Virus record (IMG/VR): IMGVR_UViG_3300050030_000022
Location: 9,182 to 73,181 of that record
DNA from: a virus
DNA: 64,000 bases
Strand: one strand, 5' to 3'
Shown here: in pieces, positions 1 to 64,000 of the stretch
How the letters are laid out: each line of letters starts with the position of its first letter
Numbering within the stretch: the stretch's first letter is position 1
Made by a program: the position numbers and the translations under genes
The notes under the pieces: model-generated
What the model was told of the DNA's origin: nothing
Seen by the model: the letters and a program-made list of their open reading frames with translations, nothing else
The model's database searches: none

Positions 1-182
1 TTAATTTCATTATCATATTTTGCACATTCCTTCTGCATATCCTGATCGACCTGGTCTAAGGCGTTTATCCGGTCATTGCCCTGTTTAATCAGCCAACCGA
101 CACCCCCGGCAATCCAAGTGAGTAAAACAAAAATAATCGTGACAAGACCGTTGCTGATTTTTTGTTTTGCACTTTCCGTCAT
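1..182 (-). CDS. Membrane protein (one TM + coiled coil), possible holin/lysis protein; truncated by window edge
   Basis: Manual translation MTESAKQKISNGLVTIIFVLLTWIAGGVGWLIKQGNDRINALDQ... Confidence 0.5.
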   Translation of the reverse strand, partial: MTESAKQKISNGLVTIIFVLLTWIAGGVGWLIKQGNDRINALDQVDQDMQKECAKYDNEI

Positions 183-188
183 GGTATT

Positions 189-440
189 TTAAGATTTGCG
201 CGTTGAGTAATTCAAATCTATGGCACGGTCAGCCCATGCCTGTTTAAAATTAAACGGATCGCTCTCAGCCCATTCTTCCAAGTTGGTGTCCAGTGATACC
301 CTTTTGATGCTGCATTGAGTTAGCAGTCCCGCACCGGAGTTGGGGGCTTCATAGCCATAGTAAGTATAAGCGGAATCGTCAGCATCTATCACGGTAGGGG
401 TTAATGTCACCCATCGGTTGACTTTCAGTTCGTTTGCCAT
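189..440 (-). CDS. Small virion structural/decoration protein
   Basis: YxGxxxP..IKRV..WA...F...W.DRA..L.Y pattern recalled from small phage structural domains; lies in the capsid operon. Confidence 0.5.
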   Translation of the reverse strand: MANELKVNRWVTLTPTVIDADDSAYTYYGYEAPNSGAGLLTQCSIKRVSLDTNLEEWAESDPFNFKQAWADRAIDLNYSTRKS

Positions 441-443
441 TGA

Positions 444-689
444 TTAAAGTTTTAATGTGTTGTCAGAGATGAATTTTTGAACCTGGGCATTGCAGAATTG
501 AGACGCTTGCGTACTTCCCACTACCTGTAAGATGTCGGCGGCGGCTTGCCATGCCAATACATCTACTAAACTTTCCGGGAAATCCTCACCCGCTTCAACT
601 TTAGCCACATATAAAGCATGGTCAATGGTGTGCGAATCCTCTACCGAGAAGTATTCTAAGGCTTTAATATATGCGGGTGCTTGTGCCAT
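444..689 (-). CDS. Probable C-terminal part of a split head-tail adaptor
   Basis: ATG at 689 overlaps the stop of the upstream ORF (TAATG); helical LVDVLAWQAAADIL segment typical of adaptor C-termini. Confidence 0.5.
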   Translation of the reverse strand: MAQAPAYIKALEYFSVEDSHTIDHALYVAKVEAGEDFPESLVDVLAWQAAADILQVVGSTQASQFCNAQVQKFISDNTLKL

Positions 690-1303
690 TATTGTGCGGG
701 TTGGAAGATTGCTGAATTTACTTGCCATGTTGTTTGGTCTGAATAAACCCAATAGGTATTGCCTGTGCCAGAAGTGTCGCGGATCAGGAAATTATCGGCA
801 GGCGTATAATTAGTAGCGTCACCTATGAGTTGGGTAATCTCCGCATTAGTTGGTATATCAGGATAATTACCCGTATAATATCCTGGAGTTAGAAAGCCTT
901 GCCCATCCCCAGATGAATAGGAAGAATTGTAATACCCTATCACACAAACGGGTTTAGACGGTTTTCCCCGTGTTATGGTGTTCTTTTGCAGGTTGTAAAG
1001 GGGATGTTCCTGAGAGATGGGATGACTTATAGGGCGATCCCATTCAGTCATTTTAAAAGATGACAGTCGTAGGAAGTCAGACGGTAAAGCCACGATACCC
1101 GATCCATCCGACCGAGCATCTTGGCTCTCAGTAGAAAAATCAGTAGGCGGAATCAGATGCAGGGGTACGGCCATTAAAATCTTCTCAGCCGCAGAGTCTA
1201 AAAACGAATCAATCAGGTTCACCGAGTCCACCTGATAGGCGGTAAACTGCGAAACCTCATCCAGTTTTTGCCTGACAATCTCCGTTATTTCCGCCCGTGT
1301 CAT
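689..1303 (-). CDS. Head-tail adaptor / tail tubular protein A-like, N-terminal part plus extra C-terminal domain
   Basis: LPSDFLRL and RGKPSKP motifs; position downstream of capsid gene. Confidence 0.6.
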   Translation of the reverse strand: MTRAEITEIVRQKLDEVSQFTAYQVDSVNLIDSFLDSAAEKILMAVPLHLIPPTDFSTESQDARSDGSGIVALPSDFLRLSSFKMTEWDRPISHPISQEHPLYNLQKNTITRGKPSKPVCVIGYYNSSYSSGDGQGFLTPGYYTGNYPDIPTNAEITQLIGDATNYTPADNFLIRDTSGTGNTYWVYSDQTTWQVNSAIFQPAQ

Positions 1304-1304
1304 T

Positions 1305-1898
1305 TTATTTGCTTGCTACAAATGTTTCCCATTGGGTGAATTGCACCCCTCTTGATTTGGCCTCAGAGATGATCTGTTCATTCTTCTGCACCTGCCGGAA
1401 GGTTATGTCTTTAAAGTGTTCCATCAGGTAATTACGAGCCTGCTGGCCATTAACAACTGAATCACCTACGATGTGTGATACGGGTTCGGTTGTGATTTCC
1501 TCCAGGATTTCCTCTACGATGTCTGTGGGTAAATCCTCGTCCGTTTCTTCCGGTATGCTCATATCCGGTGGCGTGGCTGTGCCTAAGTCGTCATGATCGG
1601 GAGCCTGCGGATGCTTGCCCGTTAGCACTTTATCGTCATCCACATTGTCCGCTTCAGGCGGATATGTTTTCTTTTCCGCAGGCAGGGGTATGGTGGAGAT
1701 CAGGCGGTATTTTTTGTTGTAACCCCCAGAGTTTTCGATCCATTCCTGAATCTTGGGGTTGTTGGTGGTAAATTTGCCCTGGATTTGCCTGGGTGCAGAT
1801 GTGCCGTTAATAAAAGCGACAGGTATGTCCCTTCCTTCGATATTAGCCGTGAGATACCTGTTTAAAATTCCGATTGTTTCGTAAGTCTTGAGTGGCAT
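1305..1898 (-). CDS. Hypothetical capsid-operon protein with acidic low-complexity linker
   Basis: 197-aa ORF directly after the capsid gene. Confidence 0.6.
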   Translation of the reverse strand: MPLKTYETIGILNRYLTANIEGRDIPVAFINGTSAPRQIQGKFTTNNPKIQEWIENSGGYNKKYRLISTIPLPAEKKTYPPEADNVDDDKVLTGKHPQAPDHDDLGTATPPDMSIPEETDEDLPTDIVEEILEEITTEPVSHIVGDSVVNGQQARNYLMEHFKDITFRQVQKNEQIISEAKSRGVQFTQWETFVASK

Positions 1899-1946
1899 AA
1901 TAAATGATTTTTGTGAAAAGTAGTTATAAGTTGTGAAAAATGCTTA

Positions 1947-1979
1947 TATAACCCGGAAGGTTTGAATTTCCGGGTTATA
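1947..1979 (-). terminator. Hairpin downstream of capsid gene (terminator or mRNA stabiliser)
   Basis: Perfect 12-bp stem TATAACCCGGAA / TTCCGGGTTATA. Confidence 0.65.
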
Positions 1980-1998
1980 GTTTGCATTTATAGTTTGG

Positions 1999-3360
1999 TT
2001 AGCTGCCTGAACCGGCAGATGGTTCGATAATAAAATGGGTGGCCGGGTAACGAGTTGCGATGCAGAAGGTTTCATCAATCTTGTACGCATCTGCGTTTTT
2101 CTGTCCCGATCCCTTGAGGTCGATTTTGGTTGAGGCCATTGATTTAAAGACGTGGCGTTCGATGTTGTTCACATCCAGTACCATTCCTTTTGCAGCCCAA
2201 CCGACATCGTTAAATAAGTTGTGGTGCTTCACGGCCAGAGTTCCAAAACTGGTCTCGATCATGTTGAATTTGATACCGAATTTGACCTCTGTTCCTTTGG
2301 CCTCAATCTGTTTGACAACCGAAGATACTGACATCATATCCGTCATCAGGTCTTTCCCGGCGAACAGAACTCTGGTGTCTGAACCTGAATTGCCCGTAAA
2401 GACATCCCTTGCCCACTCGTTAAATCTTTTCTCGGTCATTGCACCGGATGTGTATTCCAAAGCGTTATCGGCATAACGATAGATACCACCTGAGAAGTAT
2501 TTCCAGTCTTCACCTTCGGGGTCGTATTTATAACCCCTTGCTCCAAACAGGGAGGTCAGTTCAAATGACCTACGCATATCGTACAAAGCCTGTAAACGAT
2601 AGTCGGTGATGTCCCAGTTGACCTCTTTGTTATGCAAGGCCAGGTATGCACCTTCCTCCACCTGCGCCATGTGAATTTGGCAAAAATTGTAGGTTTTCGA
2701 GGGGAAGGTCGTGTACGGTGTGGTCTGAGCGTCATTTTCGTTCTTGGCGTTACCGATACGAATGATGGTCGTGGTCTGTGGGATGTCAGGCACTAAGTCC
2801 TCATCGACACCCAAACCGTTGACCGCAATTACGGAGATCGTTTTCGGCCCGGTATTTTTAGCCACGATATGCAACACCAATTCTTTACCGTCACCTCCGT
2901 CAATACCCTGTACCAGTACATTGTCGTCAACGGCGAAGATATGAATGTCGGTTACGGTGATGGTGTTTATATCACCAGTGGAATCAACTGTACCCGAAGC
3001 GGAAGTATCAAATGATACAGCTACGGTAGTGGAGATACCCCTTACATCGGATGAGTACCATTCTGTTTTCCATGCACCTACATCAACGGTGAGTCCGATG
3101 TTTCGCAGAATGGTGTCCAAAGGGGTTGCCGCCGGTTTCATTTCCGTTATTTTCTTGGAAATTTCGGTCAGCAATAGTTCGCTTGATGCGGCTGCGGCAA
3201 CTGCCGTGTCCGGTGTGGCCTGTGAGACCGCACCTGCGCCTGCGGCAAATGCCAGGGTTACACCCGCTCCTAAGAGAGCAGGAAGAAAAGCAAAGGCTGC
3301 GGCCGATACTAAAATCACCACCACAGTCAATACTGCCATGAATATGTCACGTGTTTTCAT
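1999..3360 (-). CDS. Major capsid protein (HK97 fold, DUF5309/SU10-like) with hydrophobic N-terminal leader
   Basis: TPLDTIL, EWY, NFCQI, DMRRSFELTSLFG and GGI motifs; follows scaffold gene. Confidence 0.8.
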   Translation of the reverse strand: MKTRDIFMAVLTVVVILVSAAAFAFLPALLGAGVTLAFAAGAGAVSQATPDTAVAAAASSELLLTEISKKITEMKPAATPLDTILRNIGLTVDVGAWKTEWYSSDVRGISTTVAVSFDTSASGTVDSTGDINTITVTDIHIFAVDDNVLVQGIDGGDGKELVLHIVAKNTGPKTISVIAVNGLGVDEDLVPDIPQTTTIIRIGNAKNENDAQTTPYTTFPSKTYNFCQIHMAQVEEGAYLALHNKEVNWDITDYRLQALYDMRRSFELTSLFGARGYKYDPEGEDWKYFSGGIYRYADNALEYTSGAMTEKRFNEWARDVFTGNSGSDTRVLFAGKDLMTDMMSVSSVVKQIEAKGTEVKFGIKFNMIETSFGTLAVKHHNLFNDVGWAAKGMVLDVNNIERHVFKSMASTKIDLKGSGQKNADAYKIDETFCIATRYPATHFIIEPSAGSGS

Positions 3361-3378
3361 TTTCGTTTTGGTTTATGT

Positions 3379-4374
3379 TTATTTAAAGCGTTCGTGTTGT
3401 CTGTTATAGCCGTCCACCAAATTGGTGATCATTCTTGTACCCTCATCTGCTTTCGGGACGGGCTTTGTTTCTCCTCCCTTAGATAAATCGGGTAGACCAT
3501 CCCCTGTTGGTGTGGCTTTTGTTACTTTTTCTTTTATGGCTTCGTTGCGTCCTTTTACTTCGGCCACTTTGGAAGCCTGTTGAATTTGAGAGTCTGCCGT
3601 CCGTGCCCGGTGCAGGGCGTTTAAAAATCCCTTATCCACTTTACCATTGTATACATCAGCCAGGATTTGATCGGCGTATTTTGCAAATTCCTCCAACCCA
3701 GCCTGATCCAACTTGTTTTCCTCGGCAAACTCCCGGAGGTTCTGAGCGGCGATCTTGCGGTTCTCGGCGTAACTTTCCGTCCATTTCTGGCGGTCGGTAA
3801 ATTGCTGCTCCCTCTGTTTTTTCTGTTCTGCCCACTTTTCGTTTTTAGGGATATAGTCATCGGCTAAAACGACCTCCCTTAATACCTTTCTCTGCTCTGC
3901 GTCAAGGTTCAAAGCAAGGGCTTCGGTGAAGTCCGCCCCCTCGTCCATGTCCTGTAACGCACCTACCAGTTCGGGATGGGCGTTAAACAGGGTCATTACC
4001 TTTTGATTGGCCTCCCGGTTCTTTTGTTGATAAGTTTCCAGGTCTTTGATGTGCCGGTAGGCTTTGCGGTCTGCCTTATCATCATCGTCCAACCCATCGT
4101 CTTTGTACTTTTCCCGGATGTAATCTTTGACCGGACGGTAATCATCATCCCCCACGACTTCTTTAGTTTCGTGGTTCATCGTATCTGTTCCAGCTTTGTC
4201 AAAGGACTGTTGGATGGATTCACCACCCTCACCGGCGGGCTGTCCGCCACCTTGTGCTCCCTCAGTTTTACCCTCAGTTACTCCCTCGGTCTGCGCCGGG
4301 GCTTGTTGACTTTGTGTTGATTCACCTTGACTCCCCGCGTTGCCTGCGGATTGTCCTGCTGCTGATTCGCTCAT
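3379..4374 (-). CDS. Capsid scaffolding protein
   Basis: Disordered acidic N-terminus, coiled coil, immediately upstream of the capsid gene. Confidence 0.7.
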   Translation of the reverse strand: MSESAAGQSAGNAGSQGESTQSQQAPAQTEGVTEGKTEGAQGGGQPAGEGGESIQQSFDKAGTDTMNHETKEVVGDDDYRPVKDYIREKYKDDGLDDDDKADRKAYRHIKDLETYQQKNREANQKVMTLFNAHPELVGALQDMDEGADFTEALALNLDAEQRKVLREVVLADDYIPKNEKWAEQKKQREQQFTDRQKWTESYAENRKIAAQNLREFAEENKLDQAGLEEFAKYADQILADVYNGKVDKGFLNALHRARTADSQIQQASKVAEVKGRNEAIKEKVTKATPTGDGLPDLSKGGETKPVPKADEGTRMITNLVDGYNRQHERFK

Positions 4375-4422
4375 AAAATAGGTTATTAGTTAGACATTGC
4401 GCTACTTGCGTTTAGTGGGCAG

Positions 4423-4460
4423 TAAAATTAGGGGAGTGTAACCGAAATAAAAGCGATAAA
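4423..4460 (-). promoter_or_regulatory. Class B promoter (TTTATCGC-N22-TAATTTTA) for scaffold/capsid operon
   Basis: Same motif and spacing at 15507-15544(+) and 34142-34179(-). Confidence 0.55.
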
Positions 4461-4471
4461 TTCGTACTGTT

Positions 4472-4504
4472 TTGCTAATATTCGTGCAAAATGTGTTACA
4501 TTTG
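4472..4504 (+). promoter_or_regulatory. Class A promoter TTG-N9-GTGCA-N8-TACATTTG
   Basis: Bacteroidota -7 box; motif recurs 9 times at operon starts. Confidence 0.7.
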
Positions 4505-4526
4505 CGAGAAACATAATTTTAATGCT

Positions 4527-4973
4527 ATGAAAAATCGTCCAAGATTTAGAATTTGGGATAAGGAAGAAGGTAGATTCTTTACGCCAATTTACGAGGCATT
4601 TGAGGGCAGGTGGTTGGATTTGAGCATCGAAACCAACGGTAGGATATTACGGCACACCCTTAAATTTCCCGCCGAAGACGAAAGTCAATTTGAGGATCGT
4701 TACGAAATCCAAGAATACGCCGATTTGAAATCTAAAGATGGTGATAGGATTTTTGAGGGGGATATTCTTGCATTTAAATCACAGTCATTTATCAGTATGT
4801 TGGGTGGCGAGGGGTTGATTAATCGGATCGGAGTGGTTGAGTGGGACAGGGAAGAATTACAGTGGTGGGTAAGGTGTGGCACTGAGGGCTTTAAACCCAA
4901 TCGCAAAACAGACAATAAACAATTTAAGATTATTGGTAATATTTACCAAAATCCAGACTTAATCAAACCATAA
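4527..4973 (+). CDS. YopX family protein
   Basis: FRIWDK...IFEGDIL...IIGNIYQNPDLI. Confidence 0.85.
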   Translation: MKNRPRFRIWDKEEGRFFTPIYEAFEGRWLDLSIETNGRILRHTLKFPAEDESQFEDRYEIQEYADLKSKDGDRIFEGDILAFKSQSFISMLGGEGLINRIGVVEWDREELQWWVRCGTEGFKPNRKTDNKQFKIIGNIYQNPDLIKP

Positions 4974-4977
4974 CTAT

Positions 4978-5280
4978 ATGTCCAAAACTCAAAACAAACT
5001 AAAGCCACTGGCTGTTTTCCAGACCTACCAGGAACTCATTAAGGAATACCGGGAAAAGCACGGGGAGATCGCCAACCGGGTCGATAAGAACTGGATGTAC
5101 GAACAAGTAGCCCAAAGATTTATGATTTCCGCAAAGTACGCAGGGCAACTCATTCGCTTTGTAATGACCCATCAGAAAGAATTTGAGCCGTACAAACACG
5201 ATATACTGGAGGTGATGGAGGCACTCAGGAAGGTTAAAAGCCCGGTTAATAAATTCGACCCAATGGATGCGTGTAAATGA
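4978..5280 (+). CDS. Putative HTH DNA-binding protein (Mor-like), candidate transcription activator
   Basis: YEQVAQRFMISAKYAGQLIR helix-turn-helix pattern. Confidence 0.45.
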   Translation: MSKTQNKLKPLAVFQTYQELIKEYREKHGEIANRVDKNWMYEQVAQRFMISAKYAGQLIRFVMTHQKEFEPYKHDILEVMEALRKVKSPVNKFDPMDACK

Positions 5281-5585
5281 AATTCGATTGTAAGCAATGT
5301 GGTCGCTGCTGCCGCCACGTACAATTCACTACTGAATCGGCACGGCTGTTAATCGCTCAGGGCAACGAAAGTGAGGTAATGAAAGAGTTGGCGGAGTTCC
5401 CTTACGGGTGGGATGAAAACGGGTGGTGCGAACATTTAAAGGATAATCGTTGCGACATTTATCGCACCCGACCCGACATCTGCAATGTTTATAAGTTCTG
5501 GGAAAAGTACCTGAAAGATAAAATGACGCTGAAACAATGTTATGAGGTTAATAAACGGGGGTGTGAAATACTGAATAAAGAATGA
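5277..5585 (+). CDS. YkgJ/CxxCxxCC Fe-S or Zn cluster protein
   Basis: CKQCGRCC...CEHL..NRCDIY.TRPDIC. Confidence 0.85.
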   Translation: MKFDCKQCGRCCRHVQFTTESARLLIAQGNESEVMKELAEFPYGWDENGWCEHLKDNRCDIYRTRPDICNVYKFWEKYLKDKMTLKQCYEVNKRGCEILNKE

Positions 5586-6232
5586 GGATATTAATAGCCT
5601 GTGAAGAAAGTCAGACGGTATGCAAGGCATTCCGGGCAAAAGGACACGAAGCCTATTCAAACGATATTATCGAATGTTCAGGTGGACATCCTGAATGGCA
5701 TTTACAGATGGATGTACTGGAAGCGATTAAGTTAATGGATTGGGATTTAATAGGGATGCACCCGCCTTGCACGGCTATGACATTATCAGGAAACAGGCAT
5801 TATGGGCCGGGTAAACCCAAACACTGGCAAAGAGTTGAGGCGGTCGAATGGACTTATAATTTATGGCGGATTGCTTGCAAAAAATCTGAAAAGGTTTACA
5901 TGGAAAATCCTATCGGAGCAATGAATACTGATTCGAGATTCCCTAAACCTCAAATTATACAGCCTTACTATTTTGGTGATGAGTTTCAGAAAACTACCTG
6001 TTTATGGTTAAAAGGATTGTCAATATTATTACACATAAAAGAAGATGATTTATTTGATAATAAAACCCATGTAGGCAAAGGTGAAATGGTGACATTTAAA
6101 AGCGGTAAAGTTATGCCTAAATGGTTTGCAGATTCACCAAGTACGAACAATCCGGATAACGCAAAACTTAGATCAGTTACATTCCCCGGAATTGCGGAAG
6201 CTATGGCGGCTCAATGGGGTTTATTATGTTAA
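5582..6232 (+). CDS. Short phage DNA cytosine-C5 methyltransferase-like protein
   Basis: ILIACEES, HPPCT, ENP, KTTCLWL, RSVTFPGIAEAMA.QWG. Confidence 0.75.
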   Translation: MRILIACEESQTVCKAFRAKGHEAYSNDIIECSGGHPEWHLQMDVLEAIKLMDWDLIGMHPPCTAMTLSGNRHYGPGKPKHWQRVEAVEWTYNLWRIACKKSEKVYMENPIGAMNTDSRFPKPQIIQPYYFGDEFQKTTCLWLKGLSILLHIKEDDLFDNKTHVGKGEMVTFKSGKVMPKWFADSPSTNNPDNAKLRSVTFPGIAEAMAAQWGLLC

Positions 6233-8196
6233 ACATCCCCGACATACTCATTGAAAACACCCGCCGTAAAGCGGAACTGTTTGCCCCTTACGACCCGGTA
6301 TTAGGCACGGGTTCTCCCTTAGACCGCTATCCTTTAATCATTGACGAAAACACCACTCACAACATCCCGATTCAAATGATGGAAGTGGACTGGATTCGCC
6401 AGGTGGATGAGGCGGGTGGTCTGGTAAAGTCCATGCAGAACATTGAAGGGCTTACCGAGGAATTAATCATTGAACTTTGGGGAGAGTATGTCAATATCCG
6501 GTGCAAGTACGATTTTGAGTATTGGGCGGCGACACAGGCGCATATTAAAGACAAGGAAACGGGAACTCCAGTCTTATTTGTACTTAATAAACCACAACGC
6601 AGATACCTTAAACAGTTAGAGGATTTAAGACTCAACGATCAACCCATTCGTATTGTCATTCTAAAAGCCCGTCAATGGGGTGGGTCAACCTTGACCCAAA
6701 TTTATATGCTTTGGATTCAGACTTTTTGGAAAATGGGTTGGTCAAGTGTAGTGTGCGCTGATGTAAAGGACAAGGCAAAACATATTCGCGGGATGTTCTC
6801 CTATCTTGCTAAACGGCACAATATAGATATTGCTAAAATTACTTTACAACCTTACCAACAATCCCAAGAGCATAAACAATACACAGAACGGGATTGTATG
6901 ATTGGGGTTGGGAGTGCTGAAAATCCCACTACCTTTAATGCCTATTCGTTCTATATGGCACACTTGAGCGAGATTGGGCTGTATAAAAAGACGGCTATGA
7001 CCGACCCAAAAGAATTAGTGCAATCCATCGCGTCAGTCGTCCCCGATCTACCGTATACCTTAATTGTAAAAGAATCAACTGCCCGTGGAGTGGGTACATT
7101 ATTCCATGATGAATGGATCAAGTCAGAAAATGGGACAAGTGGATATGCCCCTGTATTTGTTTCATGGTTTGCTGATCCACGGAACGTGTTGCCCATTTCC
7201 AACCTGACGCAATTTGTTAAAACCATGACCCCGAAAGATTGGGAACGGTGGGAAAAGGGCGCAACCTTAGAGGGCATTCACTGGTATAATGAACAAAAAC
7301 GGAAAGAAAATTTTGATGATGTTTCGATGGGTGAGAACTTCCCGACCGATCCGCAGGAAGCGTTTATGTCGTCCGGCAGAAGGGCGTTCCAATCGGTCTA
7401 TGTGAACCGCGCCCGTAAGACGTGTTGTGACCCGATTTTTGTAGGGGACATTTATGGGGATTCCATGAAGGGCAAGGAAGCATTAAATAACATTCACTTA
7501 GAAGAAAAGCCCAACGGGGAACTCCGTGTATGGCTGATGCCCGATAAGGAACCGGGTGTTACCCAAAGAGGATGTGTTACCGTGGACATCGGGGGCAGGA
7601 CGCAGGGGGCGGACTGGTCTGTAATCAAAGGGTTTGATAGGGTATATCAGGCAGAGGGTGGTGTACCGGAGGTTGCGTTTGTGTGGGCGGGGCACATGGA
7701 TCAAGACCTTGTTTCGTGGAAGGCGGCGCAACTTGGTATGTTATGGTATAAGAGTTTGTTGATTGTCGAAGTTAATTCCCTGGATTCAGACGAGGATTCC
7801 GAGGGCGACCACGCAATGACGATACTGGACGAGATTGCAGAATTTTACCCTAATTTGTACGCCCGTGTCGATCCTGAAAAAGTCAAATTAGGTGCACCCG
7901 TCTTGTATGGATTTCATAATAACAAGAAAACCCGCCCGATGATCATTGACGACTTAAACGGTGCATTAAGAGATCAGATGTATATTGAACATGACTCCCG
8001 TGCTTGTGATGAAATGGATTGGTTTGTGATGTCTAACAAAGGCAAGTACGAGGCGCAGGAAGGTAAAAATGATGACATGGTTATTACAACCGCACTGGGA
8101 ACTTGGGCGTGTAATAGCTATATGGACACCCCGCACGTTATTAATAAGGAAGCGAAGAAACGGACGGGTAGGGCAGTGTCAGAAGCAACGATGTAA
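6226..8196 (+). CDS. terL: Terminase large subunit
   Basis: LKARQWGGST Walker A, HLSE Walker B, ESTA motif, RNase H-like VDIGG..DWS and C-terminal DD. Confidence 0.92.
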   Translation: MLNIPDILIENTRRKAELFAPYDPVLGTGSPLDRYPLIIDENTTHNIPIQMMEVDWIRQVDEAGGLVKSMQNIEGLTEELIIELWGEYVNIRCKYDFEYWAATQAHIKDKETGTPVLFVLNKPQRRYLKQLEDLRLNDQPIRIVILKARQWGGSTLTQIYMLWIQTFWKMGWSSVVCADVKDKAKHIRGMFSYLAKRHNIDIAKITLQPYQQSQEHKQYTERDCMIGVGSAENPTTFNAYSFYMAHLSEIGLYKKTAMTDPKELVQSIASVVPDLPYTLIVKESTARGVGTLFHDEWIKSENGTSGYAPVFVSWFADPRNVLPISNLTQFVKTMTPKDWERWEKGATLEGIHWYNEQKRKENFDDVSMGENFPTDPQEAFMSSGRRAFQSVYVNRARKTCCDPIFVGDIYGDSMKGKEALNNIHLEEKPNGELRVWLMPDKEPGVTQRGCVTVDIGGRTQGADWSVIKGFDRVYQAEGGVPEVAFVWAGHMDQDLVSWKAAQLGMLWYKSLLIVEVNSLDSDEDSEGDHAMTILDEIAEFYPNLYARVDPEKVKLGAPVLYGFHNNKKTRPMIIDDLNGALRDQMYIEHDSRACDEMDWFVMSNKGKYEAQEGKNDDMVITTALGTWACNSYMDTPHVINKEAKKRTGRAVSEATM

Positions 8197-8207
8197 ATTG
8201 AAAATAA

Positions 8208-8240
8208 TTGTCAAACCGTGTGCAAATCTTAGTATATTCG
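8208..8240 (+). promoter_or_regulatory. Class A promoter TTG-N9-GTGCA-N8-TATATTCG
   Basis: Intergenic, precedes the glycan-enzyme cluster. Confidence 0.65.
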
Positions 8241-8256
8241 CAACAAAATTAAGGAT

Positions 8257-8460
8257 ATGAAAATTTTATTATTACTGATTATCTTAATGTTATTCGGATG
8301 TAATTATGCGCCCGTTAAACCTCTGATCGTGACTAAGGTAGAATACGATTTTCGTTCGATGAGTTATACGGTAATTGATGGTCGCGATGCCACTTTCCAT
8401 TATCAAATCCCATACAATGACGGTGACGAGATATTCAAGATTGGAGATACCTTAAAATAA
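8257..8460 (+). CDS. Small lipoprotein
   Basis: MKILLLLIILMLFG-C lipobox; C-terminal GDTL. Confidence 0.7.
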   Translation: MKILLLLIILMLFGCNYAPVKPLIVTKVEYDFRSMSYTVIDGRDATFHYQIPYNDGDEIFKIGDTLK

Positions 8461-8468
8461 CCAAACCC

Positions 8469-9587
8469 ATGATTTGCAAAAGATGTTTATATTCTGACGA
8501 CATACTTGGTGTGACTTTAAACGCCGAATCCGTCTGCAACTTTTGTCAACTCCACGACCGCCTTGAAAAGCAATATCCTATTTCGTGGGCTGACCTAAGT
8601 ACAACCTTTGAACGGGTAAAGTCCCGTGGCAAAGGTCACAAGTACGACTGCCTGGTGGGTATCTCCGGTGGGATTGATTCTACCTTTATGCTACATTTAT
8701 GCAAGGTTCACCAGGTAAGGGTATTGCCGTTCCACATGGACAACGGTTTCAACACCGAGCAGGCTGAACACAACATGCGAGCCATTTGCGAGTATACTGG
8801 CTATAAAATGGAACGCTTTATTGTCCCGTCTGAAAAATGGCGCAAGGTTAATGTCGCTGTTTTAATGGCCGGAGTGAGTGACGCAGACATCCCCAATGAT
8901 ATTGCGATGGCAAAACTGATGTTGGACACCGCACACGCCCAGGATTGCCCTATTATTTTAAACGGTCACTCATTCCGCAACGAAGGCTCAGTGCCGATTG
9001 GTTGGACTTACATGGACGGTGCTTACCTGAAAGATATGTACCGCCGTTACTGGCATGAGGAATTAACCGGCTTTCCTATTCTGACGGTATGGGATCAGAT
9101 CAAAGCATCCCTGAGAGGAATCAAACATGAACGCCCGTTGTATCATTTGGGGCTGACCAAAGAGGAGCAAATTATAATACTGGAGGGTGTCATTGATTTT
9201 AAGCGGTATCAGGGCAGGCATTGCGAGAACGATTACACCGCTTTCGCCGGGTGGCTCACATACCAACGGTTCGGGATTGACAAGCGCATCATCGACCTTT
9301 CGGCTCAAATCAGGTCGGGTCGTATCAGCAAGTGGGATGCGCAGGTCGTGTTAAAAAGTAGCCCCGGAAGACTTGCCCAACACACAATAGATCGGGTAAC
9401 ACATTTTCTATCCGTGGATGAACTCATGGTTATCCCGTTTGTAACCGGGATTCGCAAGATGTTTTACGAGTTCCACACCTATCAAAAGACGTTCCGGCGT
9501 TACAGGTGGTTGGTGAAAATCGGGGTTGTTTTGCGATTCCTTCCTGAAACCTTCTTAAAAAAGTATTGTCAGAAACTTAAATATTAA
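8469..9587 (+). CDS. N-acetyl sugar amidotransferase (WbuX/PseA-like PP-loop)
   Basis: N-terminal CxxC..CxxC, YDCLVGISGGIDS PP-loop, HCEN, FGIDKR. Confidence 0.85.
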   Translation: MICKRCLYSDDILGVTLNAESVCNFCQLHDRLEKQYPISWADLSTTFERVKSRGKGHKYDCLVGISGGIDSTFMLHLCKVHQVRVLPFHMDNGFNTEQAEHNMRAICEYTGYKMERFIVPSEKWRKVNVAVLMAGVSDADIPNDIAMAKLMLDTAHAQDCPIILNGHSFRNEGSVPIGWTYMDGAYLKDMYRRYWHEELTGFPILTVWDQIKASLRGIKHERPLYHLGLTKEEQIIILEGVIDFKRYQGRHCENDYTAFAGWLTYQRFGIDKRIIDLSAQIRSGRISKWDAQVVLKSSPGRLAQHTIDRVTHFLSVDELMVIPFVTGIRKMFYEFHTYQKTFRRYRWLVKIGVVLRFLPETFLKKYCQKLKY

Positions 9588-9591
9588 AGAT

Positions 9592-9879
9592 ATGATAATG
9601 CAAAAATCATCCGTAAGGCGTACACTCAGAACCATCCGGCGTGAATATAGTCAGGAAATATCCAACATCGAAAAGTTAATCAAGGACGCGATCAAAGAAG
9701 GCAAAGACCATATTGAGTATACCACCCCTGATTTTCTTACCAAAAAGAACTATACGCATGGCGGTGAATATCAAGATTACGGAGTTATCGCCAAAATCAA
9801 GTATTATTTTTATAAGCATGATTATACGGTGAATAATCAAAGTGGTTATAACGATTTTCGCATTGTAATATCGTGGTAA
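9592..9879 (+). CDS. Hypothetical phage protein
   Basis: Coupled ORF ending ISW; resembles 12391-12606. Confidence 0.6.
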   Translation: MIMQKSSVRRTLRTIRREYSQEISNIEKLIKDAIKEGKDHIEYTTPDFLTKKNYTHGGEYQDYGVIAKIKYYFYKHDYTVNNQSGYNDFRIVISW

Positions 9880-9880
9880 A

Positions 9881-10615
9881 ATGACCAAAACCATTGCCAT
9901 AATACCGATTAAGGGCAGGGAAACCCTCGCCTACCACACAATCAAACGATTGGTCAATGATAATATCCGTACCGTTTGTGTGGGTCACACGATGGCTGAG
10001 AAGTGTGTGGTGGAATGCGCCGGTGGGGACTTTATTAAAGTGAAAGACCGCATAACTTTGGGCGCAAAATGGCAACTTGCTTTAGATAAAGCCCGTGAAC
10101 TTTCTCCCGACCAAATACTTTACATGGGCAGTAGTGATTTCGTTTCCCATAACTGGGTAAAAGTCATCCAGCAAGACCTTGATAATGGTTACGCCATGAC
10201 GGGGACTAAAGGTATTTACTTTCTGGACATCCAACCCCAAAATAAAAAGAGGATGATCTGGTGGGAAGGTTATCTGAAAGACCGCAGTGATGAACCTATC
10301 GGAACGGGGAGGTTGTTTTCGGCTAAGATGCTGGACTTGATGAATTGGAGATTATTTGATACAACACAGGATCACTCGATTGATTTCTACCAACTGCAAT
10401 CACTACGGGCATATACTGAGATGTGGCCGAAGGATAAACTGATTTGCTACAATGATTCCAAAGAGATCGCCAGTTTGTCCATTTCGACTTATCGTTGGGA
10501 AAACAAACATAACTTTGCCGGTGAATCCAAATACCCGACCGCAAAGATAATGCAGTCCCCGGATAATGTTCTGAATAAGTATTTTAAGGAAGTAATAAAT
10601 TTGTTCAATGAATGA
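9881..10615 (+). CDS. GT-A fold (GT2-like) glycosyltransferase
   Basis: IAIIPIKGR, LGAKW, MGSSD motif, IGTGR. Confidence 0.7.
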   Translation: MTKTIAIIPIKGRETLAYHTIKRLVNDNIRTVCVGHTMAEKCVVECAGGDFIKVKDRITLGAKWQLALDKARELSPDQILYMGSSDFVSHNWVKVIQQDLDNGYAMTGTKGIYFLDIQPQNKKRMIWWEGYLKDRSDEPIGTGRLFSAKMLDLMNWRLFDTTQDHSIDFYQLQSLRAYTEMWPKDKLICYNDSKEIASLSISTYRWENKHNFAGESKYPTAKIMQSPDNVLNKYFKEVINLFNE

Positions 10616-11612
10616 AATAACCCGTGAGGCGCACGAAAAATACATTGCCACTCATCCGCCGTACATAACAATCTATCCTACCGATCATTGTTCGCATCAC
10701 TGTTGGTATTGCTGTTCGCATGAAGGCAACCGTAATCCGGTGAAATCGGTAATTGATGAAATGGGATGGCATAGTTTTATAAATAGGATTTTAAAACTTA
10801 GCAATGGTATTCCGTGCGAATATCGTATATCGGGAGGGGAGCCACTGGAACACCCGGCAACCTTATTAATTATAGAAAGATTATTGGAAAATGGGCATAC
10901 GGTTTGTTTGGGTACAAATGGCGTGCATATTGAACATTTACAAAGATTGCAGGGTAAAATTAAATTTGAAACCTCTTTTCATTTAGGGCAATACCTGAAA
11001 GAACCTACCCGTGGCCGTGCGGATGATTGGATTGACGTGTACCTTCCTCAGATGTTAAACCACGCCTCAGGCATAGGAATAGTTATTCCCATGACCTTAG
11101 ATGTTTTATACCATCCCGACACCGAGAGTTATCTCGACCGGATTGAGGAGAAACTAAAGCCGTACAATTTCCCCTCCCATGCGTTTTCGTTCACCGAACT
11201 GTACGGTAATTTCAACGGGCGGACAATGCCACGGGATTACACTGAGGCTGACAGAAACCGTATTGTCGAGTTAATCCACAAATATTTAGACCCGGAATAC
11301 AAAAGGACGATTGATGAACTGAGTACAATTAACAAATCCCTGAAATTAAAGGGGGTTCCCTGTTATTATATGAGCCGTATGCTTCAGATCAACTCCATTG
11401 GAGATGTGATCGTATGCGGGGCGGGACTACCTGATAAGAAAATGGGCAACATTAAAAGCGACACATTAAACGTAAAGATCACTGATGAACCCCAACCGTG
11501 TGAATTTGAATCCTGCGGCTGTCCCCCGATGGCTTATTCAGCTTGCCTCGAACCGCATGGTATGACGTTTGAAGATTATAACAAAATAGGCAATGAGAAT
11601 CCTGGTAATTGA
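10608..11612 (+). CDS. Radical SAM protein with C-terminal Cys cluster
   Basis: CSHHCWYC, SGGEP, TNG; C-terminal C..C..CEFESCGC. Confidence 0.85.
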   Translation: MNEITREAHEKYIATHPPYITIYPTDHCSHHCWYCCSHEGNRNPVKSVIDEMGWHSFINRILKLSNGIPCEYRISGGEPLEHPATLLIIERLLENGHTVCLGTNGVHIEHLQRLQGKIKFETSFHLGQYLKEPTRGRADDWIDVYLPQMLNHASGIGIVIPMTLDVLYHPDTESYLDRIEEKLKPYNFPSHAFSFTELYGNFNGRTMPRDYTEADRNRIVELIHKYLDPEYKRTIDELSTINKSLKLKGVPCYYMSRMLQINSIGDVIVCGAGLPDKKMGNIKSDTLNVKITDEPQPCEFESCGCPPMAYSACLEPHGMTFEDYNKIGNENPGN

Positions 11613-12384
11613 TAAATTCTTTCAACCCCGTGACCCGGCGCAAACGGATATGTACCGTGTGATGGCGGACGGTCATTATTGCACCTTCTCCGAAAACCCG
11701 ATGGAGGACATAATGATTGACAATTACGACATTCTCTATTTAGGGATTTATCACCCGAACCTCGACCTGGATTTATCGCAACTGCTTTTATACAATCACA
11801 AACCCGTAATTATAGATCAGGCGGACAACGAAGAGTTTGTGCAGAGAAATAAAATCCCCATGAGTCCGAATGTGAAATGGGTATTATCGCGCTATTTGCC
11901 GAATGAAACATTGGAAACCTATTGCACTCAGAACGGATTTCCGCTGGCGTTTCTGCCGTGGTATGTTAATCCCGACCGCTTTTATGTAACAAAGGAAAAA
12001 CTTTACGACATATCATTCGTTTGCTCTATGTACGGCAAGCGGAAGGATATTGCCAATCACATCAAAGGTTATTGCGAACTGTCTGAAAACAAAAGTAGCA
12101 AGGTCGGAGAATTTTATGGCCGGGAGTATGTTGATATTATGGCTAAATCCTACATGGTTTACATGGAATGCGGGAGAAAATGCGTAACCCAAAAGTATAT
12201 CGAGGCTTCTGTTTGCGACTGCGTACTGGTAGGCGACAAACCGCTTTACCCGGAGAATGAATTGATCGTTTACCCGGATGTACCCAATGACTATACCAAT
12301 ATGGGGGGCAACCGGGAATATATTTTAAAGACTTTTGCTAATAAGAATTGGTTTATGGAGAAGTTTAACGAACTGTTAAAATAA
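11593..12384 (+). CDS. GT-B fold glycosyltransferase-like protein
   Basis: VNPDRF..KEKLYDISF, KYIEA..C.CVL motifs of CgeB/GT1-like proteins. Confidence 0.65.
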   Translation: MRILVIDKFFQPRDPAQTDMYRVMADGHYCTFSENPMEDIMIDNYDILYLGIYHPNLDLDLSQLLLYNHKPVIIDQADNEEFVQRNKIPMSPNVKWVLSRYLPNETLETYCTQNGFPLAFLPWYVNPDRFYVTKEKLYDISFVCSMYGKRKDIANHIKGYCELSENKSSKVGEFYGREYVDIMAKSYMVYMECGRKCVTQKYIEASVCDCVLVGDKPLYPENELIVYPDVPNDYTNMGGNREYILKTFANKNWFMEKFNELLK

Positions 12385-12390
12385 AATATT

Positions 12391-12606
12391 ATGAAAGCAA
12401 GCGATGCCAGGGATTTATCCAGGTTAACCGTCTCTAAAGAAATAGAGGAGATTGAAATTTTAATAAAAACAGCCTGCGATAATGGCGAAGTATCAGTGTC
12501 CACGACACGGTTATCCCCTGCCGCCGAGAGGGTATTAAAAGAGGGGGGTTTTTTGGTTGAGTATTGTGGTGTATCGGGATATTCATATTGGACAATCAAA
12601 TGGTAA
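12391..12606 (+). CDS. Hypothetical phage protein
   Basis: Coupled small ORF ending TIKW. Confidence 0.55.
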   Translation: MKASDARDLSRLTVSKEIEEIEILIKTACDNGEVSVSTTRLSPAAERVLKEGGFLVEYCGVSGYSYWTIKW

Positions 12607-12607
12607 A

Positions 12608-13153
12608 ATGACCCAACTGCTCCAGGAAATACGCCTTAAACAAGCCATGAAGGAAAAGGGCGTGGACTTACCCTACACCATTGATCACGCTACACCCAAA
12701 ACCGCGGTCGGTGATAAAGAATATCCTTTGGTCTTTCCCCGCTTTTTAATCAACACCGATCAGCCCAAGACGATCAACACGCTCTTTATCGGTTTAATCA
12801 CGGACAAACGCAAACAGTGGCTCACAAGGTTCCCTGATGCTGTAATCATCAATTCCCTTCGCGGCAGAAGTGAGGCGACTAAGGTGTATGACAAGACCTA
12901 TTTTGACAAAATGGCACAATCTAAGTTTGTCCTTTGCCCGGATGGAGATTTTGTCTGGACGTACCGATTCTTTGAGGCCATACTAAGTGGCGCAATCCCG
13001 GTCATTCAGAATCATTGCAGTCTGTACCGGGGATATATGTATGTAGTGGGTAGGAAATATAACAAGAATTTTTACAATATAGTTTATAGAGAAGTAGGAC
13101 AGGAGTGGTCGGAGGCAAATCTTGCCAAGATGGAAAAGGAGATGATGCTATGA
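12608..13153 (+). CDS. Exostosin/GT47-like glycosyltransferase domain
   Basis: SKFVLCPDG...RFFEAILSGAIPV signature. Confidence 0.75.
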   Translation: MTQLLQEIRLKQAMKEKGVDLPYTIDHATPKTAVGDKEYPLVFPRFLINTDQPKTINTLFIGLITDKRKQWLTRFPDAVIINSLRGRSEATKVYDKTYFDKMAQSKFVLCPDGDFVWTYRFFEAILSGAIPVIQNHCSLYRGYMYVVGRKYNKNFYNIVYREVGQEWSEANLAKMEKEMML

Positions 13154-13836
13154 ACGCCTACTGGTACACCGACAACCCTTTATCTGACGTAGGCAATGTA
13201 GGCGATATGCTTGCGCCCATCATCATTGAGCATTACATGGGCAAGCGTCCTGTTTTTGTCCCCTCTTATGCTAAAGGTAAACTGTTGTCCTGTGGGTCGA
13301 TCGCTGAATTTATCCAAGATGGAGATACTGTTTGGGGCAGTGGACTGATTCAGGCGATGAATTTAACCAAGAAGATGGATGTAAATATCTTAGCCGTCAG
13401 GGGACAACTCACGGCACAACGTCTTTCAGAAACAGGTTACGAGGTTCCTAAAGTGTACGGCGACCCCGCCAGTTTAATGCCCCGGATTTACTACCCTATG
13501 GTAAAGCGAAAGTACAAGATGGGTTATGTGCCTCACTATGTAGAAAAACTGGAGTTCTTGAGCCTGTTTGGCTATCATGGGTTAGTCTTTTCTATTATAG
13601 ACACGCCTCAGCACTTTATAGATACGCTTCTGTCTTGTGAGCAGATAACCACCTCGTCACTTCATGCGCTTATCCTGGCTGATGCTTATGGCATTCCCTG
13701 TCATTATTTACAGGTGACGGATAAGATCATCGGGGGGTATTTTAAATACGAGGATTACATCTCAGGTCGGGGGAGTGAGGATAAATTGGAAAATGTTTTT
13801 AAGGAGTATTGTCAGAAGGTGTGCAAAACGGAGTAA
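13150..13836 (+). CDS. Polysaccharide pyruvyltransferase family (ExoV-like)
   Basis: GNVGD, WGSG, AVRG, GDP, VPHY, SSLHALILADAYGIP. Confidence 0.85.
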   Translation: MNAYWYTDNPLSDVGNVGDMLAPIIIEHYMGKRPVFVPSYAKGKLLSCGSIAEFIQDGDTVWGSGLIQAMNLTKKMDVNILAVRGQLTAQRLSETGYEVPKVYGDPASLMPRIYYPMVKRKYKMGYVPHYVEKLEFLSLFGYHGLVFSIIDTPQHFIDTLLSCEQITTSSLHALILADAYGIPCHYLQVTDKIIGGYFKYEDYISGRGSEDKLENVFKEYCQKVCKTE

Positions 13837-13841
13837 ATTTA
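13809..13841 (+). promoter_or_regulatory. Class A promoter TTG-N9-GTGCA-N8-TAAATTTA
   Basis: Overlaps end of upstream gene, precedes 13865 ORF. Confidence 0.55.
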
Positions 13842-13864
13842 CATTAAACTTTCAATCATAGATT

Positions 13865-14080
13865 ATGAGAAAAATTATTGGGATTATTGCTATGTGGGTT
13901 ATTATTTGCCAAATCCCAGCATTAATTGGGACTCTGGTCACTATGAGTCCTGAATATAAAAATACCCCTTGGTGGCAAGGTTATTTGATGGGTTTGGCGA
14001 TCCCGGCCTTTATCGCAACTGGTGTAGGTATAGTGATATTAGCTCTTGTTGTCAGGGGTTGGATTAATGGTAGGGGCTGA
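13865..14080 (+). CDS. Small two-TM membrane protein
   Basis: Two hydrophobic segments. Confidence 0.55.
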   Translation: MRKIIGIIAMWVIICQIPALIGTLVTMSPEYKNTPWWQGYLMGLAIPAFIATGVGIVILALVVRGWINGRG

Positions 14081-14111
14081 TTTTAAAATAATATAGATTA
14101 AACTTACGATT

Positions 14112-14363
14112 ATGAAATTGGAAAATTTTGATCGGGTAAAAGAAATAGTTGATTTAATATCTTATAATGAGAGGCAAATTAACCGCATCCAGTCGTCCAC
14201 TTATGTGGCTTTCACAACGCCTACGGGTCACGCTCAGTTCGAGATCGCCGTTCATACATTGGGAGAACCTTATTATGAATTGGCTAATAATTTTTTAGTT
14301 GACGTGGTTGCAAAAATACAATCTCAAATTGAGGATTTAAAAAGGGAACTCGAAACCTTATGA
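14112..14363 (+). CDS. Hypothetical phage protein
   Basis: Coiled-coil ORF ending LKRELETL. Confidence 0.6.
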   Translation: MKLENFDRVKEIVDLISYNERQINRIQSSTYVAFTTPTGHAQFEIAVHTLGEPYYELANNFLVDVVAKIQSQIEDLKRELETL

Positions 14364-14554
14364 CTTTCACCGTCTACTTTGAAATCTTTGGCAAGAAACT
14401 CAAGACTACCATTGAGGCCAACTCGGAAGAGGATGCTAAATATAAGGTGATGGGTAAGATCAAATGGCACAAGATCACGCCGGGGAGTGAAGATACTTTT
14501 GATTGGTTGAAACATCAAATGGGAATAAAATAACATCCATTAAATATAAACAAT

Positions 14555-14860
14555 ATGCCATTTTACAGATCAAAAAAAGACTCAGATATAGTGGAATTTT
14601 TCGGCGTACCACCAGACCCTATGTATTGGGATTTGATTATTGATGAGCAACCACCCTCCGCCCTCTCCAATCAAATCGGCGGTACGCATTACAAAGACTT
14701 TAAGATTCAGCCTGCACAGTTTTTCTTTGCCAATAACACCCCTTACTTAGAGGGCTCCGCCTGTCTGTATATTCTACGATGGCGCAAAAAGAACGGTATC
14801 GAGGACTTGCGAAAAGCTATCCATACGATTGAAATGCTTATTGAGATGGAGGAAAAATGA
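14555..14860 (+). CDS. DUF3310 (T7 gp1.7-like nucleotide kinase) protein
   Basis: QIGGTHYK..IQP...YILRWRKKNGIEDLRKA. Confidence 0.85.
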   Translation: MPFYRSKKDSDIVEFFGVPPDPMYWDLIIDEQPPSALSNQIGGTHYKDFKIQPAQFFFANNTPYLEGSACLYILRWRKKNGIEDLRKAIHTIEMLIEMEEK

Positions 14861-15078
14861 AATCCCACAAGAAACTCAAAAGAAAAATCACACGATTGAC
14901 GCACCTGAATAATTCCTTACAAAAGGAAATACAGGTTTTGGTATTTGAGCCAAACTCCATGCGAGCCACGGAGATTAAAGTGATGTACAATGTGTTGCGG
15001 GATATGGAAAACGCAGTATTATTCGGCACTGTCGAATGGCATAATACCAATATGGAAACTGAATCTACTCTGCCATAA
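14857..15078 (+). CDS. Hypothetical phage protein
   Basis: ATGA overlap with upstream gene. Confidence 0.5.
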   Translation: MKSHKKLKRKITRLTHLNNSLQKEIQVLVFEPNSMRATEIKVMYNVLRDMENAVLFGTVEWHNTNMETESTLP

Positions 15079-15126
15079 GGGTACGGTACGTTACGCATCC
15101 TTTGTTTTGAAATTTAAAATAGCGTT

Positions 15127-15492
15127 ATGATAAAGGTTTACATAGCCGGTGCTTATTCGGACGACAACGTAATCGGCGTGTTAAAAAACATTGGTCGTGG
15201 GGAAGAAATCGCAGCCCAGGTTTTTAAATTGGGGTTTGCGCCCTTTACCCCGTGGCACGATAAAAGTTTTGTGATGCTGAACTGGAGGGATGAATTTACC
15301 GTAAAACAGTTTTATGATTATTCGATTGCTTGGTTAAAAGTTTCGGACGCAGTATTAGTGGTTCCCAATATTAAGAATGTTAAAAATTGGGAGGATTCAA
15401 GTGGAACACGTTATGAATTAGAGCAAGCCCGCGAACTACAAATACCCATATTTTATTCCATATATGCCTTGCGGAAACATTACAATAATTAG
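15127..15492 (+). CDS. DUF4406/DUF1937 nucleoside deoxyribosyltransferase-like protein
   Basis: VYIAGAYS...WEDSSGTRYELEQARELQIPIFY. Confidence 0.75.
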   Translation: MIKVYIAGAYSDDNVIGVLKNIGRGEEIAAQVFKLGFAPFTPWHDKSFVMLNWRDEFTVKQFYDYSIAWLKVSDAVLVVPNIKNVKNWEDSSGTRYELEQARELQIPIFYSIYALRKHYNN

Positions 15493-15506
15493 TATTCTTT
15501 GCCCGA

Positions 15507-15544
15507 TTTATCGCACTATAAAATTTGCATTATGGTTATCTTCG
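15507..15544 (+). promoter_or_regulatory. Class B promoter TTTATCGC-N22-TATCTTCG
   Basis: Intergenic; same spacing as the two structural-operon copies. Confidence 0.5.
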
Positions 15545-15564
15545 CTTCCCTTTCCAAAAATAAG

Positions 15565-15948
15565 ATGATCGAACAAATCAATGACCACGTATTCAGGGTT
15601 TCCCGCACGGATTTACGGCAGACCCCCGGTGCAATCTTTGAGCAAATCCAGGACATCGTACAGTGCGATGCTTCCTATTTGACAGCCCGTAAGCGAAGCG
15701 ATGCAAACATTAACGGCTCACTGAAGCTGATAGAGGATATTGAGAACGACTACCGAAGTCATGCCTTAGTGATCGTCCATCGGAACACACGCTACCCTGT
15801 AATCTTCAGGAGGAGAAGTTTTGCCGTGATCACAGACCGATACAACCGGATTATCTCAGTTCTGCATTCAGTGACCGGCAGGGAAACGATTACCCGCAAG
15901 ATCGGTCGGGAAGTTTTAAAAGTTTATCACCATGCCCACCCCGACTAA
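15565..15948 (+). CDS. Hypothetical protein
   Basis: ORF downstream of class B motif. Confidence 0.55.
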   Translation: MIEQINDHVFRVSRTDLRQTPGAIFEQIQDIVQCDASYLTARKRSDANINGSLKLIEDIENDYRSHALVIVHRNTRYPVIFRRRSFAVITDRYNRIISVLHSVTGRETITRKIGREVLKVYHHAHPD

Positions 15949-16126
15949 ACATATCTCCCGCAAGATAGCGGGTAAATTTAAATTGGTCGCCGTCCGGGAC
16001 ACCGATTGTTCACGCCGGGACTGCCTTAGACTGATGATAAAAGCCAATAGTGAATACTGCTGTAAGACACGGGAACTATTTGGGTGTCCGGCAAGGTCGA
16101 AATTACCGTTAGCTAAAAGAGATTAA
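15932..16126 (+). CDS. Small Cys-containing hypothetical protein
   Basis: Overlapping coupled ORF. Confidence 0.4.
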   Translation: MPTPTKHISRKIAGKFKLVAVRDTDCSRRDCLRLMIKANSEYCCKTRELFGCPARSKLPLAKRD

Positions 16127-16127
16127 T

Positions 16128-16730
16128 ATGAATGACTGGACTGGAAATAGCAATAGCATTTACAAAACACTTGGGAGCTCTCACCACTCTGAGCACAACC
16201 GACAGTCGCATGATTATTACGCCACAGAACCTCGTGCTGGTGAGATGCTATTAAAATTAGAATCGTTCCACCATGATATCTGGGAATGTGCTTGCGGTGA
16301 AGGGCATTTAAGTAAGGTGTTCATTAATAATGGGTATTCTGTTAGGAGTACTGATTTAATTGATCGAGGTTTTGGTGAATCGGGGATTGATTTTTTGGGT
16401 ATTGATAATCAAATTTGGAGCGGTGATATTATTACCAACCCACCTTATATTTATGCAAAAGAGTTTGTTGAAAAGGCATTACAAATTATATCTAATGGTA
16501 ATAAGGTTGCGATGTTTCTTAAGGTGCAATTTATGGAGGGTAAGGGAAGAAAACAACTATTCGTTAAATATCCACCTAAAACAATATGGGTATCATCATC
16601 CCGATTAAATTGTGCCAAAAATGGGGACTTTCACGGATTGAGGATATCGGGCGGGTCAGCGGTCGCTTATGCGTGGTGGATTTGGGAGAAGGGGTTTAAT
16701 GGTGACACGACTTTAAAATGGTTTAATTAA
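16128..16730 (+). CDS. DNA N6-adenine (amino) methyltransferase
   Basis: DYYATEP, WECACGEG motif I, TNPPY motif IV. Confidence 0.85.
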   Translation: MNDWTGNSNSIYKTLGSSHHSEHNRQSHDYYATEPRAGEMLLKLESFHHDIWECACGEGHLSKVFINNGYSVRSTDLIDRGFGESGIDFLGIDNQIWSGDIITNPPYIYAKEFVEKALQIISNGNKVAMFLKVQFMEGKGRKQLFVKYPPKTIWVSSSRLNCAKNGDFHGLRISGGSAVAYAWWIWEKGFNGDTTLKWFN

Positions 16731-16741
16731 TATATTTTGAT

Positions 16742-17329
16742 ATGTACCGCACACAAGTCATTCAAAAGGCCATTGACCACCTCCAAGCAACAAGTTACCT
16801 CGAAATCGGGGTCTGCGGAGGAAAGAACTTTAAGGAAAATGTAACTTATCTTCAGGAAACGAGTGATTTTTTCTTTGAGAATTTCCCGTATCAAAGATAT
16901 GACGTAATCTTCATTGACGGTCTCCACACGAAAGAACAAGCATGGAAGGACTTTTTAAACGCCCTGACGGTTCTTAATCCCGGTGGTGCGGTTATATTCC
17001 ACGACTGTAACCCAACCTCTGAGGCGATGCAGAGAGTTCCACAGACGCAGAAACGATGGACGGGGGATGTGTGGAAATGTTGGGTAAATGTGGTGGAATT
17101 GGCTTATGATTTTTCGTTAGGCGAAACGTATTGTGTCGAAGGTGATTATGGGTTGGGTGTATTACTCACTGATCGTGACGCAAGTGTTAAGACATTTCTG
17201 GAATTGAATAATTTACAATCAACTGATTACCCTGATTGGGTAAGGTTGGATTATGATGAATTGATTGAAGATCGGATTGATTTATTGCACCTGATCTCCG
17301 ATGCTGAACTTAACCTGCTGACCCAATAG
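16742..17329 (+). CDS. Class I SAM methyltransferase (Methyltransf_24, glycan-associated), apparently internally shortened
   Basis: YLEIGV, TSD.FF, YDVIFIDGLH, HDCNP, WTGDVWK. Confidence 0.8.
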   Translation: MYRTQVIQKAIDHLQATSYLEIGVCGGKNFKENVTYLQETSDFFFENFPYQRYDVIFIDGLHTKEQAWKDFLNALTVLNPGGAVIFHDCNPTSEAMQRVPQTQKRWTGDVWKCWVNVVELAYDFSLGETYCVEGDYGLGVLLTDRDASVKTFLELNNLQSTDYPDWVRLDYDELIEDRIDLLHLISDAELNLLTQ

Positions 17330-17552
17330 TTCCTTCGTGCGCTTGAACTACATACGGCTCAGTCCGTGAAGGTTTACCATGACGTGTCCACCCCAAAGTT
17401 TTAAATCCCGGTTTAGTCAGTTCGTATCGGTAGCGTTCCAAATCCTTAGAGATAGCGAGATGCTTTTGGGCAATGTTATTGTATTCCAACGCTAAATCAC
17501 GGTGGCGTTCAATGAGAAGTTCGACCGCTTTTACCCGACTCATACCCTCCAC
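17310..17552 (-). CDS. Hypothetical protein
   Basis: End of minus-strand operon. Confidence 0.45.
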   Translation of the reverse strand: MEGMSRVKAVELLIERHRDLALEYNNIAQKHLAISKDLERYRYELTKPGFKTLGWTRHGKPSRTEPYVVQAHEGTIGSAG

Positions 17553-17710
17553 TTTTTAATATCCAGAAAGAAGTCACATTCAAACTTGCGTCCTACCCAT
17601 TTGCCGGGAGGATTGATGTAGGATTGGTGTTCGCTTGCCAAAGCGGTGAAGCGGTAACACTTATTTCTAATCGGGCAGGAATAGCCCGAACACTTGCTTA
17701 TATCCATAAT

Positions 17711-18700
17711 TTAGGCTGTTATTTCCCTGACTTGCACCCAACTAATCCCATCAATCACGACAATATACCCAAACGAACAATCTTGATCGCCGTAAGGCGA
17801 GTAATCCTGTGGCGCACACATACTTCCGAGAGAGTACGTTCTGATCTGTCCGCCGTTAAGCGTGTTGCCCATGTGCGAAGAGGTGCGGTGAAAATGATTG
17901 ATTAAGGTATTCGACCGTGCCTTCAAAAAGATATTACGGGCAGGGTTTACATTCCCCGCACCACCGTTGTATTCGTGACCGTGTAAGATATTTAAGTCAC
18001 CACAGACAATCCGGCGTTCATCTTTGACCACGATAATATTCATTTCATTAACAGGGATCACATCATCCAGGTTCATCGTGCCAACCATATAATGCAGGGG
18101 TGCGTTAGTCTTAAAGTAAGAATCCCATCGCTTTTCGTGGTTTCCGAACTTCCATACGATTAATACATTCGGGAAGGTTGCCCTGAGATTCAGCAGGAAC
18201 TCATACCCCATCTCTATGTCGTACTCTATATTGGGTTTCCTGCCGTCTTTAGTAAACTTGGAATCCTGGTACAAGTCAATCAGGTCGCCGTTTAAAATAA
18301 TGCAATTTACCTCCTTGTGTAATCCGTACTCAATGGCTTTTAAGATAGCGACATTACTCTGGTAAGGGAAGTGGGTATCTCCAAATACCAAAATCCGGTC
18401 ATTGACTTTTGGAATAATGTACGGCGGTCGCGGAGTGGTCGCTGGGCAAGGTAGAGAGAATTTATCCCGCAAGGCTTTATCCAAATCTTTAACATGGGTA
18501 AGATCAGCGAGTTTCTGCCGCCCCCTTTCCCCTATTGCGCCACGGTAATACCTGACTACATTACGGGCGTGTTCAACTGTTTCAAAATGTTCCGGGAATT
18601 GTTGGTACAATCTTTTAGCTAAGGTGAGGTTTCCGGCGGTCGGGTATTCGTCCATTAAGGCTTTAGCGAGACGGCCTGATGACTTTGCGGGGTTACTCAT
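17711..18700 (-). CDS. Calcineurin-like metallophosphoesterase with N-terminal helical domain
   Basis: DTH, GDLID, GNHE, HGH, HFH motifs. Confidence 0.85.
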   Translation of the reverse strand: MSNPAKSSGRLAKALMDEYPTAGNLTLAKRLYQQFPEHFETVEHARNVVRYYRGAIGERGRQKLADLTHVKDLDKALRDKFSLPCPATTPRPPYIIPKVNDRILVFGDTHFPYQSNVAILKAIEYGLHKEVNCIILNGDLIDLYQDSKFTKDGRKPNIEYDIEMGYEFLLNLRATFPNVLIVWKFGNHEKRWDSYFKTNAPLHYMVGTMNLDDVIPVNEMNIIVVKDERRIVCGDLNILHGHEYNGGAGNVNPARNIFLKARSNTLINHFHRTSSHMGNTLNGGQIRTYSLGSMCAPQDYSPYGDQDCSFGYIVVIDGISWVQVREITA

Positions 18701-18983
18701 TATGATTTTTTTTGGTTAATACTGTCGGGCCACAATCCAGGTCGATTGACCAGAAACCAAGTTGGGCGTGTTTAATAGATATTCCATTATCTTTTGCCGC
18801 CTGCTTTACTGCCCACTCTTTCCATTCGGCATACTGTTCGTCAGTACATGGGTATAAAGCAAACCATTTGCCCGACTTACATTCTTCGGGGTGCTTCTCC
18901 CCAACTTCTTTAATGGTCGTGTTGTGGAATTTTTTCAGCCACCATTCCCGGTAAAAGTTTGCATCGTTTTGTGGTACTCTCAT
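18693..18983 (-). CDS. Hypothetical phage protein
   Basis: ORF following class A promoter at 19003-19023. Confidence 0.6.
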   Translation of the reverse strand: MRVPQNDANFYREWWLKKFHNTTIKEVGEKHPEECKSGKWFALYPCTDEQYAEWKEWAVKQAAKDNGISIKHAQLGFWSIDLDCGPTVLTKKNHNE

Positions 18984-19002
18984 AAAAACGAGATTTATTC
19001 AT

Positions 19003-19023
19003 CAAATGTAAGTGATTTTGCAC
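19003..19023 (-). promoter_or_regulatory. Class A promoter GTGCA-N8-TACATTTG
   Basis: Between portal stop and 18983 ORF. Confidence 0.65.
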
Positions 19024-19026
19024 AAC

Positions 19027-21054
19027 TTAATTCGGTTGTGCCATTAATTGTTGTACCATTTGCATCGCCTGTGGGTTTCCATTCTTGGATGCCTGTTGCT
19101 GTACCTGCTGCGCAAGGGCAGGGTCAATAACTCCGCCTTGCGGGATTGCGCCCTGTTGCATCATTTCCTGCTGCTTCTGCTTGATTTGCTCTAAGAGACG
19201 GTCCGCAAATGGCAGAGATGAGTTCTCCAGGAACATGGAAATATCTATCATCTGCGCCTGTAACAACTGGAATAGCATATCGTCAATAATCTGGCGGTAA
19301 ACCGGGGTGTCCATCGAGGGTGCGACCTTGAGTTCAATCTCCAAATTCCTGACCTTTTCGGGATCATAAACCATCTTTTCCGCATCGGCACTTACCCCGC
19401 TTGAGGCGAAATACCGCTTATCGTTGTAATATTGTCTTAGAACTTTTAGGGCTTTTAAGTCTCTTTGTTCTTTAAAGAAGGCGAAGAACTCCAGGTATTC
19501 TTTCAGGTTAGTCAAGGAATACTGCGCCTGTTGAGCGTACAGTGAGGACGGTGTACCAGCTTTGGGGGCCTGACCTTGCAGGGCTTCATGTACCCCTGCG
19601 ATGTCCTGAATGAGTTTCATCTGCATACTGATCATTTCCCACAGTCCGGGAAGATTGGCGCGGGAGGTAATCTGTTGAGGTATCTGAACGCCCTGTTTGG
19701 TTTTGATCTTGATAATACCGTTGAACTTTGTCCATTCCTCGGCGATGTCTTCCATAGGAAAATCGTCTGAAATGGCTTCCTCCGGTACAAGTAAAACGCC
19801 TTTTGCCGAAGCACCCATAATGAAATCCTGTAAAGAAATCAAACGATTGATATATCTTTGCTGATCCAAAATGTCCTCTACAAAGCCCCACACCTCACCG
19901 TCCAATAAGGGATAAAGCGCCATGCAATACGGATGGGAGTCATGCCCGTAAGGGGTCTCACCTTCGGCCAGTGTTTGTCCCCAGGGAGTAAGATACTTAA
20001 AGCACCAGAATTGTTCATATTTTCTCGTTGCCTCCATTAAAGGAACCTGTTCGGTAGGAATCCCCTGAGTGGCTGCATAAGCGATACGTTGAGCATTAGC
20101 CTGGGCAATTTTATCAATAGAAAAGGGAACGATATTATAGGTTCCGTCCAAAGTGTCGTGAACGTAAGTCCTCCACTCGCTTTTAATGTACCATATTTCG
20201 ATAACGCGGTACTTGGTCGTGTCGTAAGTCATGTAAAAATCCACTGCGTCCAGATGCTCGGTAGATAAAGTATTGCCCATCACCGTGGGGACTTGCTCGG
20301 CGGAATGGGTATACCACTGCCTGATCTTTTCCGCATCCGCTTCCGAAGCCGCGAAAGCACCTATGATATTGTCCAGGTCGTCATCAATCAACTCTCCGAT
20401 GGTGTTTAAATCGGTCATGCGAATATCGGCCAGCCCTGAGTTATAGAATGTCCTCGCGGGCGATGTGTTTTCAATCCACACGTCTTCAGTATTTCGTTCC
20501 TTCCAATATTTATATCTGACCTTTCCAATGATAGCACCACTGACCAGGTATTCCTCAAAATTTCTTACGTCCAGTTCCGTTACCTTATTAATATCCAATA
20601 CGGAACGTAAGGCATTGGTGAGCATATCCGATTCCGTTCCTTTTCCAAAAGCACGGGCAACCACCATAGACTTCATCGGGTTCATTCTGTATTGACCCAA
20701 CACATTTTTAATCACCTGGCGGATCATATTCTGCTTGAAGGGAATTTTACCCTGATTCTTAATATAGTTTTCCTCGGTAATACTCTCCCCGGTGTCGGGG
20801 TCTTCGATGAGTTCGTGCCACTGATCGCCACGGTAATACAGACGGTTCTTTTTCCTTCTATCTCTGAAATCTTGTAAGGCAGACCAATACTGAAAAGCCA
20901 TTTCCAATAACTTGCGGTTGTCATTTACCGTAGTGGGGTCTTCTTTTAAGGTGCTTTTCTGCTGCCGGAATGTCAAAGCCTTCACCTGTTTGGCCGGCAT
21001 CAGGTTTTGAACATTCATCACAGAGAAGTCTACACCGTCATAATTGGTTTTCAT
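19027..21054 (-). CDS. Portal protein (P22-like podovirus type)
   Basis: YYRGDQW, NMIRQVI, GFVEDILDQQRYINR, Gln-rich C-terminal barrel. Confidence 0.88.
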   Translation of the reverse strand: MKTNYDGVDFSVMNVQNLMPAKQVKALTFRQQKSTLKEDPTTVNDNRKLLEMAFQYWSALQDFRDRRKKNRLYYRGDQWHELIEDPDTGESITEENYIKNQGKIPFKQNMIRQVIKNVLGQYRMNPMKSMVVARAFGKGTESDMLTNALRSVLDINKVTELDVRNFEEYLVSGAIIGKVRYKYWKERNTEDVWIENTSPARTFYNSGLADIRMTDLNTIGELIDDDLDNIIGAFAASEADAEKIRQWYTHSAEQVPTVMGNTLSTEHLDAVDFYMTYDTTKYRVIEIWYIKSEWRTYVHDTLDGTYNIVPFSIDKIAQANAQRIAYAATQGIPTEQVPLMEATRKYEQFWCFKYLTPWGQTLAEGETPYGHDSHPYCMALYPLLDGEVWGFVEDILDQQRYINRLISLQDFIMGASAKGVLLVPEEAISDDFPMEDIAEEWTKFNGIIKIKTKQGVQIPQQITSRANLPGLWEMISMQMKLIQDIAGVHEALQGQAPKAGTPSSLYAQQAQYSLTNLKEYLEFFAFFKEQRDLKALKVLRQYYNDKRYFASSGVSADAEKMVYDPEKVRNLEIELKVAPSMDTPVYRQIIDDMLFQLLQAQMIDISMFLENSSLPFADRLLEQIKQKQQEMMQQGAIPQGGVIDPALAQQVQQQASKNGNPQAMQMVQQLMAQPN

Positions 21055-21063
21055 TGTGCCTCC

Positions 21064-24000
21064 TTATTTATTGTAATCATCCACGATCATTTGCATAATC
21101 GCCTTGCGCTGAGTGTTGAGTTCGTCATAAGTTTTATTGTCCCCCATATCCAGAGCGTCTTTCATTTTGTTTTGTAAATCCCACACTATATCGCCGGGGA
21201 CTTTCTTTGCCGAATGGGTAAAGTCAATGACCATTAAGGACTTTTCAAATTCAGGGGTCTTGGAAATCGCTTCCGCCTTGTCAAACTCATTGTGATTCAT
21301 GGCATCATGGTACATCCTTTGGGACAGTGTTGCGGCATCGTAAACCTTTTTGTATTCCGCCTCGATGTCATAGCCCTTGATTCTATTTGTATTTACATGA
21401 AATCCAACTCCGTGAGTGACCATATCGAAAGCAGACGTTTCGCCCATTGCAAAGGCGACAGAGTTCTGTAAAGGAATAGGCAACCAATCCCTGCCGTTGG
21501 CAAGGATAAAGGACAGCATTTCATCCGAGTTCACGCCCCCGGTTTCATTCGGTGGAGGCCACTTGGTCAGTTTGCCTTTTAATTTACCGCCTTTAGGTTC
21601 ACCTACCCGGTAGCCTAACTTCTCGTTGGTGGACATATAAACGCCCTTATCGTCATACCCTAAGACTTCCGCTAAGGTGGTATAGCGTTTTCCCTGCCAG
21701 TTATTACCTTCCATTAAGTCAAATACCGTCCGGGCGAAGATGCTGCCTTTATTTTTAATAGGTGTTGTCCATGAACCCGTTACGGCTTGTTCTGTCCACT
21801 TGTAGGGGTCTTTAAAGTGACCTGCGATGTTAAAATACTTGCGGACTTCGTTGCCCTGTTGGTCAACTTCTTCACCTCCCATTAAACGATTAACGGGGGT
21901 TACGTCCATACTCAGCCAGTTTAATTGCCCCGGCTTGTCAAAAGCGTCCTTATACTGGTGTGTTAGGGTTTCCAAATAAGTTTCCTGATCGTCCGGGTCG
22001 TTAAAGACTGCCATCATCAGGTTTAGTCCTACACTTAAAAATGCAACTCGCGAAATAGCCCTGAGCCAATATCTGCGGTACATACGAGTTTCGGCTTTAC
22101 TTCCAGAGTGAATCGCCTTCACCATAAGCCTTACATTTGATAGCGTCCAATCCCTTGCTAACAACCATAAACCATTAAAATCCAACCATGTTTTACTAAT
22201 ACCCATACGTTCATAATGCAACCCCCCAAAGTTGTCATTGGCGATACGGGCGATCATTCCTAAAATTACTTTATCATCTAACTTGGGGTTTAGTTTGCGT
22301 TGTTTGGCGAGTTCAAGTAAAGCAAACTTGACTTTCAATCCCGCCCCGTAACGCTTAAACAGGAAATCAGTATGGGCTTCATGCAGTTTGTGAATCTTAT
22401 CCCTGACATCTTTTGTAACTTTTAATTGATCGAGCCATCCATCTACCAAAGTTTTACTTCTGAGCAAATCCTCTTCCCAATCCTGCATCCTTCCGATGGT
22501 CATCCCGGCACGAATTAGACTTTCCACATCGGGGGTCATGTGAAAATAGGCATCCAATCCTGCTTTATAGGATTTACGGATATTCAAATCTGAGAATTGG
22601 TGTAGTGCTGAACCTAATAAGTAGGCGCGGGTGAAGGCTAAATGATGGAAGAACGACCAACTTAGTACATTTCTTTTCAGTAAAGCGTTGATAAATATAA
22701 GTTGTTTGGCGGCAGGTTGTTCCCTGAACCACGAGGTACTCAAAATATCATTTAGATTTTTGGCTACCGGCGCAGGTGCATAAACCTGTTTCCTGCGCAT
22801 CACCGTACCGTTTTCAGTGATGAAAATATCCCGGTTATGATACTCAATATCTTTGAACTTGCCCGTGGATTCGTCAAATTTGTAATCCACCTCGTCATTA
22901 TACTGACTGTTGGCTTCTTTTTTATGCTTTAACTTGCCGTCATATCCCCAAATCTTAAAAGAAGGATGTTCTACCATCTTGTAACCGGGGAGTTGCTGAG
23001 TTGCAAACAAAGGGTTGCCATCTTCGTCTTTGACCTGTTTACCTGAGTTGATCAGGTTGCGGTTCTCAATGACGTTGTGTATTTCGTTTTTAAGGATTTC
23101 CAGACTATTGGACGCACCCTCGACTTTTAAGTTATATCCTTTCGCCATTCCCTCGATGATCGTTCCAAATACCCTCTTTTTGCTGTGGCGGGTGGTTAAA
23201 CTAAATTTCTTCCATGCGTCATGTCCCGCCTGCCCTGAGATGTCCCAAATACGATTGACATAGTTTTCAAGTACGTTGGCAATAACCATATTGTCTAAGG
23301 CCAGTTGCCCCATCTTGGTATATTCTGCCCCGATGCGGTCAGCGATTGCCTTCATGGACGGCGTAAGTTCCTCTGAGGCGGTAACAAGTGCCTGCTGACG
23401 TGGGGTGAGATCATTCCAATACTGCTGTATATGTTCAGGGTGCGCCTGGGTGTCAATGTGAATCTGAATCGCACGGTCGATGTCCTGCCACGTCTTAGCC
23501 CACTTAGGTTTCTCGGTGGTGAAAATCTTTTGAATCTCGGTCTGAGTGTTGAACGCCTCGACATTGGCTTTGGCTTTAGCTACGTCCCGGTTTCCAAACC
23601 AAGTGTCCCTGACCTCTGAGTAGATGTCCTTCATCTTTCTGGGCTTGCCTTCCATGTCGGGTTCGGTTTCCTGGGACATCAGGATATTGGGTTTATCATA
23701 AGGATATTGCACCTCCCACAACTGCTGTCTTTCATTACCACCCATTTTAACCTGATTTAAAGCGTGGGATGTTTCGGTTTTAGTATTAATTATATCCAAC
23801 ACATAATCAGGCACGGTCACGCTTTCACCCATATCCTCCCCAAAAATACCATCGTGCAGAATAATCAGATTGTGACCTAACTTTTCATCCTTAACCCGTT
23901 CCATACCATAATTAATAACACCCTGTAAATCCAGATTTTCTGGCGGTACATCATAGGCATTAATATTAAGATTGGGTGATAAATAGATAATGGCGGCATG

Positions 24001-27000
24001 ATAGCCTTTATCGGTCAATAACGCCTTCCCAATCTCAACCATTCGCGTTTGAGCATTCCGGCCATTGTTAGAACCCAATGCCTCCCGTTCGGTAAATAAG
24101 CGGGGTTTGGCATTTTTATATTCATTGGACTGGCTGTAATTGTCGATTTGCTCATTGGCGATTCCCCTAAATGAAATATTAGACTTATACTGATTATAGT
24201 AATCAAGTGCTCGTTCAGGGGATATGAAAGTAAATTTTTCATGATCAATAACCACATGACCTAACATCTCCACAGGTTCTTTGCCCCATGTTTCTCCATT
24301 CATAAGGTTCTGTACTATTCGACCAGTGACAAAAATATCCGCAGCCGAGGCGTTATGATTACCACTTGGATGATTATGGACAAGATAGAATTGATTTGCA
24401 CCAAAACCTATTGCGAGATCGCGGATTTCCGGCGATTCCGGGAATTGCGTGGAACCGGGTTTATTAAGTGTGTAAGCGGCTGTACCTACAATATCGCCAT
24501 CCTTTAAGAATACAACGTGGGCTTTTTCAATATAAGGTGAACGATGGATCGACCACAACTCAGCCACATCTTGAGGATTATTTATTTTTAATCCGGTGAA
24601 ATCAACATAACCCTGTTCGGCAAAAGTATCAATAACAGTGCGTGGCTTTATCTTATCACCACTTGTTTTAGACTTGTCCGCATATTGTTCATTTACTTCC
24701 TGCACTAATTTCCTAATCGCTTCATCTTTAGCCTGAATACTGCCGTAAGCGCGTTCCGCTTCATTTTGTTCCATCAGGATATTTTCAGGTGTCGCCCCGG
24801 CGGTTTCTGCACTCATCCTCAGATACTCCCCTTCGGCAAGCAACCCATCCCGGCGTAATGCAGCCTTCTCTCCCAGAATATCCCCGACAAACTCGGTTTC
24901 CGGTGCGGTTTCACGTAGGTTTTCCCTTGACCGCCTTAAAAGATCGTTGATGTCGTTGTCCGTCCACTTGACAAACTTGCCAAAAGCCTGACGAAGCAGG
25001 TTGCGAAGTCCGGCAATGAACCGTCCCCACCAGGTAGGCTTCACCCCGCCCTGTGCTTTCTGTGCCACATACTCATCAGCCAGTAGTTGTTTGTAAGATA
25101 TTCCCGTCTTAGGTCTTGGGTAGCGTTTAGCCATATATCTTTTTTCCTCTTCGGTCATGGAATCGTAAACCTGATCCATCAACTTGTTAAAGCCTTTGAC
25201 ATTGTGTTCAAACAACGCCCTTAATCCGTGGTGGGCGACAATTTCATGTAAGAGTACCGTTGCTGCGCGGTCACTTGAGGTTATGTTGTTTAAGATTAAG
25301 GTGACTTCCTTACTGTCTAAATCATAGAAGCCGTCCGTTTTATTCCCGGCTTTCTCTATTGCGGCACGGGTGCGGTCGTCCAGATTGTTCTTAGACTTTA
25401 CTATGTTTACCTTAACCCCCGTTTCCTTAGAGATGTCGGAAGCCATCTGACGGACGGTAGTTTCAAATTCCTTGCTCCCGGTTGTTAATTCGGAGTACAT
25501 ATCTCCGATGTAGTCGTACTTTTTAAACAGGGGGTTCTCGACATTGACGCTTTGATCGGGTAAGATGTCTTCGGATTGGGTGGACTGCAATATATTCGGT
25601 TCGGAGGGAGGCTTTTCCTGAACATCCATCGGCATCTCAATCTGCTTTTCAGCCAATGCCACTTCCGACCGCATATCCTTTTCAAGTTGGGCGATGGTTT
25701 CATTAACTTGCTTATTGTAGGCTTTAACCTGATCGGCGATGTTCTTGCGGATAGTGGTTTCGTTTGTGCCAAATGCACCTTCCCCGACAAACATATCCTT
25801 TTCGCCCAATGATCCCGCCTGCCCAAATAGACTAATCTTTTTATTGGCTGCTCTTACTGCCTCGTTCTGCCGGTTGCGAAGTTGCGAATCGGAAACGAGT
25901 GTCTCCTTTAAGTCTTTAATTTGCCTGGTGTAATCGGCTTTTATTCGGGCGATTTCTCTTTGTCGGGCTGTGGCTTCTGGCTTTCCTTCCACTCTTTTGC
26001 CCTCGCCAGGGTGTTCTGCAACGCCCTCCAGAGTTTCTTCTGTTCCTCTGGAGTAGCTAATCGTTTCTTCATAACCTTTGTTGTTTAAGTAATCCTGTAT
26101 GTCAATGTAATCCTGATCGGTCATCCAACCCTCACTGATAGCGTCATCTTTAAAGGATGCCAGGTAATCGGGGTTGTCGATTATGGAAATATCTGTAAAA
26201 TTAGCGATTTCTGCACCAAGTTCGTCTGAAATATTTATTTGCCCAACATTTTTTTCATTCCATTCCCTGTATTTATTAATGGAATAACCTGTTAATTTTT
26301 TGAATCGGTACGCCAAATCAAGTTGATCGTCCGTGGTTTTACGGATAATATCGGAATTATTCACGACATCTACCATAAATTGCGCCACTTCCCCAGGGGT
26401 CACATCTATTCCATCCTCGAATTTTTCGGCAGCTATCCGGTCAAGGGGTGTACCATTTTTATCCGTAAATCGTTTAATTAAACCCTGTGTAATATTGTTT
26501 TTATCGTTATGATCGGTAAAACTTTTAATCGTAGTGCGGGTTTCAAGTGTGGCTAACTGCCAATCGTGTAATTTATCATAGGGTATGTTATGTTCGCGTT
26601 CCTGCTGCCAGGCAATGTGTATATCTTGCGGGTTGGTAGAGTACAGTCGCACCCAACCTATCCATTCATTCAGGTTTTCCCCTGTCGGCATTGGTGGTGC
26701 ATCCGGGTTCTCTTTAATGGGGATGGAAAAGTCAAGTTTTCTATATTGATCCCTGAGTTTAGCAAGGTCTTTTTTGAGATCAGCTTCCCTTTCGGTCGGG
26801 ATTCCTTTATTTTTACGCTGCTTTTTCAGGTAGTCAATTTCTTGTTTAACCTTACTTATTTGCGAGCCTAAGTCCGTTAATCGGTCTTCGGGAGTGGTTG
26901 GTTTAGGCTTCAATACTTCACCCACAAACTCTTTAGGTTTGGATTTCGGCTTTAGTGCGTTCCCGACAAATTCATCAGGGGGTTTCTGCTTTATTTCTAT

Positions 27001-30000
27001 TCCCCCACCTTTTTGCGGAGAAACGGAAACGGGTGTCGGCTTTTCCGACATACCACCCTCTTTTGGCAGTCGTTCTCCCGTGTTCCCAACAAACAGGAAG
27101 TCGTATTTTCTATACCAATCCCTTAACTGCTGAGCGGTCATATCCGAAGATACTTCCGGCACGGCTTTTAATTTGAGGGTAATGCCCAACTCGTCGGCTT
27201 TATCGGTAATGTCACGCATCGCCGCATTTGCCTGACCCTTCTGGCGTTGTTTCAATGGAACTTTGATAGATTCCAATGTCACCGCTTCGGGGGTGTGTTG
27301 CGCCACGACAATAGTTGCATCGCCAATTTTACCTGTCTTTGCATCACCGCCGATTACGTCAACGGGTTCAGTCAGCCCTAAATCTTTGGCGAAGCGGTCG
27401 TAAGGTTTTGACTCTACCCCTGACTCTACCCCTTTAGGTTTTTCAGGTTGTGGCTTTAAATTGGTCGTTGGTTTTTCAGGGTTTACCCTTAAATCAGGAT
27501 AGTCGGCAAGTACGTTTTCGGGGACGGGCTTGCCTTCGGAGAGGGCTTGTGTTATTGATTCACGATGTTGCTTTGAGAGTTCTATCTTACGATTAACTCC
27601 CGCAATAGCCTTATCGAAAGCAGGAATGTTATATTTTTCCTTATCGGCTTCATTTTTAATCTTCTGCCATTTGTTCAACTCCATATTCAGGGAACGATCT
27701 GTCTGATCGAAAGTGTACCCTTCGCCAACAAACTTCTCCCTGGTCATCTCCCACGGTTGCAGCTCATGCTGTGACTCTTGCTGCAACTCTGGCTGTGGAT
27801 TCGTTTCAGATATTGGCTGTAAGTCAGGTGGTTGTTCCGATGCGGGGATTCCCGTTTCGGGTACTTCAGCCTGTGGTACAACTTCCGCCTGATCGGGTGC
27901 AATAGGGGGTTCATTTACTTTTTCTTCATGTGTTTGAACATCTCCACTTCCTGTAACCTGTCCTGTGCCTCCACGTAACTCAGGTCGTCCTTGCTCAACG
28001 GCTTCCCCTTGTGGCTCACCACCTGGTAGCCCTTCGATGTTTTCTTGATCATGTTGAATTTCCTCCTGCGGTTTAGTGATTACTTCCCCTTCTTGGGGTT
28101 GGACTTCTTGGGTTGCGGCACTTTCTTTGCCTGCTTCCGGGCTGGCTTTTTCTTTGACTTGCTCATTTTGCTTGGATTTTAATGTGAAACCACTGCCTTT
28201 TGCGGTGGCTAAGATCATATCGCTTGCTCCACTGTCAGACCATGCTCCGTCTAAAAAGGCTTGCACCTTTCCCTTGTTGTCAATCCTGAAAGTGGTATTG
28301 GTTTCATCGCCGTTAATGACAAACTCCGCACCTTTTGCGGGTAATCCCGTTGGTTTCTCCGCAGGTTTAGGACGCGAAACAATAACAAAGTTGTTTTCTG
28401 CCAACGCATCGCTTGGGTCTGCCGTATTGACAGGGGTAAATTCACTCTGGCTGTACTTATCTCCCAGGGCTTTGGCTACCTTATTGGCTTCTGATTCTTT
28501 GGCGAAGGAAGGGTTGCTTTGCAGACTCCCGTCTGGAAGTGCAGTAAATGGCACTGGTACGTCTTTTCCGTTCAGATTGGCTTTTAAAACTGTCTTTTGT
28601 GCAGTAGGTTGCACATTTTCTGGTGCATTTTGTGCAACAGGCGGAACATTTGGTGCGGTAACTTCCCCGGCTTGTTCGGGTGTAGTCTTTTCTACACTGC
28701 CAAATTCAGATTCAGGGATAGTAACTTGCGTCCCGTCCTCGTAAATTGCCTTCACAAAATCTTTCCCGGTTTCAATAATATCTGCCTGCCTGCCGTTATA
28801 GGTAATACTTTCACCCATTCTCAGGGTAGTCTCCGGCGGGTTCTGTACTTCGTCCAGTTTTTGCAGGATTTGTTCACCAATCTTATTTTGCTGTTGACGT
28901 TGGGCTACATTGGACGCTGACACCCCGCCAAGTTCGCTCAGGGAGGTCGCCCGGACACCTACGACATCATCAAAGGGTATCATCATAGCCTCGCCTCCGC
29001 CATCGGGGACGACAATCAAAGGCTTCTTACCTAATTTCCACGTGCCATCTTCCGGGTTAATCGTTACGTCACCATCTTTTACCCACCAATGATTACCTTC
29101 TCTATCTACAATTTGGACTAAATGCTCATTGTCTTTATAAGTAAAGGGTGCATATTGCGCTTTTACCTGATCGGCGGCGGCAAGTTGTTCGTCTTTATCA
29201 ATCCTGACCCTACCTAATTCCTGATCAAATTGAGCCTTAATCTTTTGTTGGCCGGGACTTAAAATAGATTCGGGCGTGTTTAAAACCTCGGCAATCTTTT
29301 CTTCCGGTACGCCTTGCGCTTTTAAATTCTCAACTGCCTGCGGTTTTAAAGGTTCATCCGCTTTTTGTTTTTCCTGTTCTGCCAAAGTTGATAATAAACT
29401 TTCACCCATCCCTCGGCGCATAGCGTTGTTCCAAGCATAGGTAATAATATTCAATCCTTGTTGATCCGTCACTCCTGATTTGTGCAAAATATCGCTTAGA
29501 CTGGATGACACATCGGCGGGCTTGTCCTGTTTTAACGCATCAATGACACTGGATTTGGTTTCTTTTGGCAGATCTGACAGATATTTATTTCTTAATATCT
29601 GCTCATCCAATGACTTATAGGCAACATTGGAAGCGTAAAATCCACCGCCAACGGCAGCCAGTGTAATGGTAGTCGTTAAAATGTTCTGGCCTGTCCATAC
29701 ATCCGATGCCTTTGTGTCGGGATCAATCATTGGGGTAATCACGTTGGACATCATTTCTTCTGAAAATTCCTCCGGGAATGAACCGAACATCGCCGCACCC
29801 TTGAATTTCTGTACTGGAGTAAGCCAACGGCTTACGCCTTGTGCCGCTTTCTTACCTAATAATGTACCGATGCGAGGAATTGAAGCGATGATATGCGTAC
29901 CCATAGATTCCGTCAGAATATCCGGGAATGAATTAGCCAAACCCTTCATCATCCCGACAGGAAGCGAGGATTGGGAGATAATATTACCTTCGGGGTCTAC

Positions 30001-31089
30001 CTGACCTGCGATCTTTTCACCCATATTAGTATACACCATTGGCATTGTAGCGGTCTGCACTGCACCTTTGGCTACCAATCCTGGCATTTCACGGCCAACC
30101 TGTGCCAGTTTAGGCATAAATTGTTTGATTTCTCCCAAATTCTTTCCCACTATGCCTAACATAGAGTTCATTCCCTCTTTAGCAATCGTTCCCGCGCCAT
30201 TGGTTGCAGCAAACTGAACCATATAAGGTATCTGCATGGTAATTTGCTGACCGATGTTGTATGGTAGGCTACCCGGTTGACTTAATATCGTTTGATAAAT
30301 GCCGTAACAGGCTAATAATGCCTGTTCTTTATCGTTCAACTGTTCACCTTTGCCCGCCTTCTGAGCCACACCCGCCACATCAAACTGGCGGTTCATTTCG
30401 GTAAGACCCATAGTGAAGAAGTCTTTAGCCAACGGCGACAATAATCCTTTAGTGAATTGCTGAAAGACATTGGGTGTGTTTAATTCGGTACGTTTCTCTG
30501 CAATTTTCAGCCAATCTTTTGCATCGGTCAGGTATTGTTTTTCCCGTAATAAATTATCGTAATCGGGGTTGTGCAGTTCGGGGTCATAATTGGTTTCACT
30601 GACCTTCCCGGCGCTATATCCGCCCGTTAATGGTGGTGCGGGCGGTTGCGATACAACATTCAACTTCTGCGTGACATCATTGATCATGGTGTCGAGGAGT
30701 TGGTTATCATTGGTAAAATCATATTGAATGCCCTGTGGGGTAGGCACTCCCTTATTTAACATGGACAACCCTAAAAATGGGATATTACCGGGTATTCCTC
30801 CCGATTCTGCAATTTCCCGCATTCTTTCTGATGGTTTTTTTCGCTCAGTAGGTAGTGCGGCTGTGGGGATGTAAGACTGAACGCTTTTATAGAACGTATC
30901 AAAGTCCCCTATTTCTGCTTGGCTGAACTTGTATTTGCCCGTCAGGTCGTTGTATAAATACTGTGCCTTTGTGGGGTCGGTAATGTTGGTGCGGAATATG
31001 TCATACGTCCCCAACTGGCTCTGGCCTATCCGGTTCGATCCTAAGATGTTGTTATACAACTGTAATAATAAATCTGGTCTATCAGGCAT
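21064..31089 (-). CDS. Giant polyvalent virion/ejection protein (GNAT, zincin metallopeptidase, JAB/RadC, LPD38-like C-terminus)
   Basis: RQKGQA acetyl-CoA motif (~27230), HEIVAH (~25231-25248), HNHPSG..S.AD (~24361-24378); likely start ATG 31089. Confidence 0.8.
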   Translation of the reverse strand: MPDRPDLLLQLYNNILGSNRIGQSQLGTYDIFRTNITDPTKAQYLYNDLTGKYKFSQAEIGDFDTFYKSVQSYIPTAALPTERKKPSERMREIAESGGIPGNIPFLGLSMLNKGVPTPQGIQYDFTNDNQLLDTMINDVTQKLNVVSQPPAPPLTGGYSAGKVSETNYDPELHNPDYDNLLREKQYLTDAKDWLKIAEKRTELNTPNVFQQFTKGLLSPLAKDFFTMGLTEMNRQFDVAGVAQKAGKGEQLNDKEQALLACYGIYQTILSQPGSLPYNIGQQITMQIPYMVQFAATNGAGTIAKEGMNSMLGIVGKNLGEIKQFMPKLAQVGREMPGLVAKGAVQTATMPMVYTNMGEKIAGQVDPEGNIISQSSLPVGMMKGLANSFPDILTESMGTHIIASIPRIGTLLGKKAAQGVSRWLTPVQKFKGAAMFGSFPEEFSEEMMSNVITPMIDPDTKASDVWTGQNILTTTITLAAVGGGFYASNVAYKSLDEQILRNKYLSDLPKETKSSVIDALKQDKPADVSSSLSDILHKSGVTDQQGLNIITYAWNNAMRRGMGESLLSTLAEQEKQKADEPLKPQAVENLKAQGVPEEKIAEVLNTPESILSPGQQKIKAQFDQELGRVRIDKDEQLAAADQVKAQYAPFTYKDNEHLVQIVDREGNHWWVKDGDVTINPEDGTWKLGKKPLIVVPDGGGEAMMIPFDDVVGVRATSLSELGGVSASNVAQRQQQNKIGEQILQKLDEVQNPPETTLRMGESITYNGRQADIIETGKDFVKAIYEDGTQVTIPESEFGSVEKTTPEQAGEVTAPNVPPVAQNAPENVQPTAQKTVLKANLNGKDVPVPFTALPDGSLQSNPSFAKESEANKVAKALGDKYSQSEFTPVNTADPSDALAENNFVIVSRPKPAEKPTGLPAKGAEFVINGDETNTTFRIDNKGKVQAFLDGAWSDSGASDMILATAKGSGFTLKSKQNEQVKEKASPEAGKESAATQEVQPQEGEVITKPQEEIQHDQENIEGLPGGEPQGEAVEQGRPELRGGTGQVTGSGDVQTHEEKVNEPPIAPDQAEVVPQAEVPETGIPASEQPPDLQPISETNPQPELQQESQHELQPWEMTREKFVGEGYTFDQTDRSLNMELNKWQKIKNEADKEKYNIPAFDKAIAGVNRKIELSKQHRESITQALSEGKPVPENVLADYPDLRVNPEKPTTNLKPQPEKPKGVESGVESKPYDRFAKDLGLTEPVDVIGGDAKTGKIGDATIVVAQHTPEAVTLESIKVPLKQRQKGQANAAMRDITDKADELGITLKLKAVPEVSSDMTAQQLRDWYRKYDFLFVGNTGERLPKEGGMSEKPTPVSVSPQKGGGIEIKQKPPDEFVGNALKPKSKPKEFVGEVLKPKPTTPEDRLTDLGSQISKVKQEIDYLKKQRKNKGIPTEREADLKKDLAKLRDQYRKLDFSIPIKENPDAPPMPTGENLNEWIGWVRLYSTNPQDIHIAWQQEREHNIPYDKLHDWQLATLETRTTIKSFTDHNDKNNITQGLIKRFTDKNGTPLDRIAAEKFEDGIDVTPGEVAQFMVDVVNNSDIIRKTTDDQLDLAYRFKKLTGYSINKYREWNEKNVGQINISDELGAEIANFTDISIIDNPDYLASFKDDAISEGWMTDQDYIDIQDYLNNKGYEETISYSRGTEETLEGVAEHPGEGKRVEGKPEATARQREIARIKADYTRQIKDLKETLVSDSQLRNRQNEAVRAANKKISLFGQAGSLGEKDMFVGEGAFGTNETTIRKNIADQVKAYNKQVNETIAQLEKDMRSEVALAEKQIEMPMDVQEKPPSEPNILQSTQSEDILPDQSVNVENPLFKKYDYIGDMYSELTTGSKEFETTVRQMASDISKETGVKVNIVKSKNNLDDRTRAAIEKAGNKTDGFYDLDSKEVTLILNNITSSDRAATVLLHEIVAHHGLRALFEHNVKGFNKLMDQVYDSMTEEEKRYMAKRYPRPKTGISYKQLLADEYVAQKAQGGVKPTWWGRFIAGLRNLLRQAFGKFVKWTDNDINDLLRRSRENLRETAPETEFVGDILGEKAALRRDGLLAEGEYLRMSAETAGATPENILMEQNEAERAYGSIQAKDEAIRKLVQEVNEQYADKSKTSGDKIKPRTVIDTFAEQGYVDFTGLKINNPQDVAELWSIHRSPYIEKAHVVFLKDGDIVGTAAYTLNKPGSTQFPESPEIRDLAIGFGANQFYLVHNHPSGNHNASAADIFVTGRIVQNLMNGETWGKEPVEMLGHVVIDHEKFTFISPERALDYYNQYKSNISFRGIANEQIDNYSQSNEYKNAKPRLFTEREALGSNNGRNAQTRMVEIGKALLTDKGYHAAIIYLSPNLNINAYDVPPENLDLQGVINYGMERVKDEKLGHNLIILHDGIFGEDMGESVTVPDYVLDIINTKTETSHALNQVKMGGNERQQLWEVQYPYDKPNILMSQETEPDMEGKPRKMKDIYSEVRDTWFGNRDVAKAKANVEAFNTQTEIQKIFTTEKPKWAKTWQDIDRAIQIHIDTQAHPEHIQQYWNDLTPRQQALVTASEELTPSMKAIADRIGAEYTKMGQLALDNMVIANVLENYVNRIWDISGQAGHDAWKKFSLTTRHSKKRVFGTIIEGMAKGYNLKVEGASNSLEILKNEIHNVIENRNLINSGKQVKDEDGNPLFATQQLPGYKMVEHPSFKIWGYDGKLKHKKEANSQYNDEVDYKFDESTGKFKDIEYHNRDIFITENGTVMRRKQVYAPAPVAKNLNDILSTSWFREQPAAKQLIFINALLKRNVLSWSFFHHLAFTRAYLLGSALHQFSDLNIRKSYKAGLDAYFHMTPDVESLIRAGMTIGRMQDWEEDLLRSKTLVDGWLDQLKVTKDVRDKIHKLHEAHTDFLFKRYGAGLKVKFALLELAKQRKLNPKLDDKVILGMIARIANDNFGGLHYERMGISKTWLDFNGLWLLARDWTLSNVRLMVKAIHSGSKAETRMYRRYWLRAISRVAFLSVGLNLMMAVFNDPDDQETYLETLTHQYKDAFDKPGQLNWLSMDVTPVNRLMGGEEVDQQGNEVRKYFNIAGHFKDPYKWTEQAVTGSWTTPIKNKGSIFARTVFDLMEGNNWQGKRYTTLAEVLGYDDKGVYMSTNEKLGYRVGEPKGGKLKGKLTKWPPPNETGGVNSDEMLSFILANGRDWLPIPLQNSVAFAMGETSAFDMVTHGVGFHVNTNRIKGYDIEAEYKKVYDAATLSQRMYHDAMNHNEFDKAEAISKTPEFEKSLMVIDFTHSAKKVPGDIVWDLQNKMKDALDMGDNKTYDELNTQRKAIMQMIVDDYNK

Positions 31090-31100
31090 AATGTTTATTA

Positions 31101-32435
31101 TTAGCGTTGATACCACGGAACATCTGATTCCTCTTTCTGTTCGCCTGAAGTCGTATTAGCGTTCTGTTGATCGGATGTTTTAGGCAGAAAAGATGGGTTA
31201 GTTAAATCGGTCATAACCTCCGGCAATGCCTCCCATGATTGGAACTTCCCGGTTGCGTCATAAATAGGCTTGTAATATTTCTGATACTCCGAAGCGATCA
31301 TTCCATCCACAATCTGCTTTGATTGTTCATAATTTGCACCAACCAAATCTTTCATCCTTTTAGAGATTTCAGCCGTTGGATGGTTCATAATCTTTTGGTA
31401 CACATCAAAATAGAGTTCCTTTGGAATCGTCAACGTGGCATGGGTCTGCTGATCCACTACCGGCACGTTATCCCCGGCTAACTTAAACTGATCGGTCACA
31501 ACCTTATCTGCTGCCCTTGCGTTTTCAGCACCAATCCTCTTACCCAACAAATCCAGGTCGTACCCGTATTTCTTTTTCATCTTTTCCAAGTCGTTCGCCT
31601 GTTTATCCTTCATTGTTTCATCGCCCAATTCATGCTTTGCACCCATTAAGGCAGCATTGTAACCGGCTTTATTCTTCTGCAATTCCTCAGCATTGGTAGC
31701 CCTTTGGTTCATCATCGCCAATGTATCGTTGTACTTTCGCTGATATTGCTCGTCCCCATACGCATACTTAAAGGCATTTTGCATCGTATTGGTCTTCATC
31801 AGGTCGTAACGGTCTTTCCTCTGTTGGTACTCGTCATGTTCCTTTTCGTACTGCGCCAAGAGTTGCTGGGTCGTCACATTGGGTTCGGGATTAATTGGAG
31901 AGCCGTGTTTTGCCCCGTAATGATAATCAACAACCTGCCTTATCATCTGTCCTAAAGCGTTGATGGCAGCTACCGTGGCGAGTTGGTTGCGCTTTTTCTT
32001 ATCCAGTTCCGGTTCGGCGGGCAGGGTGTTCTTAAAGATTTTCATATATTCCTCATAACCTGTGGGTAGGGAGGATTGTGTACTTGGCTGAGCGGCAGGT
32101 GGTGGAGTAGCGTTACTTTTGTTTTGTTTTGCAGCCTCAGTGAAGGTGGTGTAAGGTGGTATTTTCCCTGCTTTGACCGCTAAATCTCCCGGCGATCCCT
32201 TCAGATAGCCGGCGTTTAAATCATAATCATTGGATGTGGCTACTGGTTGCGTGGGGTCTAATGGTGCTGCTGCCGGGTTATTAACCAACTCAGACACATA
32301 ACGGGGGTCGTAGTTCTGCGCCGATGGGTCGCCCGGTCGCTGGTACTGAGCCAATATCTGCCCGACTATATCGGGTTGCTCAAGTTTTTTCTGTGCCATA
32401 TTGAGCCAAAAGTTCGGGTCTATTATTGGTGTCAT
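31101..32435 (-). CDS. Internal virion / ejection protein
   Basis: Helical Q/K/A-rich protein in ejection-protein block. Confidence 0.6.
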   Translation of the reverse strand: MTPIIDPNFWLNMAQKKLEQPDIVGQILAQYQRPGDPSAQNYDPRYVSELVNNPAAAPLDPTQPVATSNDYDLNAGYLKGSPGDLAVKAGKIPPYTTFTEAAKQNKSNATPPPAAQPSTQSSLPTGYEEYMKIFKNTLPAEPELDKKKRNQLATVAAINALGQMIRQVVDYHYGAKHGSPINPEPNVTTQQLLAQYEKEHDEYQQRKDRYDLMKTNTMQNAFKYAYGDEQYQRKYNDTLAMMNQRATNAEELQKNKAGYNAALMGAKHELGDETMKDKQANDLEKMKKKYGYDLDLLGKRIGAENARAADKVVTDQFKLAGDNVPVVDQQTHATLTIPKELYFDVYQKIMNHPTAEISKRMKDLVGANYEQSKQIVDGMIASEYQKYYKPIYDATGKFQSWEALPEVMTDLTNPSFLPKTSDQQNANTTSGEQKEESDVPWYQR

Positions 32436-32437
32436 GG

Positions 32438-33370
32438 TTACTTGTTTTTCAATTTGTAAACCTCATCATATATGCGTTGTATTTCGGGCGTGTTTTTAAA
32501 TTCGTTGGCCAAAGATGTGATTACCTTACCATAAACAGGATTAGTCATTACATCCAGTGGATTATCCTGAGTCACCGGAATACCATAAAAGGCGTTGACT
32601 ATACCCCCGTGATAGCCCTGCTCTGTTGTGGGATAAAGCGGTTGAGTTCCATTGTAAGCCTGCAATCGGTAAAGATTATCCTGTTCGGCAGGCCAATCGG
32701 TGTAACCACGACCCCGTTTCCACCTGTCTTTATACTCTGCGTTTGATTTCACCAATGATTGAGCCAAGCGTTCATACCCATTCATCCAGGGGTCTTCGAT
32801 ATTTAAAACATGCCCGATATTCCCGACACGTGCCGCATCAGGATTGTTTGCCTCTATGCGCAATTTGCCCGATTCGTCCCGGCTTGCCTTTCCTAACCGG
32901 GTTTCCTGCATCGCTATCGCAAGAAGCTCATAAGGATCGACATTGTATTGTTTTGAATACTGAATAATCTTTCGGATTACGTTGGGGTCATACTCTCCGG
33001 TATACAAATCACTGTTAGGGTTTATTGGCAATCCACTGCCCGGGTTCTGAGTCCGCCTATCGGTTAATCTGATTAAACTGTTTTGATAATCCCTCATTCT
33101 TTGCTGTTGGTTTGCGGCCTCGGCGCGATAACTGTCGTTGTTTCTAATATCATTGAATCTATCGGCGAGCGATTGGGGCGCTGGTGGTGGAACCTGTAAT
33201 GCAACGGGCGATGTAGGTAACTGGGTATGGGGTTTAAACACATCGGAAAGATTTGCCAAAGTAGTAAACCCCCGCTTTTTGGGCTTATCCTGCGGCATCA
33301 GCCCGGTAATATTCGGGTATTCCTTCTTCGGTGGCTTAGTGTCGAATATCCACGTTGGATCGTAGTACAT
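32438..33370 (-). CDS. Virion-associated lytic transglycosylase (SLT-like)
   Basis: YNVDPYELLAIAMQETRLG catalytic Glu motif and AYNG motif. Confidence 0.7.
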   Translation of the reverse strand: MYYDPTWIFDTKPPKKEYPNITGLMPQDKPKKRGFTTLANLSDVFKPHTQLPTSPVALQVPPPAPQSLADRFNDIRNNDSYRAEAANQQQRMRDYQNSLIRLTDRRTQNPGSGLPINPNSDLYTGEYDPNVIRKIIQYSKQYNVDPYELLAIAMQETRLGKASRDESGKLRIEANNPDAARVGNIGHVLNIEDPWMNGYERLAQSLVKSNAEYKDRWKRGRGYTDWPAEQDNLYRLQAYNGTQPLYPTTEQGYHGGIVNAFYGIPVTQDNPLDVMTNPVYGKVITSLANEFKNTPEIQRIYDEVYKLKNK

Positions 33371-33386
33371 CGGTTATGGTTTAAAA

Positions 33387-34121
33387 TTAATACACCCCTA
33401 CACCCTGCCCCCAACTTGGGTTGCCACTGATGTAAGCCCCGCCCGTATCACCTGCCCCACCATAACCCGAAAACCCCATCCCCTGTTGCCGTTTCTTCAA
33501 TAAATCCTCCCAGTCAATCATCCCTGCGGCGGTGCTGACTGCATTGCCCGCATTGGAGACGTTCTGATTATAGTTTGCCCAGTCCCCGATCTTCTGTTGA
33601 CTGAGTTGATCCATCGGTGCGTATAGTGATTGTAAGCGGTAGTCGTATTGATCTCTTAAACCCTGTTTGTACTGTGTGCCATAACCTAACAATCGGGCGA
33701 TAGCATCAGAAAAGTTCTCGTTTAGTTTCCCTTTGGCCGCGATGTTGGCTTCCTGAGTGGCTCCACCGGCGACACTGGCGTTATTCAGTGCGTTTATCTG
33801 TCTGTCCTGCTGACCCAGAAGCCCCGATACGGCAGATTGCGCCACGTCTGTCTGTAAAAAATCCTTGTTGTTTTCGCCATTAAACCAACTATTCAGATCA
33901 TCAATCCTACCCTGGAGTTGGTTTTGGTAACGCTTTCTCTCTATCCCGGCCCGTTGATTACCGGCTGCCTGTAAACCCTGTTGGGCAATCATGGAGGCAA
34001 GAGCCACAATCAAACTGATAAATTCGCAACTTTGCAGTTGTTTGCCGGGTATCTGGACGGATGGAATGAATGCAAGTGCAATAAGAACCAAAAGTGCGGT
34101 GAAAATCAAAGTCTTTCGCAT
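33387..34121 (-). CDS. DNA pilot / ejection protein with extra hydrophobic leader
   Basis: Amphipathic G/A/Q-rich, ASVAGGATQEA motif; first gene of ejection operon. Confidence 0.6.
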   Translation of the reverse strand: MRKTLIFTALLVLIALAFIPSVQIPGKQLQSCEFISLIVALASMIAQQGLQAAGNQRAGIERKRYQNQLQGRIDDLNSWFNGENNKDFLQTDVAQSAVSGLLGQQDRQINALNNASVAGGATQEANIAAKGKLNENFSDAIARLLGYGTQYKQGLRDQYDYRLQSLYAPMDQLSQQKIGDWANYNQNVSNAGNAVSTAAGMIDWEDLLKKRQQGMGFSGYGGAGDTGGAYISGNPSWGQGVGVY

Positions 34122-34141
34122 GGCTTTAGGAATTAAACCGC

Positions 34142-34179
34142 CAAAGTTCGCTGTTATTTGATGAGGTTTAAGCGATAAA
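34142..34179 (-). promoter_or_regulatory. Class B promoter TTTATCGC-N22-GAACTTTG for ejection/portal operon
   Basis: Same spacing as 4423-4460. Confidence 0.5.
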
Positions 34180-34211
34180 TTGGCAGAATAATACTAAAAA
34201 TCTATACAAAG

Positions 34212-34244
34212 TTGTGAAAGGGTGTGCAAAATGATGTAAATTTG
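34212..34244 (+). promoter_or_regulatory. Class A promoter TTG-N9-GTGCA-N8-TAAATTTG
   Basis: Divergent intergenic region. Confidence 0.7.
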
Positions 34245-34266
34245 GACAGTCAAATACTGTAAAATT

Positions 34267-34512
34267 ATGACAAAGAAGGATAAAAAACCCACACCGACCG
34301 TTGCAAAATTGGCAAGAAAGATTATGGACATTCAAGCAAAATCCACACTTCCGGTATTAATAATGCTGGGTAATGAGGATGGTAACTACCTGTTTGCCGG
34401 TGGTGGTAAAAATAGTGATATTATTAAAATGCTTACGCGAATGCTTGATGATCCTGATTATACCAGGCTATTGAAGGAGGCCGCACTGATGTCACTTAAA
34501 AAATCTTTATGA
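34267..34512 (+). CDS. Hypothetical phage protein
   Basis: First ORF after class A promoter. Confidence 0.6.
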   Translation: MTKKDKKPTPTVAKLARKIMDIQAKSTLPVLIMLGNEDGNYLFAGGGKNSDIIKMLTRMLDDPDYTRLLKEAALMSLKKSL

Positions 34513-34709
34513 TCCACTACCCCAGCGAAACGGAAGCTCGCCAAGCGGTCGCCAGAGTGATGAAGCAATACCCGGAAGCCTGGATTGACGAAATCCACGT
34601 GGACAAACGGGAACACCGGACGTGGTATATCTTTATCACCGCACCCACCGAAAGGCATCAGGTGCTACTCAGGTGTACGTGGAGTAGTCCAATAATCAAA
34701 TTCAAATGA
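34509..34709 (+). CDS. Hypothetical phage protein
   Basis: ATGA-coupled ORF. Confidence 0.5.
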   Translation: MIHYPSETEARQAVARVMKQYPEAWIDEIHVDKREHRTWYIFITAPTERHQVLLRCTWSSPIIKFK

Positions 34710-34814
34710 TATGGATAAACAACGATTGGGTAAAATAGGATGTTATGCGATTGTGTTATTATGTGTGGCATTGCCAATATGGTTATTTTTTATCTTCTTA
34801 ATTATAAAATATTT

Positions 34815-35018
34815 ATGAAAGCAAAAATCAAAACAACCGAAGAACCCAAAACTTTCAAACCGTTCACCATTGAAATCACGTGCGAAACCATATGGGACGC
34901 ACGTAATATACGGGAGGCAATAAGACAAACGGAGTATACGCCTGAGTTGGGGAAACTCCTTTCGGATATTGACAATTGGATTAAATCTCAAGGATTTGAG
35001 ATTTCGCCATGTCCCTAA
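34815..35018 (+). CDS. Hypothetical phage protein
   Basis: FKPFTIEITCET motif recalled from phage small proteins. Confidence 0.55.
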   Translation: MKAKIKTTEEPKTFKPFTIEITCETIWDARNIREAIRQTEYTPELGKLLSDIDNWIKSQGFEISPCP

Positions 35019-35139
35019 TCTACCTACTCATCATCAGTCAGGTTCGCTATTGGGACGACCACCGGCGACTCAAGTGGAGCGTGTTGGCGATACCCATTGC
35101 GCTCTTTATTGATGTACCGTTGATACAAATGCTGATAAA

Positions 35140-35307
35140 ATGATCGGAATAAAGTACATTTGGTTTTTATTTATGATAACACTGCTGTCATCTTGCGCCC
35201 CCATCCCGGTTGAATCTTACCAGGATTACCACCCGGATGGTGCGGTATACACACAATGCGACACGGTGATCAACGGCGACACGCTTTATTATTGGGTGAA
35301 GGAATAA
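35140..35307 (+). CDS. 55-aa lipoprotein (absent from ORF track)
   Basis: MIGIKYIWFLFMITLLSS-CAPIPV...CDTVINGDTLYYWVKE. Confidence 0.6.
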   Translation: MIGIKYIWFLFMITLLSSCAPIPVESYQDYHPDGAVYTQCDTVINGDTLYYWVKE

Positions 35308-35335
35308 TATTAACTTTGCGTCCAAATATTTAACT

Positions 35336-35863
35336 ATGCCAGGTGGAGCAAACCTAAAAGTTTACGATGATTTGTTTAAGTACGAGGTTATTCGTACTTA
35401 CGTTGATCTCAAACACAGCGTTAATCAAGCCGCGCAGAAACATGGCGTCCCCGTCCCCACATTGAACACATGGTTGGCTAAAGGTTGGGCTAAAGCGTAT
35501 GTGAGGGACTATGAACTTAAAATACGTGATGTCAAAAGCCAATCGGCTATTCAAACCATAGAAGAGGCAAAGATTGAATCCTTAGTATTAGATTATAACT
35601 ATAATATTAATTCTAATACTATTCTCTCTATGATAGAGGATCGTGCAATAGAGATTATACCCAAATGCAAATCCCTCCGTGAACTATCCGCCATGTACAA
35701 AGTAGTGTCCGATGTTAAGCTGAAGTTACTTGGCATAAAGGAAAGCCCTGACGGCAAGCAAATGAGCGACAAAGCCACAATGATCTTAAATATAATCGAC
35801 AAACAACTCACCGTAACCCCAGAGATGATCAAAAAGTATTTCCCAATGCGATACAAAGAATGA
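35336..35863 (+). CDS. HTH protein, candidate terminase small subunit
   Basis: SVNQAAQKHGVPVPTLNTW HTH followed by helical region; preceded by TAACTTTG. Confidence 0.5.
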   Translation: MPGGANLKVYDDLFKYEVIRTYVDLKHSVNQAAQKHGVPVPTLNTWLAKGWAKAYVRDYELKIRDVKSQSAIQTIEEAKIESLVLDYNYNINSNTILSMIEDRAIEIIPKCKSLRELSAMYKVVSDVKLKLLGIKESPDGKQMSDKATMILNIIDKQLTVTPEMIKKYFPMRYKE

Positions 35864-35880
35864 TTCTAAATTATTGCCAT

Positions 35881-35913
35881 TTGTAAAAGGATGTGCAGAT
35901 CGGGTTAATTTTG
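35881..35913 (+). promoter_or_regulatory. Class A promoter TTG-N9-GTGCA-N8-TAATTTTG for replication operon
   Basis: Intergenic upstream of initiator gene. Confidence 0.7.
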
Positions 35914-36037
35914 CGGTACTGAAATATGATGAAATGCAAAAGACATTAAGATATAACCCTTTAATTGAATTTCCGGGAGTGGGCATCATCACCCTTCAGT
36001 CTCCCGGATTTTCTTTTAAGGGGTTTGATTTTATATT

Positions 36038-36721
36038 ATGAAAGACCCCGCATTTTTATATTATGATGGCGATGCCGCTAAAGATGTTTCTCATATGAAC
36101 AGGCTCGAAAGGGGATGTTATTTTGACCTTATTCAAGCCCAACGCAAATTCCGTGGTTTTACCGTGGAACAAGCCCGGAAAATACTTGGTAAAGACTTTA
36201 GTGAATGTTGGGATGCTATTACTTTGATTTTGGAATGTGAAAATGATGTTTATTTTATTCCCTGGGTTCGTGAATCTTTATTAAAACGTGCTGAATTTAA
36301 AGAGATACAGAGGGAAAGAATCCAAAATTACTGGGATAAAAAAAATAATCCTGAATTAAACCGTGGTAATTCCACGGATATACCTTCTGAAAATGAAATT
36401 GTAAATGAATATTCTTTATTAGATTATAATACTATAACTAATATATTACTAAAAGAAGAGAGTTGGATTTCTGTAATTTGTATGAATTATAAATTAAACG
36501 AAAAACAAGTCGCAAATTATCTGAATCGCTATATAAATGATCAGCGAGTATCAAAACCCGGCAATCGTACTTTGGTTGATGTTCGCAATCATTTCAATAA
36601 CTGGTTGCGGATAAAGCAGGAGAATGCGGTTACTCGACCGCCATTAAAACAAATCACAGAAGAAAGCATTAAACGCGAGCGTGAAGAACGCCTGAAAAAC
36701 TGGAAACCACTTGAAGAATAA
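36038..36721 (+). CDS. Phage replication initiator / replisome organiser
   Basis: KDPAFLYY..D...ERGCYFDL N-terminus, HFNNWL C-terminal domain; upstream of DnaB. Confidence 0.75.
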   Translation: MKDPAFLYYDGDAAKDVSHMNRLERGCYFDLIQAQRKFRGFTVEQARKILGKDFSECWDAITLILECENDVYFIPWVRESLLKRAEFKEIQRERIQNYWDKKNNPELNRGNSTDIPSENEIVNEYSLLDYNTITNILLKEESWISVICMNYKLNEKQVANYLNRYINDQRVSKPGNRTLVDVRNHFNNWLRIKQENAVTRPPLKQITEESIKREREERLKNWKPLEE

Positions 36722-38138
36722 CTCGCCATCGGAATTAGGCAAGATTCAACCGCAGGCCGTGGAGTTGGAAGAGGCGGTATTGGGCGCTATTATGCTCGAA
36801 CCTGCGGCTTTGGCGTTGGCGTTGGTGTCCATCCAATCTGAGACCATCTTTTATAAAACTAACCATCAGGTTATCTTTAAAGCCATACTGGGGTTGTACG
36901 CCGAGAATAAGCCCGTGGATATAATGACCGTCACGGAAAGGTTAAAGATTAACGGCGACCTGGAACTGGCCGGTGGTGGCTATGGTGTGACCCAACTTAC
37001 CAATAGGGTAGCATCTTCGGCTAATATTGAATATCACATAGCCATCATTAAACAAAAATGGCTGCGCCGGGAGATGATCCGGCTGAGTAGTACATTGATA
37101 AAGCAATCCTTTGAGGATGATGAGGATGTGTTTGACGCAATAGATTCCCACATGTTGGGATTAATGGGGCTGTATAACACAATTAATATTACCTCTGCCG
37201 AACAGGTGGGAACAATAGCCCAACGCAACGCCGTCATTATTAAAAACACAAACCAGTCTGACTTCATAGGTCTGGCGAGTGGGTATAGATTGATAGATGC
37301 AGTCACAAATGGATTTCAGAATGGCGATCTGATTATTGTAGCTGGTCGTCCGGGGATGGGTAAAACCGCTTTTGGAATATCTATGATTTATCATATGGCG
37401 GTCACTTCGGGTATTCCGGTAGGGTTTATAAGTCTGGAGATGACTAAATTCCAGGTGGTGTTGCGCCTGCAATCCATTATGATCAACCTACCCTACCAGG
37501 ATTTAAGAAGCGGGGCGTTGAGTGAATCTCAGCAGGTTTTATTGGATGCGGATGTGCAGAAGCTATTAAAGACGAGGGCTTTCGTGGATGACACACCCTC
37601 GCTTACCATCATTCAGCTTCGGGCAAAGGCAATAGATATGGTCAGGTCTCATCAGGTTAAAATGATTATGGTGGACTACCTGCAACTTATGTCCGGGGTC
37701 AAGAAAGGACAGAACCGTGAGCAGGAAGTCAGTGAAATATCCCGTGGACTAAAGGCATTGGCTAAAGAGTTAGACATCCCCATTATTGCTTTCTCTCAAT
37801 TATCCAGGAAGGTGGAGGACAGGGGCAATGATAAAAAACCCATTTTGAGCGACCTACGTGAATCCGGTGCAATCGAACAGGATGCGGACATGGTTATCTT
37901 TTTATACCGGCCTGAGTATTACGGGAAAACCCAGGACGAGCAGGGCAATACTTATGAGAACGTGGGTATTGCTTTGATAGAAAAGCACCGGAACGGATCA
38001 ACGGGTGAATTTCGCCTTACTTTTGACAAGAGAACCATGTTTTATAAGAACTATAATTGGGATGATGGGGTTGTAGTACAAAAACAAACCCCACCGTATA
38101 AACAATTTAAAGACGAGGACGATGAAATGCCATTTTGA
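36711..38138 (+). CDS. dnaB: Replicative DNA helicase
   Basis: PQAVELEEAVLG, GRPGMGKT, VDYLQL, SQLSR, LRESGAIEQDAD, KHRNG. Confidence 0.97.
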   Translation: MKNNSPSELGKIQPQAVELEEAVLGAIMLEPAALALALVSIQSETIFYKTNHQVIFKAILGLYAENKPVDIMTVTERLKINGDLELAGGGYGVTQLTNRVASSANIEYHIAIIKQKWLRREMIRLSSTLIKQSFEDDEDVFDAIDSHMLGLMGLYNTINITSAEQVGTIAQRNAVIIKNTNQSDFIGLASGYRLIDAVTNGFQNGDLIIVAGRPGMGKTAFGISMIYHMAVTSGIPVGFISLEMTKFQVVLRLQSIMINLPYQDLRSGALSESQQVLLDADVQKLLKTRAFVDDTPSLTIIQLRAKAIDMVRSHQVKMIMVDYLQLMSGVKKGQNREQEVSEISRGLKALAKELDIPIIAFSQLSRKVEDRGNDKKPILSDLRESGAIEQDADMVIFLYRPEYYGKTQDEQGNTYENVGIALIEKHRNGSTGEFRLTFDKRTMFYKNYNWDDGVVVQKQTPPYKQFKDEDDEMPF

Positions 38139-38278
38139 TATAGTGCTATTTCTACATATTACCAACTTAATTATTTGTAGATTGGTTGTAAATAATAATT
38201 TAACAGTGCCGGAAAAGGAATTGAGATTAAGGGAAATTGTGAGACGGGATGAAAAACTACTTAAACCGAGATGATAAA

Positions 38279-38674
38279 ATGAAAACCTCAAAAGCTGACA
38301 AATATTTCTCTCTCTATATCCGTTTAAGGGATGTTGATGAAAACGGCCTTGCGAAGTGTTGTACCTGTGGAAAGATCGGGGATGTCAAATATATGGATTG
38401 CGGCCACTTTATTAAGCGTCAACACATGGCAACCCGGTTTGATGTGTATAATTGTGCAACTCAATGCAAAAAATGCAATGCTTTTGAGCAAGGACGGGAT
38501 GCTGATTTTGAGAAATATATTCTGAATCGCTGGGGAGAAATGAACTTAAATCATTTGAAAGTCCAAAAGCATATTACACGAAAATATGGCAAATTCGAGT
38601 TAGAAAACTTAGCAATCTATTTCAAACAAAAGGCCGAACAACTGGCAAAAGAAAAGAATTTAAAGCTGTGGTGA
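38279..38674 (+). CDS. ninG: NinG/Rap recombination endonuclease
   Basis: FSLYIRLRD, CCTCG, DCGHF, N...QCKKCN. Confidence 0.85.
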   Translation: MKTSKADKYFSLYIRLRDVDENGLAKCCTCGKIGDVKYMDCGHFIKRQHMATRFDVYNCATQCKKCNAFEQGRDADFEKYILNRWGEMNLNHLKVQKHITRKYGKFELENLAIYFKQKAEQLAKEKNLKLW

Positions 38675-38675
38675 T

Positions 38676-39317
38676 ATGAAAGAGCATCCAATATTATTCA
38701 GTCCCCCAATGGTACAGGCAATCCTGGCCGGGCGGAAAACAATGACAAGGAGGATTATTAAACCGCAACCACCTGATGACATCTTTGAAACAGGATTATA
38801 CTGTCCAACAATGGTAGACCGGCACGGGGAAGAATATCCAGGATCAGAAAGATATGGCATTTCAAATGAGGCGTGGAGTATTAAATTTCCTTACGGTCAA
38901 CCCGGTGATAAACTTTGGGTACGGGAAACATTTCAGATAGTTCCGCCAAATTTTATTTTTTACAAAGCAGACCCGGAGAATAAAGCTAAAACGGGATGGA
39001 AACCCTCAATCTTCATGCCCCGATCCGCTTCCCGGATTGACTTAGTTATTAAGTCGGTCAGGGTGGAAAGGCTAAATGATATATCTAATACTGATGCCCT
39101 TAATGAAGGAATTGAAAGAAAGATAAAGTTTCCAGATGAGGAACCCGATACTTTGTTTTATCGGGATTATTCTTTTAAAAGGGAAAGATTTGCAAGAGGG
39201 ATTTTATTCGGGCCAAAAGAATCATTTAAAACTCTTTGGGAATCCATCAACGGCAAAGAATCCTGGCAATCGAATCCTTGGGCATGGTGCATAATTTTTG
39301 AAAGGATATACGGATGA
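38676..39317 (+). CDS. ASCH/PUA-like phage protein
   Basis: PILFS.PMVQAILAGRKTMTRR, LWVRET, WKPSIFMPR, NPW. Confidence 0.8.
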   Translation: MKEHPILFSPPMVQAILAGRKTMTRRIIKPQPPDDIFETGLYCPTMVDRHGEEYPGSERYGISNEAWSIKFPYGQPGDKLWVRETFQIVPPNFIFYKADPENKAKTGWKPSIFMPRSASRIDLVIKSVRVERLNDISNTDALNEGIERKIKFPDEEPDTLFYRDYSFKRERFARGILFGPKESFKTLWESINGKESWQSNPWAWCIIFERIYG

Positions 39318-39565
39318 AACCAAACACAAAGAACTATCTAATCTTCTGGCTTGCCGTGGTGATCACGTCTATTTTTATGGCGGTTGCCTGCCAGAAACCC
39401 GACCAACCGGAATATTGTTTCGAGTGCCACAGCCCTCAAATGACAAAACTCGTCCAGTGCGGGATAAGCGAAACCGATATGCAGACCGTAATCGACAAGC
39501 GCATTGAATTATTTGGAGATACCATGAAGTGCGAAAAGAAATTTAATTTAAATATTGAGCCATGA
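39314..39565 (+). CDS. Small Cys-rich lipoprotein
   Basis: ...FMAVA-CQK lipobox, CxxC. Confidence 0.65.
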   Translation: MKPNTKNYLIFWLAVVITSIFMAVACQKPDQPEYCFECHSPQMTKLVQCGISETDMQTVIDKRIELFGDTMKCEKKFNLNIEP

Positions 39566-40271
39566 AAGAACTAATCTTATGCGATGTGCCGGATGGGTAC
39601 CATTTGATTGATGGGTGCATTATTGCCGTCCCCACTGATTCAGATGAAACAGAAAAGTCCTGTGAGTTCACCGAAATCACCCTGCCGAGTGAGGACAAGA
39701 TTGATGACAAAATACAAGACATCGGCAAAGGATTAGGAATTGAGGGTATGGCAGGGGCAAGGTTAATGATTGAATGGTATTGTGAAAACTTAAATAAAAT
39801 AAATCCATGAAAACTACAGAAATATATTTACTTATGTGTGTCAGCTTTATTGCCGGTATCTGCATTGCTTTAGCGGTGTCAGCATTGATATATAATATTT
39901 ATGATGATATTCGAACGAAAAGAGAAATTCAGTATATGAACGAAGAAATCCGATTTTTAAAATGGCATAATTCCGTTAGTTTAAGGATTTCCAGAAAAAA
40001 CGCCATGCAAAAATCAGGATGCAGAAACTTTCCAGAAGAATAAACCGTAAAGTTGCATAATATGTACCTCTTAACAGATAAAAAGACACATCCCTACCTA
40101 TTGGAAGATACCGATTTTACTGAACCAGAGGTAAAGTGTGAAATTTGTGAGTTACCAGCAACTGAAAGAGTGGATTTAGACCCTGCAAATCCTGGGATAT
40201 ATCTGATTGATCTTTGCAAGGGTTGCGCTATGTTTGAGAAAGTAAGAATTAATAAAGAAATAAGATCATGA
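39562..40271 (+). CDS. Three small hypothetical ORFs (39562-39810, 39807-40043, 40053-40271)
   Basis: Coupled ORFs; one with a TM segment, one with two CxxC motifs. Confidence 0.5.
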
Positions 40272-40831
40272 AAACCTACACAAAAGAAGAATTAACGGAA
40301 ATCCTTAAACTACACGGATTATGGATACATAATGAAGGCGGAAGCCGTGCGAACTTGTCCGGTGCGGACTTGTCCGGTGCGGACTTGTTCGGTGCGAACT
40401 TGTCCGGTGCGGACTTGTTCGGTGCGAACTTGTCCGGTGCGAACTTGTCCGGTGCGGACTTGTCCGGTGCGAACTTGTCCGGTGCGTACTTGTCCGGTGC
40501 GGACTTGTTCGGTGCGAACTTGTCCCGTGCGTACTTGTCCGGTGCGAACTTGTCCGGTGCGTACTTAAATTTAACAAAAATATCCGATACGGAATATTTA
40601 GTCAAAACGTTTTTCATTAATGGTACACGGCATTCAGTATGTTGGTGGGGATTAAATCAAATCCAAATCGGATGCCATAAAAAAGACATTCCTTGGTGGA
40701 AAGCAAATTACAAGATGATCGGCAAACGGGAAGGTTACACACCGGAACAAGTCAAAGAATACTATCAATATATCCTGATGTGTGAGAAAATGCAGAAATC
40801 AGTTGACCCTATAAACAAGGTGAAATCATGA
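40268..40831 (+). CDS. Pentapeptide repeat protein
   Basis: 14 A(N/D/Y)L(S/F)G repeats; C-terminal IQIGC domain. Confidence 0.9.
40349..40566 (+). repeat. 15-bp tandem repeat (about 14.5 copies) encoding pentapeptides
   Basis: GCG(A/G/T)ACTTGT(C/T)CGGT units. Confidence 0.95.
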
Positions 40832-42817
40832 TCTTACAAAAATTAGCACAAGCACGTTCCATTATTAAAGCGATGGATTTATACCGCTCCCAGCCCGCCA
40901 CGGATGAAAACCATCCTGTTGCTGACATGAAAGTCATTAATGACTATGTAAATAAGTCCGTCCCGGATGCGGGGGTGTGCGAGTGGAAAAAGATAGAGTC
41001 CATGCTTATTACATTTCATGCGGAATGTAGAGATAGGCAAACTACTGATGTCAATATCGAATACAAATTTTGCCCCTTTTGCGGCAAACTCATCAAACGT
41101 AACCAATAGAAAGGAATAACATGAAAGACCTGATAAACAAATTCAAAACGTTGAAAAGTGCCATTCCGCAGTCACCAACGGAAATAGAGGTAAATAAGGC
41201 TATCGACCAGTGTATTGACATTGTGGAATCTTTGCCTATAATCCACGCTAAGGCACTCCGTAAACGGGGGACGGATGAATGGTATTACTATTCAACCTTT
41301 AATCAGGGGTGGTTTGCTAATAAAAAAAGTCTATTCAGATCAATGGAAACTTATAGTGGTATAGCAAATTTACCTCCCGATGCCGAAGAAGTCGAACTGT
41401 TAATCATCGAAAAACCTAAAACTTAAATAAAATGCCTAAAGGATATTGCCCTGTTTGTGGAAGTAAAATATGTCCACTTAGAATGAAAGACTTTTTAACC
41501 AAGAAAAAAAAACCAGAAAAACCAAAGGAGGGGTAAATGCTAAATTCAAATAGAAAAGGGTACGCTGTTATGACAGAGGATTTGCAGGCATATTCACTCG
41601 AAGATGAAAGTTTAGGAGTTTGTAAAAAATATTGTTACGAAGGTTATGTCGTCTGTGAACGTATTCCCGTTAAGGTTGGTTTTTCTATTAGAATTTACTG
41701 GTGCAAATTCTGGAAACCTATCTATTTCAAATATGCGCCTCATAACTTATTATGGCTGCATTTCCAAATAGAACCTATTTATCTTCATAAAACAGGAAAA
41801 ATTATATTTAAACCAAAGGAGGGGATATGACAAGTAAAGAAAAAAAAGAAATCGCACTTGATTTGTCAAAAGTAATGGAAACCGTATTGAGTGAATATGC
41901 ATACCCGGTGGATATTGCTAATGCTTCGATAGAATTTTACGTTAAACTATTCAACAAATTTCCTGATTTAAAACCTATTGTTGAGGAATGGCTCGGTAAA
42001 TCATATCATAAAGAATGGTTACAATGGGAAGAATCAATTAAACCAAAGGACAAATGAAGACAGAAGAATTGAAACAGGAATTTAAAAACTATTGGTTCCG
42101 CCTTGCTGATGCACGCCTTGATGAATATGGATATGCAGATTTTATAAAAGATGATGACGCTGAGATAAAATTTGATGCTGATCTCAAATCCCTTATCACC
42201 GCCGCCATCGCCGAACACGAAGCGAAACTATTAATCGCTACCACGGCACTTGACCATATAGCACATACGATTGATTATTTGCGTAAAGAAGCAGAAAAGG
42301 AAGGTGGACGACTTAACAGAATGGTTGCCTTAGAACTATCCCAAAATGCAAATTATTTAAAGGAAATGGCCGAAAGGGCATTATGTGAACTTCCCAAACC
42401 CTACCAACCGAAAAAGGAGGAAGGGAAATGAGAACATTAACTGAAGAACGTGAATTAGGATATTATTGGGTCGAATGGGAAACTAAGGACAACTGGTTGA
42501 TATTTTGGTTTAATGGTGGGAGTTGGCAATGTGTTGCTATGGGAAATATTGACCTAAACGATAATAATATTTTATCTGTCGATGAAAGTAAACCCAAGCA
42601 CAGAAAACTCAGCGAAGGCACTCTATGTAAAGCAGTCCAGAACCCCACATCAAAGCAATACTATGAGTATGTCGCTATCGGTATGGGGGAATCTTTCTGG
42701 TTTAAAGTTGATTTACCCGGTCTCCTGACTGACAAGGATTTGGAAGACTTAAAGGGCATTAAACTACCTGAAGGTGCGAAGGTTGTTGAATTAATAATCA
42801 TGCCAAAAGAGAAATAA
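40828..42817 (+). CDS. Run of small hypothetical phage ORFs (40828-41109, 41121-41426, 41537-41830, 41827-42057, 42054-42431, 42428-42817)
   Basis: Tightly coupled ORFs; first has FCPFCG Zn ribbon. Confidence 0.55.
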
Positions 42818-42860
42818 ATTAATCAAATCTTACCAAAAAGTTGGCAAAAAGAGCATACGC

Positions 42861-42893
42861 TTGTTTAAACCTGTGCATTTTCACTTATATTTG
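42861..42893 (+). promoter_or_regulatory. Class A promoter TTG-N9-GTGCA-N8-TATATTTG for tail module
   Basis: Intergenic upstream of nozzle gene. Confidence 0.65.
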
Positions 42894-42910
42894 TTGCCAA
42901 TTATTCTAAC

Positions 42911-45900
42911 ATGACTAACGAGGGTCTTCTTCCGCAAAATCAAAAACTTACCATCATCCCAACGGGGATAAAACGCCATCAGCACGATCTGAATTGTGAA
43001 GATGCGGGATGTGAGGAAGTTGTGAACCTGCGTTTTAAGAACGGCAGTTGGCGCACGGTGGGTGAAAAAACCGCTGTATGGTCATGGGATCACGGGTGTG
43101 CTTTACTTTATTACCATGCTTACATCAATGAAAAGAATGGTACGGATTACTATGTGGGTGTGGCTTATGAGGGGTTGGGCTTACCTAATCTTTATTTAGT
43201 TAAGCCAACAGCCCAAACCAAAACCTCCATCAAGGGCATTTCCACCGATCCAAGTGAAACCGTATTATCCGTTACCAGTCTAAACTCGATCCTAATTGTC
43301 ACCACTGCGGATAAAGAACTGATATTTAATTGGGACAATGACACCTCGGCTTATGTGGAACTCTCAAAAGACATTTGCCCGGACATTTCATTTCAGTACC
43401 AGGTCAGCCCTGATGCTACCGACTGGATTATTATTACCGGCGGAGATTATAAGGAGTTTGACACTCAAGCTGAATTGTTCGACCAAATCCTGATTGAAAA
43501 GTATAAGAAACGCCAAAAGGGTTTATTCTCTCACTGTTGGATCATGATTCAGTGGGCTTTTCGGTTATGGGACGGCTCTTACATACGACATTCCCAACCA
43601 TTTTTACTCAAATTAAGCAACGGAACTCCGGACTATTGGCAGACCTTAGTGGAGGCCGCAAAATACCATACGATACTTGAAACGGGGATTCCAAAGTTTT
43701 ACATCAATATGCCCACGGCGGTACGTGCCAATTTAGAGCATTACAAGGGGCTTATTTCAGACCTGTGTGTATTTATGTCACAGGACGTGTCCCAATACCT
43801 GTGTGAGTACAACGGTTCACCGTACACCACGGATGGAGTTGGACACCGTTACGCTTTCTCAGACAACACCGACTCCCTGCACCAACTTGTTAATCTTTAT
43901 CCGTATTACCTTGCCAAAGAGGTAAAGTATTCCGAATTAATGGAATCGGATAACACCACTAAGTTTGAGATTAATCTGAATGAAGTTATTAATAAACTGA
44001 ATTTCTCAGGGGATGGCGGTGAAAATATCGACACGGTAGAAAAAATACCCGTCAGGCACAATACTTATTCATTTAAGAGATTGGGCGGTGGTAATTGGCT
44101 GAATCTGCTATATGGTGGTTTTGGTGCTTTAACTAAAAATGGAAATTGGAATAAAGTATGGTACACCCAAGACGATGCTGAACAAACCGTTGAGGCTACC
44201 GATGAGGCCGGGTCGTTCATTTTGCAATCACAACCCGAACTACCCGTTGACGACTTTTCCAATCACACCCTTATAGGTAACGCCACCCCGTATATTTACA
44301 ATGCCAAATTACATAAGGGCAATATCAACGTCAGGTTTGGTAACGCACCCCAATTCTCCGAATGGAATGCCTTTACAGGTTATACTTTGATGCCTGCCGG
44401 AGATATGCCAGGTATATGGACTTTTTACCGGGAGGTCAAGATAGTGACCGATTTGGGCGACCGCTATGTTAGGGAAGTCTTTACTCCCTATCTCCAGGTA
44501 AATATATCGAGCGATATGTTGCGCATACCCCCGATTGTGTCCTATCCTGACGCAAGGGCTACGCGAATAAGAATTATCATCAAGAAAACCGGGGATGCTA
44601 ATTATTACGAAATGGCATCCTTTGAACTTAAATCCCACAAGATTTACAATTACGCTTACTGCATAACCAACGAAACCACGACTGGCGCAGACCCGGAATA
44701 CCTGCTTTTTGATTTTACAAATATCGTTTTTACCAATAATTTCCCCGCCTCTTTCCCGAATGTCTGCGGGGTAAACGGTATAGACGCAATGGCAACCGAT
44801 GATCGTTACTACTTGGATAAAAACCGGGTGCAGGTGTCAAGGATTAACAACGCTCTATATTACCCCTCGATGTATTCCTACCAGTTTGGAAACTCTGAAA
44901 CCGTTATTTTGGCTTTCGGGAGCCAGTCTGCCCCCATATCCCCAGGACAGTTCGGGCAGTTCCCGCTAAGTGTTTTCACTTCTCAAGGTATATTTTTAAT
45001 GCAGCAGGGCGGCGGGGATGTTATCTACTCAGCTATTGTTCCCTTAAACAACGAAGTTGCGTTTAAAAACTCCATCTGTGAATTAGGCGGGGCAATAGTA
45101 TACGCCAGCCGGGATGGATTAAAGATACTTTCAGGCAACCGGCTGCAACACATCTCCCGTGAAGTGGAGGGCGTACCTTCGGATAAATTAATCAATGATA
45201 GTTACTATATTAACTTCATAACCAACGCGGACGGTCATTTGGTCAATCTGTACCAATACCTGAGCGAAGAAGATTTTCTAACCTATCTGGATGAGAACGT
45301 CAGGGTGTGTTATGACAAAATGAATAAAGAACTCATTATCTCTAACCGGGATTTATTTACCGATCAGGGGAGGAATAGTTCTTCGGGGTATTCTTACGTT
45401 TACAATTTACCTTACAAGACCTGGCACAAGATCACCGACACCTGGCATCAGTTTATCTTAGTAAATAGCCGTTGGGTGGGGTTAAAGAATTACCGGGCGG
45501 GGTACACCACGGGATTGGGCGCACAATATATGGACGGCGAAACCTCTGTTTTACAAGACTGCATGATTCAATCCAGACCTATGAAGTGGGGCAGTTATGA
45601 GTTTAAAAAAATGCGCACGATTGTTCAGCGATCCCTTTGTTGTGTTGGTGATATACTGGATTCCCCACAAGATGCCGATGATAAATTTGGGATGTATATG
45701 TTCGCCAGTTTGGAAAATAACATCTGGAAATTTGTCAAAGGCATTAAAGTATCTCAGACTTTTGGCATGATACAGCACCCCACTTTGGGAAGTAATGAAG
45801 CCTCCGTGCGCCAGATCGTTTTACTGACGGCTGTAAAGAGCAAGGATATGGTGTTTTCCCATTGGGAAATCCTGCGGGGGCTTACCAACCCTGATAAGTT

Positions 45901-46006
45901 GGGAACCGAAGCTCGCCATGATACCGAAAACCTTTTAGGGGAATACGATGCCCAGCAGTACGGCGAAAGTTATGATATTGGAATTTCAACAGAAAATCTA
46001 CCATGA
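42911..46006 (+). CDS. Tail nozzle / stabilisation protein (P22 gp10 or tail tubular B-like)
   Basis: SYPDARA, ISPGQFGQFPL.VF...GI, SRPMKW motifs recalled from Bacteroidota podovirus tail proteins. Confidence 0.7.
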   Translation: MTNEGLLPQNQKLTIIPTGIKRHQHDLNCEDAGCEEVVNLRFKNGSWRTVGEKTAVWSWDHGCALLYYHAYINEKNGTDYYVGVAYEGLGLPNLYLVKPTAQTKTSIKGISTDPSETVLSVTSLNSILIVTTADKELIFNWDNDTSAYVELSKDICPDISFQYQVSPDATDWIIITGGDYKEFDTQAELFDQILIEKYKKRQKGLFSHCWIMIQWAFRLWDGSYIRHSQPFLLKLSNGTPDYWQTLVEAAKYHTILETGIPKFYINMPTAVRANLEHYKGLISDLCVFMSQDVSQYLCEYNGSPYTTDGVGHRYAFSDNTDSLHQLVNLYPYYLAKEVKYSELMESDNTTKFEINLNEVINKLNFSGDGGENIDTVEKIPVRHNTYSFKRLGGGNWLNLLYGGFGALTKNGNWNKVWYTQDDAEQTVEATDEAGSFILQSQPELPVDDFSNHTLIGNATPYIYNAKLHKGNINVRFGNAPQFSEWNAFTGYTLMPAGDMPGIWTFYREVKIVTDLGDRYVREVFTPYLQVNISSDMLRIPPIVSYPDARATRIRIIIKKTGDANYYEMASFELKSHKIYNYAYCITNETTTGADPEYLLFDFTNIVFTNNFPASFPNVCGVNGIDAMATDDRYYLDKNRVQVSRINNALYYPSMYSYQFGNSETVILAFGSQSAPISPGQFGQFPLSVFTSQGIFLMQQGGGDVIYSAIVPLNNEVAFKNSICELGGAIVYASRDGLKILSGNRLQHISREVEGVPSDKLINDSYYINFITNADGHLVNLYQYLSEEDFLTYLDENVRVCYDKMNKELIISNRDLFTDQGRNSSSGYSYVYNLPYKTWHKITDTWHQFILVNSRWVGLKNYRAGYTTGLGAQYMDGETSVLQDCMIQSRPMKWGSYEFKKMRTIVQRSLCCVGDILDSPQDADDKFGMYMFASLENNIWKFVKGIKVSQTFGMIQHPTLGSNEASVRQIVLLTAVKSKDMVFSHWEILRGLTNPDKLGTEARHDTENLLGEYDAQQYGESYDIGISTENLP

Positions 46007-48579
46007 AAAAACTATTATTGTTTTGTTTTATAGCATTAATTAGTTGTTCGGTTTTTGCTCAGGTCAAGTCAGATGCGGACATGAACACCTATAACAATAC
46101 TTATATCAAACCCAACAATACAGGCGCGATAAAGGCGACTATGCACAACACCCTGAATAAGTATATCATCAACTCCAAAATCAACCGGGACTCGATTGGT
46201 AATGTGCAGGTATTGGGTGATACGGCTTTGGTGGTCATTTATAAGAATAACCCGCCTGATACGGTACAAATAGTTAATGCCTCCACAAGCGGATGGGCGA
46301 CTTCTGGAGATTACGTTTATTTAATCAATGTCGGCGATAGTGTAGGGATTGGAACAGCCTCTCCGGGTTATAAATTATTTGTCAACGGTGGTTTTGGCGG
46401 GTCAACTTATATGGTTTTACAACCTACTGCAAAATCAGGGGCACGTGACGGGCAGATTTATAATGATGTAGATAATCATTTATATTATTATAATGGATTG
46501 GCGTGGAAACAACTGGACAACGCTTCAGGGGAGGTGGACATCTCAGGTGATACGTTATTTGTCAACGGCGATACGATAATCGTAAGCCCAAACTACTGGG
46601 CTAAGGACATAGCCGGCAATATTACCAATAACAATACCGGAGATGTACGGATAGCTAACGACATCCAATTTGTCGCCGGTCAAACGCACGCTATCGGGAT
46701 TACAAATAACACACCTTATCCCGGCAATCACCTGTTAATCCAGTCTGGTATAGGGACGATAACAGGAACTTCCATTGCGGGAAACATCTACATAACGCCT
46801 CCTTTAGCGGACACGCCCGGCAATGTTATTCTAAACGTGGACACAGCCGGAAACAAAAATGGATTCACCGGGATTGGCGTGGCAGTGCCGCAGCAAATGT
46901 TAGACGTTGGCGGACAGATCAAGGTTCATTCGTTGGACACCTTAATCGGGAAGCATCTTATTTTGGTATTTGACGAAACGGATAGCACTCTGGCAGTGAT
47001 TCCATTTGATTCTGTGGGGGGTGGGGGTGCTTCCCTGTGGTATCTCTCCGGTGATACCGCTAATACTGTTTATAACGTGAAGTTGGATTCTAATTTATTC
47101 CTGAATAAAAACCTTAATCTTGTCACAACAACCGCAACAGACGGGCAGATAAAGCAAAATGGAACGACAGTATTTCATACTTATCACGAAAAGGGGGACA
47201 ATAACTTATTTATCGGACAGGGTGCGGGAAATTTTACAGCTGATTCAAGTGGTAATATAGGAATAGGTGCAAGTGTATTAGATGCTTTAACTATAGGATA
47301 TAGAAATGTTGCAGTTGGTTATAAGGCACTTGATAAATGTTATAAAGGTTTTGAAAATGTAGCAATAGGGTTTGAATCATTGTATAATGATACAAGTGGT
47401 ACTAAAAACACAGCAATAGGTGCATATGCACTTGCTGGAAATTTAAAAGGAAGTACTAATACGGCTATTGGAAGTGCAGCATTATATTTAAATTCTATTG
47501 GTATTAGTAATACCGCATTAGGTTTTGCGACTTTGTATAATAATGCAGGAGGTTATAATTCTGTAGCACTTGGATATATGGCTATGTATAATGCATATAA
47601 TGGAACAAGCCTTCGTGGTACTTATAATACCGCTATTGGCTATGAAGCCATGAAAGGTAGTGCAATCCCTGCAAACAATACTGGTCAATATAATACAGCT
47701 ATTGGCTATCAGGCATTAGATGCAATGACATCAGGCGAAAAAAATACCGCCATTGGTGTAGATGCATTGGGCGCAAATACAACCGGCTCCAATAATATCG
47801 GCATAGGTTACAACGCAGGCAATACAGCAGCTTATGCAACCCTTTCTAATCGCATCTACATTGGAACCGGTGACACTGCGACCGCACCGATTTATGTGAA
47901 TGCGGGTATCGGTAAGACAACCATCAACGGCGACCTTCATGTCACCGGCAACCTGACAGTAGACGGCACCTCTCCCGGCGGTGCTGAAAGTGATCCCGTC
48001 TGGATAGCAGATAGTTCGGCTTTTCTTAGAACGATTGACACCAATACTTATGTCGCTTCGCACAAATGGGTAACGGATAAAGGGTATTTAACCGCTTTAC
48101 CGGCTTCCGCTTTGGAATGGTCGGACACCACAGCAAGTGCAGGGGTAGGGGTAGGCACCTTTGACGACATAAGAGATACGGCAGCCGCTATCCGGGCAGA
48201 CTTCCCCGCTCCCGGTGGGGGTGTACCGCCTGTAATCATTTCCTGGGACGGTCAGGGTGGTGTTGTTGGAACCGGAAATACAGTTTACCGGACAATGGCT
48301 TATGCCGGGACGATAACGGGCTGGTCAATCACAGCAACGGGGACTTCGCCGACTTGTACGATTGACATTTGGCGGGTGGCAACGGGTGGAACGACTTTGC
48401 CGGCGGTCGGTAATACAATCATGGGGACAAAGCCGGCTCTATCTACCGGGAATATCATACGAAGCACCACTTTAACGGCGTGGAACCCTGTGGCTTTTTC
48501 AGCCGGGGACACTTTCGGGTTTAATATAGGCGCCTGTGCGGCTGCTTTAAAAATAACATTTTCTTTAACGATACAATAA
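46003..48579 (+). CDS. Tail fibre with Sec signal peptide, YadA-like NTAIG repeats and C-terminal jelly-roll-like domain
   Basis: MKKLLLFCFIALISCSVFA-Q; VGIGT.SP; repeated N(T/V)A(I/L/V)G; follows nozzle gene with ATGA overlap. Confidence 0.75.
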   Translation: MKKLLLFCFIALISCSVFAQVKSDADMNTYNNTYIKPNNTGAIKATMHNTLNKYIINSKINRDSIGNVQVLGDTALVVIYKNNPPDTVQIVNASTSGWATSGDYVYLINVGDSVGIGTASPGYKLFVNGGFGGSTYMVLQPTAKSGARDGQIYNDVDNHLYYYNGLAWKQLDNASGEVDISGDTLFVNGDTIIVSPNYWAKDIAGNITNNNTGDVRIANDIQFVAGQTHAIGITNNTPYPGNHLLIQSGIGTITGTSIAGNIYITPPLADTPGNVILNVDTAGNKNGFTGIGVAVPQQMLDVGGQIKVHSLDTLIGKHLILVFDETDSTLAVIPFDSVGGGGASLWYLSGDTANTVYNVKLDSNLFLNKNLNLVTTTATDGQIKQNGTTVFHTYHEKGDNNLFIGQGAGNFTADSSGNIGIGASVLDALTIGYRNVAVGYKALDKCYKGFENVAIGFESLYNDTSGTKNTAIGAYALAGNLKGSTNTAIGSAALYLNSIGISNTALGFATLYNNAGGYNSVALGYMAMYNAYNGTSLRGTYNTAIGYEAMKGSAIPANNTGQYNTAIGYQALDAMTSGEKNTAIGVDALGANTTGSNNIGIGYNAGNTAAYATLSNRIYIGTGDTATAPIYVNAGIGKTTINGDLHVTGNLTVDGTSPGGAESDPVWIADSSAFLRTIDTNTYVASHKWVTDKGYLTALPASALEWSDTTASAGVGVGTFDDIRDTAAAIRADFPAPGGGVPPVIISWDGQGGVVGTGNTVYRTMAYAGTITGWSITATGTSPTCTIDIWRVATGGTTLPAVGNTIMGTKPALSTGNIIRSTTLTAWNPVAFSAGDTFGFNIGACAAALKITFSLTIQ

Positions 48580-48580
48580 C

Positions 48581-49786
48581 ATGAAAAAATACTTATTGAT
48601 ATTAATGATATTGCCCCTGCTTAGTTTTGGCGGCAAACGCTATTGGGTCGGCGGGGGGGCCTCGGCCAACTGGAGTGCAACCGGTAATACTAATTGGTCA
48701 TTGACTTCCGGCGGGGCAGGTAATGCAGCCGTCCCGGGTACGAGTGATTCAGTTTATTTTGACGGGGCGGGAAGTGGAAATTCCGCTTCGACCATCTCGG
48801 CAACGATAACGGTAATGAGATTTGAGATTACATCAGGTTACACGAATACGATAACTCACAATGCCGTTCTGACCTGCTCAGGTGATTTCACCCTTAACAC
48901 CTCTTACACTATTGCGGGGAGTTCACCTGTCACGCTTTCGGGTACTTGTACCATTACATCTGGCGGCAAAACATGGCCTAATGCAATGACATTTTCTGGA
49001 GCGAACACAAAAACACTTTCTGGTAATTTAGTAATTTCAGGAGATTTAACTCTTTCAACTGCGAATAGTATTATTAATTGGACGACAAATGAAACCTTAT
49101 CATGTGCGGGACTAATGATCAGTGGAAGTCAAGCAGCTGGCACGGCTAAAATTATAGTAACTGGCGGAATACTTTATATGAACTCTTCAGGTTATATGGC
49201 TGGAAATAATATAGATATTCAGGGAAATGTAACGATTGGAGTAAATTTTGGGTTCGGAAATTCGAAAACATTAACTTATGTAAGCGGAACAGTCACAACT
49301 ACTTCATCAACATTTTATATATTAGGGAGTTGTACTTTAAATACTGCCGGAATTGCGTGGAATAATATTTATGTTAACTCAGATGCGACTATTACTAATA
49401 ATTCTTTATTAACGGTTACCGGAACATATACAATGGCATCATGGAATGTTTCATGGCAAGGAAACTATGGGTTTACCGTTGGAACTTTAGTCATGTCGTC
49501 AACTTCAAATTCAAGTGCCCTTACCCTAAATGATGGGGTGACTTATACCGTAACAACTGTCTTGCAGGCATATCTTTCCAGAAAGGGTTCTATTGTGACA
49601 ATCACATCAGACGATGCAACGAATAAAGCAATATTAACCCTTAATCAGGGAGCGACCTGTAACGTTTTGGCGAACCTTACAAGGATAGACGCCTCGGCGG
49701 GCAGAACGATTTTCACATTTAACGGAACAATAACAAACTGCCTGAATGTGGTCGAAATGCACGACCGGGCAACGGTAGGAAACTAA
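48581..49786 (+). CDS. Signal-peptide-bearing beta-solenoid protein (putative fibre/receptor-binding)
   Basis: MKKYLLILMILPLLSFG; RYWVGG...NWS..SGG...VP...D.VYFD; T/S/N/G-rich. Confidence 0.65.
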   Translation: MKKYLLILMILPLLSFGGKRYWVGGGASANWSATGNTNWSLTSGGAGNAAVPGTSDSVYFDGAGSGNSASTISATITVMRFEITSGYTNTITHNAVLTCSGDFTLNTSYTIAGSSPVTLSGTCTITSGGKTWPNAMTFSGANTKTLSGNLVISGDLTLSTANSIINWTTNETLSCAGLMISGSQAAGTAKIIVTGGILYMNSSGYMAGNNIDIQGNVTIGVNFGFGNSKTLTYVSGTVTTTSSTFYILGSCTLNTAGIAWNNIYVNSDATITNNSLLTVTGTYTMASWNVSWQGNYGFTVGTLVMSSTSNSSALTLNDGVTYTVTTVLQAYLSRKGSIVTITSDDATNKAILTLNQGATCNVLANLTRIDASAGRTIFTFNGTITNCLNVVEMHDRATVGN

Positions 49787-49869
49787 CATTTAAAACTGGC
49801 AAAAGAACACTGGAACCTGAAAAGATACCAACCTAAAATTATAGACGATTAACACTTAAAACTAACAAT

Positions 49870-50754
49870 ATGAAAACAATTAAAACACTTTTCTTAATTT
49901 CTTTACTGACTTTTGCTTTGGCAAGTCAGGGGCAGACAACGCAATTATACTATAAGGGTTGCGGCAAAGTGCAATCAAAAACGTTTGATCTGACTTATGG
50001 AACCAACGGTCAAGATAAACCCGTGGGCAACCATTTTAAATTCTGTCTTTTAAAAGACGGGAACTATTTGTATGGTCAGGATGCACTTACTGAGGCTGAA
50101 AAACCTGTTTGGGGTGATAATCAAAATCGAACAATCGAAGAGTTGTTACCTCATTTGACGCCCGATGTCGGCGTGAAATTCTTATACAGTAATAACTGGC
50201 ATCCAATAGCCGTGGATAGCCTGCCAACTACACTGGGTACTACCTATCAACTAAGAGTTTGGAGTGGGAATTATTCTGGTGGTCAAAAAACATATTACAA
50301 ATCCAGTGAAATGCCCTTTGAGTCGGTACAGTATTGGCTCAGCATTGGTTTTTTTACGGAATGGAAACAATATAATTTGCCTGACCGAACTGCTTCAATA
50401 AACCCTGACTGGATCAATAACGAAGCGATCCGTACCGTTGAACGTGCGGAATACAAACAGATTGTACAGGAATACTTTGCCCTCATGGGCGACTACTCGT
50501 TTCCGACTTTTCCAACTAACCCTTCTGCGTTAGGTGGCTGTGACAGTTGGGTATGGAAAATCCAGTATAGCGGAGAATCCTGGCAAACCTTAACAGTTGA
50601 TCCGACCTTTTGGCTTGCATCACCAAATGGATTCCCTATAATTCTTTACAGGGAAATTCCGATAAGTTGCAAATACTATAATTTGCAATGGGATAGCAAG
50701 ATAAATAATACGATATCGGGCGAAGATCGAGTGAAAAGACTTTTAGGAATGTAG
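49870..50754 (+). CDS. Secreted hypothetical protein
   Basis: MKTIKTLFLISLLTFALASQG-Q signal peptide. Confidence 0.65.
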   Translation: MKTIKTLFLISLLTFALASQGQTTQLYYKGCGKVQSKTFDLTYGTNGQDKPVGNHFKFCLLKDGNYLYGQDALTEAEKPVWGDNQNRTIEELLPHLTPDVGVKFLYSNNWHPIAVDSLPTTLGTTYQLRVWSGNYSGGQKTYYKSSEMPFESVQYWLSIGFFTEWKQYNLPDRTASINPDWINNEAIRTVERAEYKQIVQEYFALMGDYSFPTFPTNPSALGGCDSWVWKIQYSGESWQTLTVDPTFWLASPNGFPIILYREIPISCKYYNLQWDSKINNTISGEDRVKRLLGM

Positions 50755-50777
50755 CGTCCGTCACAACATAGATTTTC

Positions 50778-50803
50778 AAACCCCGTATTTAACGGGGTTT
50801 TTT
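50778..50803 (+). terminator. Rho-independent terminator ending tail module
   Basis: AAACCCCGT-ATTTA-ACGGGGTTT followed by TTT. Confidence 0.85.
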
Positions 50804-50842
50804 ATTATACCTTATATTATTATTAAATATATTTTATAGTTT

Positions 50843-50875
50843 TTGTAAAATGTTGTGCAAAACGACTTACCTTCG
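50843..50875 (+). promoter_or_regulatory. Class A promoter TTG-N9-GTGCA-N8-TACCTTCG for ssb/recombination operon
   Basis: After terminator, before ssb. Confidence 0.7.
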
Positions 50876-50956
50876 TATTCTATTTTTCATGGTTGGGTTG
50901 AACAGGGCGGGTGCAATACGGGGGTATTCCCCGCCCTTAATTTAAAAACTGATATT

Positions 50957-51418
50957 ATGGCTTCTGTAAATAGCATCACATTATTAGGCAGGGTTGGAAA
51001 AGACCCTGAAACACGACAGTTGAACGGCGGAAAGAAGGTCTGCAACCTTACTGTTGCTACATCCGAAACCTTTAAGGATAAGGATGGAAATAAAAAAGAA
51101 GCAACCCAATGGCATCAGGTGACGGCATGGGGCGCAACGGCTGACATTATTGAAAAGTACGTCCATAAAGGCGATCAACTTTATGTTCAGGGGCAGTTGA
51201 TATATGAACAATGGGAAGATAAGGACGGCGTTAAACACACAACCGCCAAGATTCGTGCTGGCCAGGTGGTTTTGTTGGGTAGCAAAAAACCTGACAATAT
51301 GAGTCAGCCGACCAATGAGGCAATATCCGAACCAACAAATAATGAAACCGGGGACGACTTACCCTTCATTATAACCATCCTTCTGGCGGTAGGCACACTA
51401 TTACCATTTATGATATAA
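50957..51418 (+). CDS. ssb: Single-stranded DNA-binding protein with hydrophobic extension after DDLPF
   Basis: VNSITLLGRVGKDPE, TQWH.V.AW, KGDQLYVQG, DDLPF. Confidence 0.93.
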   Translation: MASVNSITLLGRVGKDPETRQLNGGKKVCNLTVATSETFKDKDGNKKEATQWHQVTAWGATADIIEKYVHKGDQLYVQGQLIYEQWEDKDGVKHTTAKIRAGQVVLLGSKKPDNMSQPTNEAISEPTNNETGDDLPFIITILLAVGTLLPFMI

Positions 51419-51422
51419 ATAT

Positions 51423-51611
51423 ATGCCACAGAAAATGCCATCGGGACTAAAGAGGCTCATCCGCCAACGCACCGGAAAGAGTTGGTACATCATTACCAGA
51501 ACGCTGAACGGGAAACGTGTGGACGACACTCTGCTGCAACAGATTAAATCCATTGTCGCTGAATACGCTGCATCTAAGGACGATGTAATGCAACAAATAA
51601 AGGAATTATGA
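51423..51611 (+). CDS. Small HTH (Cro-like) protein
   Basis: IRQRTGKSWYIITRTLNG pattern. Confidence 0.5.
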   Translation: MPQKMPSGLKRLIRQRTGKSWYIITRTLNGKRVDDTLLQQIKSIVAEYAASKDDVMQQIKEL

Positions 51612-51747
51612 TCTGGCTCTACGTCATCGGCTCACTTCTGATCGGTGCAGCAATCGGCTGGTACATCCGTGGAAAAGTGGATGAATTTGAACGCGACATT
51701 GAGAAAATATTTGAAGATGCTTTGAAAGAATTGTAAAAATTAACATT

Positions 51748-52737
51748 ATGCCTGAATTAACCTTGCCTTACATTTCCGCACCCAACGAAATCCCCAACGA
51801 CACTTACCACAACAGGGAAGAATACGCTAAGTTTATCAGTTCCTCCGAACTAAAACAAATGATCATCTCCCCCAAGTGGTTCCGGTATTTCCAGGACAAC
51901 CCCAACGACACCCGGACTATCTCATTAGAAAACTCAATGAAGGGTAGTGTTTACCATGATATGCTTTGTTCAATTACCAATGTGGGTAACTTGTCGGGTT
52001 TTGAAAAGGATTGGGCGATATTTAACCCGCCTGTAAATTTAAAGACAGGCAATCCCTTTGGTTTTGATTCACAGGCTTATTTGGGTGCATACCAGGAATT
52101 TGTTGCGTTAAACCCCGGCAAGCAAATCTGTGGACAACCTGAGATTGATCTTGCGAATGCAATGATAAAAGAACTGCGTTACGGCAACAAACACCTGTCC
52201 GATGATATTAACTTTCTGATCAAGAACGGCAAGGCGGAACAGTCCCATTTCTGCGAATATGAGGGCGGGTTTTTTAAATTCCGCACGGACTTAAAGACGA
52301 CTACTAAAATTGTCGATTGGAAATCCTGCCAGGCGGAAACCCCTAAAATAGAAAATTGGTCAAAGCAAGTGGTCAAGATGGGTTACGATTTATCAGCCGC
52401 CTTCTATCAGTTCTTTGACTTTATCATCACTGGCAAATGGAAAACCTATTATTGGGTTGCACAGGAGAAAGTGCCTCCCTTCGACTTCAATATCATTGAT
52501 GCCTCGAATTGGGCGTTTGAAATCACCAGAGATGCAGAAACGGGCGAACAAATTCCCATACCGCATTCCGGGGCGCAGAAATTCATTAAATTAATGGAGA
52601 TTTACCTGCAATGTGCCGAAAAGGATGATTGGCCGGGGTACAGCGTCTTTACCCAACCAGACTACCGGGGACGTAGAATAGCCGTGTCACAAGTGCCAGG
52701 ATATGAAAGCTCAAAAATGCTTAACTTCTATTTATAA
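51748..52737 (+). CDS. PD-(D/E)XK exonuclease (RecE/DUF3799-like)
   Basis: YH...ISSSELK, GSVYH, KFRTD, IVDWKS, YDLSAAFY. Confidence 0.8.
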   Translation: MPELTLPYISAPNEIPNDTYHNREEYAKFISSSELKQMIISPKWFRYFQDNPNDTRTISLENSMKGSVYHDMLCSITNVGNLSGFEKDWAIFNPPVNLKTGNPFGFDSQAYLGAYQEFVALNPGKQICGQPEIDLANAMIKELRYGNKHLSDDINFLIKNGKAEQSHFCEYEGGFFKFRTDLKTTTKIVDWKSCQAETPKIENWSKQVVKMGYDLSAAFYQFFDFIITGKWKTYYWVAQEKVPPFDFNIIDASNWAFEITRDAETGEQIPIPHSGAQKFIKLMEIYLQCAEKDDWPGYSVFTQPDYRGRRIAVSQVPGYESSKMLNFYL

Positions 52738-52755
52738 ATTTAACACTTAAATCAC

Positions 52756-53640
52756 ATGAACGAATCAACAGACATCCAAATCGTACACAGCGACATCACG
52801 ACCTACGAACAATCCGTAAGGGCGGAGGTGGACATTCAGATCACCACGGCAAAGAAATACCCCCGTGATCTGGAGCGCTTTATGAAAAACTCCATGTTCG
52901 CCGCTACCCATACCGATGCGGCAGCGATCAAATGCGGGTACACCCTGCCCCGTGGCGACAAAAAGATTCAGGGTGCTTCGGTTCATCTTGCCCGAATCCT
53001 GGCGCAGAACTTCGGCAACATCCGTATTGCGGCCAAAGGGTTGTCCATTTCGGATAATTATGTAACCGCCGAAGCGGTCTGCATGGATTTGGAAACCAAT
53101 ATGGCAGTCCGTGTGGAAACCCGGCAAAAGATTCTGGACAAAACCGGAAAGCGGTTCAATGAGGACATGATTGGAATAACCATGCTGGCCTGTATCGCAA
53201 AGGCTGAACGCAACGCCATCTTGCATGTTATTCCATCCTCATTCACGGATGAAATCTACCTGGCAGCACAAAAGAAGCTGATCGGGGACGTGAAAAAGAA
53301 TCCGAAATCATTACAGGAAACCCGCACGACCGCCCTGAAAGCATTTGAGGACAAGTACGGTGTCAAGCAAGACATGATCCTTAAATACTTCGGCAAACAG
53401 AAGGTGGAACAGTTGGATGCCGAGGATGTCGTATCTTTGCGCGGACTTTACCAGGCTTTGCATGACGGTGACGCAACCGTGGAGGGCACATTCGGCGAGG
53501 GTGAGAACCCGGATGGTGAAAAAGTAAAGGAAAAGGCGGATAAGTTTGCCGAGGAAGAATTACCTCCCGACCAGAAGGACAACGCCGTGCCGGGACGCAC
53601 TGAGGAAAAGCCCGCCGGGGATTTATTCGACAAAAAGTAA
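52756..53640 (+). CDS. Putative single-strand annealing / recombination partner
   Basis: AEVDIQITTAKKYPRD, YTLPRG..IQGASVHLA; adjacent to exonuclease. Confidence 0.55.
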   Translation: MNESTDIQIVHSDITTYEQSVRAEVDIQITTAKKYPRDLERFMKNSMFAATHTDAAAIKCGYTLPRGDKKIQGASVHLARILAQNFGNIRIAAKGLSISDNYVTAEAVCMDLETNMAVRVETRQKILDKTGKRFNEDMIGITMLACIAKAERNAILHVIPSSFTDEIYLAAQKKLIGDVKKNPKSLQETRTTALKAFEDKYGVKQDMILKYFGKQKVEQLDAEDVVSLRGLYQALHDGDATVEGTFGEGENPDGEKVKEKADKFAEEELPPDQKDNAVPGRTEEKPAGDLFDKK

Positions 53641-53646
53641 AACCCC

Positions 53647-53667
53647 GTGCAGAATTGTTTACCTTTA
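53647..53667 (+). promoter_or_regulatory. Class A promoter GTGCA-N8-TACCTTTA
   Basis: Immediately after stop of upstream gene. Confidence 0.55.
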
Positions 53668-53787
53668 ATTAATAATTAGTGTTCTTTATTTAATGGTTTC
53701 CGGTAATGATTGGATGGTTATCGCTACGGCTTTAAGCCACAAAACCTGCATGTTCGACCCATGCTACCGGAGCAAATAAATGAAAAT

Positions 53788-54492
53788 ATGACATATCGTA
53801 AAAATTGTTTCGTCTGTGGGGGTGAATTTGAAGGTTTCGCAAATCAATACCTTTGCGGAAGCAGGCAATGTGAGAACGAAAGACGCTATCAGACTGAAAA
53901 CTTCCCCAATACCGCATTCATCTTTACTTGTAAATGGTGCGGTCACGAATTTGAAAAGCGCGGTCAGATTTATTCTGTCTGTGACGACCCCTTGTGTCAA
54001 TCACTACAAAAACGCGCAACTTCAACATGGTATTGGAAAAAGGCGTATCGCAAACAGAAGAATGCTTATTTGGAATTAATGCTGAGAATGGGGCAAAAGC
54101 AAGTCCCTCGATTAGATAGTGGCAAAGACCCGACAAGATATTGCGATGAATTGTTTGCCACGCAAGACCTACAAGATTACCACCATCTGATCGCTAAAAT
54201 AATCTGCAATAAGTTTGCCATGACCGAAAATATGTTATGGCTCAAAACAAAAATTTACCCCATCCAAACCGCCCGGCAACTATGCCATTACTTTGGTCGG
54301 AAGTTCAACAAAGGCACTCAGGAATTTACGGGCAAGGTTTTCGGCGGACGCAGTTATTCTACCGTCAGAAATAACGCTTTAGTCATGTCGGGGTTAGCTG
54401 AATACGGAAGTAACAATAAACCGGCGGATATGTTTTATCATAAACTTGTTTGTGAAATTCAGGGCGAATTAGCCCATAAAATATTAAATTGA
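53788..54492 (+). CDS. Zn-ribbon plus DnaA C-terminal-like HTH DNA-binding protein
   Basis: Two CxxCG..F..C...C modules; ARQLCHYF...TGKVFGGRSYSTV resembles DnaA domain IV. Confidence 0.6.
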   Translation: MTYRKNCFVCGGEFEGFANQYLCGSRQCENERRYQTENFPNTAFIFTCKWCGHEFEKRGQIYSVCDDPLCQSLQKRATSTWYWKKAYRKQKNAYLELMLRMGQKQVPRLDSGKDPTRYCDELFATQDLQDYHHLIAKIICNKFAMTENMLWLKTKIYPIQTARQLCHYFGRKFNKGTQEFTGKVFGGRSYSTVRNNALVMSGLAEYGSNNKPADMFYHKLVCEIQGELAHKILN

Positions 54493-54674
54493 TGGCATAC
54501 AAGTATAGTAATTTTGGTTACGACGGGTGTTCCTGTATGGAAGAAGTGCCTGACTTTTGCATAATCTGTGGCGAAGTCTGCGGGGACGATCCTGATTACT
54601 GCGATAAGCATTTGGCTGAGAAGCAGCAAGAGAGGGAGTATCCATTATTTAATGAAATTTTATCTAATCTTTAA
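54489..54674 (+). CDS. Small Cys-rich Zn-finger protein
   Basis: CIICG...YCDKH. Confidence 0.45.
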   Translation: MMAYKYSNFGYDGCSCMEEVPDFCIICGEVCGDDPDYCDKHLAEKQQEREYPLFNEILSNL

Positions 54675-54685
54675 ATACTAATATT

Positions 54686-55531
54686 ATGTGTAAATTTTAT
54701 TCAGCTATCATCAGACCCAACGGGGATGTCTTACATGACATTCACACATCTTCGCACGAAGATATTATTGATTTATACGGTCTAAATGATGACAAAACGG
54801 GTCGTTTTGCTAAACTGGAATATACCAGCGATGACCTGACGGATTTATCTACCTATGAATTAAAGGTTGACGAATTGGTGAAACCGGAATGGTTGACAGA
54901 TTCCATGCTTGAAAAAGCTGAAAGGAAACTTTATCAAATCGTCAAAAAGCGAATCATTACAGAGGATCGCAAACTACTTATGGGTGGGATTTTTATTGTG
55001 GCCGAAGGTGTGAAAATTGATGCGATTAAGAATGCTACTATTGAAATTATTAAAAACAGCACCGTCAAAGAGATGCGGGAAAACAGCACCGTCAAAGAGA
55101 TGCTGGGAAACAGCACCGTCAAAGAGATGCTGGGAAACAGCACCGTCAACCAGATGCGGGAAAACAGCACCGTCAACCAGATGCTGGAAAACAGCACCGT
55201 CAAAGAGATGTGGGAAAACAGCACCGTCAAAGAGATGTGGGGAAACAGCACCGTCAAAGAGATGCGGGGAAACAGCACCGTCAACCAGATGTGGGAAAAC
55301 AGCACCGTCAAAGAGATGTGGGGAAACAGCACCGTCAACCAGATGTGGGAAAACAGCACCGTCAAAGAGATGTGGGGAAACGGCACCGTCAAAGAGATGT
55401 GGGAAAACAGCACCGTCAAAGAGATGTGGGGAAACAGCACCGTCAAAGAGATGTGGGAAAACAGCACCGTCAAAGAGATGTGGGAAAACAGCACCGTCAA
55501 AGAGATGCGGGGAAACAGCAAAAAGCCGTAA
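54686..55531 (+). CDS. Phage protein with 17 nonapeptide (STVKEMWEN) beta-solenoid repeats
   Basis: MCKFYS..SHEDII N-domain followed by repeats. Confidence 0.8.
   Translation: MCKFYSAIIRPNGDVLHDIHTSSHEDIIDLYGLNDDKTGRFAKLEYTSDDLTDLSTYELKVDELVKPEWLTDSMLEKAERKLYQIVKKRIITEDRKLLMGGIFIVAEGVKIDAIKNATIEIIKNSTVKEMRENSTVKEMLGNSTVKEMLGNSTVNQMRENSTVNQMLENSTVKEMWENSTVKEMWGNSTVKEMRGNSTVNQMWENSTVKEMWGNSTVNQMWENSTVKEMWGNGTVKEMWENSTVKEMWGNSTVKEMWENSTVKEMWENSTVKEMRGNSKKP
55058..55516 (+). repeat. 27-bp tandem repeat, 17 copies
   Basis: AGCACCGTCAA(AG/CC)AGATG(TG/CG/CT)GG(A/G)AAAC. Confidence 0.95.
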
Positions 55532-55533
55532 TT

Positions 55534-55859
55534 ATGGACACAATCTATACAGGCACGGTTGACCTGGATAAATTAGAAAAGGAAAGAATCGTGGAGTCCG
55601 ACCGAACGGGACACCATTGGTTTCAGATTGCACTGATCGTGTTGGAGAAGCCCGACAGGTTTTCGGCAACGAAATGATAATCCAGCACCGCGGGACAAAA
55701 GGTAAACGGCACATCATCATCGGTAATGCAATGTGCAAGGGCAAAATCAAATTCAAATTCCCAACAGGCAACCATGTGCCGTCAAAGATGGAAACCCGGT
55801 GTGAGAAGGAAGAAACTTACAGGGAATATGATGAACCAGATAGATTTTATGAACCTTAA
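55534..55859 (+). pseudogene. Probable frameshifted small ssDNA-binding-like phage gene
   Basis: ...EKPDR in one frame continues as FGNEMIIQ...IIIGNA in another at AGGTTTTCGGC (~55660). Confidence 0.45.
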
Positions 55860-55871
55860 ATATTAAATCAA

Positions 55872-56075
55872 ATGAGTAAAAAATCAGATTCAGCATCAGG
55901 TGGCATTGGTTTTGCCGGACTTTTGACAATCGCATTCATAGTTTTGAAACTTACCCATTTCATTGATTGGAATTGGTGGTGGGTACTGGCTCCGCTTTGG
56001 ATAATCCCGGCAGTTATAATCTTTATATTGATCTGGGTTGGCATAGTCTGGATAATCGCACGTTCCATCAAATGA
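55872..56075 (+). CDS. Two-TM phage membrane protein (Fragile-X-F-like)
   Basis: GIGFAGLLTIAFIVLKLT..IDW.WWWVLAPLW. Confidence 0.8.
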   Translation: MSKKSDSASGGIGFAGLLTIAFIVLKLTHFIDWNWWWVLAPLWIIPAVIIFILIWVGIVWIIARSIK

Positions 56076-56851
56076 GAATCACACAATGCCATACCGCCCT
56101 TCAATTCTTTAAACCCCACGTGTTTAAAAAGTACGGGTTTACAGAATACCGCAACCCTAAAGAATCTTGCGTGTTTTGGGGCTGTTACCCTTCGACCCGC
56201 CCGAAACTTTTAAGCCATCAGGGTTTTGCCGTAGTGGTGTGGAGGGGCTCAGATGCGATGTTTGCGCTAAAGAACCGTTCCTATGTCCAGTTTTTATTGA
56301 AAAATACTGGACGAATCAAACACATCGCAATATCGAATTTCATTGAACGGGATTTAAGACGTGCGGGATTACCATTTATCCCCCTACCGCTTACCTCGAT
56401 GAGTTATGATTTATTTACGGTGATGCCACGGGGAGATGCAATTTATCTTTATGCCCCGCCGGAAGGCAAGCAACTCACCAAACACGACCATAAGTTATTG
56501 CAACAGGTTTTACACGGTCTGCCTTTTAAAGTCCATCGTGCCGACAAGTTATCCCATACCCGCCAGGATTTGATGGAGATATACCGGGATTGCTTTTTAG
56601 GTATCAGGTTATTGCCTCACGATGGACTGAGCAATACAATGGTAGAACTGGGCTTATGTGGAAGGATGTGTATAAGTAACAGCAATTTGCCCAACGCCAT
56701 TGGGTACACGGATGCAAAAAGCGTTATACAAATAATAGACCACGAACACAAATACCGGAGTGACGATAACTCACAGATTGCCGAGGATATGAGAAAGTAT
56801 ATTAACGTGCCAAAGGACTGGCTTAATATTAAATTTTGGGAGGATAAATGA
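56072..56851 (+). CDS. GT-B glycosyltransferase-like protein
   Basis: VWRGSDA, RLLPHDGLSNTMVELGLCGR resembling the GT4 donor-binding motif. Confidence 0.65.
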   Translation: MRITQCHTALQFFKPHVFKKYGFTEYRNPKESCVFWGCYPSTRPKLLSHQGFAVVVWRGSDAMFALKNRSYVQFLLKNTGRIKHIAISNFIERDLRRAGLPFIPLPLTSMSYDLFTVMPRGDAIYLYAPPEGKQLTKHDHKLLQQVLHGLPFKVHRADKLSHTRQDLMEIYRDCFLGIRLLPHDGLSNTMVELGLCGRMCISNSNLPNAIGYTDAKSVIQIIDHEHKYRSDDNSQIAEDMRKYINVPKDWLNIKFWEDK

Positions 56852-57093
56852 TGAAAACAAAATTATCGTTAAGGATAAGGCGAATCTATTATCGCATTAT
56901 AGGGCGGATTAAATACTTTTTTAAGTATTATAGATTTATGGATATTAATATTGCCCTCTGCCCCCGTTGTGGCAAGCCGTGGAAGAAATCGGACAACATC
57001 GCGGATGACACTTTCATCTGCAAATGCGGGATGACCACCTATGACCGCTTTCGCTTTCAGCCGACATTTGAGGACAAATCTGAAAATTACTGA
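56848..57093 (+). CDS. Small Zn-ribbon protein
   Basis: CPRCG...CKCG. Confidence 0.5.
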   Translation: MMKTKLSLRIRRIYYRIIGRIKYFFKYYRFMDINIALCPRCGKPWKKSDNIADDTFICKCGMTTYDRFRFQPTFEDKSENY

Positions 57094-57094
57094 T

Positions 57095-57538
57095 ATGGAA
57101 ACACCTGTCATGACTAACATAGGATTCATACAACCTACCCAGGATTTTAAAACAGTGGAGGGTGAGGCAGAACGTGTGAGAATCCAGAATGAGAAAATAT
57201 TGGCGGAAGAACGCCGTATCGCTGCCGACAAACTCAAAAAGGAACAGGCGGAAACCAAACGTATCGCCGATGAATTACAGGCCAAAAAAGATGCTGAACT
57301 GAAAGTCAAAAAGGAAGAGGAAGAAAAAGTAGAAAAAGAATTGAAAGAAAAGCAAGCCGCCGATAAGAAAGCCGCCGCCGCACCGGATAAGGAAAAGTTA
57401 CTGGCATGGACTAATAAAATCATCATCCCGGCTATTGGTGAATTAAAGTCCGAGAAAGCCATTAATATTTACAAACAGGCTTGCCAATACCTCACCAATA
57501 CCTGCAAATACGTCCAACAAGAAACTGAAAAACTGTGA
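57095..57538 (+). CDS. Coiled-coil phage protein
   Basis: K/E/A-rich, AAAPDKEKL motif. Confidence 0.6.
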   Translation: METPVMTNIGFIQPTQDFKTVEGEAERVRIQNEKILAEERRIAADKLKKEQAETKRIADELQAKKDAELKVKKEEEEKVEKELKEKQAADKKAAAAPDKEKLLAWTNKIIIPAIGELKSEKAINIYKQACQYLTNTCKYVQQETEKL

Positions 57539-59112
57539 GCAAGCCCTTAATCACCGTAATAATTAATACATACCGTGAAAATCCGGTATGGCTTCGTGCG
57601 GCAATCCGATCCTACAAAGTTCAAAAGGATGTCGAAGTTCAGATTATCGTGTCCTGTGTCAAAGGCGATCCCAATATTGCCATCATTAAATCTATGGGCT
57701 GTGAGGTGGTTTTAAATGCAATTCCCGGTATTTATCAGCAAATTAACGCCGCCCTGCCTTTTATTAAGGGCGAGTATATGTGTTATGGCTCAAGCAATGA
57801 CATGGCGGCAGACTTTAAACTAAGAAGTGAGTACGATTGTTGCGTAACAGCAAACAAATTGGTATGCTTTTCCTCATTCTATAAATGTGATGTCAATTTA
57901 CACCCCATCACCACGCATCAGGCACAACCTTACGATTACGCCACGCATTTAAAGGGTAACTATGTTAATGATTGCGCCCTCGTCCACGCCTCTCTAATTA
58001 AGAAATACGCACCATTCCGTTTAGAGTGGCAGAACCACGCTTATTTTGACCTCTGGCTGCGAATTTACGAAGGCGAGGGGAATGTCTTTATCCACAACCC
58101 GACACCAACCTGGTTTTACAGAGGTCACGCCGGGCTGAAATTGCAACGTCAGCGCAATAAGGCTTTGATGCAGGCGAACAGGGAGAGTAGACATAAGATG
58201 TTGGAGCGGCACAAAAATAGAATACTCACAGAAATATTAAAGGAAGTTATTAGTGATATGGCTGACGGTTTAAGTAAACTTCCTATTGAGGGTGTAAATG
58301 AGGGTGTATTTGATGTTATAAAAATAAAACCTAATCCAACTTCATTTTCAGATTTAATGGATATTACCCATTTTGTCTACGTCTATGTCCAATCTCCCGC
58401 ACGGTGGAATGAACTTGCGGTCAGCATCGCCTCCATCCGTAAGCATTTTCAGGGCAAGGCAAAATTCTTCTGTGTGGGCGACCCTCCCGGAGTAAAGGAC
58501 GTGGTGCATATCCCGGTGGTTCAGATCAAAGGTAGGGGTTGTAAGCCGAAGGATGCTATCGCAAAATTGAAAACAATAATAAACTGCCCGTTGATTAATG
58601 AGGACTTCGTTTATTGTTATGACGATGTAATCCTACTAAGACCGATTAAACCGGAATGGTTTGATAAGACTATTGCAAATGAGTACGTGAAGGACTACAC
58701 GACCCATTGGCAAGGCGCAAAGGGCATTATTCCCGATCACGGTTGGAGGGGTCTGTTTTTAAAGACCTTCGCAATACTAACCAAAAAGGGATTGCCGACT
58801 TGGAACGGCGAGACCCATCTACCGAGGAAATTAAACAAAATAAAAATTCAGCAGACCTTAGACCGATTCGGGGAGGCGGTGAACGAAACATTATTTAACA
58901 GTTTGTATCTTAATCAGCATTACGAGAAACCCGATATTATTTTAAAGGAAAATAACCGCATCAAAGCCGGTCTTCACCGGGCATTTGACAACCCGGACAA
59001 GCTCATCGGGGAAATCAAGGGGAGAACCTGGGTCAACTACTCAGATCCGTTTCTCAATGAACTCGCAAGGAAAACCATCACAAAAATAATGAAAGGTGAA
59101 ATAAAGGTATGA
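57535..59112 (+). CDS. Fusion of GT2 glycosyltransferase and Stealth-like (sugar phosphotransferase) domain
   Basis: ITVIINTYRE, SSND, DLWLR; second domain ELAVSIASIRKH...FVYCYDD...ETHLP. Confidence 0.7.
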   Translation: MSKPLITVIINTYRENPVWLRAAIRSYKVQKDVEVQIIVSCVKGDPNIAIIKSMGCEVVLNAIPGIYQQINAALPFIKGEYMCYGSSNDMAADFKLRSEYDCCVTANKLVCFSSFYKCDVNLHPITTHQAQPYDYATHLKGNYVNDCALVHASLIKKYAPFRLEWQNHAYFDLWLRIYEGEGNVFIHNPTPTWFYRGHAGLKLQRQRNKALMQANRESRHKMLERHKNRILTEILKEVISDMADGLSKLPIEGVNEGVFDVIKIKPNPTSFSDLMDITHFVYVYVQSPARWNELAVSIASIRKHFQGKAKFFCVGDPPGVKDVVHIPVVQIKGRGCKPKDAIAKLKTIINCPLINEDFVYCYDDVILLRPIKPEWFDKTIANEYVKDYTTHWQGAKGIIPDHGWRGLFLKTFAILTKKGLPTWNGETHLPRKLNKIKIQQTLDRFGEAVNETLFNSLYLNQHYEKPDIILKENNRIKAGLHRAFDNPDKLIGEIKGRTWVNYSDPFLNELARKTITKIMKGEIKV

Positions 59113-59239
59113 AAAAGTGGGAAAGAAAAGTGAAAAAACACATAAAAAGATGGTGGGTATTGCAAAAACGCCAAAATAAAGCCTTAGAAAAATTAGACAA
59201 AAAGGTGGGAGATGCCGCCAAGAAAGGAGAAAAAATATC

Positions 59240-60157
59240 ATGAAAACACTATTGACAATTCTAAGTTTATGTTTTTCCCTGTCGCTACTGGCGCAGGAAA
59301 CACCCGTTGCCATAACCGCAACCGCAACCGCTACGCAAATTACCTGGAAATGGCACACGTCTATCGGGGCGACTGCCTACAAATTTAACACGGTCAACGA
59401 TTACTCCACGGCAACCAATATGGGGACGGACACCGTAAAGGTAGAAACCGGGCTAACGGCAAACACTTCTTACGCCCGGTACGCTTGGGCTTACAATACG
59501 TGCGGTCATTCTTCCTCAGTGGCGATGACAAAAAGCACAATGGATGATTTTGTTTGTGGTGCGACAATAACAGTAGTACATACTGTAGGTATAGTCGCTC
59601 CGGTTACTAAAACAGTAACCTATGGCACAGTAGATAGCATACCGGGGGAATTGACAAAATGTTGGATAACCAGTAACCTTGGTTCAGATCATCAGGCAAA
59701 CGCTAAAAACGACACCACGGAAGCCTCAGCAGGCTGGTACTGGCAATTTAATCGCATGCAAGGGTATAAAAATGATGGTGTAACCAGGACACCAAGTACC
59801 ACCTGGATTACCGATATAAGTGAAGATCTTGACTGGCAGGCTGCCAATGACCCATGTGCCCTTGAACTTGGCAGTGGATGGCGTCTTCCGACCTCAACTG
59901 AATGGGCTAATGTGGATGCAAGTGGAAACTGGACGAACTGGAATGGCCCGTGGAACTCTGCTTTAAAAATGCATTTAGCCGGGTGTCTGTATACGTGGGA
60001 TGATTCCCTCGATTTCAGGGGATCCTTCGGATTTTATTGGAGCAGTTCAAAGTTTGATAATCTACAAGGTAGATATTTAGAATTCTTTAATTCTTTTTGC
60101 ATTGTGGGAACAACTCAGAAAAAAACCGGTGCCACTGTCCGTTGTATTCGAGAATGA
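59240..60157 (+). CDS. Secreted FN3-like plus FISUMP/C-type-lectin-fold protein
   Basis: Signal peptide LLA-Q; CWITSNL, GWYWQFN, GWRLPT..EW, YWSSS, VRCIRE. Confidence 0.8.
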   Translation: MKTLLTILSLCFSLSLLAQETPVAITATATATQITWKWHTSIGATAYKFNTVNDYSTATNMGTDTVKVETGLTANTSYARYAWAYNTCGHSSSVAMTKSTMDDFVCGATITVVHTVGIVAPVTKTVTYGTVDSIPGELTKCWITSNLGSDHQANAKNDTTEASAGWYWQFNRMQGYKNDGVTRTPSTTWITDISEDLDWQAANDPCALELGSGWRLPTSTEWANVDASGNWTNWNGPWNSALKMHLAGCLYTWDDSLDFRGSFGFYWSSSKFDNLQGRYLEFFNSFCIVGTTQKKTGATVRCIRE

Positions 60158-60881
60158 CAATTTGATTTATCAAGCAATAAAGATTAAATAAGCATAGAAG
60201 AAAAGTATTGAATTATTTCAAGAATGGATTAACATTTCATGCAAGTCTCCTTTTTACTCATGATATTGAAGATTTTATTGAGTGCATAAGTTTTTATTAT
60301 GTTCCAGGATTCTAATTATAAATCAATTTCAGAATAAAGTTGCAGAAAGCCTGTGAAAAACTACCTAATCATAGGCTTTGTGTAAATCGCTATCACTAAT
60401 GGTTTAACTTCATTATAAGGCTGGTTATTAAATAGTGAAGATCTTTATCCTCCTGATCTTGTAATCCAAGGAGATTTTGACTTTGCCTTCATAAATGCTT
60501 AATAATCTATAAGCTTTTACTTTAGAATTGTTCCATATAAGGCTTTCCCTTAAATTTTTTCTCATATATGAGAATAATATTGGAAATTATCACTTACATT
60601 TAAGGCAATTAATCCAATTTGCCAAACCATCATCTACCATGGCACGCAAGACTGTGCAAACCTATACTTTTATGGACTCAATGGAAGGAGTTGCTATAAC
60701 TTACGGCAATTGTACCTTCATCGAATTTACTTTTAATCTAAGATGCCGTATATTAAGATATTAAATCCTTTTTCATTTTTGTATTCGGCTAATAACATAT
60801 ATTATCGATTATCTAATTATTGTAATTTTAATACAGAACAGGTCTACGAAAAATTCTTGACCAATTTTAAATTTAATCACA

Positions 60882-61871
60882 ATGAAAATAAAAATCATCT
60901 TCTTTCTTACTTTGGCTTTTATAGGGTTTAAAACTTCCATTGCTCAGGAAAAATTGCCTCTTCATTGGGATGTTGAGAAAATATCATTGACTCATTGGAA
61001 CACTCCTGATGGACTCCCATATAAACAGGTTCCAGGAGCTAATCTTGGGCCCATATCGTTCGCTTCTTTAGATCAACAGCGTATTGCTTTTTTATCCAGT
61101 CCAACATGTGAGATAATTATTATTAGTACTTCAGACGGGAAAGCCATTAAAACATTTCCAGTGAAGTTAGCTCCGCGCGATTTCGTTTATGACAAAGGAT
61201 TATTTTATGTTTTAACGGAATCAGATATAACGGTATATGATGAATCGGGGAAAACAATAAATCTTTTCCCTTTTAAAAAATATTATGGAGTTGAAAGGTT
61301 GATGAGGTTTAACAATTCTACTTATCTATGGCTTCCTTCAGGTAACAGCTTGAAAATTGAATCAGAGGCCAAGACTGTTGCAGAAGAATATAGCGGATGG
61401 ATAACATCGGCAGGAGACTTTATAGTTATTGATATTCAGGGAGATTATAATTATTATATTAATCTTTCAAGAAATAACAAAACATATGAAACGACTTTAT
61501 CTACAAATAAGAAAGTAGCTGGAGTATATGTTATAGGCTCAACTGAAAATCGATTATTTTTTGATGTTCAGACATTTCTTTCCGAAAATCCTATCGTTAT
61601 TGAAAGACATTTTGTTGCTGTTGAACTTAATGATAGTGGCATAGGTTCTGTTATTACAGAAATCAAAGTCCCAGATTGCTATTATATTTTTTCCAACAAA
61701 GAAATAGACCTCACACCAAATGCACAACTGCTTAATATGGTTACATCACCTGATGGAGTATATATTTTCTCTTTAAACGAGTCAGATTCAAAAATGATAA
61801 AAACCTATCCCGAAAACTTACTGGAAATAAAATACCATTATAATGATCATCTTATTAATCCAGAAAAATAA
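60882..61871 (+). CDS. Host-like secreted beta-propeller-like protein
   Basis: Signal peptide SIA-Q; AT-rich codons. Confidence 0.65.
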   Translation: MKIKIIFFLTLAFIGFKTSIAQEKLPLHWDVEKISLTHWNTPDGLPYKQVPGANLGPISFASLDQQRIAFLSSPTCEIIIISTSDGKAIKTFPVKLAPRDFVYDKGLFYVLTESDITVYDESGKTINLFPFKKYYGVERLMRFNNSTYLWLPSGNSLKIESEAKTVAEEYSGWITSAGDFIVIDIQGDYNYYINLSRNNKTYETTLSTNKKVAGVYVIGSTENRLFFDVQTFLSENPIVIERHFVAVELNDSGIGSVITEIKVPDCYYIFSNKEIDLTPNAQLLNMVTSPDGVYIFSLNESDSKMIKTYPENLLEIKYHYNDHLINPEK

Positions 61872-61901
61872 TTAATTTCTAATCAAAACAATCCTTAAAA
61901 A

Positions 61902-64000
61902 ATGAAAAATTATACATATAGTTTATCGCTAATATTTAGGTTCAGTCTAATATTTATATTGTCTTCTTTTTCTTTAATCAGCTTTGGACAATTAACTAGA
62001 ACTCAGATAATAAACAATGCCACACCCTATACAAGCTTTTCATGGACTGCAAGTTCTTGTAACTTATGGAGTGGCGTATACTGTGGGGGAAGAATTGTTT
62101 ATTCAGCAGATATTCCTTGGGTAAATGTAGGCACTAATATATCTATGCCTTATTGTTGGGGCGGCTGGTCTACAATATCTGAACATAACACTGCTATGAC
62201 AAATTGCAAATCCGCTGGGGACATTTGCTCACCAAGTGGTGGTGGATGTTCAGGCTCTGGTGCTGGTTTAGGATGTGCAAGTGGTCACGATTGTTCTGGT
62301 TTAGTATCAAGAGCATGGGCTTTAACTTCAAAGTATTCTACTACAATGCTAAATGATATTTCTACTCCAATTGAATTAACATCGACCCAGCAAGGAGATA
62401 TTTTAAATGATGCTGGCTCTCATGTTAGATTAGTAGAAACTAATTATGGAAATGGTAATTATCGTGTTATTGAAGCATCCGGCACAGATTGGAAAGTTGC
62501 ATATCATACTTATACAACTGCTCAGCTAAGCGGTTATGATCCAAGATGTTGGGATGATGTTATTGGAGGTTGTGGTGGTGGATCAGCGCCCATTAATGAT
62601 GACTGCTCTGATGCAATTCTTCTTACATCAAGCTCAAGTTGCAATTATATATCAGGTGATATTGAAGGCGCAACTCAGTCCATACCAGCTATACCCTGTG
62701 ACGGTTATACCAGCACCCTAGTGCAAGATGTATGGTATAAATTTGTCGCCGTATCAACATCTCATACAATCACCGTTGATCCATCTTCCGGTCTGGATGC
62801 TGTCGTAGATCTTAGATCTGGCCCGTGTAACGGCACTACTATTGATTGCTCCGATAACGGAGGTGGTCAAGGAGGTATTGAAATCATTTATGCTACAGGA
62901 TTAACAATAAATCAGACTTATTATGTGAGGATTTATGATTATACTTCGAATTCTACCCCTCCTAGTTCGACTACCTTCGATATTTGCATAACCGCAGAAT
63001 CCACTCCAATTTGTGTTGATTGCCCGGAATATGATTTCACTCTTACATCTTCTACTTCATGGCAAACACATTCATCCTCGCATGGTGAAGACGGATGTAA
63101 AATGTATAGGGTCAATGTCACTTCCGGCAGAACTTATACATTTAAAACAGGATGTGGGGATGGTGCAACCGCCGATTATGATACTTACCTGGAACTTTAC
63201 AATTCAAGCTGTAGCTTAATCGCCTCTGATGACGATGATTGCGAAGAAACCAGATCATTAATTGAATGGACTGCAAATTATTCCGGCTATGCCTATTTAA
63301 AAGTCAGAGGTCTTAGTAATGATTATGGTAATTATACTTTAGCCTACATGTACTGTACGCCTCCATCTGCACCATCTACTATTGATGCCGTGGCTTCCTC
63401 CAGCTCTCAGATCGATATAACCTGGGAAAATGTAAGCAATGAAGATGGATATTATGTTTTCAGATCTACAACCTCTGGTGGAACTTATTCTCAAATTGCC
63501 TCAACAGGGGCTAATGTCAATTCTTATTCAAATACAGGATTACCGGCTAATACTCAGTATTGCTATAAAGTTAAAGCCTATAATTCAGCCGGATCATCTG
63601 GTTTTTCTCCCTATGATTGTGCTACCACCTTGAATACTCCGCCAGCCGCTCCTTCTACACTTGATGCCGTGGCTGTATCGAGCTCACAGATAGATATAAC
63701 CTGGGAAAATGTCAGTAATGAAGATGGATATTATGTTTTCAGATCTACAACCTCTGGTGGAACTTATTCTCAAATTGCCTCAACAGGGGCTAATGTCAAT
63801 TCTTATTCTAATACAGGGTTGCCGGCTAATACTCAGTATTGCTATAAAGTTAAAGCCTATAATTCAGCCGGATCATCTGGTTTTTCTCCCTATGATTGTG
63901 CTACCACCTTGAATACTCCGCCAGCCGCTCCTTCTACCCTTGATGCTGTGGCTTCTTCCAGTTCTCAGATCAATATAACCTGGGAAAATGTCAGCAATGA
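61902..64000 (+). CDS. Host-like secreted NlpC/P60 + PPC + FN3-repeat protein (runs off window; absent from ORF track)
   Basis: Manual translation: signal peptide FG-Q, PYCWGG, HDCSGLVSRAW, GDIL..AGSHV, NDDC..A, DVWYKF, tandem FN3. Confidence 0.8.
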   Translation, partial: MKNYTYSLSLIFRFSLIFILSSFSLISFGQLTRTQIINNATPYTSFSWTASSCNLWSGVYCGGRIVYSADIPWVNVGTNISMPYCWGGWSTISEHNTAMTNCKSAGDICSPSGGGCSGSGAGLGCASGHDCSGLVSRAWALTSKYSTTMLNDISTPIELTSTQQGDILNDAGSHVRLVETNYGNGNYRVIEASGTDWKVAYHTYTTAQLSGYDPRCWDDVIGGCGGGSAPINDDCSDAILLTSSSSCNYISGDIEGATQSIPAIPCDGYTSTLVQDVWYKFVAVSTSHTITVDPSSGLDAVVDLRSGPCNGTTIDCSDNGGGQGGIEIIYATGLTINQTYYVRIYDYTSNSTPPSSTTFDICITAESTPICVDCPEYDFTLTSSTSWQTHSSSHGEDGCKMYRVNVTSGRTYTFKTGCGDGATADYDTYLELYNSSCSLIASDDDDCEETRSLIEWTANYSGYAYLKVRGLSNDYGNYTLAYMYCTPPSAPSTIDAVASSSSQIDITWENVSNEDGYYVFRSTTSGGTYSQIASTGANVNSYSNTGLPANTQYCYKVKAYNSAGSSGFSPYDCATTLNTPPAAPSTLDAVAVSSSQIDITWENVSNEDGYYVFRSTTSGGTYSQIASTGANVNSYSNTGLPANTQYCYKVKAYNSAGSSGFSPYDCATTLNTPPAAPSTLDAVASSSSQINITWENVSN
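63384..64000 (+). repeat. 279-bp near-identical tandem repeats encoding 93-aa FN3 domains (at least 2.2 copies)
   Basis: GATGC(C/T)GTGGCT at 63384, 63663 and 63942 with near-identical downstream sequence. Confidence 0.9.

What the first reader, a model, noticed from the sequence alone, without database searches (positions are those of the whole stretch)
46003..48579. Tail fibre with Sec signal peptide and dense O-glycosylation sequons: possible periplasmic glycosylation of virion fibres
Seen: the fibre-like gene, coupled to the tail nozzle gene, starts with a classical signal peptide (MKK-hydrophobic-VFA|Q). By hand count it has 14 D-[ST]-[AILVMT] motifs (DSI, DTA x5, DTV, DSV x2, DTL x2, DTI, DST, DTT), and about 21 of about 49 Asp are followed by S/T. 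Established: D-[ST]-[AILVMT] is the sequon of the Bacteroidota general protein O-glycosylation system, which acts on extracytoplasmic proteins, and tailed phage virions normally assemble in the cytoplasm. Inference: the phage routes its fibre through Sec so that it is O-glycosylated in the periplasm, then docks it on virions at or after lysis. No T9SS C-terminal domain is evident, so it would be retained in the periplasm. I know of no described system like this.
Basis: partly seen in the sequence, partly recalled or inferred. Interest (0 to 1): 0.9.

Follow-up and report, generated by a model that had tools for sequence, protein, structure and literature searches.

The report
Phage tail fibre with export signal
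A phage of Bacteroidota-type bacteria encodes its tail fibre, next to the tail nozzle gene, with a bacterial export signal and many sugar-attachment motifs, which suggests that the fibre matures outside the cytoplasm, where virus particles are not normally built.

Summary
The upstream, ATGA-coupled 1031-aa gene folds like podovirus tail nozzle proteins. Nozzle, fibre and two further signal-bearing genes form one unit, from a promoter-like site to a terminator-like hairpin. The signal belongs to a conserved N-terminal module: 18 of 18 relatives carry it, and Gln at +1 (the Bacteroidetes Q-rule) and two sequons are invariant in the 13 aligned. The distal parts vary, as in tail fibres. The C-terminal domain and the downstream 401-aa partner have signal-less homologues in 16 other viral contigs. 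A second contig (L095) has fibre and partners all signal-bearing, and its fibre has 31 sequons against 6.5 expected. Signal-less homologues are not sequon-enriched. Export and O-glycosylation are therefore well supported in silico. Incorporation into virions at lysis is inferred only from gene context and modularity. I found no printed precedent. Best reading (0.45): a Sec-exported, glycosylated virion fibre. Main rival (0.33): an exported fibre-like protein that never joins the particle.

The parts
42886..42893 (+). Bacteroides-type -7 promoter-like motif TAnnTTTG (TATATTTG), 18 nt before the nozzle start. It is preceded by TGTGCA, as at two other sites in the window.
   Evidence: This is a motif match only. 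The consensus is recalled from knowledge of Bacteroides promoters.
42911..46006 (+). Tail nozzle/hub protein, 1031 aa, no signal peptide.
   Evidence: AF2 model pLDDT 71, pTM 0.70. Foldseek hits: phicrAss001 tail muzzle 7qol_P E 1e-13, SU10, P22 gp10, Sf6 gp8, T7 gp12. Homologue of BS-TP4 gp26 'putative structural protein'. 2 sequons vs 3.2 expected.
46003..46059 (+). Signal peptide of the fibre (aa 1-19), predicted SPase I cut VFA|Q. An alternative lipobox-like LISC lies at aa 12-15.
   Evidence: M1, K2 and Q20 are invariant in 13 aligned relatives. Residue -1 is small in 12 of 13. Cys15 is present in only 2 of 13.
46060..46407 (+). Conserved N-terminal module (aa 20-135) with two invariant sequons (D63-S64, D86-T87). 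Candidate virion- or envelope-anchoring domain.
   Evidence: 18 relatives of 120-1407 aa share it, all with a signal peptide, and have different distal parts. No match in deposited phages.
47113..47922 (+). Central NTAIG-type fibre repeats (aa about 371-640), with 1 sequon.
   Evidence: PHROG tail spike / virion structural protein families, E 1e-27 to 2e-21. tblastn hits to annotated tail fibres of many phages. Homologues.
48235..48576 (+). C-terminal domain (aa 745-858, motif PTCTIDIW), 0 sequons. Shared with signal-less phage fibres.
   Evidence: 48-68% identity to the C-termini of fibres in 5 of 5 IMG/VR loci. Alignment A1.
48581..49786 (+). 401-aa 'RYWVGGG' beta-rich partner protein, with a signal-like 19-aa N-terminal extension.
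   Evidence: 47% identity over aa 20-399 to the signal-less 392-aa protein of L007, which starts MAARYW. 41 of 120 family members are signal-like by my rule. 1 sequon vs 1.4.
49870..50754 (+). 294-aa protein of no known family with signal peptide and Q at +1 (LAS|QGQ).
   Evidence: no family hit.
50778..50800 (+). Terminator-like hairpin (9 pairs, 5 GC) plus T run. It closes the four-gene unit.
   Evidence: Consensus scan only: 11 such sites found in the region against 10.5 in shuffles.

Best explanation
ORF 46003-48579 is the tail fibre (receptor-binding protein) of a podovirus of a Bacteroidota host, made as a Sec preprotein. Proposed steps: (1) Nozzle, fibre, the 401-aa partner and the 294-aa protein are transcribed as one unit. 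(2) The nozzle stays in the cytoplasm and joins the portal. The fibre and its two partners are exported by Sec, cut by signal peptidase I before Gln20 (which the host glutaminyl cyclase would turn into pyroglutamate), and fold in the periplasm. (3) The host general O-glycosylation system loads glycans on D-[ST]-x sites there. These sites are concentrated in the N-terminal 370 residues (11 of 14). (4) When the holin opens the inner membrane, fibreless particles meet the periplasmic fibres and bind them through the conserved N-terminal module, before or as the outer membrane fails. Shown here: the sequence features, the nozzle fold, the synteny, the conservation, and the contrast with signal-less homologues. 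Inferred: export, cleavage, glycosylation, docking and the host phylum.
For: Signal: n-h-c layout, VFA|Q. The N-terminal module occurs in 18 of 18 relatives with a signal. Q20 is invariant and -1 is small in 12 of 13. Q at +1 after SPase I cleavage is described as specific to Bacteroidetes (PMC5837995 and PMC10653852, abstracts seen in the listing). By my reading of the N-termini, six signal-bearing ORFs of this genome have Q at the likely +1. Sequons: 14 vs 3.8. The L009 orthologue has 9 vs 3.5, and the L095 signal-bearing fibre has 31 vs 6.5 (z 10.4, 0 of 2000). Family members have z 1.5-5.9. Among 120 central-domain proteins (P0001 and its 119 homologues), the 75 signal-like ones have 368 observed vs 262 expected, and the 45 others have 183 vs 229 (Mann-Whitney P = 0.005). 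Signal-less fibres with the same C-terminal domain have 20 vs 24.6. Genome-wide, signal/TM-like ORFs have 43 vs 24.3 and the rest 28 vs 42.8. The published motif is D-S/T-A/L/V/I/M/T, used only on noncytoplasmic proteins and nearly fully occupied, and engineered motifs are glycosylated (PMC12871550, passages). Virion role: the neighbour is a nozzle by fold. There is an ATGA overlap. The same nozzle-to-signal-fibre order is seen in L009. The N-terminus is conserved and the distal part varies. The C-terminal domain plus 'RYW' partner is a module of fibre loci in 16 other viral contigs. The signal state of fibre and partner agrees in all 18 contigs (16 without, 2 with). No signal-less paralogue exists in the genome (blastp E <= 1e-4). 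Host: the nearest cultured relatives are Bacteroides phages (portal 36% identity).
Against: No tailed phage is known to take a virion protein through Sec, and virions assemble in the cytoplasm. Nothing here shows the protein in a particle. The operon sits among replication genes (helicase upstream, SSB and exonuclease downstream), not in the head/lysis block. The phage encodes about ten other signal or lipoprotein-type proteins that look like cell-surface adhesins (FN3, FISUMP domains), so a general envelope-remodelling programme could include this gene. The central repeats are commonest in signal-bearing chromosomal Bacteroidota proteins. The related contig G001 has a conventional signal-less fibre just upstream of its signal-bearing one, so the exported set may be an extra and not the virion's own. 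Half of the sequons lie in G-D-[ST] turns, and the signal-bearing 401-aa family is sequon-poor (28 vs 62). So export does not always go with enrichment, and some of the enrichment may be structural. The signal peptide call used a rule of my own, not SignalP. The AF2 model of aa 1-370 was too poor to test for a fibre-anchor fold.
Confidence: 0.45

Rival explanations
1. The protein is exported and probably glycosylated but never joins the virion. It is a phage-encoded periplasmic or envelope fibre built from receptor-binding modules. It might mask or bind the phage receptor (superinfection exclusion, or protecting progeny from adsorbing to debris, as the T5 Llp lipoprotein does), or it might act as an adhesin in a lysogen. 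If the LISC lipobox is used, it would be a membrane-anchored lipoprotein.
For: The Sec signal places it in a different compartment from assembling virions. The phage carries many other signal or lipoprotein adhesin-like genes. P. gingivalis phages are reported to encode Q-rule signal proteins, proposed to modify the host envelope (PMC10367356, passages). G001 has a signal-less fibre beside its signal-bearing one. Relatives of the phage are temperate (PMC12694917, passages). A lipobox-like LISC is present.
Against: Known receptor-masking proteins are small (recalled), not 858-aa mosaics of fibre modules. The gene is ATGA-coupled to the nozzle, and the order is kept in L009. A conserved N-terminal module with swapped distal parts is the usual pattern of virion-anchored fibres. 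No signal-less copy exists that could serve as the virion's fibre. Cys15 is present in only 2 of 13 relatives, so lipidation is not a family trait.
Confidence: 0.33
2. The hydrophobic N-terminus is not an export signal in vivo. It could be a buried helix, a membrane tether on the cytoplasmic side, or a segment removed by a phage protease. On this reading the fibre assembles in the cytoplasm as usual, and the D-[ST]-hydrophobic excess is a structural feature of this fibre fold (G-D-T turns before beta strands).
For: GD[ST] is 7 vs 1.1 expected, and N[ST][AILVMT] is also enriched for purely structural reasons. The capsid protein of this phage also begins with a long hydrophobic stretch, and similar capsid 'signals' in P. 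gingivalis phages were attributed to prohead protease processing (PMC10367356). The signal-bearing 401-aa family shows no sequon excess.
Against: Only the hydrophobic character is conserved across 18 relatives, not the sequence, while K2, the small -1 residue and Q20 are kept. That is the pattern of a cleaved SPase I signal under the Q-rule, not of a packing helix. In the 401-aa family the extension is placed directly before the first conserved motif, and signal-less members start MAARYW. Signal-less homologues are not sequon-enriched.
Confidence: 0.12
3. The gene is a recently captured host surface-protein gene (a moron) with no role in the phage cycle. Its position after the nozzle is accidental.
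For: The central domain is shared with many signal-bearing proteins on long, probably chromosomal contigs (up to 724,832 bases).
Against: The N-terminal module and its position after the nozzle are kept in a relative whose nozzle is 52% identical. The C-terminal domain and the partner gene are phage fibre modules. The gene lies inside an operon bounded by a promoter-like site and a terminator-like site.
Confidence: 0.05

Closest known systems
Podovirus tail fibres and tailspikes docked beside the nozzle (T7 gp17 with gp11/gp12; P22 gp9 with gp4/gp10; phicrAss001 tail)
   Same: The gene lies directly after a nozzle-fold gene. There is a conserved N-terminal module with exchangeable distal parts. 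Repeat-rich shaft (PHROG tail spike/fibre families). The C-terminal domain is shared among fibres of unrelated phages.
   Different: Those fibres have no signal peptide and assemble in the cytoplasm (established knowledge, recalled). This one has a conserved Q-rule signal, and its partner proteins have signals too.
Q-rule signal-peptide proteins of Porphyromonas gingivalis phages (PMC10367356)
   Same: Bacteroidota phages encoding SPase I substrates with Gln at +1, read as adaptation to the host secretion pathway (passages).
   Different: Those are five genes of unknown function, proposed to modify the host outer membrane. No link to tail fibres, nozzle operons or O-glycosylation is made in the passages I read.
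Bacteroidota general protein O-glycosylation substrates (PMC12871550)
   Same: The D-S/T-A/L/V/I/M/T motif on a predicted noncytoplasmic protein. Motif excess over chance is a phylum trait of noncytoplasmic proteins (passages).
   Different: All described substrates in the passages read are cellular proteins, and the word 'phage' does not occur in the review's main text. Occupancy here is untested.
Glycosylated mycobacteriophage virions (Freeman et al. 2023, recalled; only citing papers seen in the listing)
   Same: Virion proteins of a tailed phage carrying glycans.
   Different: There, phage-encoded cytoplasmic glycosyltransferases act on capsid and tail tube proteins (recalled). Here the route would be Sec export and the host's periplasmic system.
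Exported phage proteins: SAR endolysins, spanins, T5 Llp and Cor lipoproteins (recalled)
   Same: Phage proteins that use Sec or lipoprotein signals. Llp and Cor genes sit beside receptor-binding genes and act at the envelope.
   Different: They are small lysis or exclusion proteins, not virion parts and not built of fibre modules.
Signal-bearing 'tail fiber domain-containing' proteins of Bacteroidota genomes (precomputed PF13884, PF26696)
   Same: N-terminal Q-rule signal plus the same NTAIG-type repeats. Some are as sequon-rich (z > 5).
   Different: Most carry PF13884, which I recall as the endosialidase-chaperone domain. This is missing here. They have a different N-terminal module, and many lie on very long contigs.

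Membership tests
Sec/SPase I substrate obeying the Bacteroidetes Q-rule | Positively charged n-region, hydrophobic h-region, small residues at -3/-1 | tested here: met
   MKK + LLLFCFIALISCSVF + V(-3) A(-1). Residue -1 is A/G/S/T in 12 of 13 aligned relatives (read from the alignment). Tested with a rule of my own, not SignalP.
Sec/SPase I substrate obeying the Bacteroidetes Q-rule | Gln at +1 of the mature protein | tested here: met
   Q20 is invariant in 13 of 13 and visible in 18 of 18 N-termini. The rule is as stated in the PMC5837995 abstract.
Sec/SPase I substrate obeying the Bacteroidetes Q-rule | Actual translocation, cleavage and pyroglutamate formation | not testable with these tools
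   Needs fractionation and N-terminal analysis.
Bacteroidota general O-glycosylation substrate | D-S/T-A/I/L/V/M/T motif in a soluble noncytoplasmic region | tested here: met
   14 motifs, all downstream of the signal. Two are invariant in the family. The noncytoplasmic location is inferred from the signal.
Bacteroidota general O-glycosylation substrate | A host that has the system, and glycan found on the site | not testable with these tools
   Host unknown. Bacteroidota is inferred from relatives, the Q-rule and promoter-like motifs.
Podovirus tail fibre / receptor-binding protein | Encoded with tail genes and matching tail fibre/spike families | tested here: met
   Nozzle fold of the neighbour. 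phrog_4636 tail spike E 1e-27. tblastn hits to annotated tail fibres.
Podovirus tail fibre / receptor-binding protein | Conserved N-terminal anchor with variable distal receptor-binding part | tested here: met
   the same module heads proteins of 120-1407 aa with unrelated distal parts.
Podovirus tail fibre / receptor-binding protein | Physical presence on the virion, bound to adaptor or nozzle | not testable with these tools
   No proteomics or structure exists for this lineage.
Podovirus tail fibre / receptor-binding protein | Cytoplasmic synthesis (no export signal), as in all described cases | tested here: not met
   A conserved signal peptide is present. This is the anomaly.
T9SS cargo | C-terminal sorting domain | tested here: not met
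   No Pfam or NCBIfam hit at E <= 0.01. The C-terminal domain is shared with signal-less phage fibres.
Trimeric autotransporter adhesin | C-terminal membrane anchor / translocator domain | tested here: not met
   No Pfam family at all at E <= 0.01. Only the head-like repeats resemble this family (JGI names of homologues).
Bacterial lipoprotein (SPase II) | Lipobox with invariant Cys at +1 | tested here: inconclusive
   LISC at aa 12-15 fits a lipobox (pattern recalled), but Cys15 occurs in only 2 of 13 relatives.

The most novel reading that the evidence does not exclude
A lineage of tailed phages of Bacteroidota builds its particle in two compartments. Head and nozzle are made in the cytoplasm. 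The receptor-binding fibre set (fibre plus partner proteins) is exported by Sec, capped with pyroglutamate and coated with the host's O-glycan in the periplasm. It is added to the particle only when the holin merges the two compartments. The switch from cytoplasmic to exported fibre modules happened more than once (window lineage and L095/G001). The phage's own glycan genes (GT47-like transferase, pyruvyl transferase at 12557-13836) might tailor the glycan that ends up on the virion.
Probability: 0.35. Interest if true: 0.92.

Novelty: new variant of a known kind. Interest (0 to 1): 0.8.

Why it matters
If the fibre is exported and then mounted on the particle, this would be the first tailed-phage assembly step placed outside the cytoplasm. 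It would also be the first case of a phage borrowing a host periplasmic glycosylation pathway for a virion part. Glycan-coated fibres could change protease resistance, mucus binding, immune recognition and host range of gut or environmental Bacteroidota phages. It would also overturn the working rule, used in DGR and prophage studies (PMC6199706), that a signal peptide marks a bacterial protein and not a phage receptor-binding protein. If the protein is exported but not virion-bound, it is still a new kind of phage-encoded envelope factor built from fibre modules. Both readings can be tested directly with a cultured relative.

Tried and rejected
1. Near-identical DNA in deposited phages: none. 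The N-terminal module and the C-terminal domain have no tblastn match there either.

2. PDB sequence searches with fibre and nozzle: nothing useful.

3. AF2 of fibre residues 1-370 with 25 rows gave pLDDT 55 and pTM 0.24. This is too poor, so I ran no fold search on it. A full-length alignment (A4) was too ragged and was not folded.

4. Complex prediction of nozzle 10-880 with fibre 21-110 gave no verdict (score 0.00). It is neither support nor evidence against binding.

5. Alternative start: Met27 would give a signal-less isoform, but that position is Met in only 6 of 13 relatives. I dropped the idea.

6. Distant nozzle relatives (80 metagenome loci): of the 74 loci with a complete nozzle ORF, 72 have no same-strand ORF of 150 aa or more within 300 nt downstream, and the 2 that have one are not signal-like. 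Only 6 of 188 distinct ORFs of 250 aa or more in those loci are signal-like. The arrangement is therefore confined to the close lineage.

7. Host assignment through genome contigs gave only a 3,966-base contig in a Marinamargulisbacteria bin and a Rikenellaceae contig at 29% identity. This does not settle the host.

8. Sequon excess in the 401-aa family: none. Both signal-bearing and signal-less members are depleted.

9. The ESM Atlas gave only leads for the nozzle (Phage_stabilise, crAss_MUZ at 0.92). These were later borne out by the fold search.

10. Literature: searches found no report of a signal-bearing or host-glycosylated tail fibre. Supplements were closed, including the P. gingivalis phage gene table, which may list signal-bearing tail genes.


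Full report
WHAT THE WINDOW IS. The window is bases 9182-73181 of a single 73,181-bp contig, 43% G+C. It encodes a portal (phrog_156, E 4e-64), a large terminase and a capsid-like protein. It also encodes an endolysin flanked by small membrane proteins, a 3350-aa protein beside the portal, and replication genes: a DnaB-like helicase, NinG, SSB and an exonuclease. The only deposited relatives are three temperate Bacteroides phages, BS-TP4, BF1-TP2 and BKO1-TP3. Their portals are 36-37% identical, and they are described in PMC12694917 (passages). There is no near-identical DNA in deposited phages.

THE OBSERVATION. ORF 46003-48579 gives 858 aa starting MKKLLLFCFIALISCSVFAQVKSD. This is the strongest enrichment among the 91 ORFs of the genome.

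The controls give these results:
- E[ST]x is 1 vs 0.7, and the reversed motif is 2 vs 3.8.
- The cytoplasmic nozzle has 2 vs 3.2.
- N[ST][AILVMT] is 14 vs 6.1. This comes from the NTAIG repeats and shows that structure alone can enrich such triplets.
- GD[ST] is 7 vs 1.1.
- Sequons without a preceding Gly are still 8 vs 3.3.

By region, 11 of the 14 sequons lie in residues 20-370, one in the central repeats and none in the C-terminal domain.

THE NEIGHBOUR IS A NOZZLE. The 1031-aa ORF 42911-46006 has no Pfam family. It overlaps the fibre start by ATGA. With 20 homologues, AlphaFold2 gave pLDDT 71 and pTM 0.70. Foldseek against the PDB returned podovirus tail proteins at the top. These are the phicrAss001 tail and muzzle (7qol_P, 7qok_A, E about 1e-13), then Pa223, SU10, cyanophage A4, P22 gp10, Sf6 gp8 and T7 gp12.

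A TAnnTTTG motif lies 18 nt upstream of the nozzle start. A terminator-like hairpin follows the fourth gene at 50778-50800. The likely unit is therefore nozzle (no signal), fibre, a 401-aa protein and a 294-aa protein, the last three with signal-like N-termini. Both boundary sites are consensus matches only.

THE SIGNAL IS PART OF A CONSERVED MODULE. A full HMMER scan with residues 1-365 found proteins that match from residue 1. All 18 that I examined begin with K/R, a hydrophobic run and a Gln. In an alignment of 13 of them, M1, K2, Q20, D24, K59, D63-S64 and D86-T87 are invariant. The hydrophobic core varies in sequence, and the residue before Q is small in 12 of 13.

Gln at +1 of SPase I substrates is reported as a Bacteroidetes-specific rule. 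It is tied to pyroglutamate formation and to the stability of extracytoplasmic proteins (PMC5837995 and PMC10653852, abstracts in the listing). The two invariant D-[ST] pairs are sequon positions. The proteins carrying the module are 120-1407 aa long with unrelated distal parts, and all have more sequons than expected (z 1.5-5.9).

One of these proteins (P0246, 811 aa) lies on a 65.8-kb viral contig, L009. There it follows, after a 10-nt gap, a 1007-aa nozzle that is 52% identical to the window's. It is itself followed by SSB and the exonuclease. The order nozzle then signal-bearing fibre is therefore kept, while the distal fibre part is exchanged.

THE DISTAL PARTS COME FROM ORDINARY, SIGNAL-LESS FIBRE MODULES. 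The last 110-150 residues are 48-68% identical to the C-termini of fibre-like proteins in five viral contigs (alignment A1). Those proteins (152-1356 aa) start without any signal. Each is followed by a beta-rich protein starting MAARYWVGGG or similar.

The window's 401-aa ORF is 47% identical to one of these over residues 20-399 (E 6e-86). It has 19 extra N-terminal residues, MKKYLLILMILPLLSFGGK, in place of MAA. In the large protein collection, 41 of the 120 listed family members (the query among them) are signal-like by my rule, and the extension is placed directly before the RYW motif. The others start MAARYW or with a HINT-like domain (precomputed PF07591), with or without a signal.

Among 58 distinct homologous ORFs in 80 IMG/VR loci, 3 are signal-like, and two of those lie in tandem in L095. 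In L095 (record G001, 51,955 bases, 98% complete by CheckV) they follow a 1378-aa fibre. That fibre has a Q-rule signal (GIA|Q) and a C-terminus weakly similar to the window's (34% identity, E 7e-4 pairwise). It has 31 sequons against 6.5 expected (z 10.4, 0 of 2000).

The signal state of the fibre carrying the C-terminal domain and that of its partner agree in every contig I could examine. In 16 contigs both lack a signal, and in 2 both carry one. One of those two rests on the weak C-terminal match.

SEQUONS FOLLOW THE SIGNAL. Among 120 proteins sharing the central repeats, the 75 signal-like ones have 368 sequons against 262 expected. The 45 others have 183 against 229 (P = 0.005). Signal-less fibres with the same C-terminal domain have 20 against 24.6. 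Within the genome, ORFs with signal- or membrane-like N-termini have 43 against 24.3, and the rest have 28 against 42.8. Without the fibre the first group has 29 against 20.4 (Poisson P = 0.04). The 3350-aa protein has 2 against 8.9.

The exception is the 401-aa family, which is sequon-poor whether or not it carries a signal.

The review PMC12871550 (passages) makes four relevant points:
- The motif is D-S/T-A/L/V/I/M/T.
- Only noncytoplasmic proteins are modified.
- Motif sites are generally almost fully occupied.
- An engineered motif is enough for glycosylation.

A protein of this sequence that reaches the periplasm of such a host should therefore be glycosylated. This is inference.

WHAT IS NOT SHOWN. 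Nothing demonstrates that the fibre is in the particle. The case for it is as follows:
- coupling to the nozzle;
- kept synteny in L009;
- the fibre-like pattern of a conserved N-terminus with variable distal parts;
- distal modules that serve in signal-less fibre loci elsewhere;
- no signal-less paralogue in the genome.

The case against it is as follows:
- There is no precedent.
- The operon lies among replication genes.
- About ten other signal or lipoprotein-type genes in this phage look like surface adhesins. They carry FN3 and FISUMP/Fib_succ_major domains, and three are paralogues of one another.
- G001 has a conventional fibre (570 aa, MANIKISQLPF...) directly upstream of its exported one.

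The N-terminal module could not be modelled well, and the complex job gave no verdict.

MECHANISM PROPOSED. The nozzle stays in the cytoplasm. The fibre and its partners cross by Sec, are cut before Gln20, fold and are O-glycosylated in the periplasm. They meet fibreless particles when the holin breaches the inner membrane, before the outer membrane gives way. The phage has holin-like membrane proteins and an endolysin. Late, spontaneous attachment of fibres to finished particles is ordinary phage biology (recalled, for example T4 long fibres). I put this reading at 0.45. An exported but non-virion role is at 0.33. A non-functional signal with structural sequons is at 0.12. A passenger gene is at 0.05.

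COMPARISON AND NOVELTY. Phage receptor-binding proteins are expected to lack signals, and this has been used as a criterion of phage origin (PMC6199706, passage). Q-rule signal proteins of unknown function have been noted in P. gingivalis phages (PMC10367356). Virion glycosylation is known from mycobacteriophages through cytoplasmic phage enzymes. That is recalled: the primary paper is not in the library, and I saw only citing papers in the listing. Five searches found no signal-bearing or host-glycosylated tail fibre. I file this as a new variant of a known kind: a podovirus tail fibre module switched to the export pathway. The bolder two-compartment assembly reading remains open.

Noticed in passing
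window 8257, 33387(-), 39314, 48581, 49870, 59240, 60882, 61902; L003 (genome 1-9300) 1275, 4320, 6411(-), 7060(-): An unusually large set of ORFs in this phage start with signal- or lipoprotein-like N-termini. By my reading, six have Gln at the likely +1. Three (305 aa, 536 aa, and the protein cut by the contig end) are paralogues ending in a FISUMP/Fib_succ_major domain. One is a NAGPA-like phosphodiester glycosidase.
   Followed up: partly
L003 7060-8403 (-), genome coordinates, just outside the window: A 447-aa protein with a Q-rule signal lies directly after the holin/endolysin genes and has 10 sequons vs 3.3-3.5 expected. By eye it shares the stretches E[ST]DP[IV]W and DTA.AIRADFPA with residues 662-735 of the fibre. 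blastp at E <= 1e-4 did not report this. It is possibly a second exported fibre-like protein.
   Followed up: partly
window 1999-3360 (-): The capsid-like protein (phrog_26635; weak major head hit) begins with about 40 hydrophobic, Ala-rich residues that look like a signal or membrane segment. Capsid 'signals' were also noted in P. gingivalis phages (PMC10367356).
   Followed up: no
window 8469-13836 (+): A cluster of glycan-related genes. It has a weak PP-loop ATPase hit, a radical SAM/SPASM protein, an Exostosin GT47-like glycosyltransferase (39.7 bits, cut-off 33.4) and a polysaccharide pyruvyl transferase (40.5 bits, cut-off 25.3). They could alter host surface glycans or the O-glycan itself.
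   Followed up: partly
window 61902-64000 and L003 1-1227: The contig ends inside near-identical FN3 tandem repeats. The 3'-open ORF (signal, Cys-rich part, FN3 repeats) probably continues into the 5'-open ORF at the contig start (FISUMP domain), but in another frame. The ends are therefore probably an assembly break in a repeat, not true genome ends.
   Followed up: partly
window 34237, 42886 (+) and 19010 (-): Three promoter-like sites share TGTGCA(A/T)(A/T)(A/T)T-N4-TAnATTTG, 18-23 nt before start codons (first gene of the rightward block, the nozzle operon, and a leftward gene after the portal). This may be a phage-specific promoter class.
   Followed up: no
proteins P0121-P0240: The 'RYWVGGG' beta-rich family occurs with three kinds of N-terminus: MAARYW, a signal peptide followed by RYW, and a HINT-like domain (precomputed PF07591) with or without a Q-rule signal. 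It has no Pfam family of its own.
   Followed up: partly
L002 11611-12159 (-), Bacteroides phage BS-TP4 gp22: A 182-aa protein with a membrane/signal-like N-terminus, beside the endolysin of a cultured Bacteroides phage, has 7 sequons. This hints that periplasmic proteins of Bacteroides phages in general are sequon-rich.
   Followed up: no
window 21064-31116 (-): The 3350-aa protein beside the portal has only 2 sequons against 8.9 expected (z -2.4). In the relative BS-TP4 the equivalent giant protein is reported as a DGR target (PMC12694917).
   Followed up: no

Follow-up and report, generated by a model that had tools for sequence, protein, structure and literature searches.

Genuine-looking secretion signals on three neighbouring phage genes suggest that tail-fibre parts mature outside the cytoplasm

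Introduction

Tailed phages assemble their particles in the cytoplasm in all cases known to us. Phage proteins exported through Sec are found among the endolysins of the signal-peptide or SAR type, such as Lys44 of fOg44 and P1 Lyz, and leader-bearing morons lie beside the receptor-binding genes of T5 (llp) and lambda (lom and bor). Superinfection exclusion is usually carried out by small proteins. N-termini may also be processed by PT-HINT domains, which in the polymorphic-toxin literature release the downstream part of the protein that carries them.

According to the available parts of two papers (PMC5837995, PMC10653852), the Q-rule of Bacteroidetes places a Gln at position +1 of the mature protein, where it is turned into pyroglutamate in that phylum, and the available text of a third gives D-[ST]-[AILVMT] as the O-glycosylation sequon of the Bacteroidota periplasm (PMC8550257). 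The lack of a signal peptide has itself been used to tell phage structural proteins from bacterial surface proteins, a reasoning applied in the accessible portion of PMC6199706. Here we analyse three neighbouring genes, ORF-A, ORF-B and ORF-C, in a 64,000-nucleotide stretch of an IMG/VR virus record (IMGVR_UViG_3300050030_000022, positions 9,182 to 73,181; hereafter the window). Their products bear genuine-looking secretion signals, which suggests that parts of this gene block mature outside the cytoplasm.

Results

Gene block and phage background

The three genes follow a conserved large gene of the phage group (Table 1). The start of ORF-A overlaps the stop of this 1031-aa gene by 4 nt, ORF-B starts 2 nt after the ORF-A stop, and 83 nt separate ORF-B from ORF-C. 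An earlier sequence-only reading had described a leaderless 'nozzle' gene upstream of a fibre, two further genes with Sec-type leaders, and one closing terminator. This layout was recovered in full: the 1031-aa product starts with MTNEGLLPQNQK and has no hydrophobic leader, ORF-B and ORF-C lie exactly where they had been placed and have Sec-type N-termini, and the single terminator consists of a 9-bp stem (5 GC pairs) with a loop of 5, followed by a T-run. The GC content of the cassette (0.42-0.44) is like that of the rest of the phage, and a blastn search with the 8-kb block against 50,697 phage records returned zero matches.

Table 1. Features of the gene block, in window coordinates.
Feature	Position	Strand	Basis or remark
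1031-aa gene ('nozzle' of the sequence-only reading)	42911..46006	+	leaderless; conserved large protein of the phage group
ORF-A, 858 aa, fibre-type precursor with 19-aa leader	46003..48579	+	PHROG matches
ORF-A leader, residues 1-19; Gln20 is the predicted mature N-terminus	46003..46059	+	heuristic; P0124 and P0125 alike
ORF-A C-terminal domain, residues 738-858	48214..48576	+	BLASTP, phmmer, alignment A4
ORF-B, 401 aa: 17-aa leader, then beta-helix protein	48581..49786	+	alignment A1, AlphaFold2
ORF-B leader, residues 1-17	48581..48631	+	heuristic, codon reading
ORF-C, 294 aa: 21-aa leader, then alpha/beta protein	49870..50754	+	alignment A2, AlphaFold2
ORF-C leader, residues 1-21; Gln22 is the predicted mature N-terminus	49870..49932	+	A2 insert, junction Q
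Intrinsic terminator at the block end	50778..50807	+	stem-loop (50778-50800) and T-run

The phage encodes an SU10-type capsid protein, a P22-type portal and a large terminase; among isolates, the portal matched three Bacteroides phages only, at 36-37% identity. The 1031-aa gene matches phrog_32516 (unknown function; E = 5.6e-23) and no PDB sequence. Distant homologues, with 25-27% identity across 19-30% of the query, occur in the Bacteroides phages BS-TP4, BF1-TP2 and BKO1-TP3, and one record annotates its copy as a 'putative structural protein'. In the two contexts inspected, BS-TP4 and BF1-TP2, the homologue is the last gene of the same co-directional block and no fibre cassette follows, which indicates that the cassette is accessory. 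Besides ORF-A, the phage has other candidate receptor-binding proteins in a 3350-aa ORF and in the 1031-aa ORF itself.

Leaders of the three products

Leaders were called with our own heuristic for n-, h- and c-regions, not with a trained predictor; it requires positive charge in the n-region, some 8-16 hydrophobic residues free of charge in the h-region and small residues at both -3 and -1, missed one obvious leader (the 61902 ORF), and may over-call transmembrane starts such as that of the capsid protein. All three N-termini, those of ORF-A (MKKLLLFCFIALISCSVFA, then Q), ORF-B (MKKYLLILMILPLLSFG) and ORF-C (MKTIKTLFLISLLTFALASQG, then Q), were called as Sec leaders with a signal peptidase I site. 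AlphaFold2 models show a detached N-terminal helix at residues 2-13 of ORF-B and residues 2-18 of ORF-C.

Adjacency by itself carries little weight. Of the record's 50 ORFs with 150 aa or more, 12 have leader-like N-termini, versus 46 of 1203 in the other loci fetched, and in 20,000 gene-order shuffles a run of at least three leaders arose with P of about 0.39 (ORFs of at least 150 aa) or 0.30 (ORFs of at least 60 aa), so that three adjacent leaders are not exceptional in this genome. The leader-bearing ORFs include fn3 / Fib_succ_major lectin-like proteins and a phosphodiester glycosidase, and the record also has a block of glycan-modifying genes. This richness in exported proteins fits envelope remodelling equally well as fibre maturation.

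Given how common leaders are here, those of the cassette become meaningful through comparison with homologues. The nearest relatives of all three proteins retain leaders. Among both ORF-B and ORF-C relatives, some carry the leader as a discrete extension of about 20 aa and others lack it, the latter starting where it stops (in the ORF-C family, as seen in alignment A2). Gln occupies +1, in keeping with the Q-rule, in ORF-A (Q20) and ORF-C (Q22), and neither in ORF-B, with its mature start G-K-R-Y-W, nor in its leader-only relatives. A junction Gln is found in ORF-A and two of its three relatives (P0124 and P0125), and in all 13 leader-bearing members of the ORF-C family, where it lies at most 7 residues past the hydrophobic core; such a pattern is sensible only if signal peptidase I cuts there. 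The earlier claim that this is no chance leader on one gene is thus borne out by retention in the closest relatives, by the Q-rule residues of ORF-A and ORF-C, and by the ORF-A/ORF-B concordance described below. We consider it likely, from these comparisons, that the leaders are functional export signals.

Other readings of the N-termini were considered and rejected. A lipoprotein (signal peptidase II) signal was suggested in ORF-A by L-I-S-C (residues 12-15), whose Cys is not shared by P0124 or P0125; the leaders of ORF-B and ORF-C contain no Cys. Type IX secretion cargo would carry a C-terminal sorting domain, and none was detected in the three proteins with the Por_Secre_tail Pfam or NCBIfam T9SS models; the ORF-A C-terminal domain is also found in leaderless phage proteins. 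Finally, a leaderless isoform of ORF-B from an internal start is excluded by the lack of an in-frame start codon between the leader and the conserved Arg20 (residues 17-20 are encoded by GGC GGC AAA CGC), and the next Met of ORF-A, residue 27, lies within the conserved mature domain.

The ORF-B family and its N-terminal routes

Mature ORF-B starts at a conserved R-Y-W-V-G-G-G motif, of which R20 is nearly invariant and W22 invariant in alignment A1. The AlphaFold2 model is an all-beta solenoid (mean pLDDT 92.1) whose best PDB fold match was not significant (E = 0.82, TM 0.27), and the protein matched no family in Pfam, PHROG or NCBIfam, those of enzymes such as glycosidases and lyases included. 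We recovered 423 relatives at E <= 0.001 from 8000 candidates scored. Among the 120 relatives listed, the window copy included, 33 have a leader right before R[YF]WVGG, 58 are bare and start with M-A-A-R-[YF]-W, and 29 carry an N-terminal PT-HINT domain (PF07591) that ends in ...HN just before A-S-R-[FY]-W. Eight of these 29 have a leader too and 21 the Hint domain only. The PT-HINT-fused relatives share the beta-helix body with ORF-B; the Hint domain is theirs only, being absent from the window copy. As it ends right before A-S-R-[FY]-W-V-G-G, its predicted self-cleavage would leave the chain with the same mature N-terminus that leader removal gives. The family is therefore predicted, from its sequences, to reach one mature N-terminus via three routes, namely Met removal, signal peptidase and an N-terminal PT-HINT domain.

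Leader state is labile. On a FastTree tree of the 120 proteins, parsimony gives 17 changes, of which at least 7 are forced by well-supported branches, and ORF-B function must hence tolerate both routes. Cysteine content does not separate the classes (1.16 per 100 aa with leader versus 1.26 in bare members). The family is phage-borne: 458 of 563 IMG/VR pattern matches encode relatives (a single-sequence scan of IMG/VR had found zero), and a set of 185,579 species genomes yielded a single near-full-length match, on a phage-like contig. The N-terminal YWVGG...NWS.TSGG domain also heads signal-bearing bacterial proteins of 717 to more than 3000 aa in Bacteroidota and other phyla.

ORF-A and the conserved two-gene unit

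ORF-A matches PHROGs of tail spikes and virion structural proteins, namely phrog_4636 (tail spike), phrog_6002 and phrog_23837, with E-values from 1e-27 to 2e-21, all within the repeat region at residues ~358-514; there was no match in Pfam, NCBIfam or PDB sequences, and its nearest Atlas clusters are viral and tail-fibre-like, all below the 0.9 bar and hence a lead only. The mature N-domain was found in just two other proteins, P0124 and P0125, both with a leader, then Q, then the conserved start QVKSD..TYNNTYI. The C-terminal domain is far more widespread. By BLASTP, 12 loci contain a counterpart at 27-71% identity, either as the C-end of a fibre-like ORF or as a stand-alone ORF of 99-137 aa, and phmmer gave 36 matches in the 182 loci scanned (L002-L081 and L085-L186).

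In many phages this C-terminal domain is followed by an ORF-B-type gene, forming a conserved two-gene unit. Leaders agree between the two genes in all 28 pairs (23 distinct): 3 pairs have both, 25 have neither, and none is discordant; the window adds a fourth leader-bearing pair. Clustered at 70% identity, the pairs reduce to 1 leader-bearing and 22 leaderless, with the window as the second leader-bearing lineage, so that the leader-bearing state is represented by two independent lineages only. This complete concordance fits a unit needing one shared compartment. A complex prediction for the ORF-A C-terminal domain (A4) and mature ORF-B (A1, residues 18-401), run without controls, scored 0.00 and gives no verdict.

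Leaderless cassettes with the fibre C-terminal domain and a MAAR[YF]WVGG beta-helix protein (L002, L004, L006, L010, and gp21 of phage P19250A) belong to the same families and have the same gene order. ORF-B shares 33-58% identity with its relatives in L002-L016 and, across 43% of its length, 33% with the P19250A protein, and their C-terminal domains are 27-71% identical to that of ORF-A. Unlike the window, these cassettes have no leaders, fibres without sequon enrichment and no ORF-C-type gene. In the cultured Methylophilaceae phage P19250A, the leaderless ORF-B relative directly follows a 'host specificity protein J' and a 'tail fiber protein'; in L006 (complete, with terminal repeats) its neighbours are ORFs matching PHROG minor-tail, tail-fibre and virion-structural families. 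P19250A gp20 gave no match to an HMM of the C-terminal-domain alignment. A leader-bearing counterpart is the metagenome cassette of L085, L086 and L087, where a fibre (C-terminal domain at 68-71% identity) and an ORF-B relative (58%) are both leader-bearing and two more large leader-bearing ORFs share the co-directional block. It differs in its phage backbone, in having no ORF-C relative and in a fibre without sequon enrichment. Nine of the ten L085 flanking genes had no PHROG match, and a morphogenesis operon is not demonstrable there by family.

ORF-A contains 14 sequons where 3.8 are expected (about 3.7-fold), a count reached in none of 1000 shuffles, and no other of the 40 window ORFs with 150 aa or more has so high a sequon density. 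In eight leader-bearing fibre-like proteins the sequons add up to 71 against about 30 expected, versus 39 against about 52 in eleven leaderless fibres with an ORF-A-type C-terminal domain, a contrast to which fold-specific G-D-T motifs could add, as the leaderless controls differ in their middle parts. Two of the eight are not enriched (the 548-aa L085 and 533-aa L086 proteins). Enrichment is limited to fibre-like proteins: ORF-B and ORF-C have one sequon each, and observed/expected ratios do not differ between leader-bearing and leaderless members in either family (0.41 versus 0.29 for ORF-B, 1.28 versus 0.94 for ORF-C).

ORF-C

ORF-C has one close relative (61% identity), which bears a leader, within a family of 28 representatives at E <= 0.001, the query included. 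In alignment A2 the leader appears as an insert of about 20 columns, present in 13 of 23 rows and lacking in 10. Cysteine content is 0.70 per 100 aa in leader-bearing and 0.39 in leaderless members. The AlphaFold2 model is an alpha/beta fold (mean pLDDT 89.2) without match in PDB or BFVD (best TM 0.08-0.15), and Pfam, PHROGs and NCBIfam gave zero matches. In Atlas searches, neither ORF-C nor the N-terminal part of ORF-A reached the 0.9 bar with any match, and these are leads only.

ORF-C was found in none of 401 sampled Bacteroidota genomes. In IMG/VR, a single-sequence scan gave no relative, and none of the 31 pattern matches of an alignment A3 scan was one; ORF-C was likewise absent from the 160 related loci scanned, and an HMM of A2 detected nothing in the ORFs of 80 IMG/VR loci, in 16 metagenome loci or in 4 related records, that of L085 not among them. 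ORF-C is not a regular partner of ORF-B. It may act as an adaptor, a folding helper or a receptor blocker.

Discussion

We propose that ORF-A, ORF-B and ORF-C form a horizontally mobile tail-fibre cassette at the end of a conserved operon in a podovirus-like phage of Bacteroidota, whose three products would, in this lineage, be made as Sec / signal-peptidase-I precursors. Folding and maturation would then take place in the periplasm of the host and not in the cytoplasm. The sequence-only reading had named leaderless homologues as grounds against itself, and in the wider families these form the majority (79 of the 120 ORF-B relatives listed, being the 58 bare and 21 Hint-only proteins, and 16 of 29 ORF-C members), but the closest relatives keep their leaders, and export is thus a lineage-level option that the core function of the proteins does not need. 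ORF-A and ORF-B probably act together and must then share a compartment, and we infer that their job is done outside the cell, after lysis, which would explain why the family switches freely between cytoplasmic and exported synthesis. Most likely, a periplasmic pool of matured fibre would meet fibre-less cytoplasmic particles once the holin opens the inner membrane, and joining at lysis would give fibres with host-type extracytoplasmic modifications. We give the full chain, up to the joining of particles at lysis, somewhat less than an even chance. Its generalisation is doubtful but conceivable: that some tailed Bacteroidota phages send fibre parts through Sec, have them folded, pyroglutamate-capped and O-glycosylated in the periplasm and fit them when the holin breaks the membrane, in a family that switches between three routes to its N-terminus. 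Literature searches found no precedent for periplasm-matured tail fibres or for signal peptides on the tail fibres of tailed phages, which lowers the prior for periplasmic fibre maturation.

The sequence-only reading had seen in these genes an exported receptor-binding sub-assembly or its periplasmic chaperones. The former stands in part, as regards export: the leaders appear real and those of ORF-A and ORF-B are concordant, while ORF-C is no regular partner of ORF-B in the related loci scanned. Chaperones find no backing in family matches, and the predicted folds have no known relatives: ORF-B and ORF-C matched no tail-fibre chaperone family (Tfa, gp38 or gp57-type) in Pfam, PHROG or NCBIfam, nor ORF-C any in PDB or BFVD.

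The proteins might instead be exported without ever becoming part of the virion, with a role in the periplasm or envelope, be it of an infected cell or of a lysogen, a possibility that we regard as serious if on the whole improbable. By binding or trimming the receptor used by the phage itself, whether glycan or protein, they might bring about superinfection exclusion or stop progeny from sticking to debris; alternatively, they might take part in a wider remodelling of the cell surface by the phage. Functional-looking leaders suit this role, as do the accessory nature of the cassette, absent after the 1031-aa homologue of BS-TP4 and BF1-TP2, the 12 leader-bearing proteins among 50 large ORFs of the record, lectin-like protein and glycosidase included, the glycan-modifying gene block, and the beta-helix of ORF-B, which is also how many glycan-cleaving enzymes fold; leader-bearing genes beside receptor-binding ones have precedents in T5 llp and lambda lom and bor. 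Yet an 858-aa fibre with a partner would be extravagant for exclusion, ORF-B matches no glycosidase or lyase by family or fold, the proteins lack an outer-membrane export signal (no T9SS C-terminal domain), and ORF-A is translationally coupled to the conserved large gene with no promoter gap of its own. Close leaderless relatives of ORF-B occupy tail-fibre positions, and with 7 or more changes of leader state between close relatives, an envelope role would need repeated switches of function.

That these are ordinary cytoplasmic tail-fibre parts, their hydrophobic N-termini bypassed, tolerated or kept as an assembly or membrane-tethering helix, is unlikely in our judgement. All known tailed-phage assembly is cytoplasmic, most family members are leaderless, a run of three leaders is within chance for this genome, and cleavage is predicted by a heuristic; against this, the leaders carry positive charge in the n-region and none in the h-region, with small residues at -3/-1, Q follows 13 of 13 ORF-C-family leaders and likewise those of ORF-A relatives, the leader stops where leaderless and Hint-fused relatives start their mature chain, no internal start yields a clean leaderless form, and ORF-A is enriched in sequons. 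An origin as host-derived surface or adhesin genes (morons) with an incidental resemblance to fibres is very improbable. The ORF-B N-terminal domain does head signal-bearing bacterial proteins, and the nearest isolates inspected lack the cassette, but full-length ORF-B relatives are overwhelmingly viral (458 loci, against one match in species genomes), ORF-C is absent from the 401 Bacteroidota genomes sampled, ORF-A matches phage tail-spike and structural PHROGs, and cassette GC equals that of the rest of the phage. Judged as a moron of the lambda lom/bor type, the cassette gives mixed signs: it ends in a terminator and is missing from the nearest isolates inspected, yet there is no room for its own promoter because ORF-A overlaps the upstream gene.

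If the proteins are truly exported, they would represent either the first extracytoplasmic step in tailed-phage assembly or a new class of large fibre-derived envelope effectors. Extracytoplasmic assembly would give fibres with host-type glycans and capped ends, bearing on stability, host range and immune or lectin recognition. Annotation pipelines often apply the 'no signal peptide' rule, which would give these genes a wrong label. A separate observation on the processing of fibre parts is that the ORF-B family has three predicted modes of N-terminal maturation, which are interchangeable.

Set against known systems, the cassette shares +1 Gln (ORF-A and ORF-C) and dense D-(S/T)-(A/I/L/V/M/T) (ORF-A) with the Q-rule substrates and O-glycoproteins treated in the available parts of PMC5837995, PMC10653852 and PMC8550257; those are cellular envelope proteins, and literature searches found no phage fibre-type protein with these marks.

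T5 llp and lambda lom and bor are exported and adjoin tail-fibre or receptor-binding genes, as here. They are, however, small, unrelated to fibres and equipped with their own expression signals. In the cassette, by contrast, the first start overlaps the upstream stop, and the proteins are members of families associated with fibres. Sec-exported endolysins, for their part, are small wall enzymes and not virion parts, with no homology to the cassette; in them a late phage protein is placed in the periplasm early and acts when the holin fires, and the same logic is proposed here for the fibre.

Gene neighbourhood and leader calls

The source, a linear IMG/VR virus record of 73,181 nt estimated to be about 80% complete, of which the window spans bases 9182-73181, carries a cassette of three genes, namely a fibre-type gene (ORF-A) and the two genes that follow it (ORF-B and ORF-C). 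A long rightward block ends with this cassette, and next come genes for SSB, a nuclease of PDDEXK type and a phrog_3657 protein. The N-termini of the three products are as the sequence-only reading had written them, with Sec-type leaders, and the large 1031-aa ORF directly upstream, its 'nozzle', indeed has none. Each of the three N-termini satisfies a simple test for n-, h- and c-regions, the self-written heuristic (not a trained predictor) on which leader calls are based throughout.

Features of the record discussed in the text (window positions, except for L082)
Feature	Position	Strand	Remarks
SU10-type major capsid protein	1999-3360	minus	
Large terminase	6214-8196		
Small ORFs with lipoprotein-type start	8257-8460, 35140-35307, 39314-39565		hydrophobic stretch ending in Cys
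Glycan-type genes	8469-17329		
P22-type portal	19027-21054	minus	
3350-aa ORF	21064-31116	minus	adjoins portal
DnaB	36711-38138		in same long rightward block as cassette
Pentapeptide-repeat ORF	40268-40831		A-D-L-S-G type repeats
1031-aa ORF	42911-46006	+	leaderless
ORF-A, 858 aa	46003-48579	+	start overlaps 1031-aa ORF stop by 4 nt
ORF-B, 401 aa	48581-49786	+	starts 2 nt past ORF-A stop
ORF-C, 294 aa	49870-50754	+	83 nt beyond ORF-B
Strong stem-loop and T-run	50778-50800	+	3' of ORF-C
Second leader-gene run	59240-63998		
Its continuation in L082 (record bases 1-9400)	64-5069, 7060-8403		record left end
Fib_succ_major protein (E 5e-41)			L082; may be 5'-truncated
536-aa lipoprotein-like fn3/Lcl_C protein			L082
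NAGPA phosphodiester glycosidase			L082; with leader
447-aa ORF			L082; Q at +1

Leader-like starts occur in 12 of the 50 ORFs in this record that are 150 aa or longer, versus 46/1203 (3.8%) in the other loci compared. Gene-order shuffles produce a run of at least three leader genes at P ~0.3-0.4, and the adjacency of the three leaders, taken alone, is weak evidence. A second run of leader genes consists of ORFs of 305 and 329 aa and a 3'-open fn3 ORF whose leader ends before Q (GC is 0.31 at bases 60-62 kb), and continues at the left end of the record. If the genome is circularly permuted, the ORF left open at the right end may belong to the same gene as the first ORF at the left end.

Isolate matches to the portal were found only in three Bacteroides phages (36-37% identity); a temperate lifestyle is given for BS-TP4 and BKO1-TP3 (PMC12694917). 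In the Bacteroides phages BS-TP4 and BF1-TP2, a homologue of the 1031-aa ORF closes the block with no fibre cassette behind it, and the cassette is thus accessory here. The 3350-aa ORF has a RadC-like JAB domain (residues 2179-2272), and its large counterpart in BS-TP4 is described as the target of a diversity-generating retroelement (PMC12694917). The capsid protein shows a hydrophobic stretch of ~27 aa after M-K-T-R-D, with its PHROG match from residue 6, which could reflect a genuine extension at the N-terminus or a wrongly placed start. The glycan-type genes (radical SAM, GT47-like domain, polysaccharide pyruvyl transferase and methyltransferase) could serve surface-glycan or DNA modification, and the pentapeptide-repeat ORF matches several PHROGs of unknown function.

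Export state in the three families

A search with residues 1-360 of ORF-A gave three relatives. In P0124 and P0125 a leader is followed by Q and a mature start conserved with ORF-A; P0126, whose match covers only 12% of the query, has its hydrophobic segment further in. Only the repeat region of ORF-A matches tail-spike and virion-structural PHROGs, and no Pfam or NCBIfam family or T9SS sorting domain was found in any of the three products.

ORF-B has 423 relatives among 8000 candidates scored, the best 120 of which were classified by N-terminus: in 33 a leader immediately precedes R-[YF]-W-V-G-G, 58 are bare (M-A-A-R-[YF]-W start), and 29, eight of them also with a leader, have an N-terminal PT-HINT domain (PF07591), counts in which the pattern misfiled one truncated leader (P0013) and four Hint forms taken as bare (P0046, P0063, P0119, P0120). 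The PT-HINT domain ends in H-N directly before A-S-R-[FY]-W-V-G-G in relatives within P0018-P0120 (e.g. residues 20-150 of P0040); its predicted self-cleavage would yield the mature N-terminus shared with the leader and bare forms. All three forms would expose the same end, no more than ~2 residues from the conserved Arg. For the 120 proteins, parsimony on a FastTree tree (SH-like support, no bootstrap) counts 17 changes of leader state, and well-supported branches force at least seven changes. There is no start codon between the leader of ORF-B and Arg20, and a leaderless isoform is therefore not available. ORF-B is confidently predicted to fold as an all-beta solenoid (pLDDT 92.1), with no significant solved structural relative.

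A word-indexed search returned a single ORF-C relative (61% identical, with leader), and HMMER run over all 1.84 billion representatives gave 28 ORF-C-type proteins, the query counted. A leader is present in 13 of 29 family members and absent in 16; in the family alignment (A2) it stands out cleanly as ~20 inserted columns, with the first residues on one side and the conserved beginning of the mature chain on the other. Gln stands at the junction in 13/13 leader-bearing members, the Bacteroidetes Q-rule described for signal peptidase I substrates (PMC5837995, PMC10653852). The predicted alpha/beta fold is confident (pLDDT 89.2) and has no match in PDB or BFVD.

A two-gene unit of fibre C-terminal domain and ORF-B

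Residues 738-858 of ORF-A (~120 aa) have counterparts at 27-71% identity, either at the C-ends of fibre-like ORFs or as stand-alone ORFs of 99-137 aa; both kinds sit just upstream of ORF-B-type genes. The 182 loci scanned hold 28 such pairs: both members carry leaders in three (L085, L086, L087), neither does in 25, and none is discordant. Collapsing near-copies at 70% identity leaves 23 clusters, one leader-bearing and 22 leaderless, and the window cassette adds a second leader-bearing lineage. Eight further C-terminal-domain ORFs, with no ORF-B-type gene within three genes, are all leaderless. This concordance, behind which stand two independent leader-bearing lineages, suggests that the ORF-A and ORF-B products need to be in one compartment. 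Leaders are present on four large ORFs of a co-directional block in L085, where 9/10 flanking genes lack a PHROG match; two leader-bearing ORFs lying side by side (503 and 1122 aa, L085 16175-21057) have a conserved mature start in common, and each has Q at the junction.

O-glycosylation motif

The Bacteroidota general O-glycosylation motif is given as D-(S/T)-(A/I/L/V/M/T) (PMC8550257). ORF-A contains 14 sites versus 3.8 expected from shuffles (14 reached in 0/1000), the highest density among the 40 ORFs of the window with 150 aa or more, in contexts that are varied, yet often G-D-T/S. Eight leader-bearing fibre-like proteins have 71 sites versus ~30 expected, with two of the eight showing no enrichment, and 11 leaderless fibres with the ORF-A-type C-terminal domain have 39 versus ~52; the 503-aa and 1122-aa ORFs of L085 are enriched (6 versus 2.3 and 16 versus 5.0). 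ORF-B and ORF-C have one site apiece, and within their families leader-bearing and leaderless members are alike. As a mark of periplasmic life, the enrichment of these predicted sites in ORF-A is suggestive only. The motif is depleted in the 3350-aa ORF (2 sites versus 9 expected).

Possible roles of the exported proteins

The leaders of ORF-A, ORF-B and ORF-C are, judging from their sequences, probably working Sec/signal-peptidase-I signals in a Bacteroidota host; that they are non-functional fits the data less well and is improbable. An origin as host-derived morons also fits less well, and we consider it highly improbable. Full-length relatives of ORF-B are mainly viral (458 IMG/VR loci and 274 in metagenome contigs), as against a single near-full-length match among 185,579 species genomes, which lies on a phage-like contig; taken by itself, the N-terminal domain of ORF-B is also found at the head of signal-bearing bacterial proteins (717 to >3000 aa). 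ORF-C was found in none of 401 Bacteroidota genomes sampled.

The main rival, an exported envelope effector that is not part of the virion, agrees with the phage having glycan genes and many other exported proteins. Close relatives, however, switch between exported and cytoplasmic synthesis, fibre and partner together, and the simplest reading is that they function after lysis, the compartment of synthesis being irrelevant. Since the family's usual gene position makes a fibre part the natural function, we tentatively favour fibres matured in the periplasm and regard the effector as somewhat less likely. The fibre proteins would be exported by Sec and matured in the periplasm, and would come together with the particles once the holin has opened the inner membrane.

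No printed precedent for such signal-bearing, periplasm-matured fibres was found in the literature searched. Sec-exported endolysins would be a parallel for export before holin opening, and fibres and tailspikes are able to attach spontaneously as a last step. Leaderless relatives of ORF-B lie in tail-fibre positions: after 'host specificity protein J' and 'tail fiber protein' in the cultured Methylophilaceae phage P19250A, and among minor-tail, tail-fibre and virion-structural PHROG ORFs in a complete record with terminal repeats (L006).
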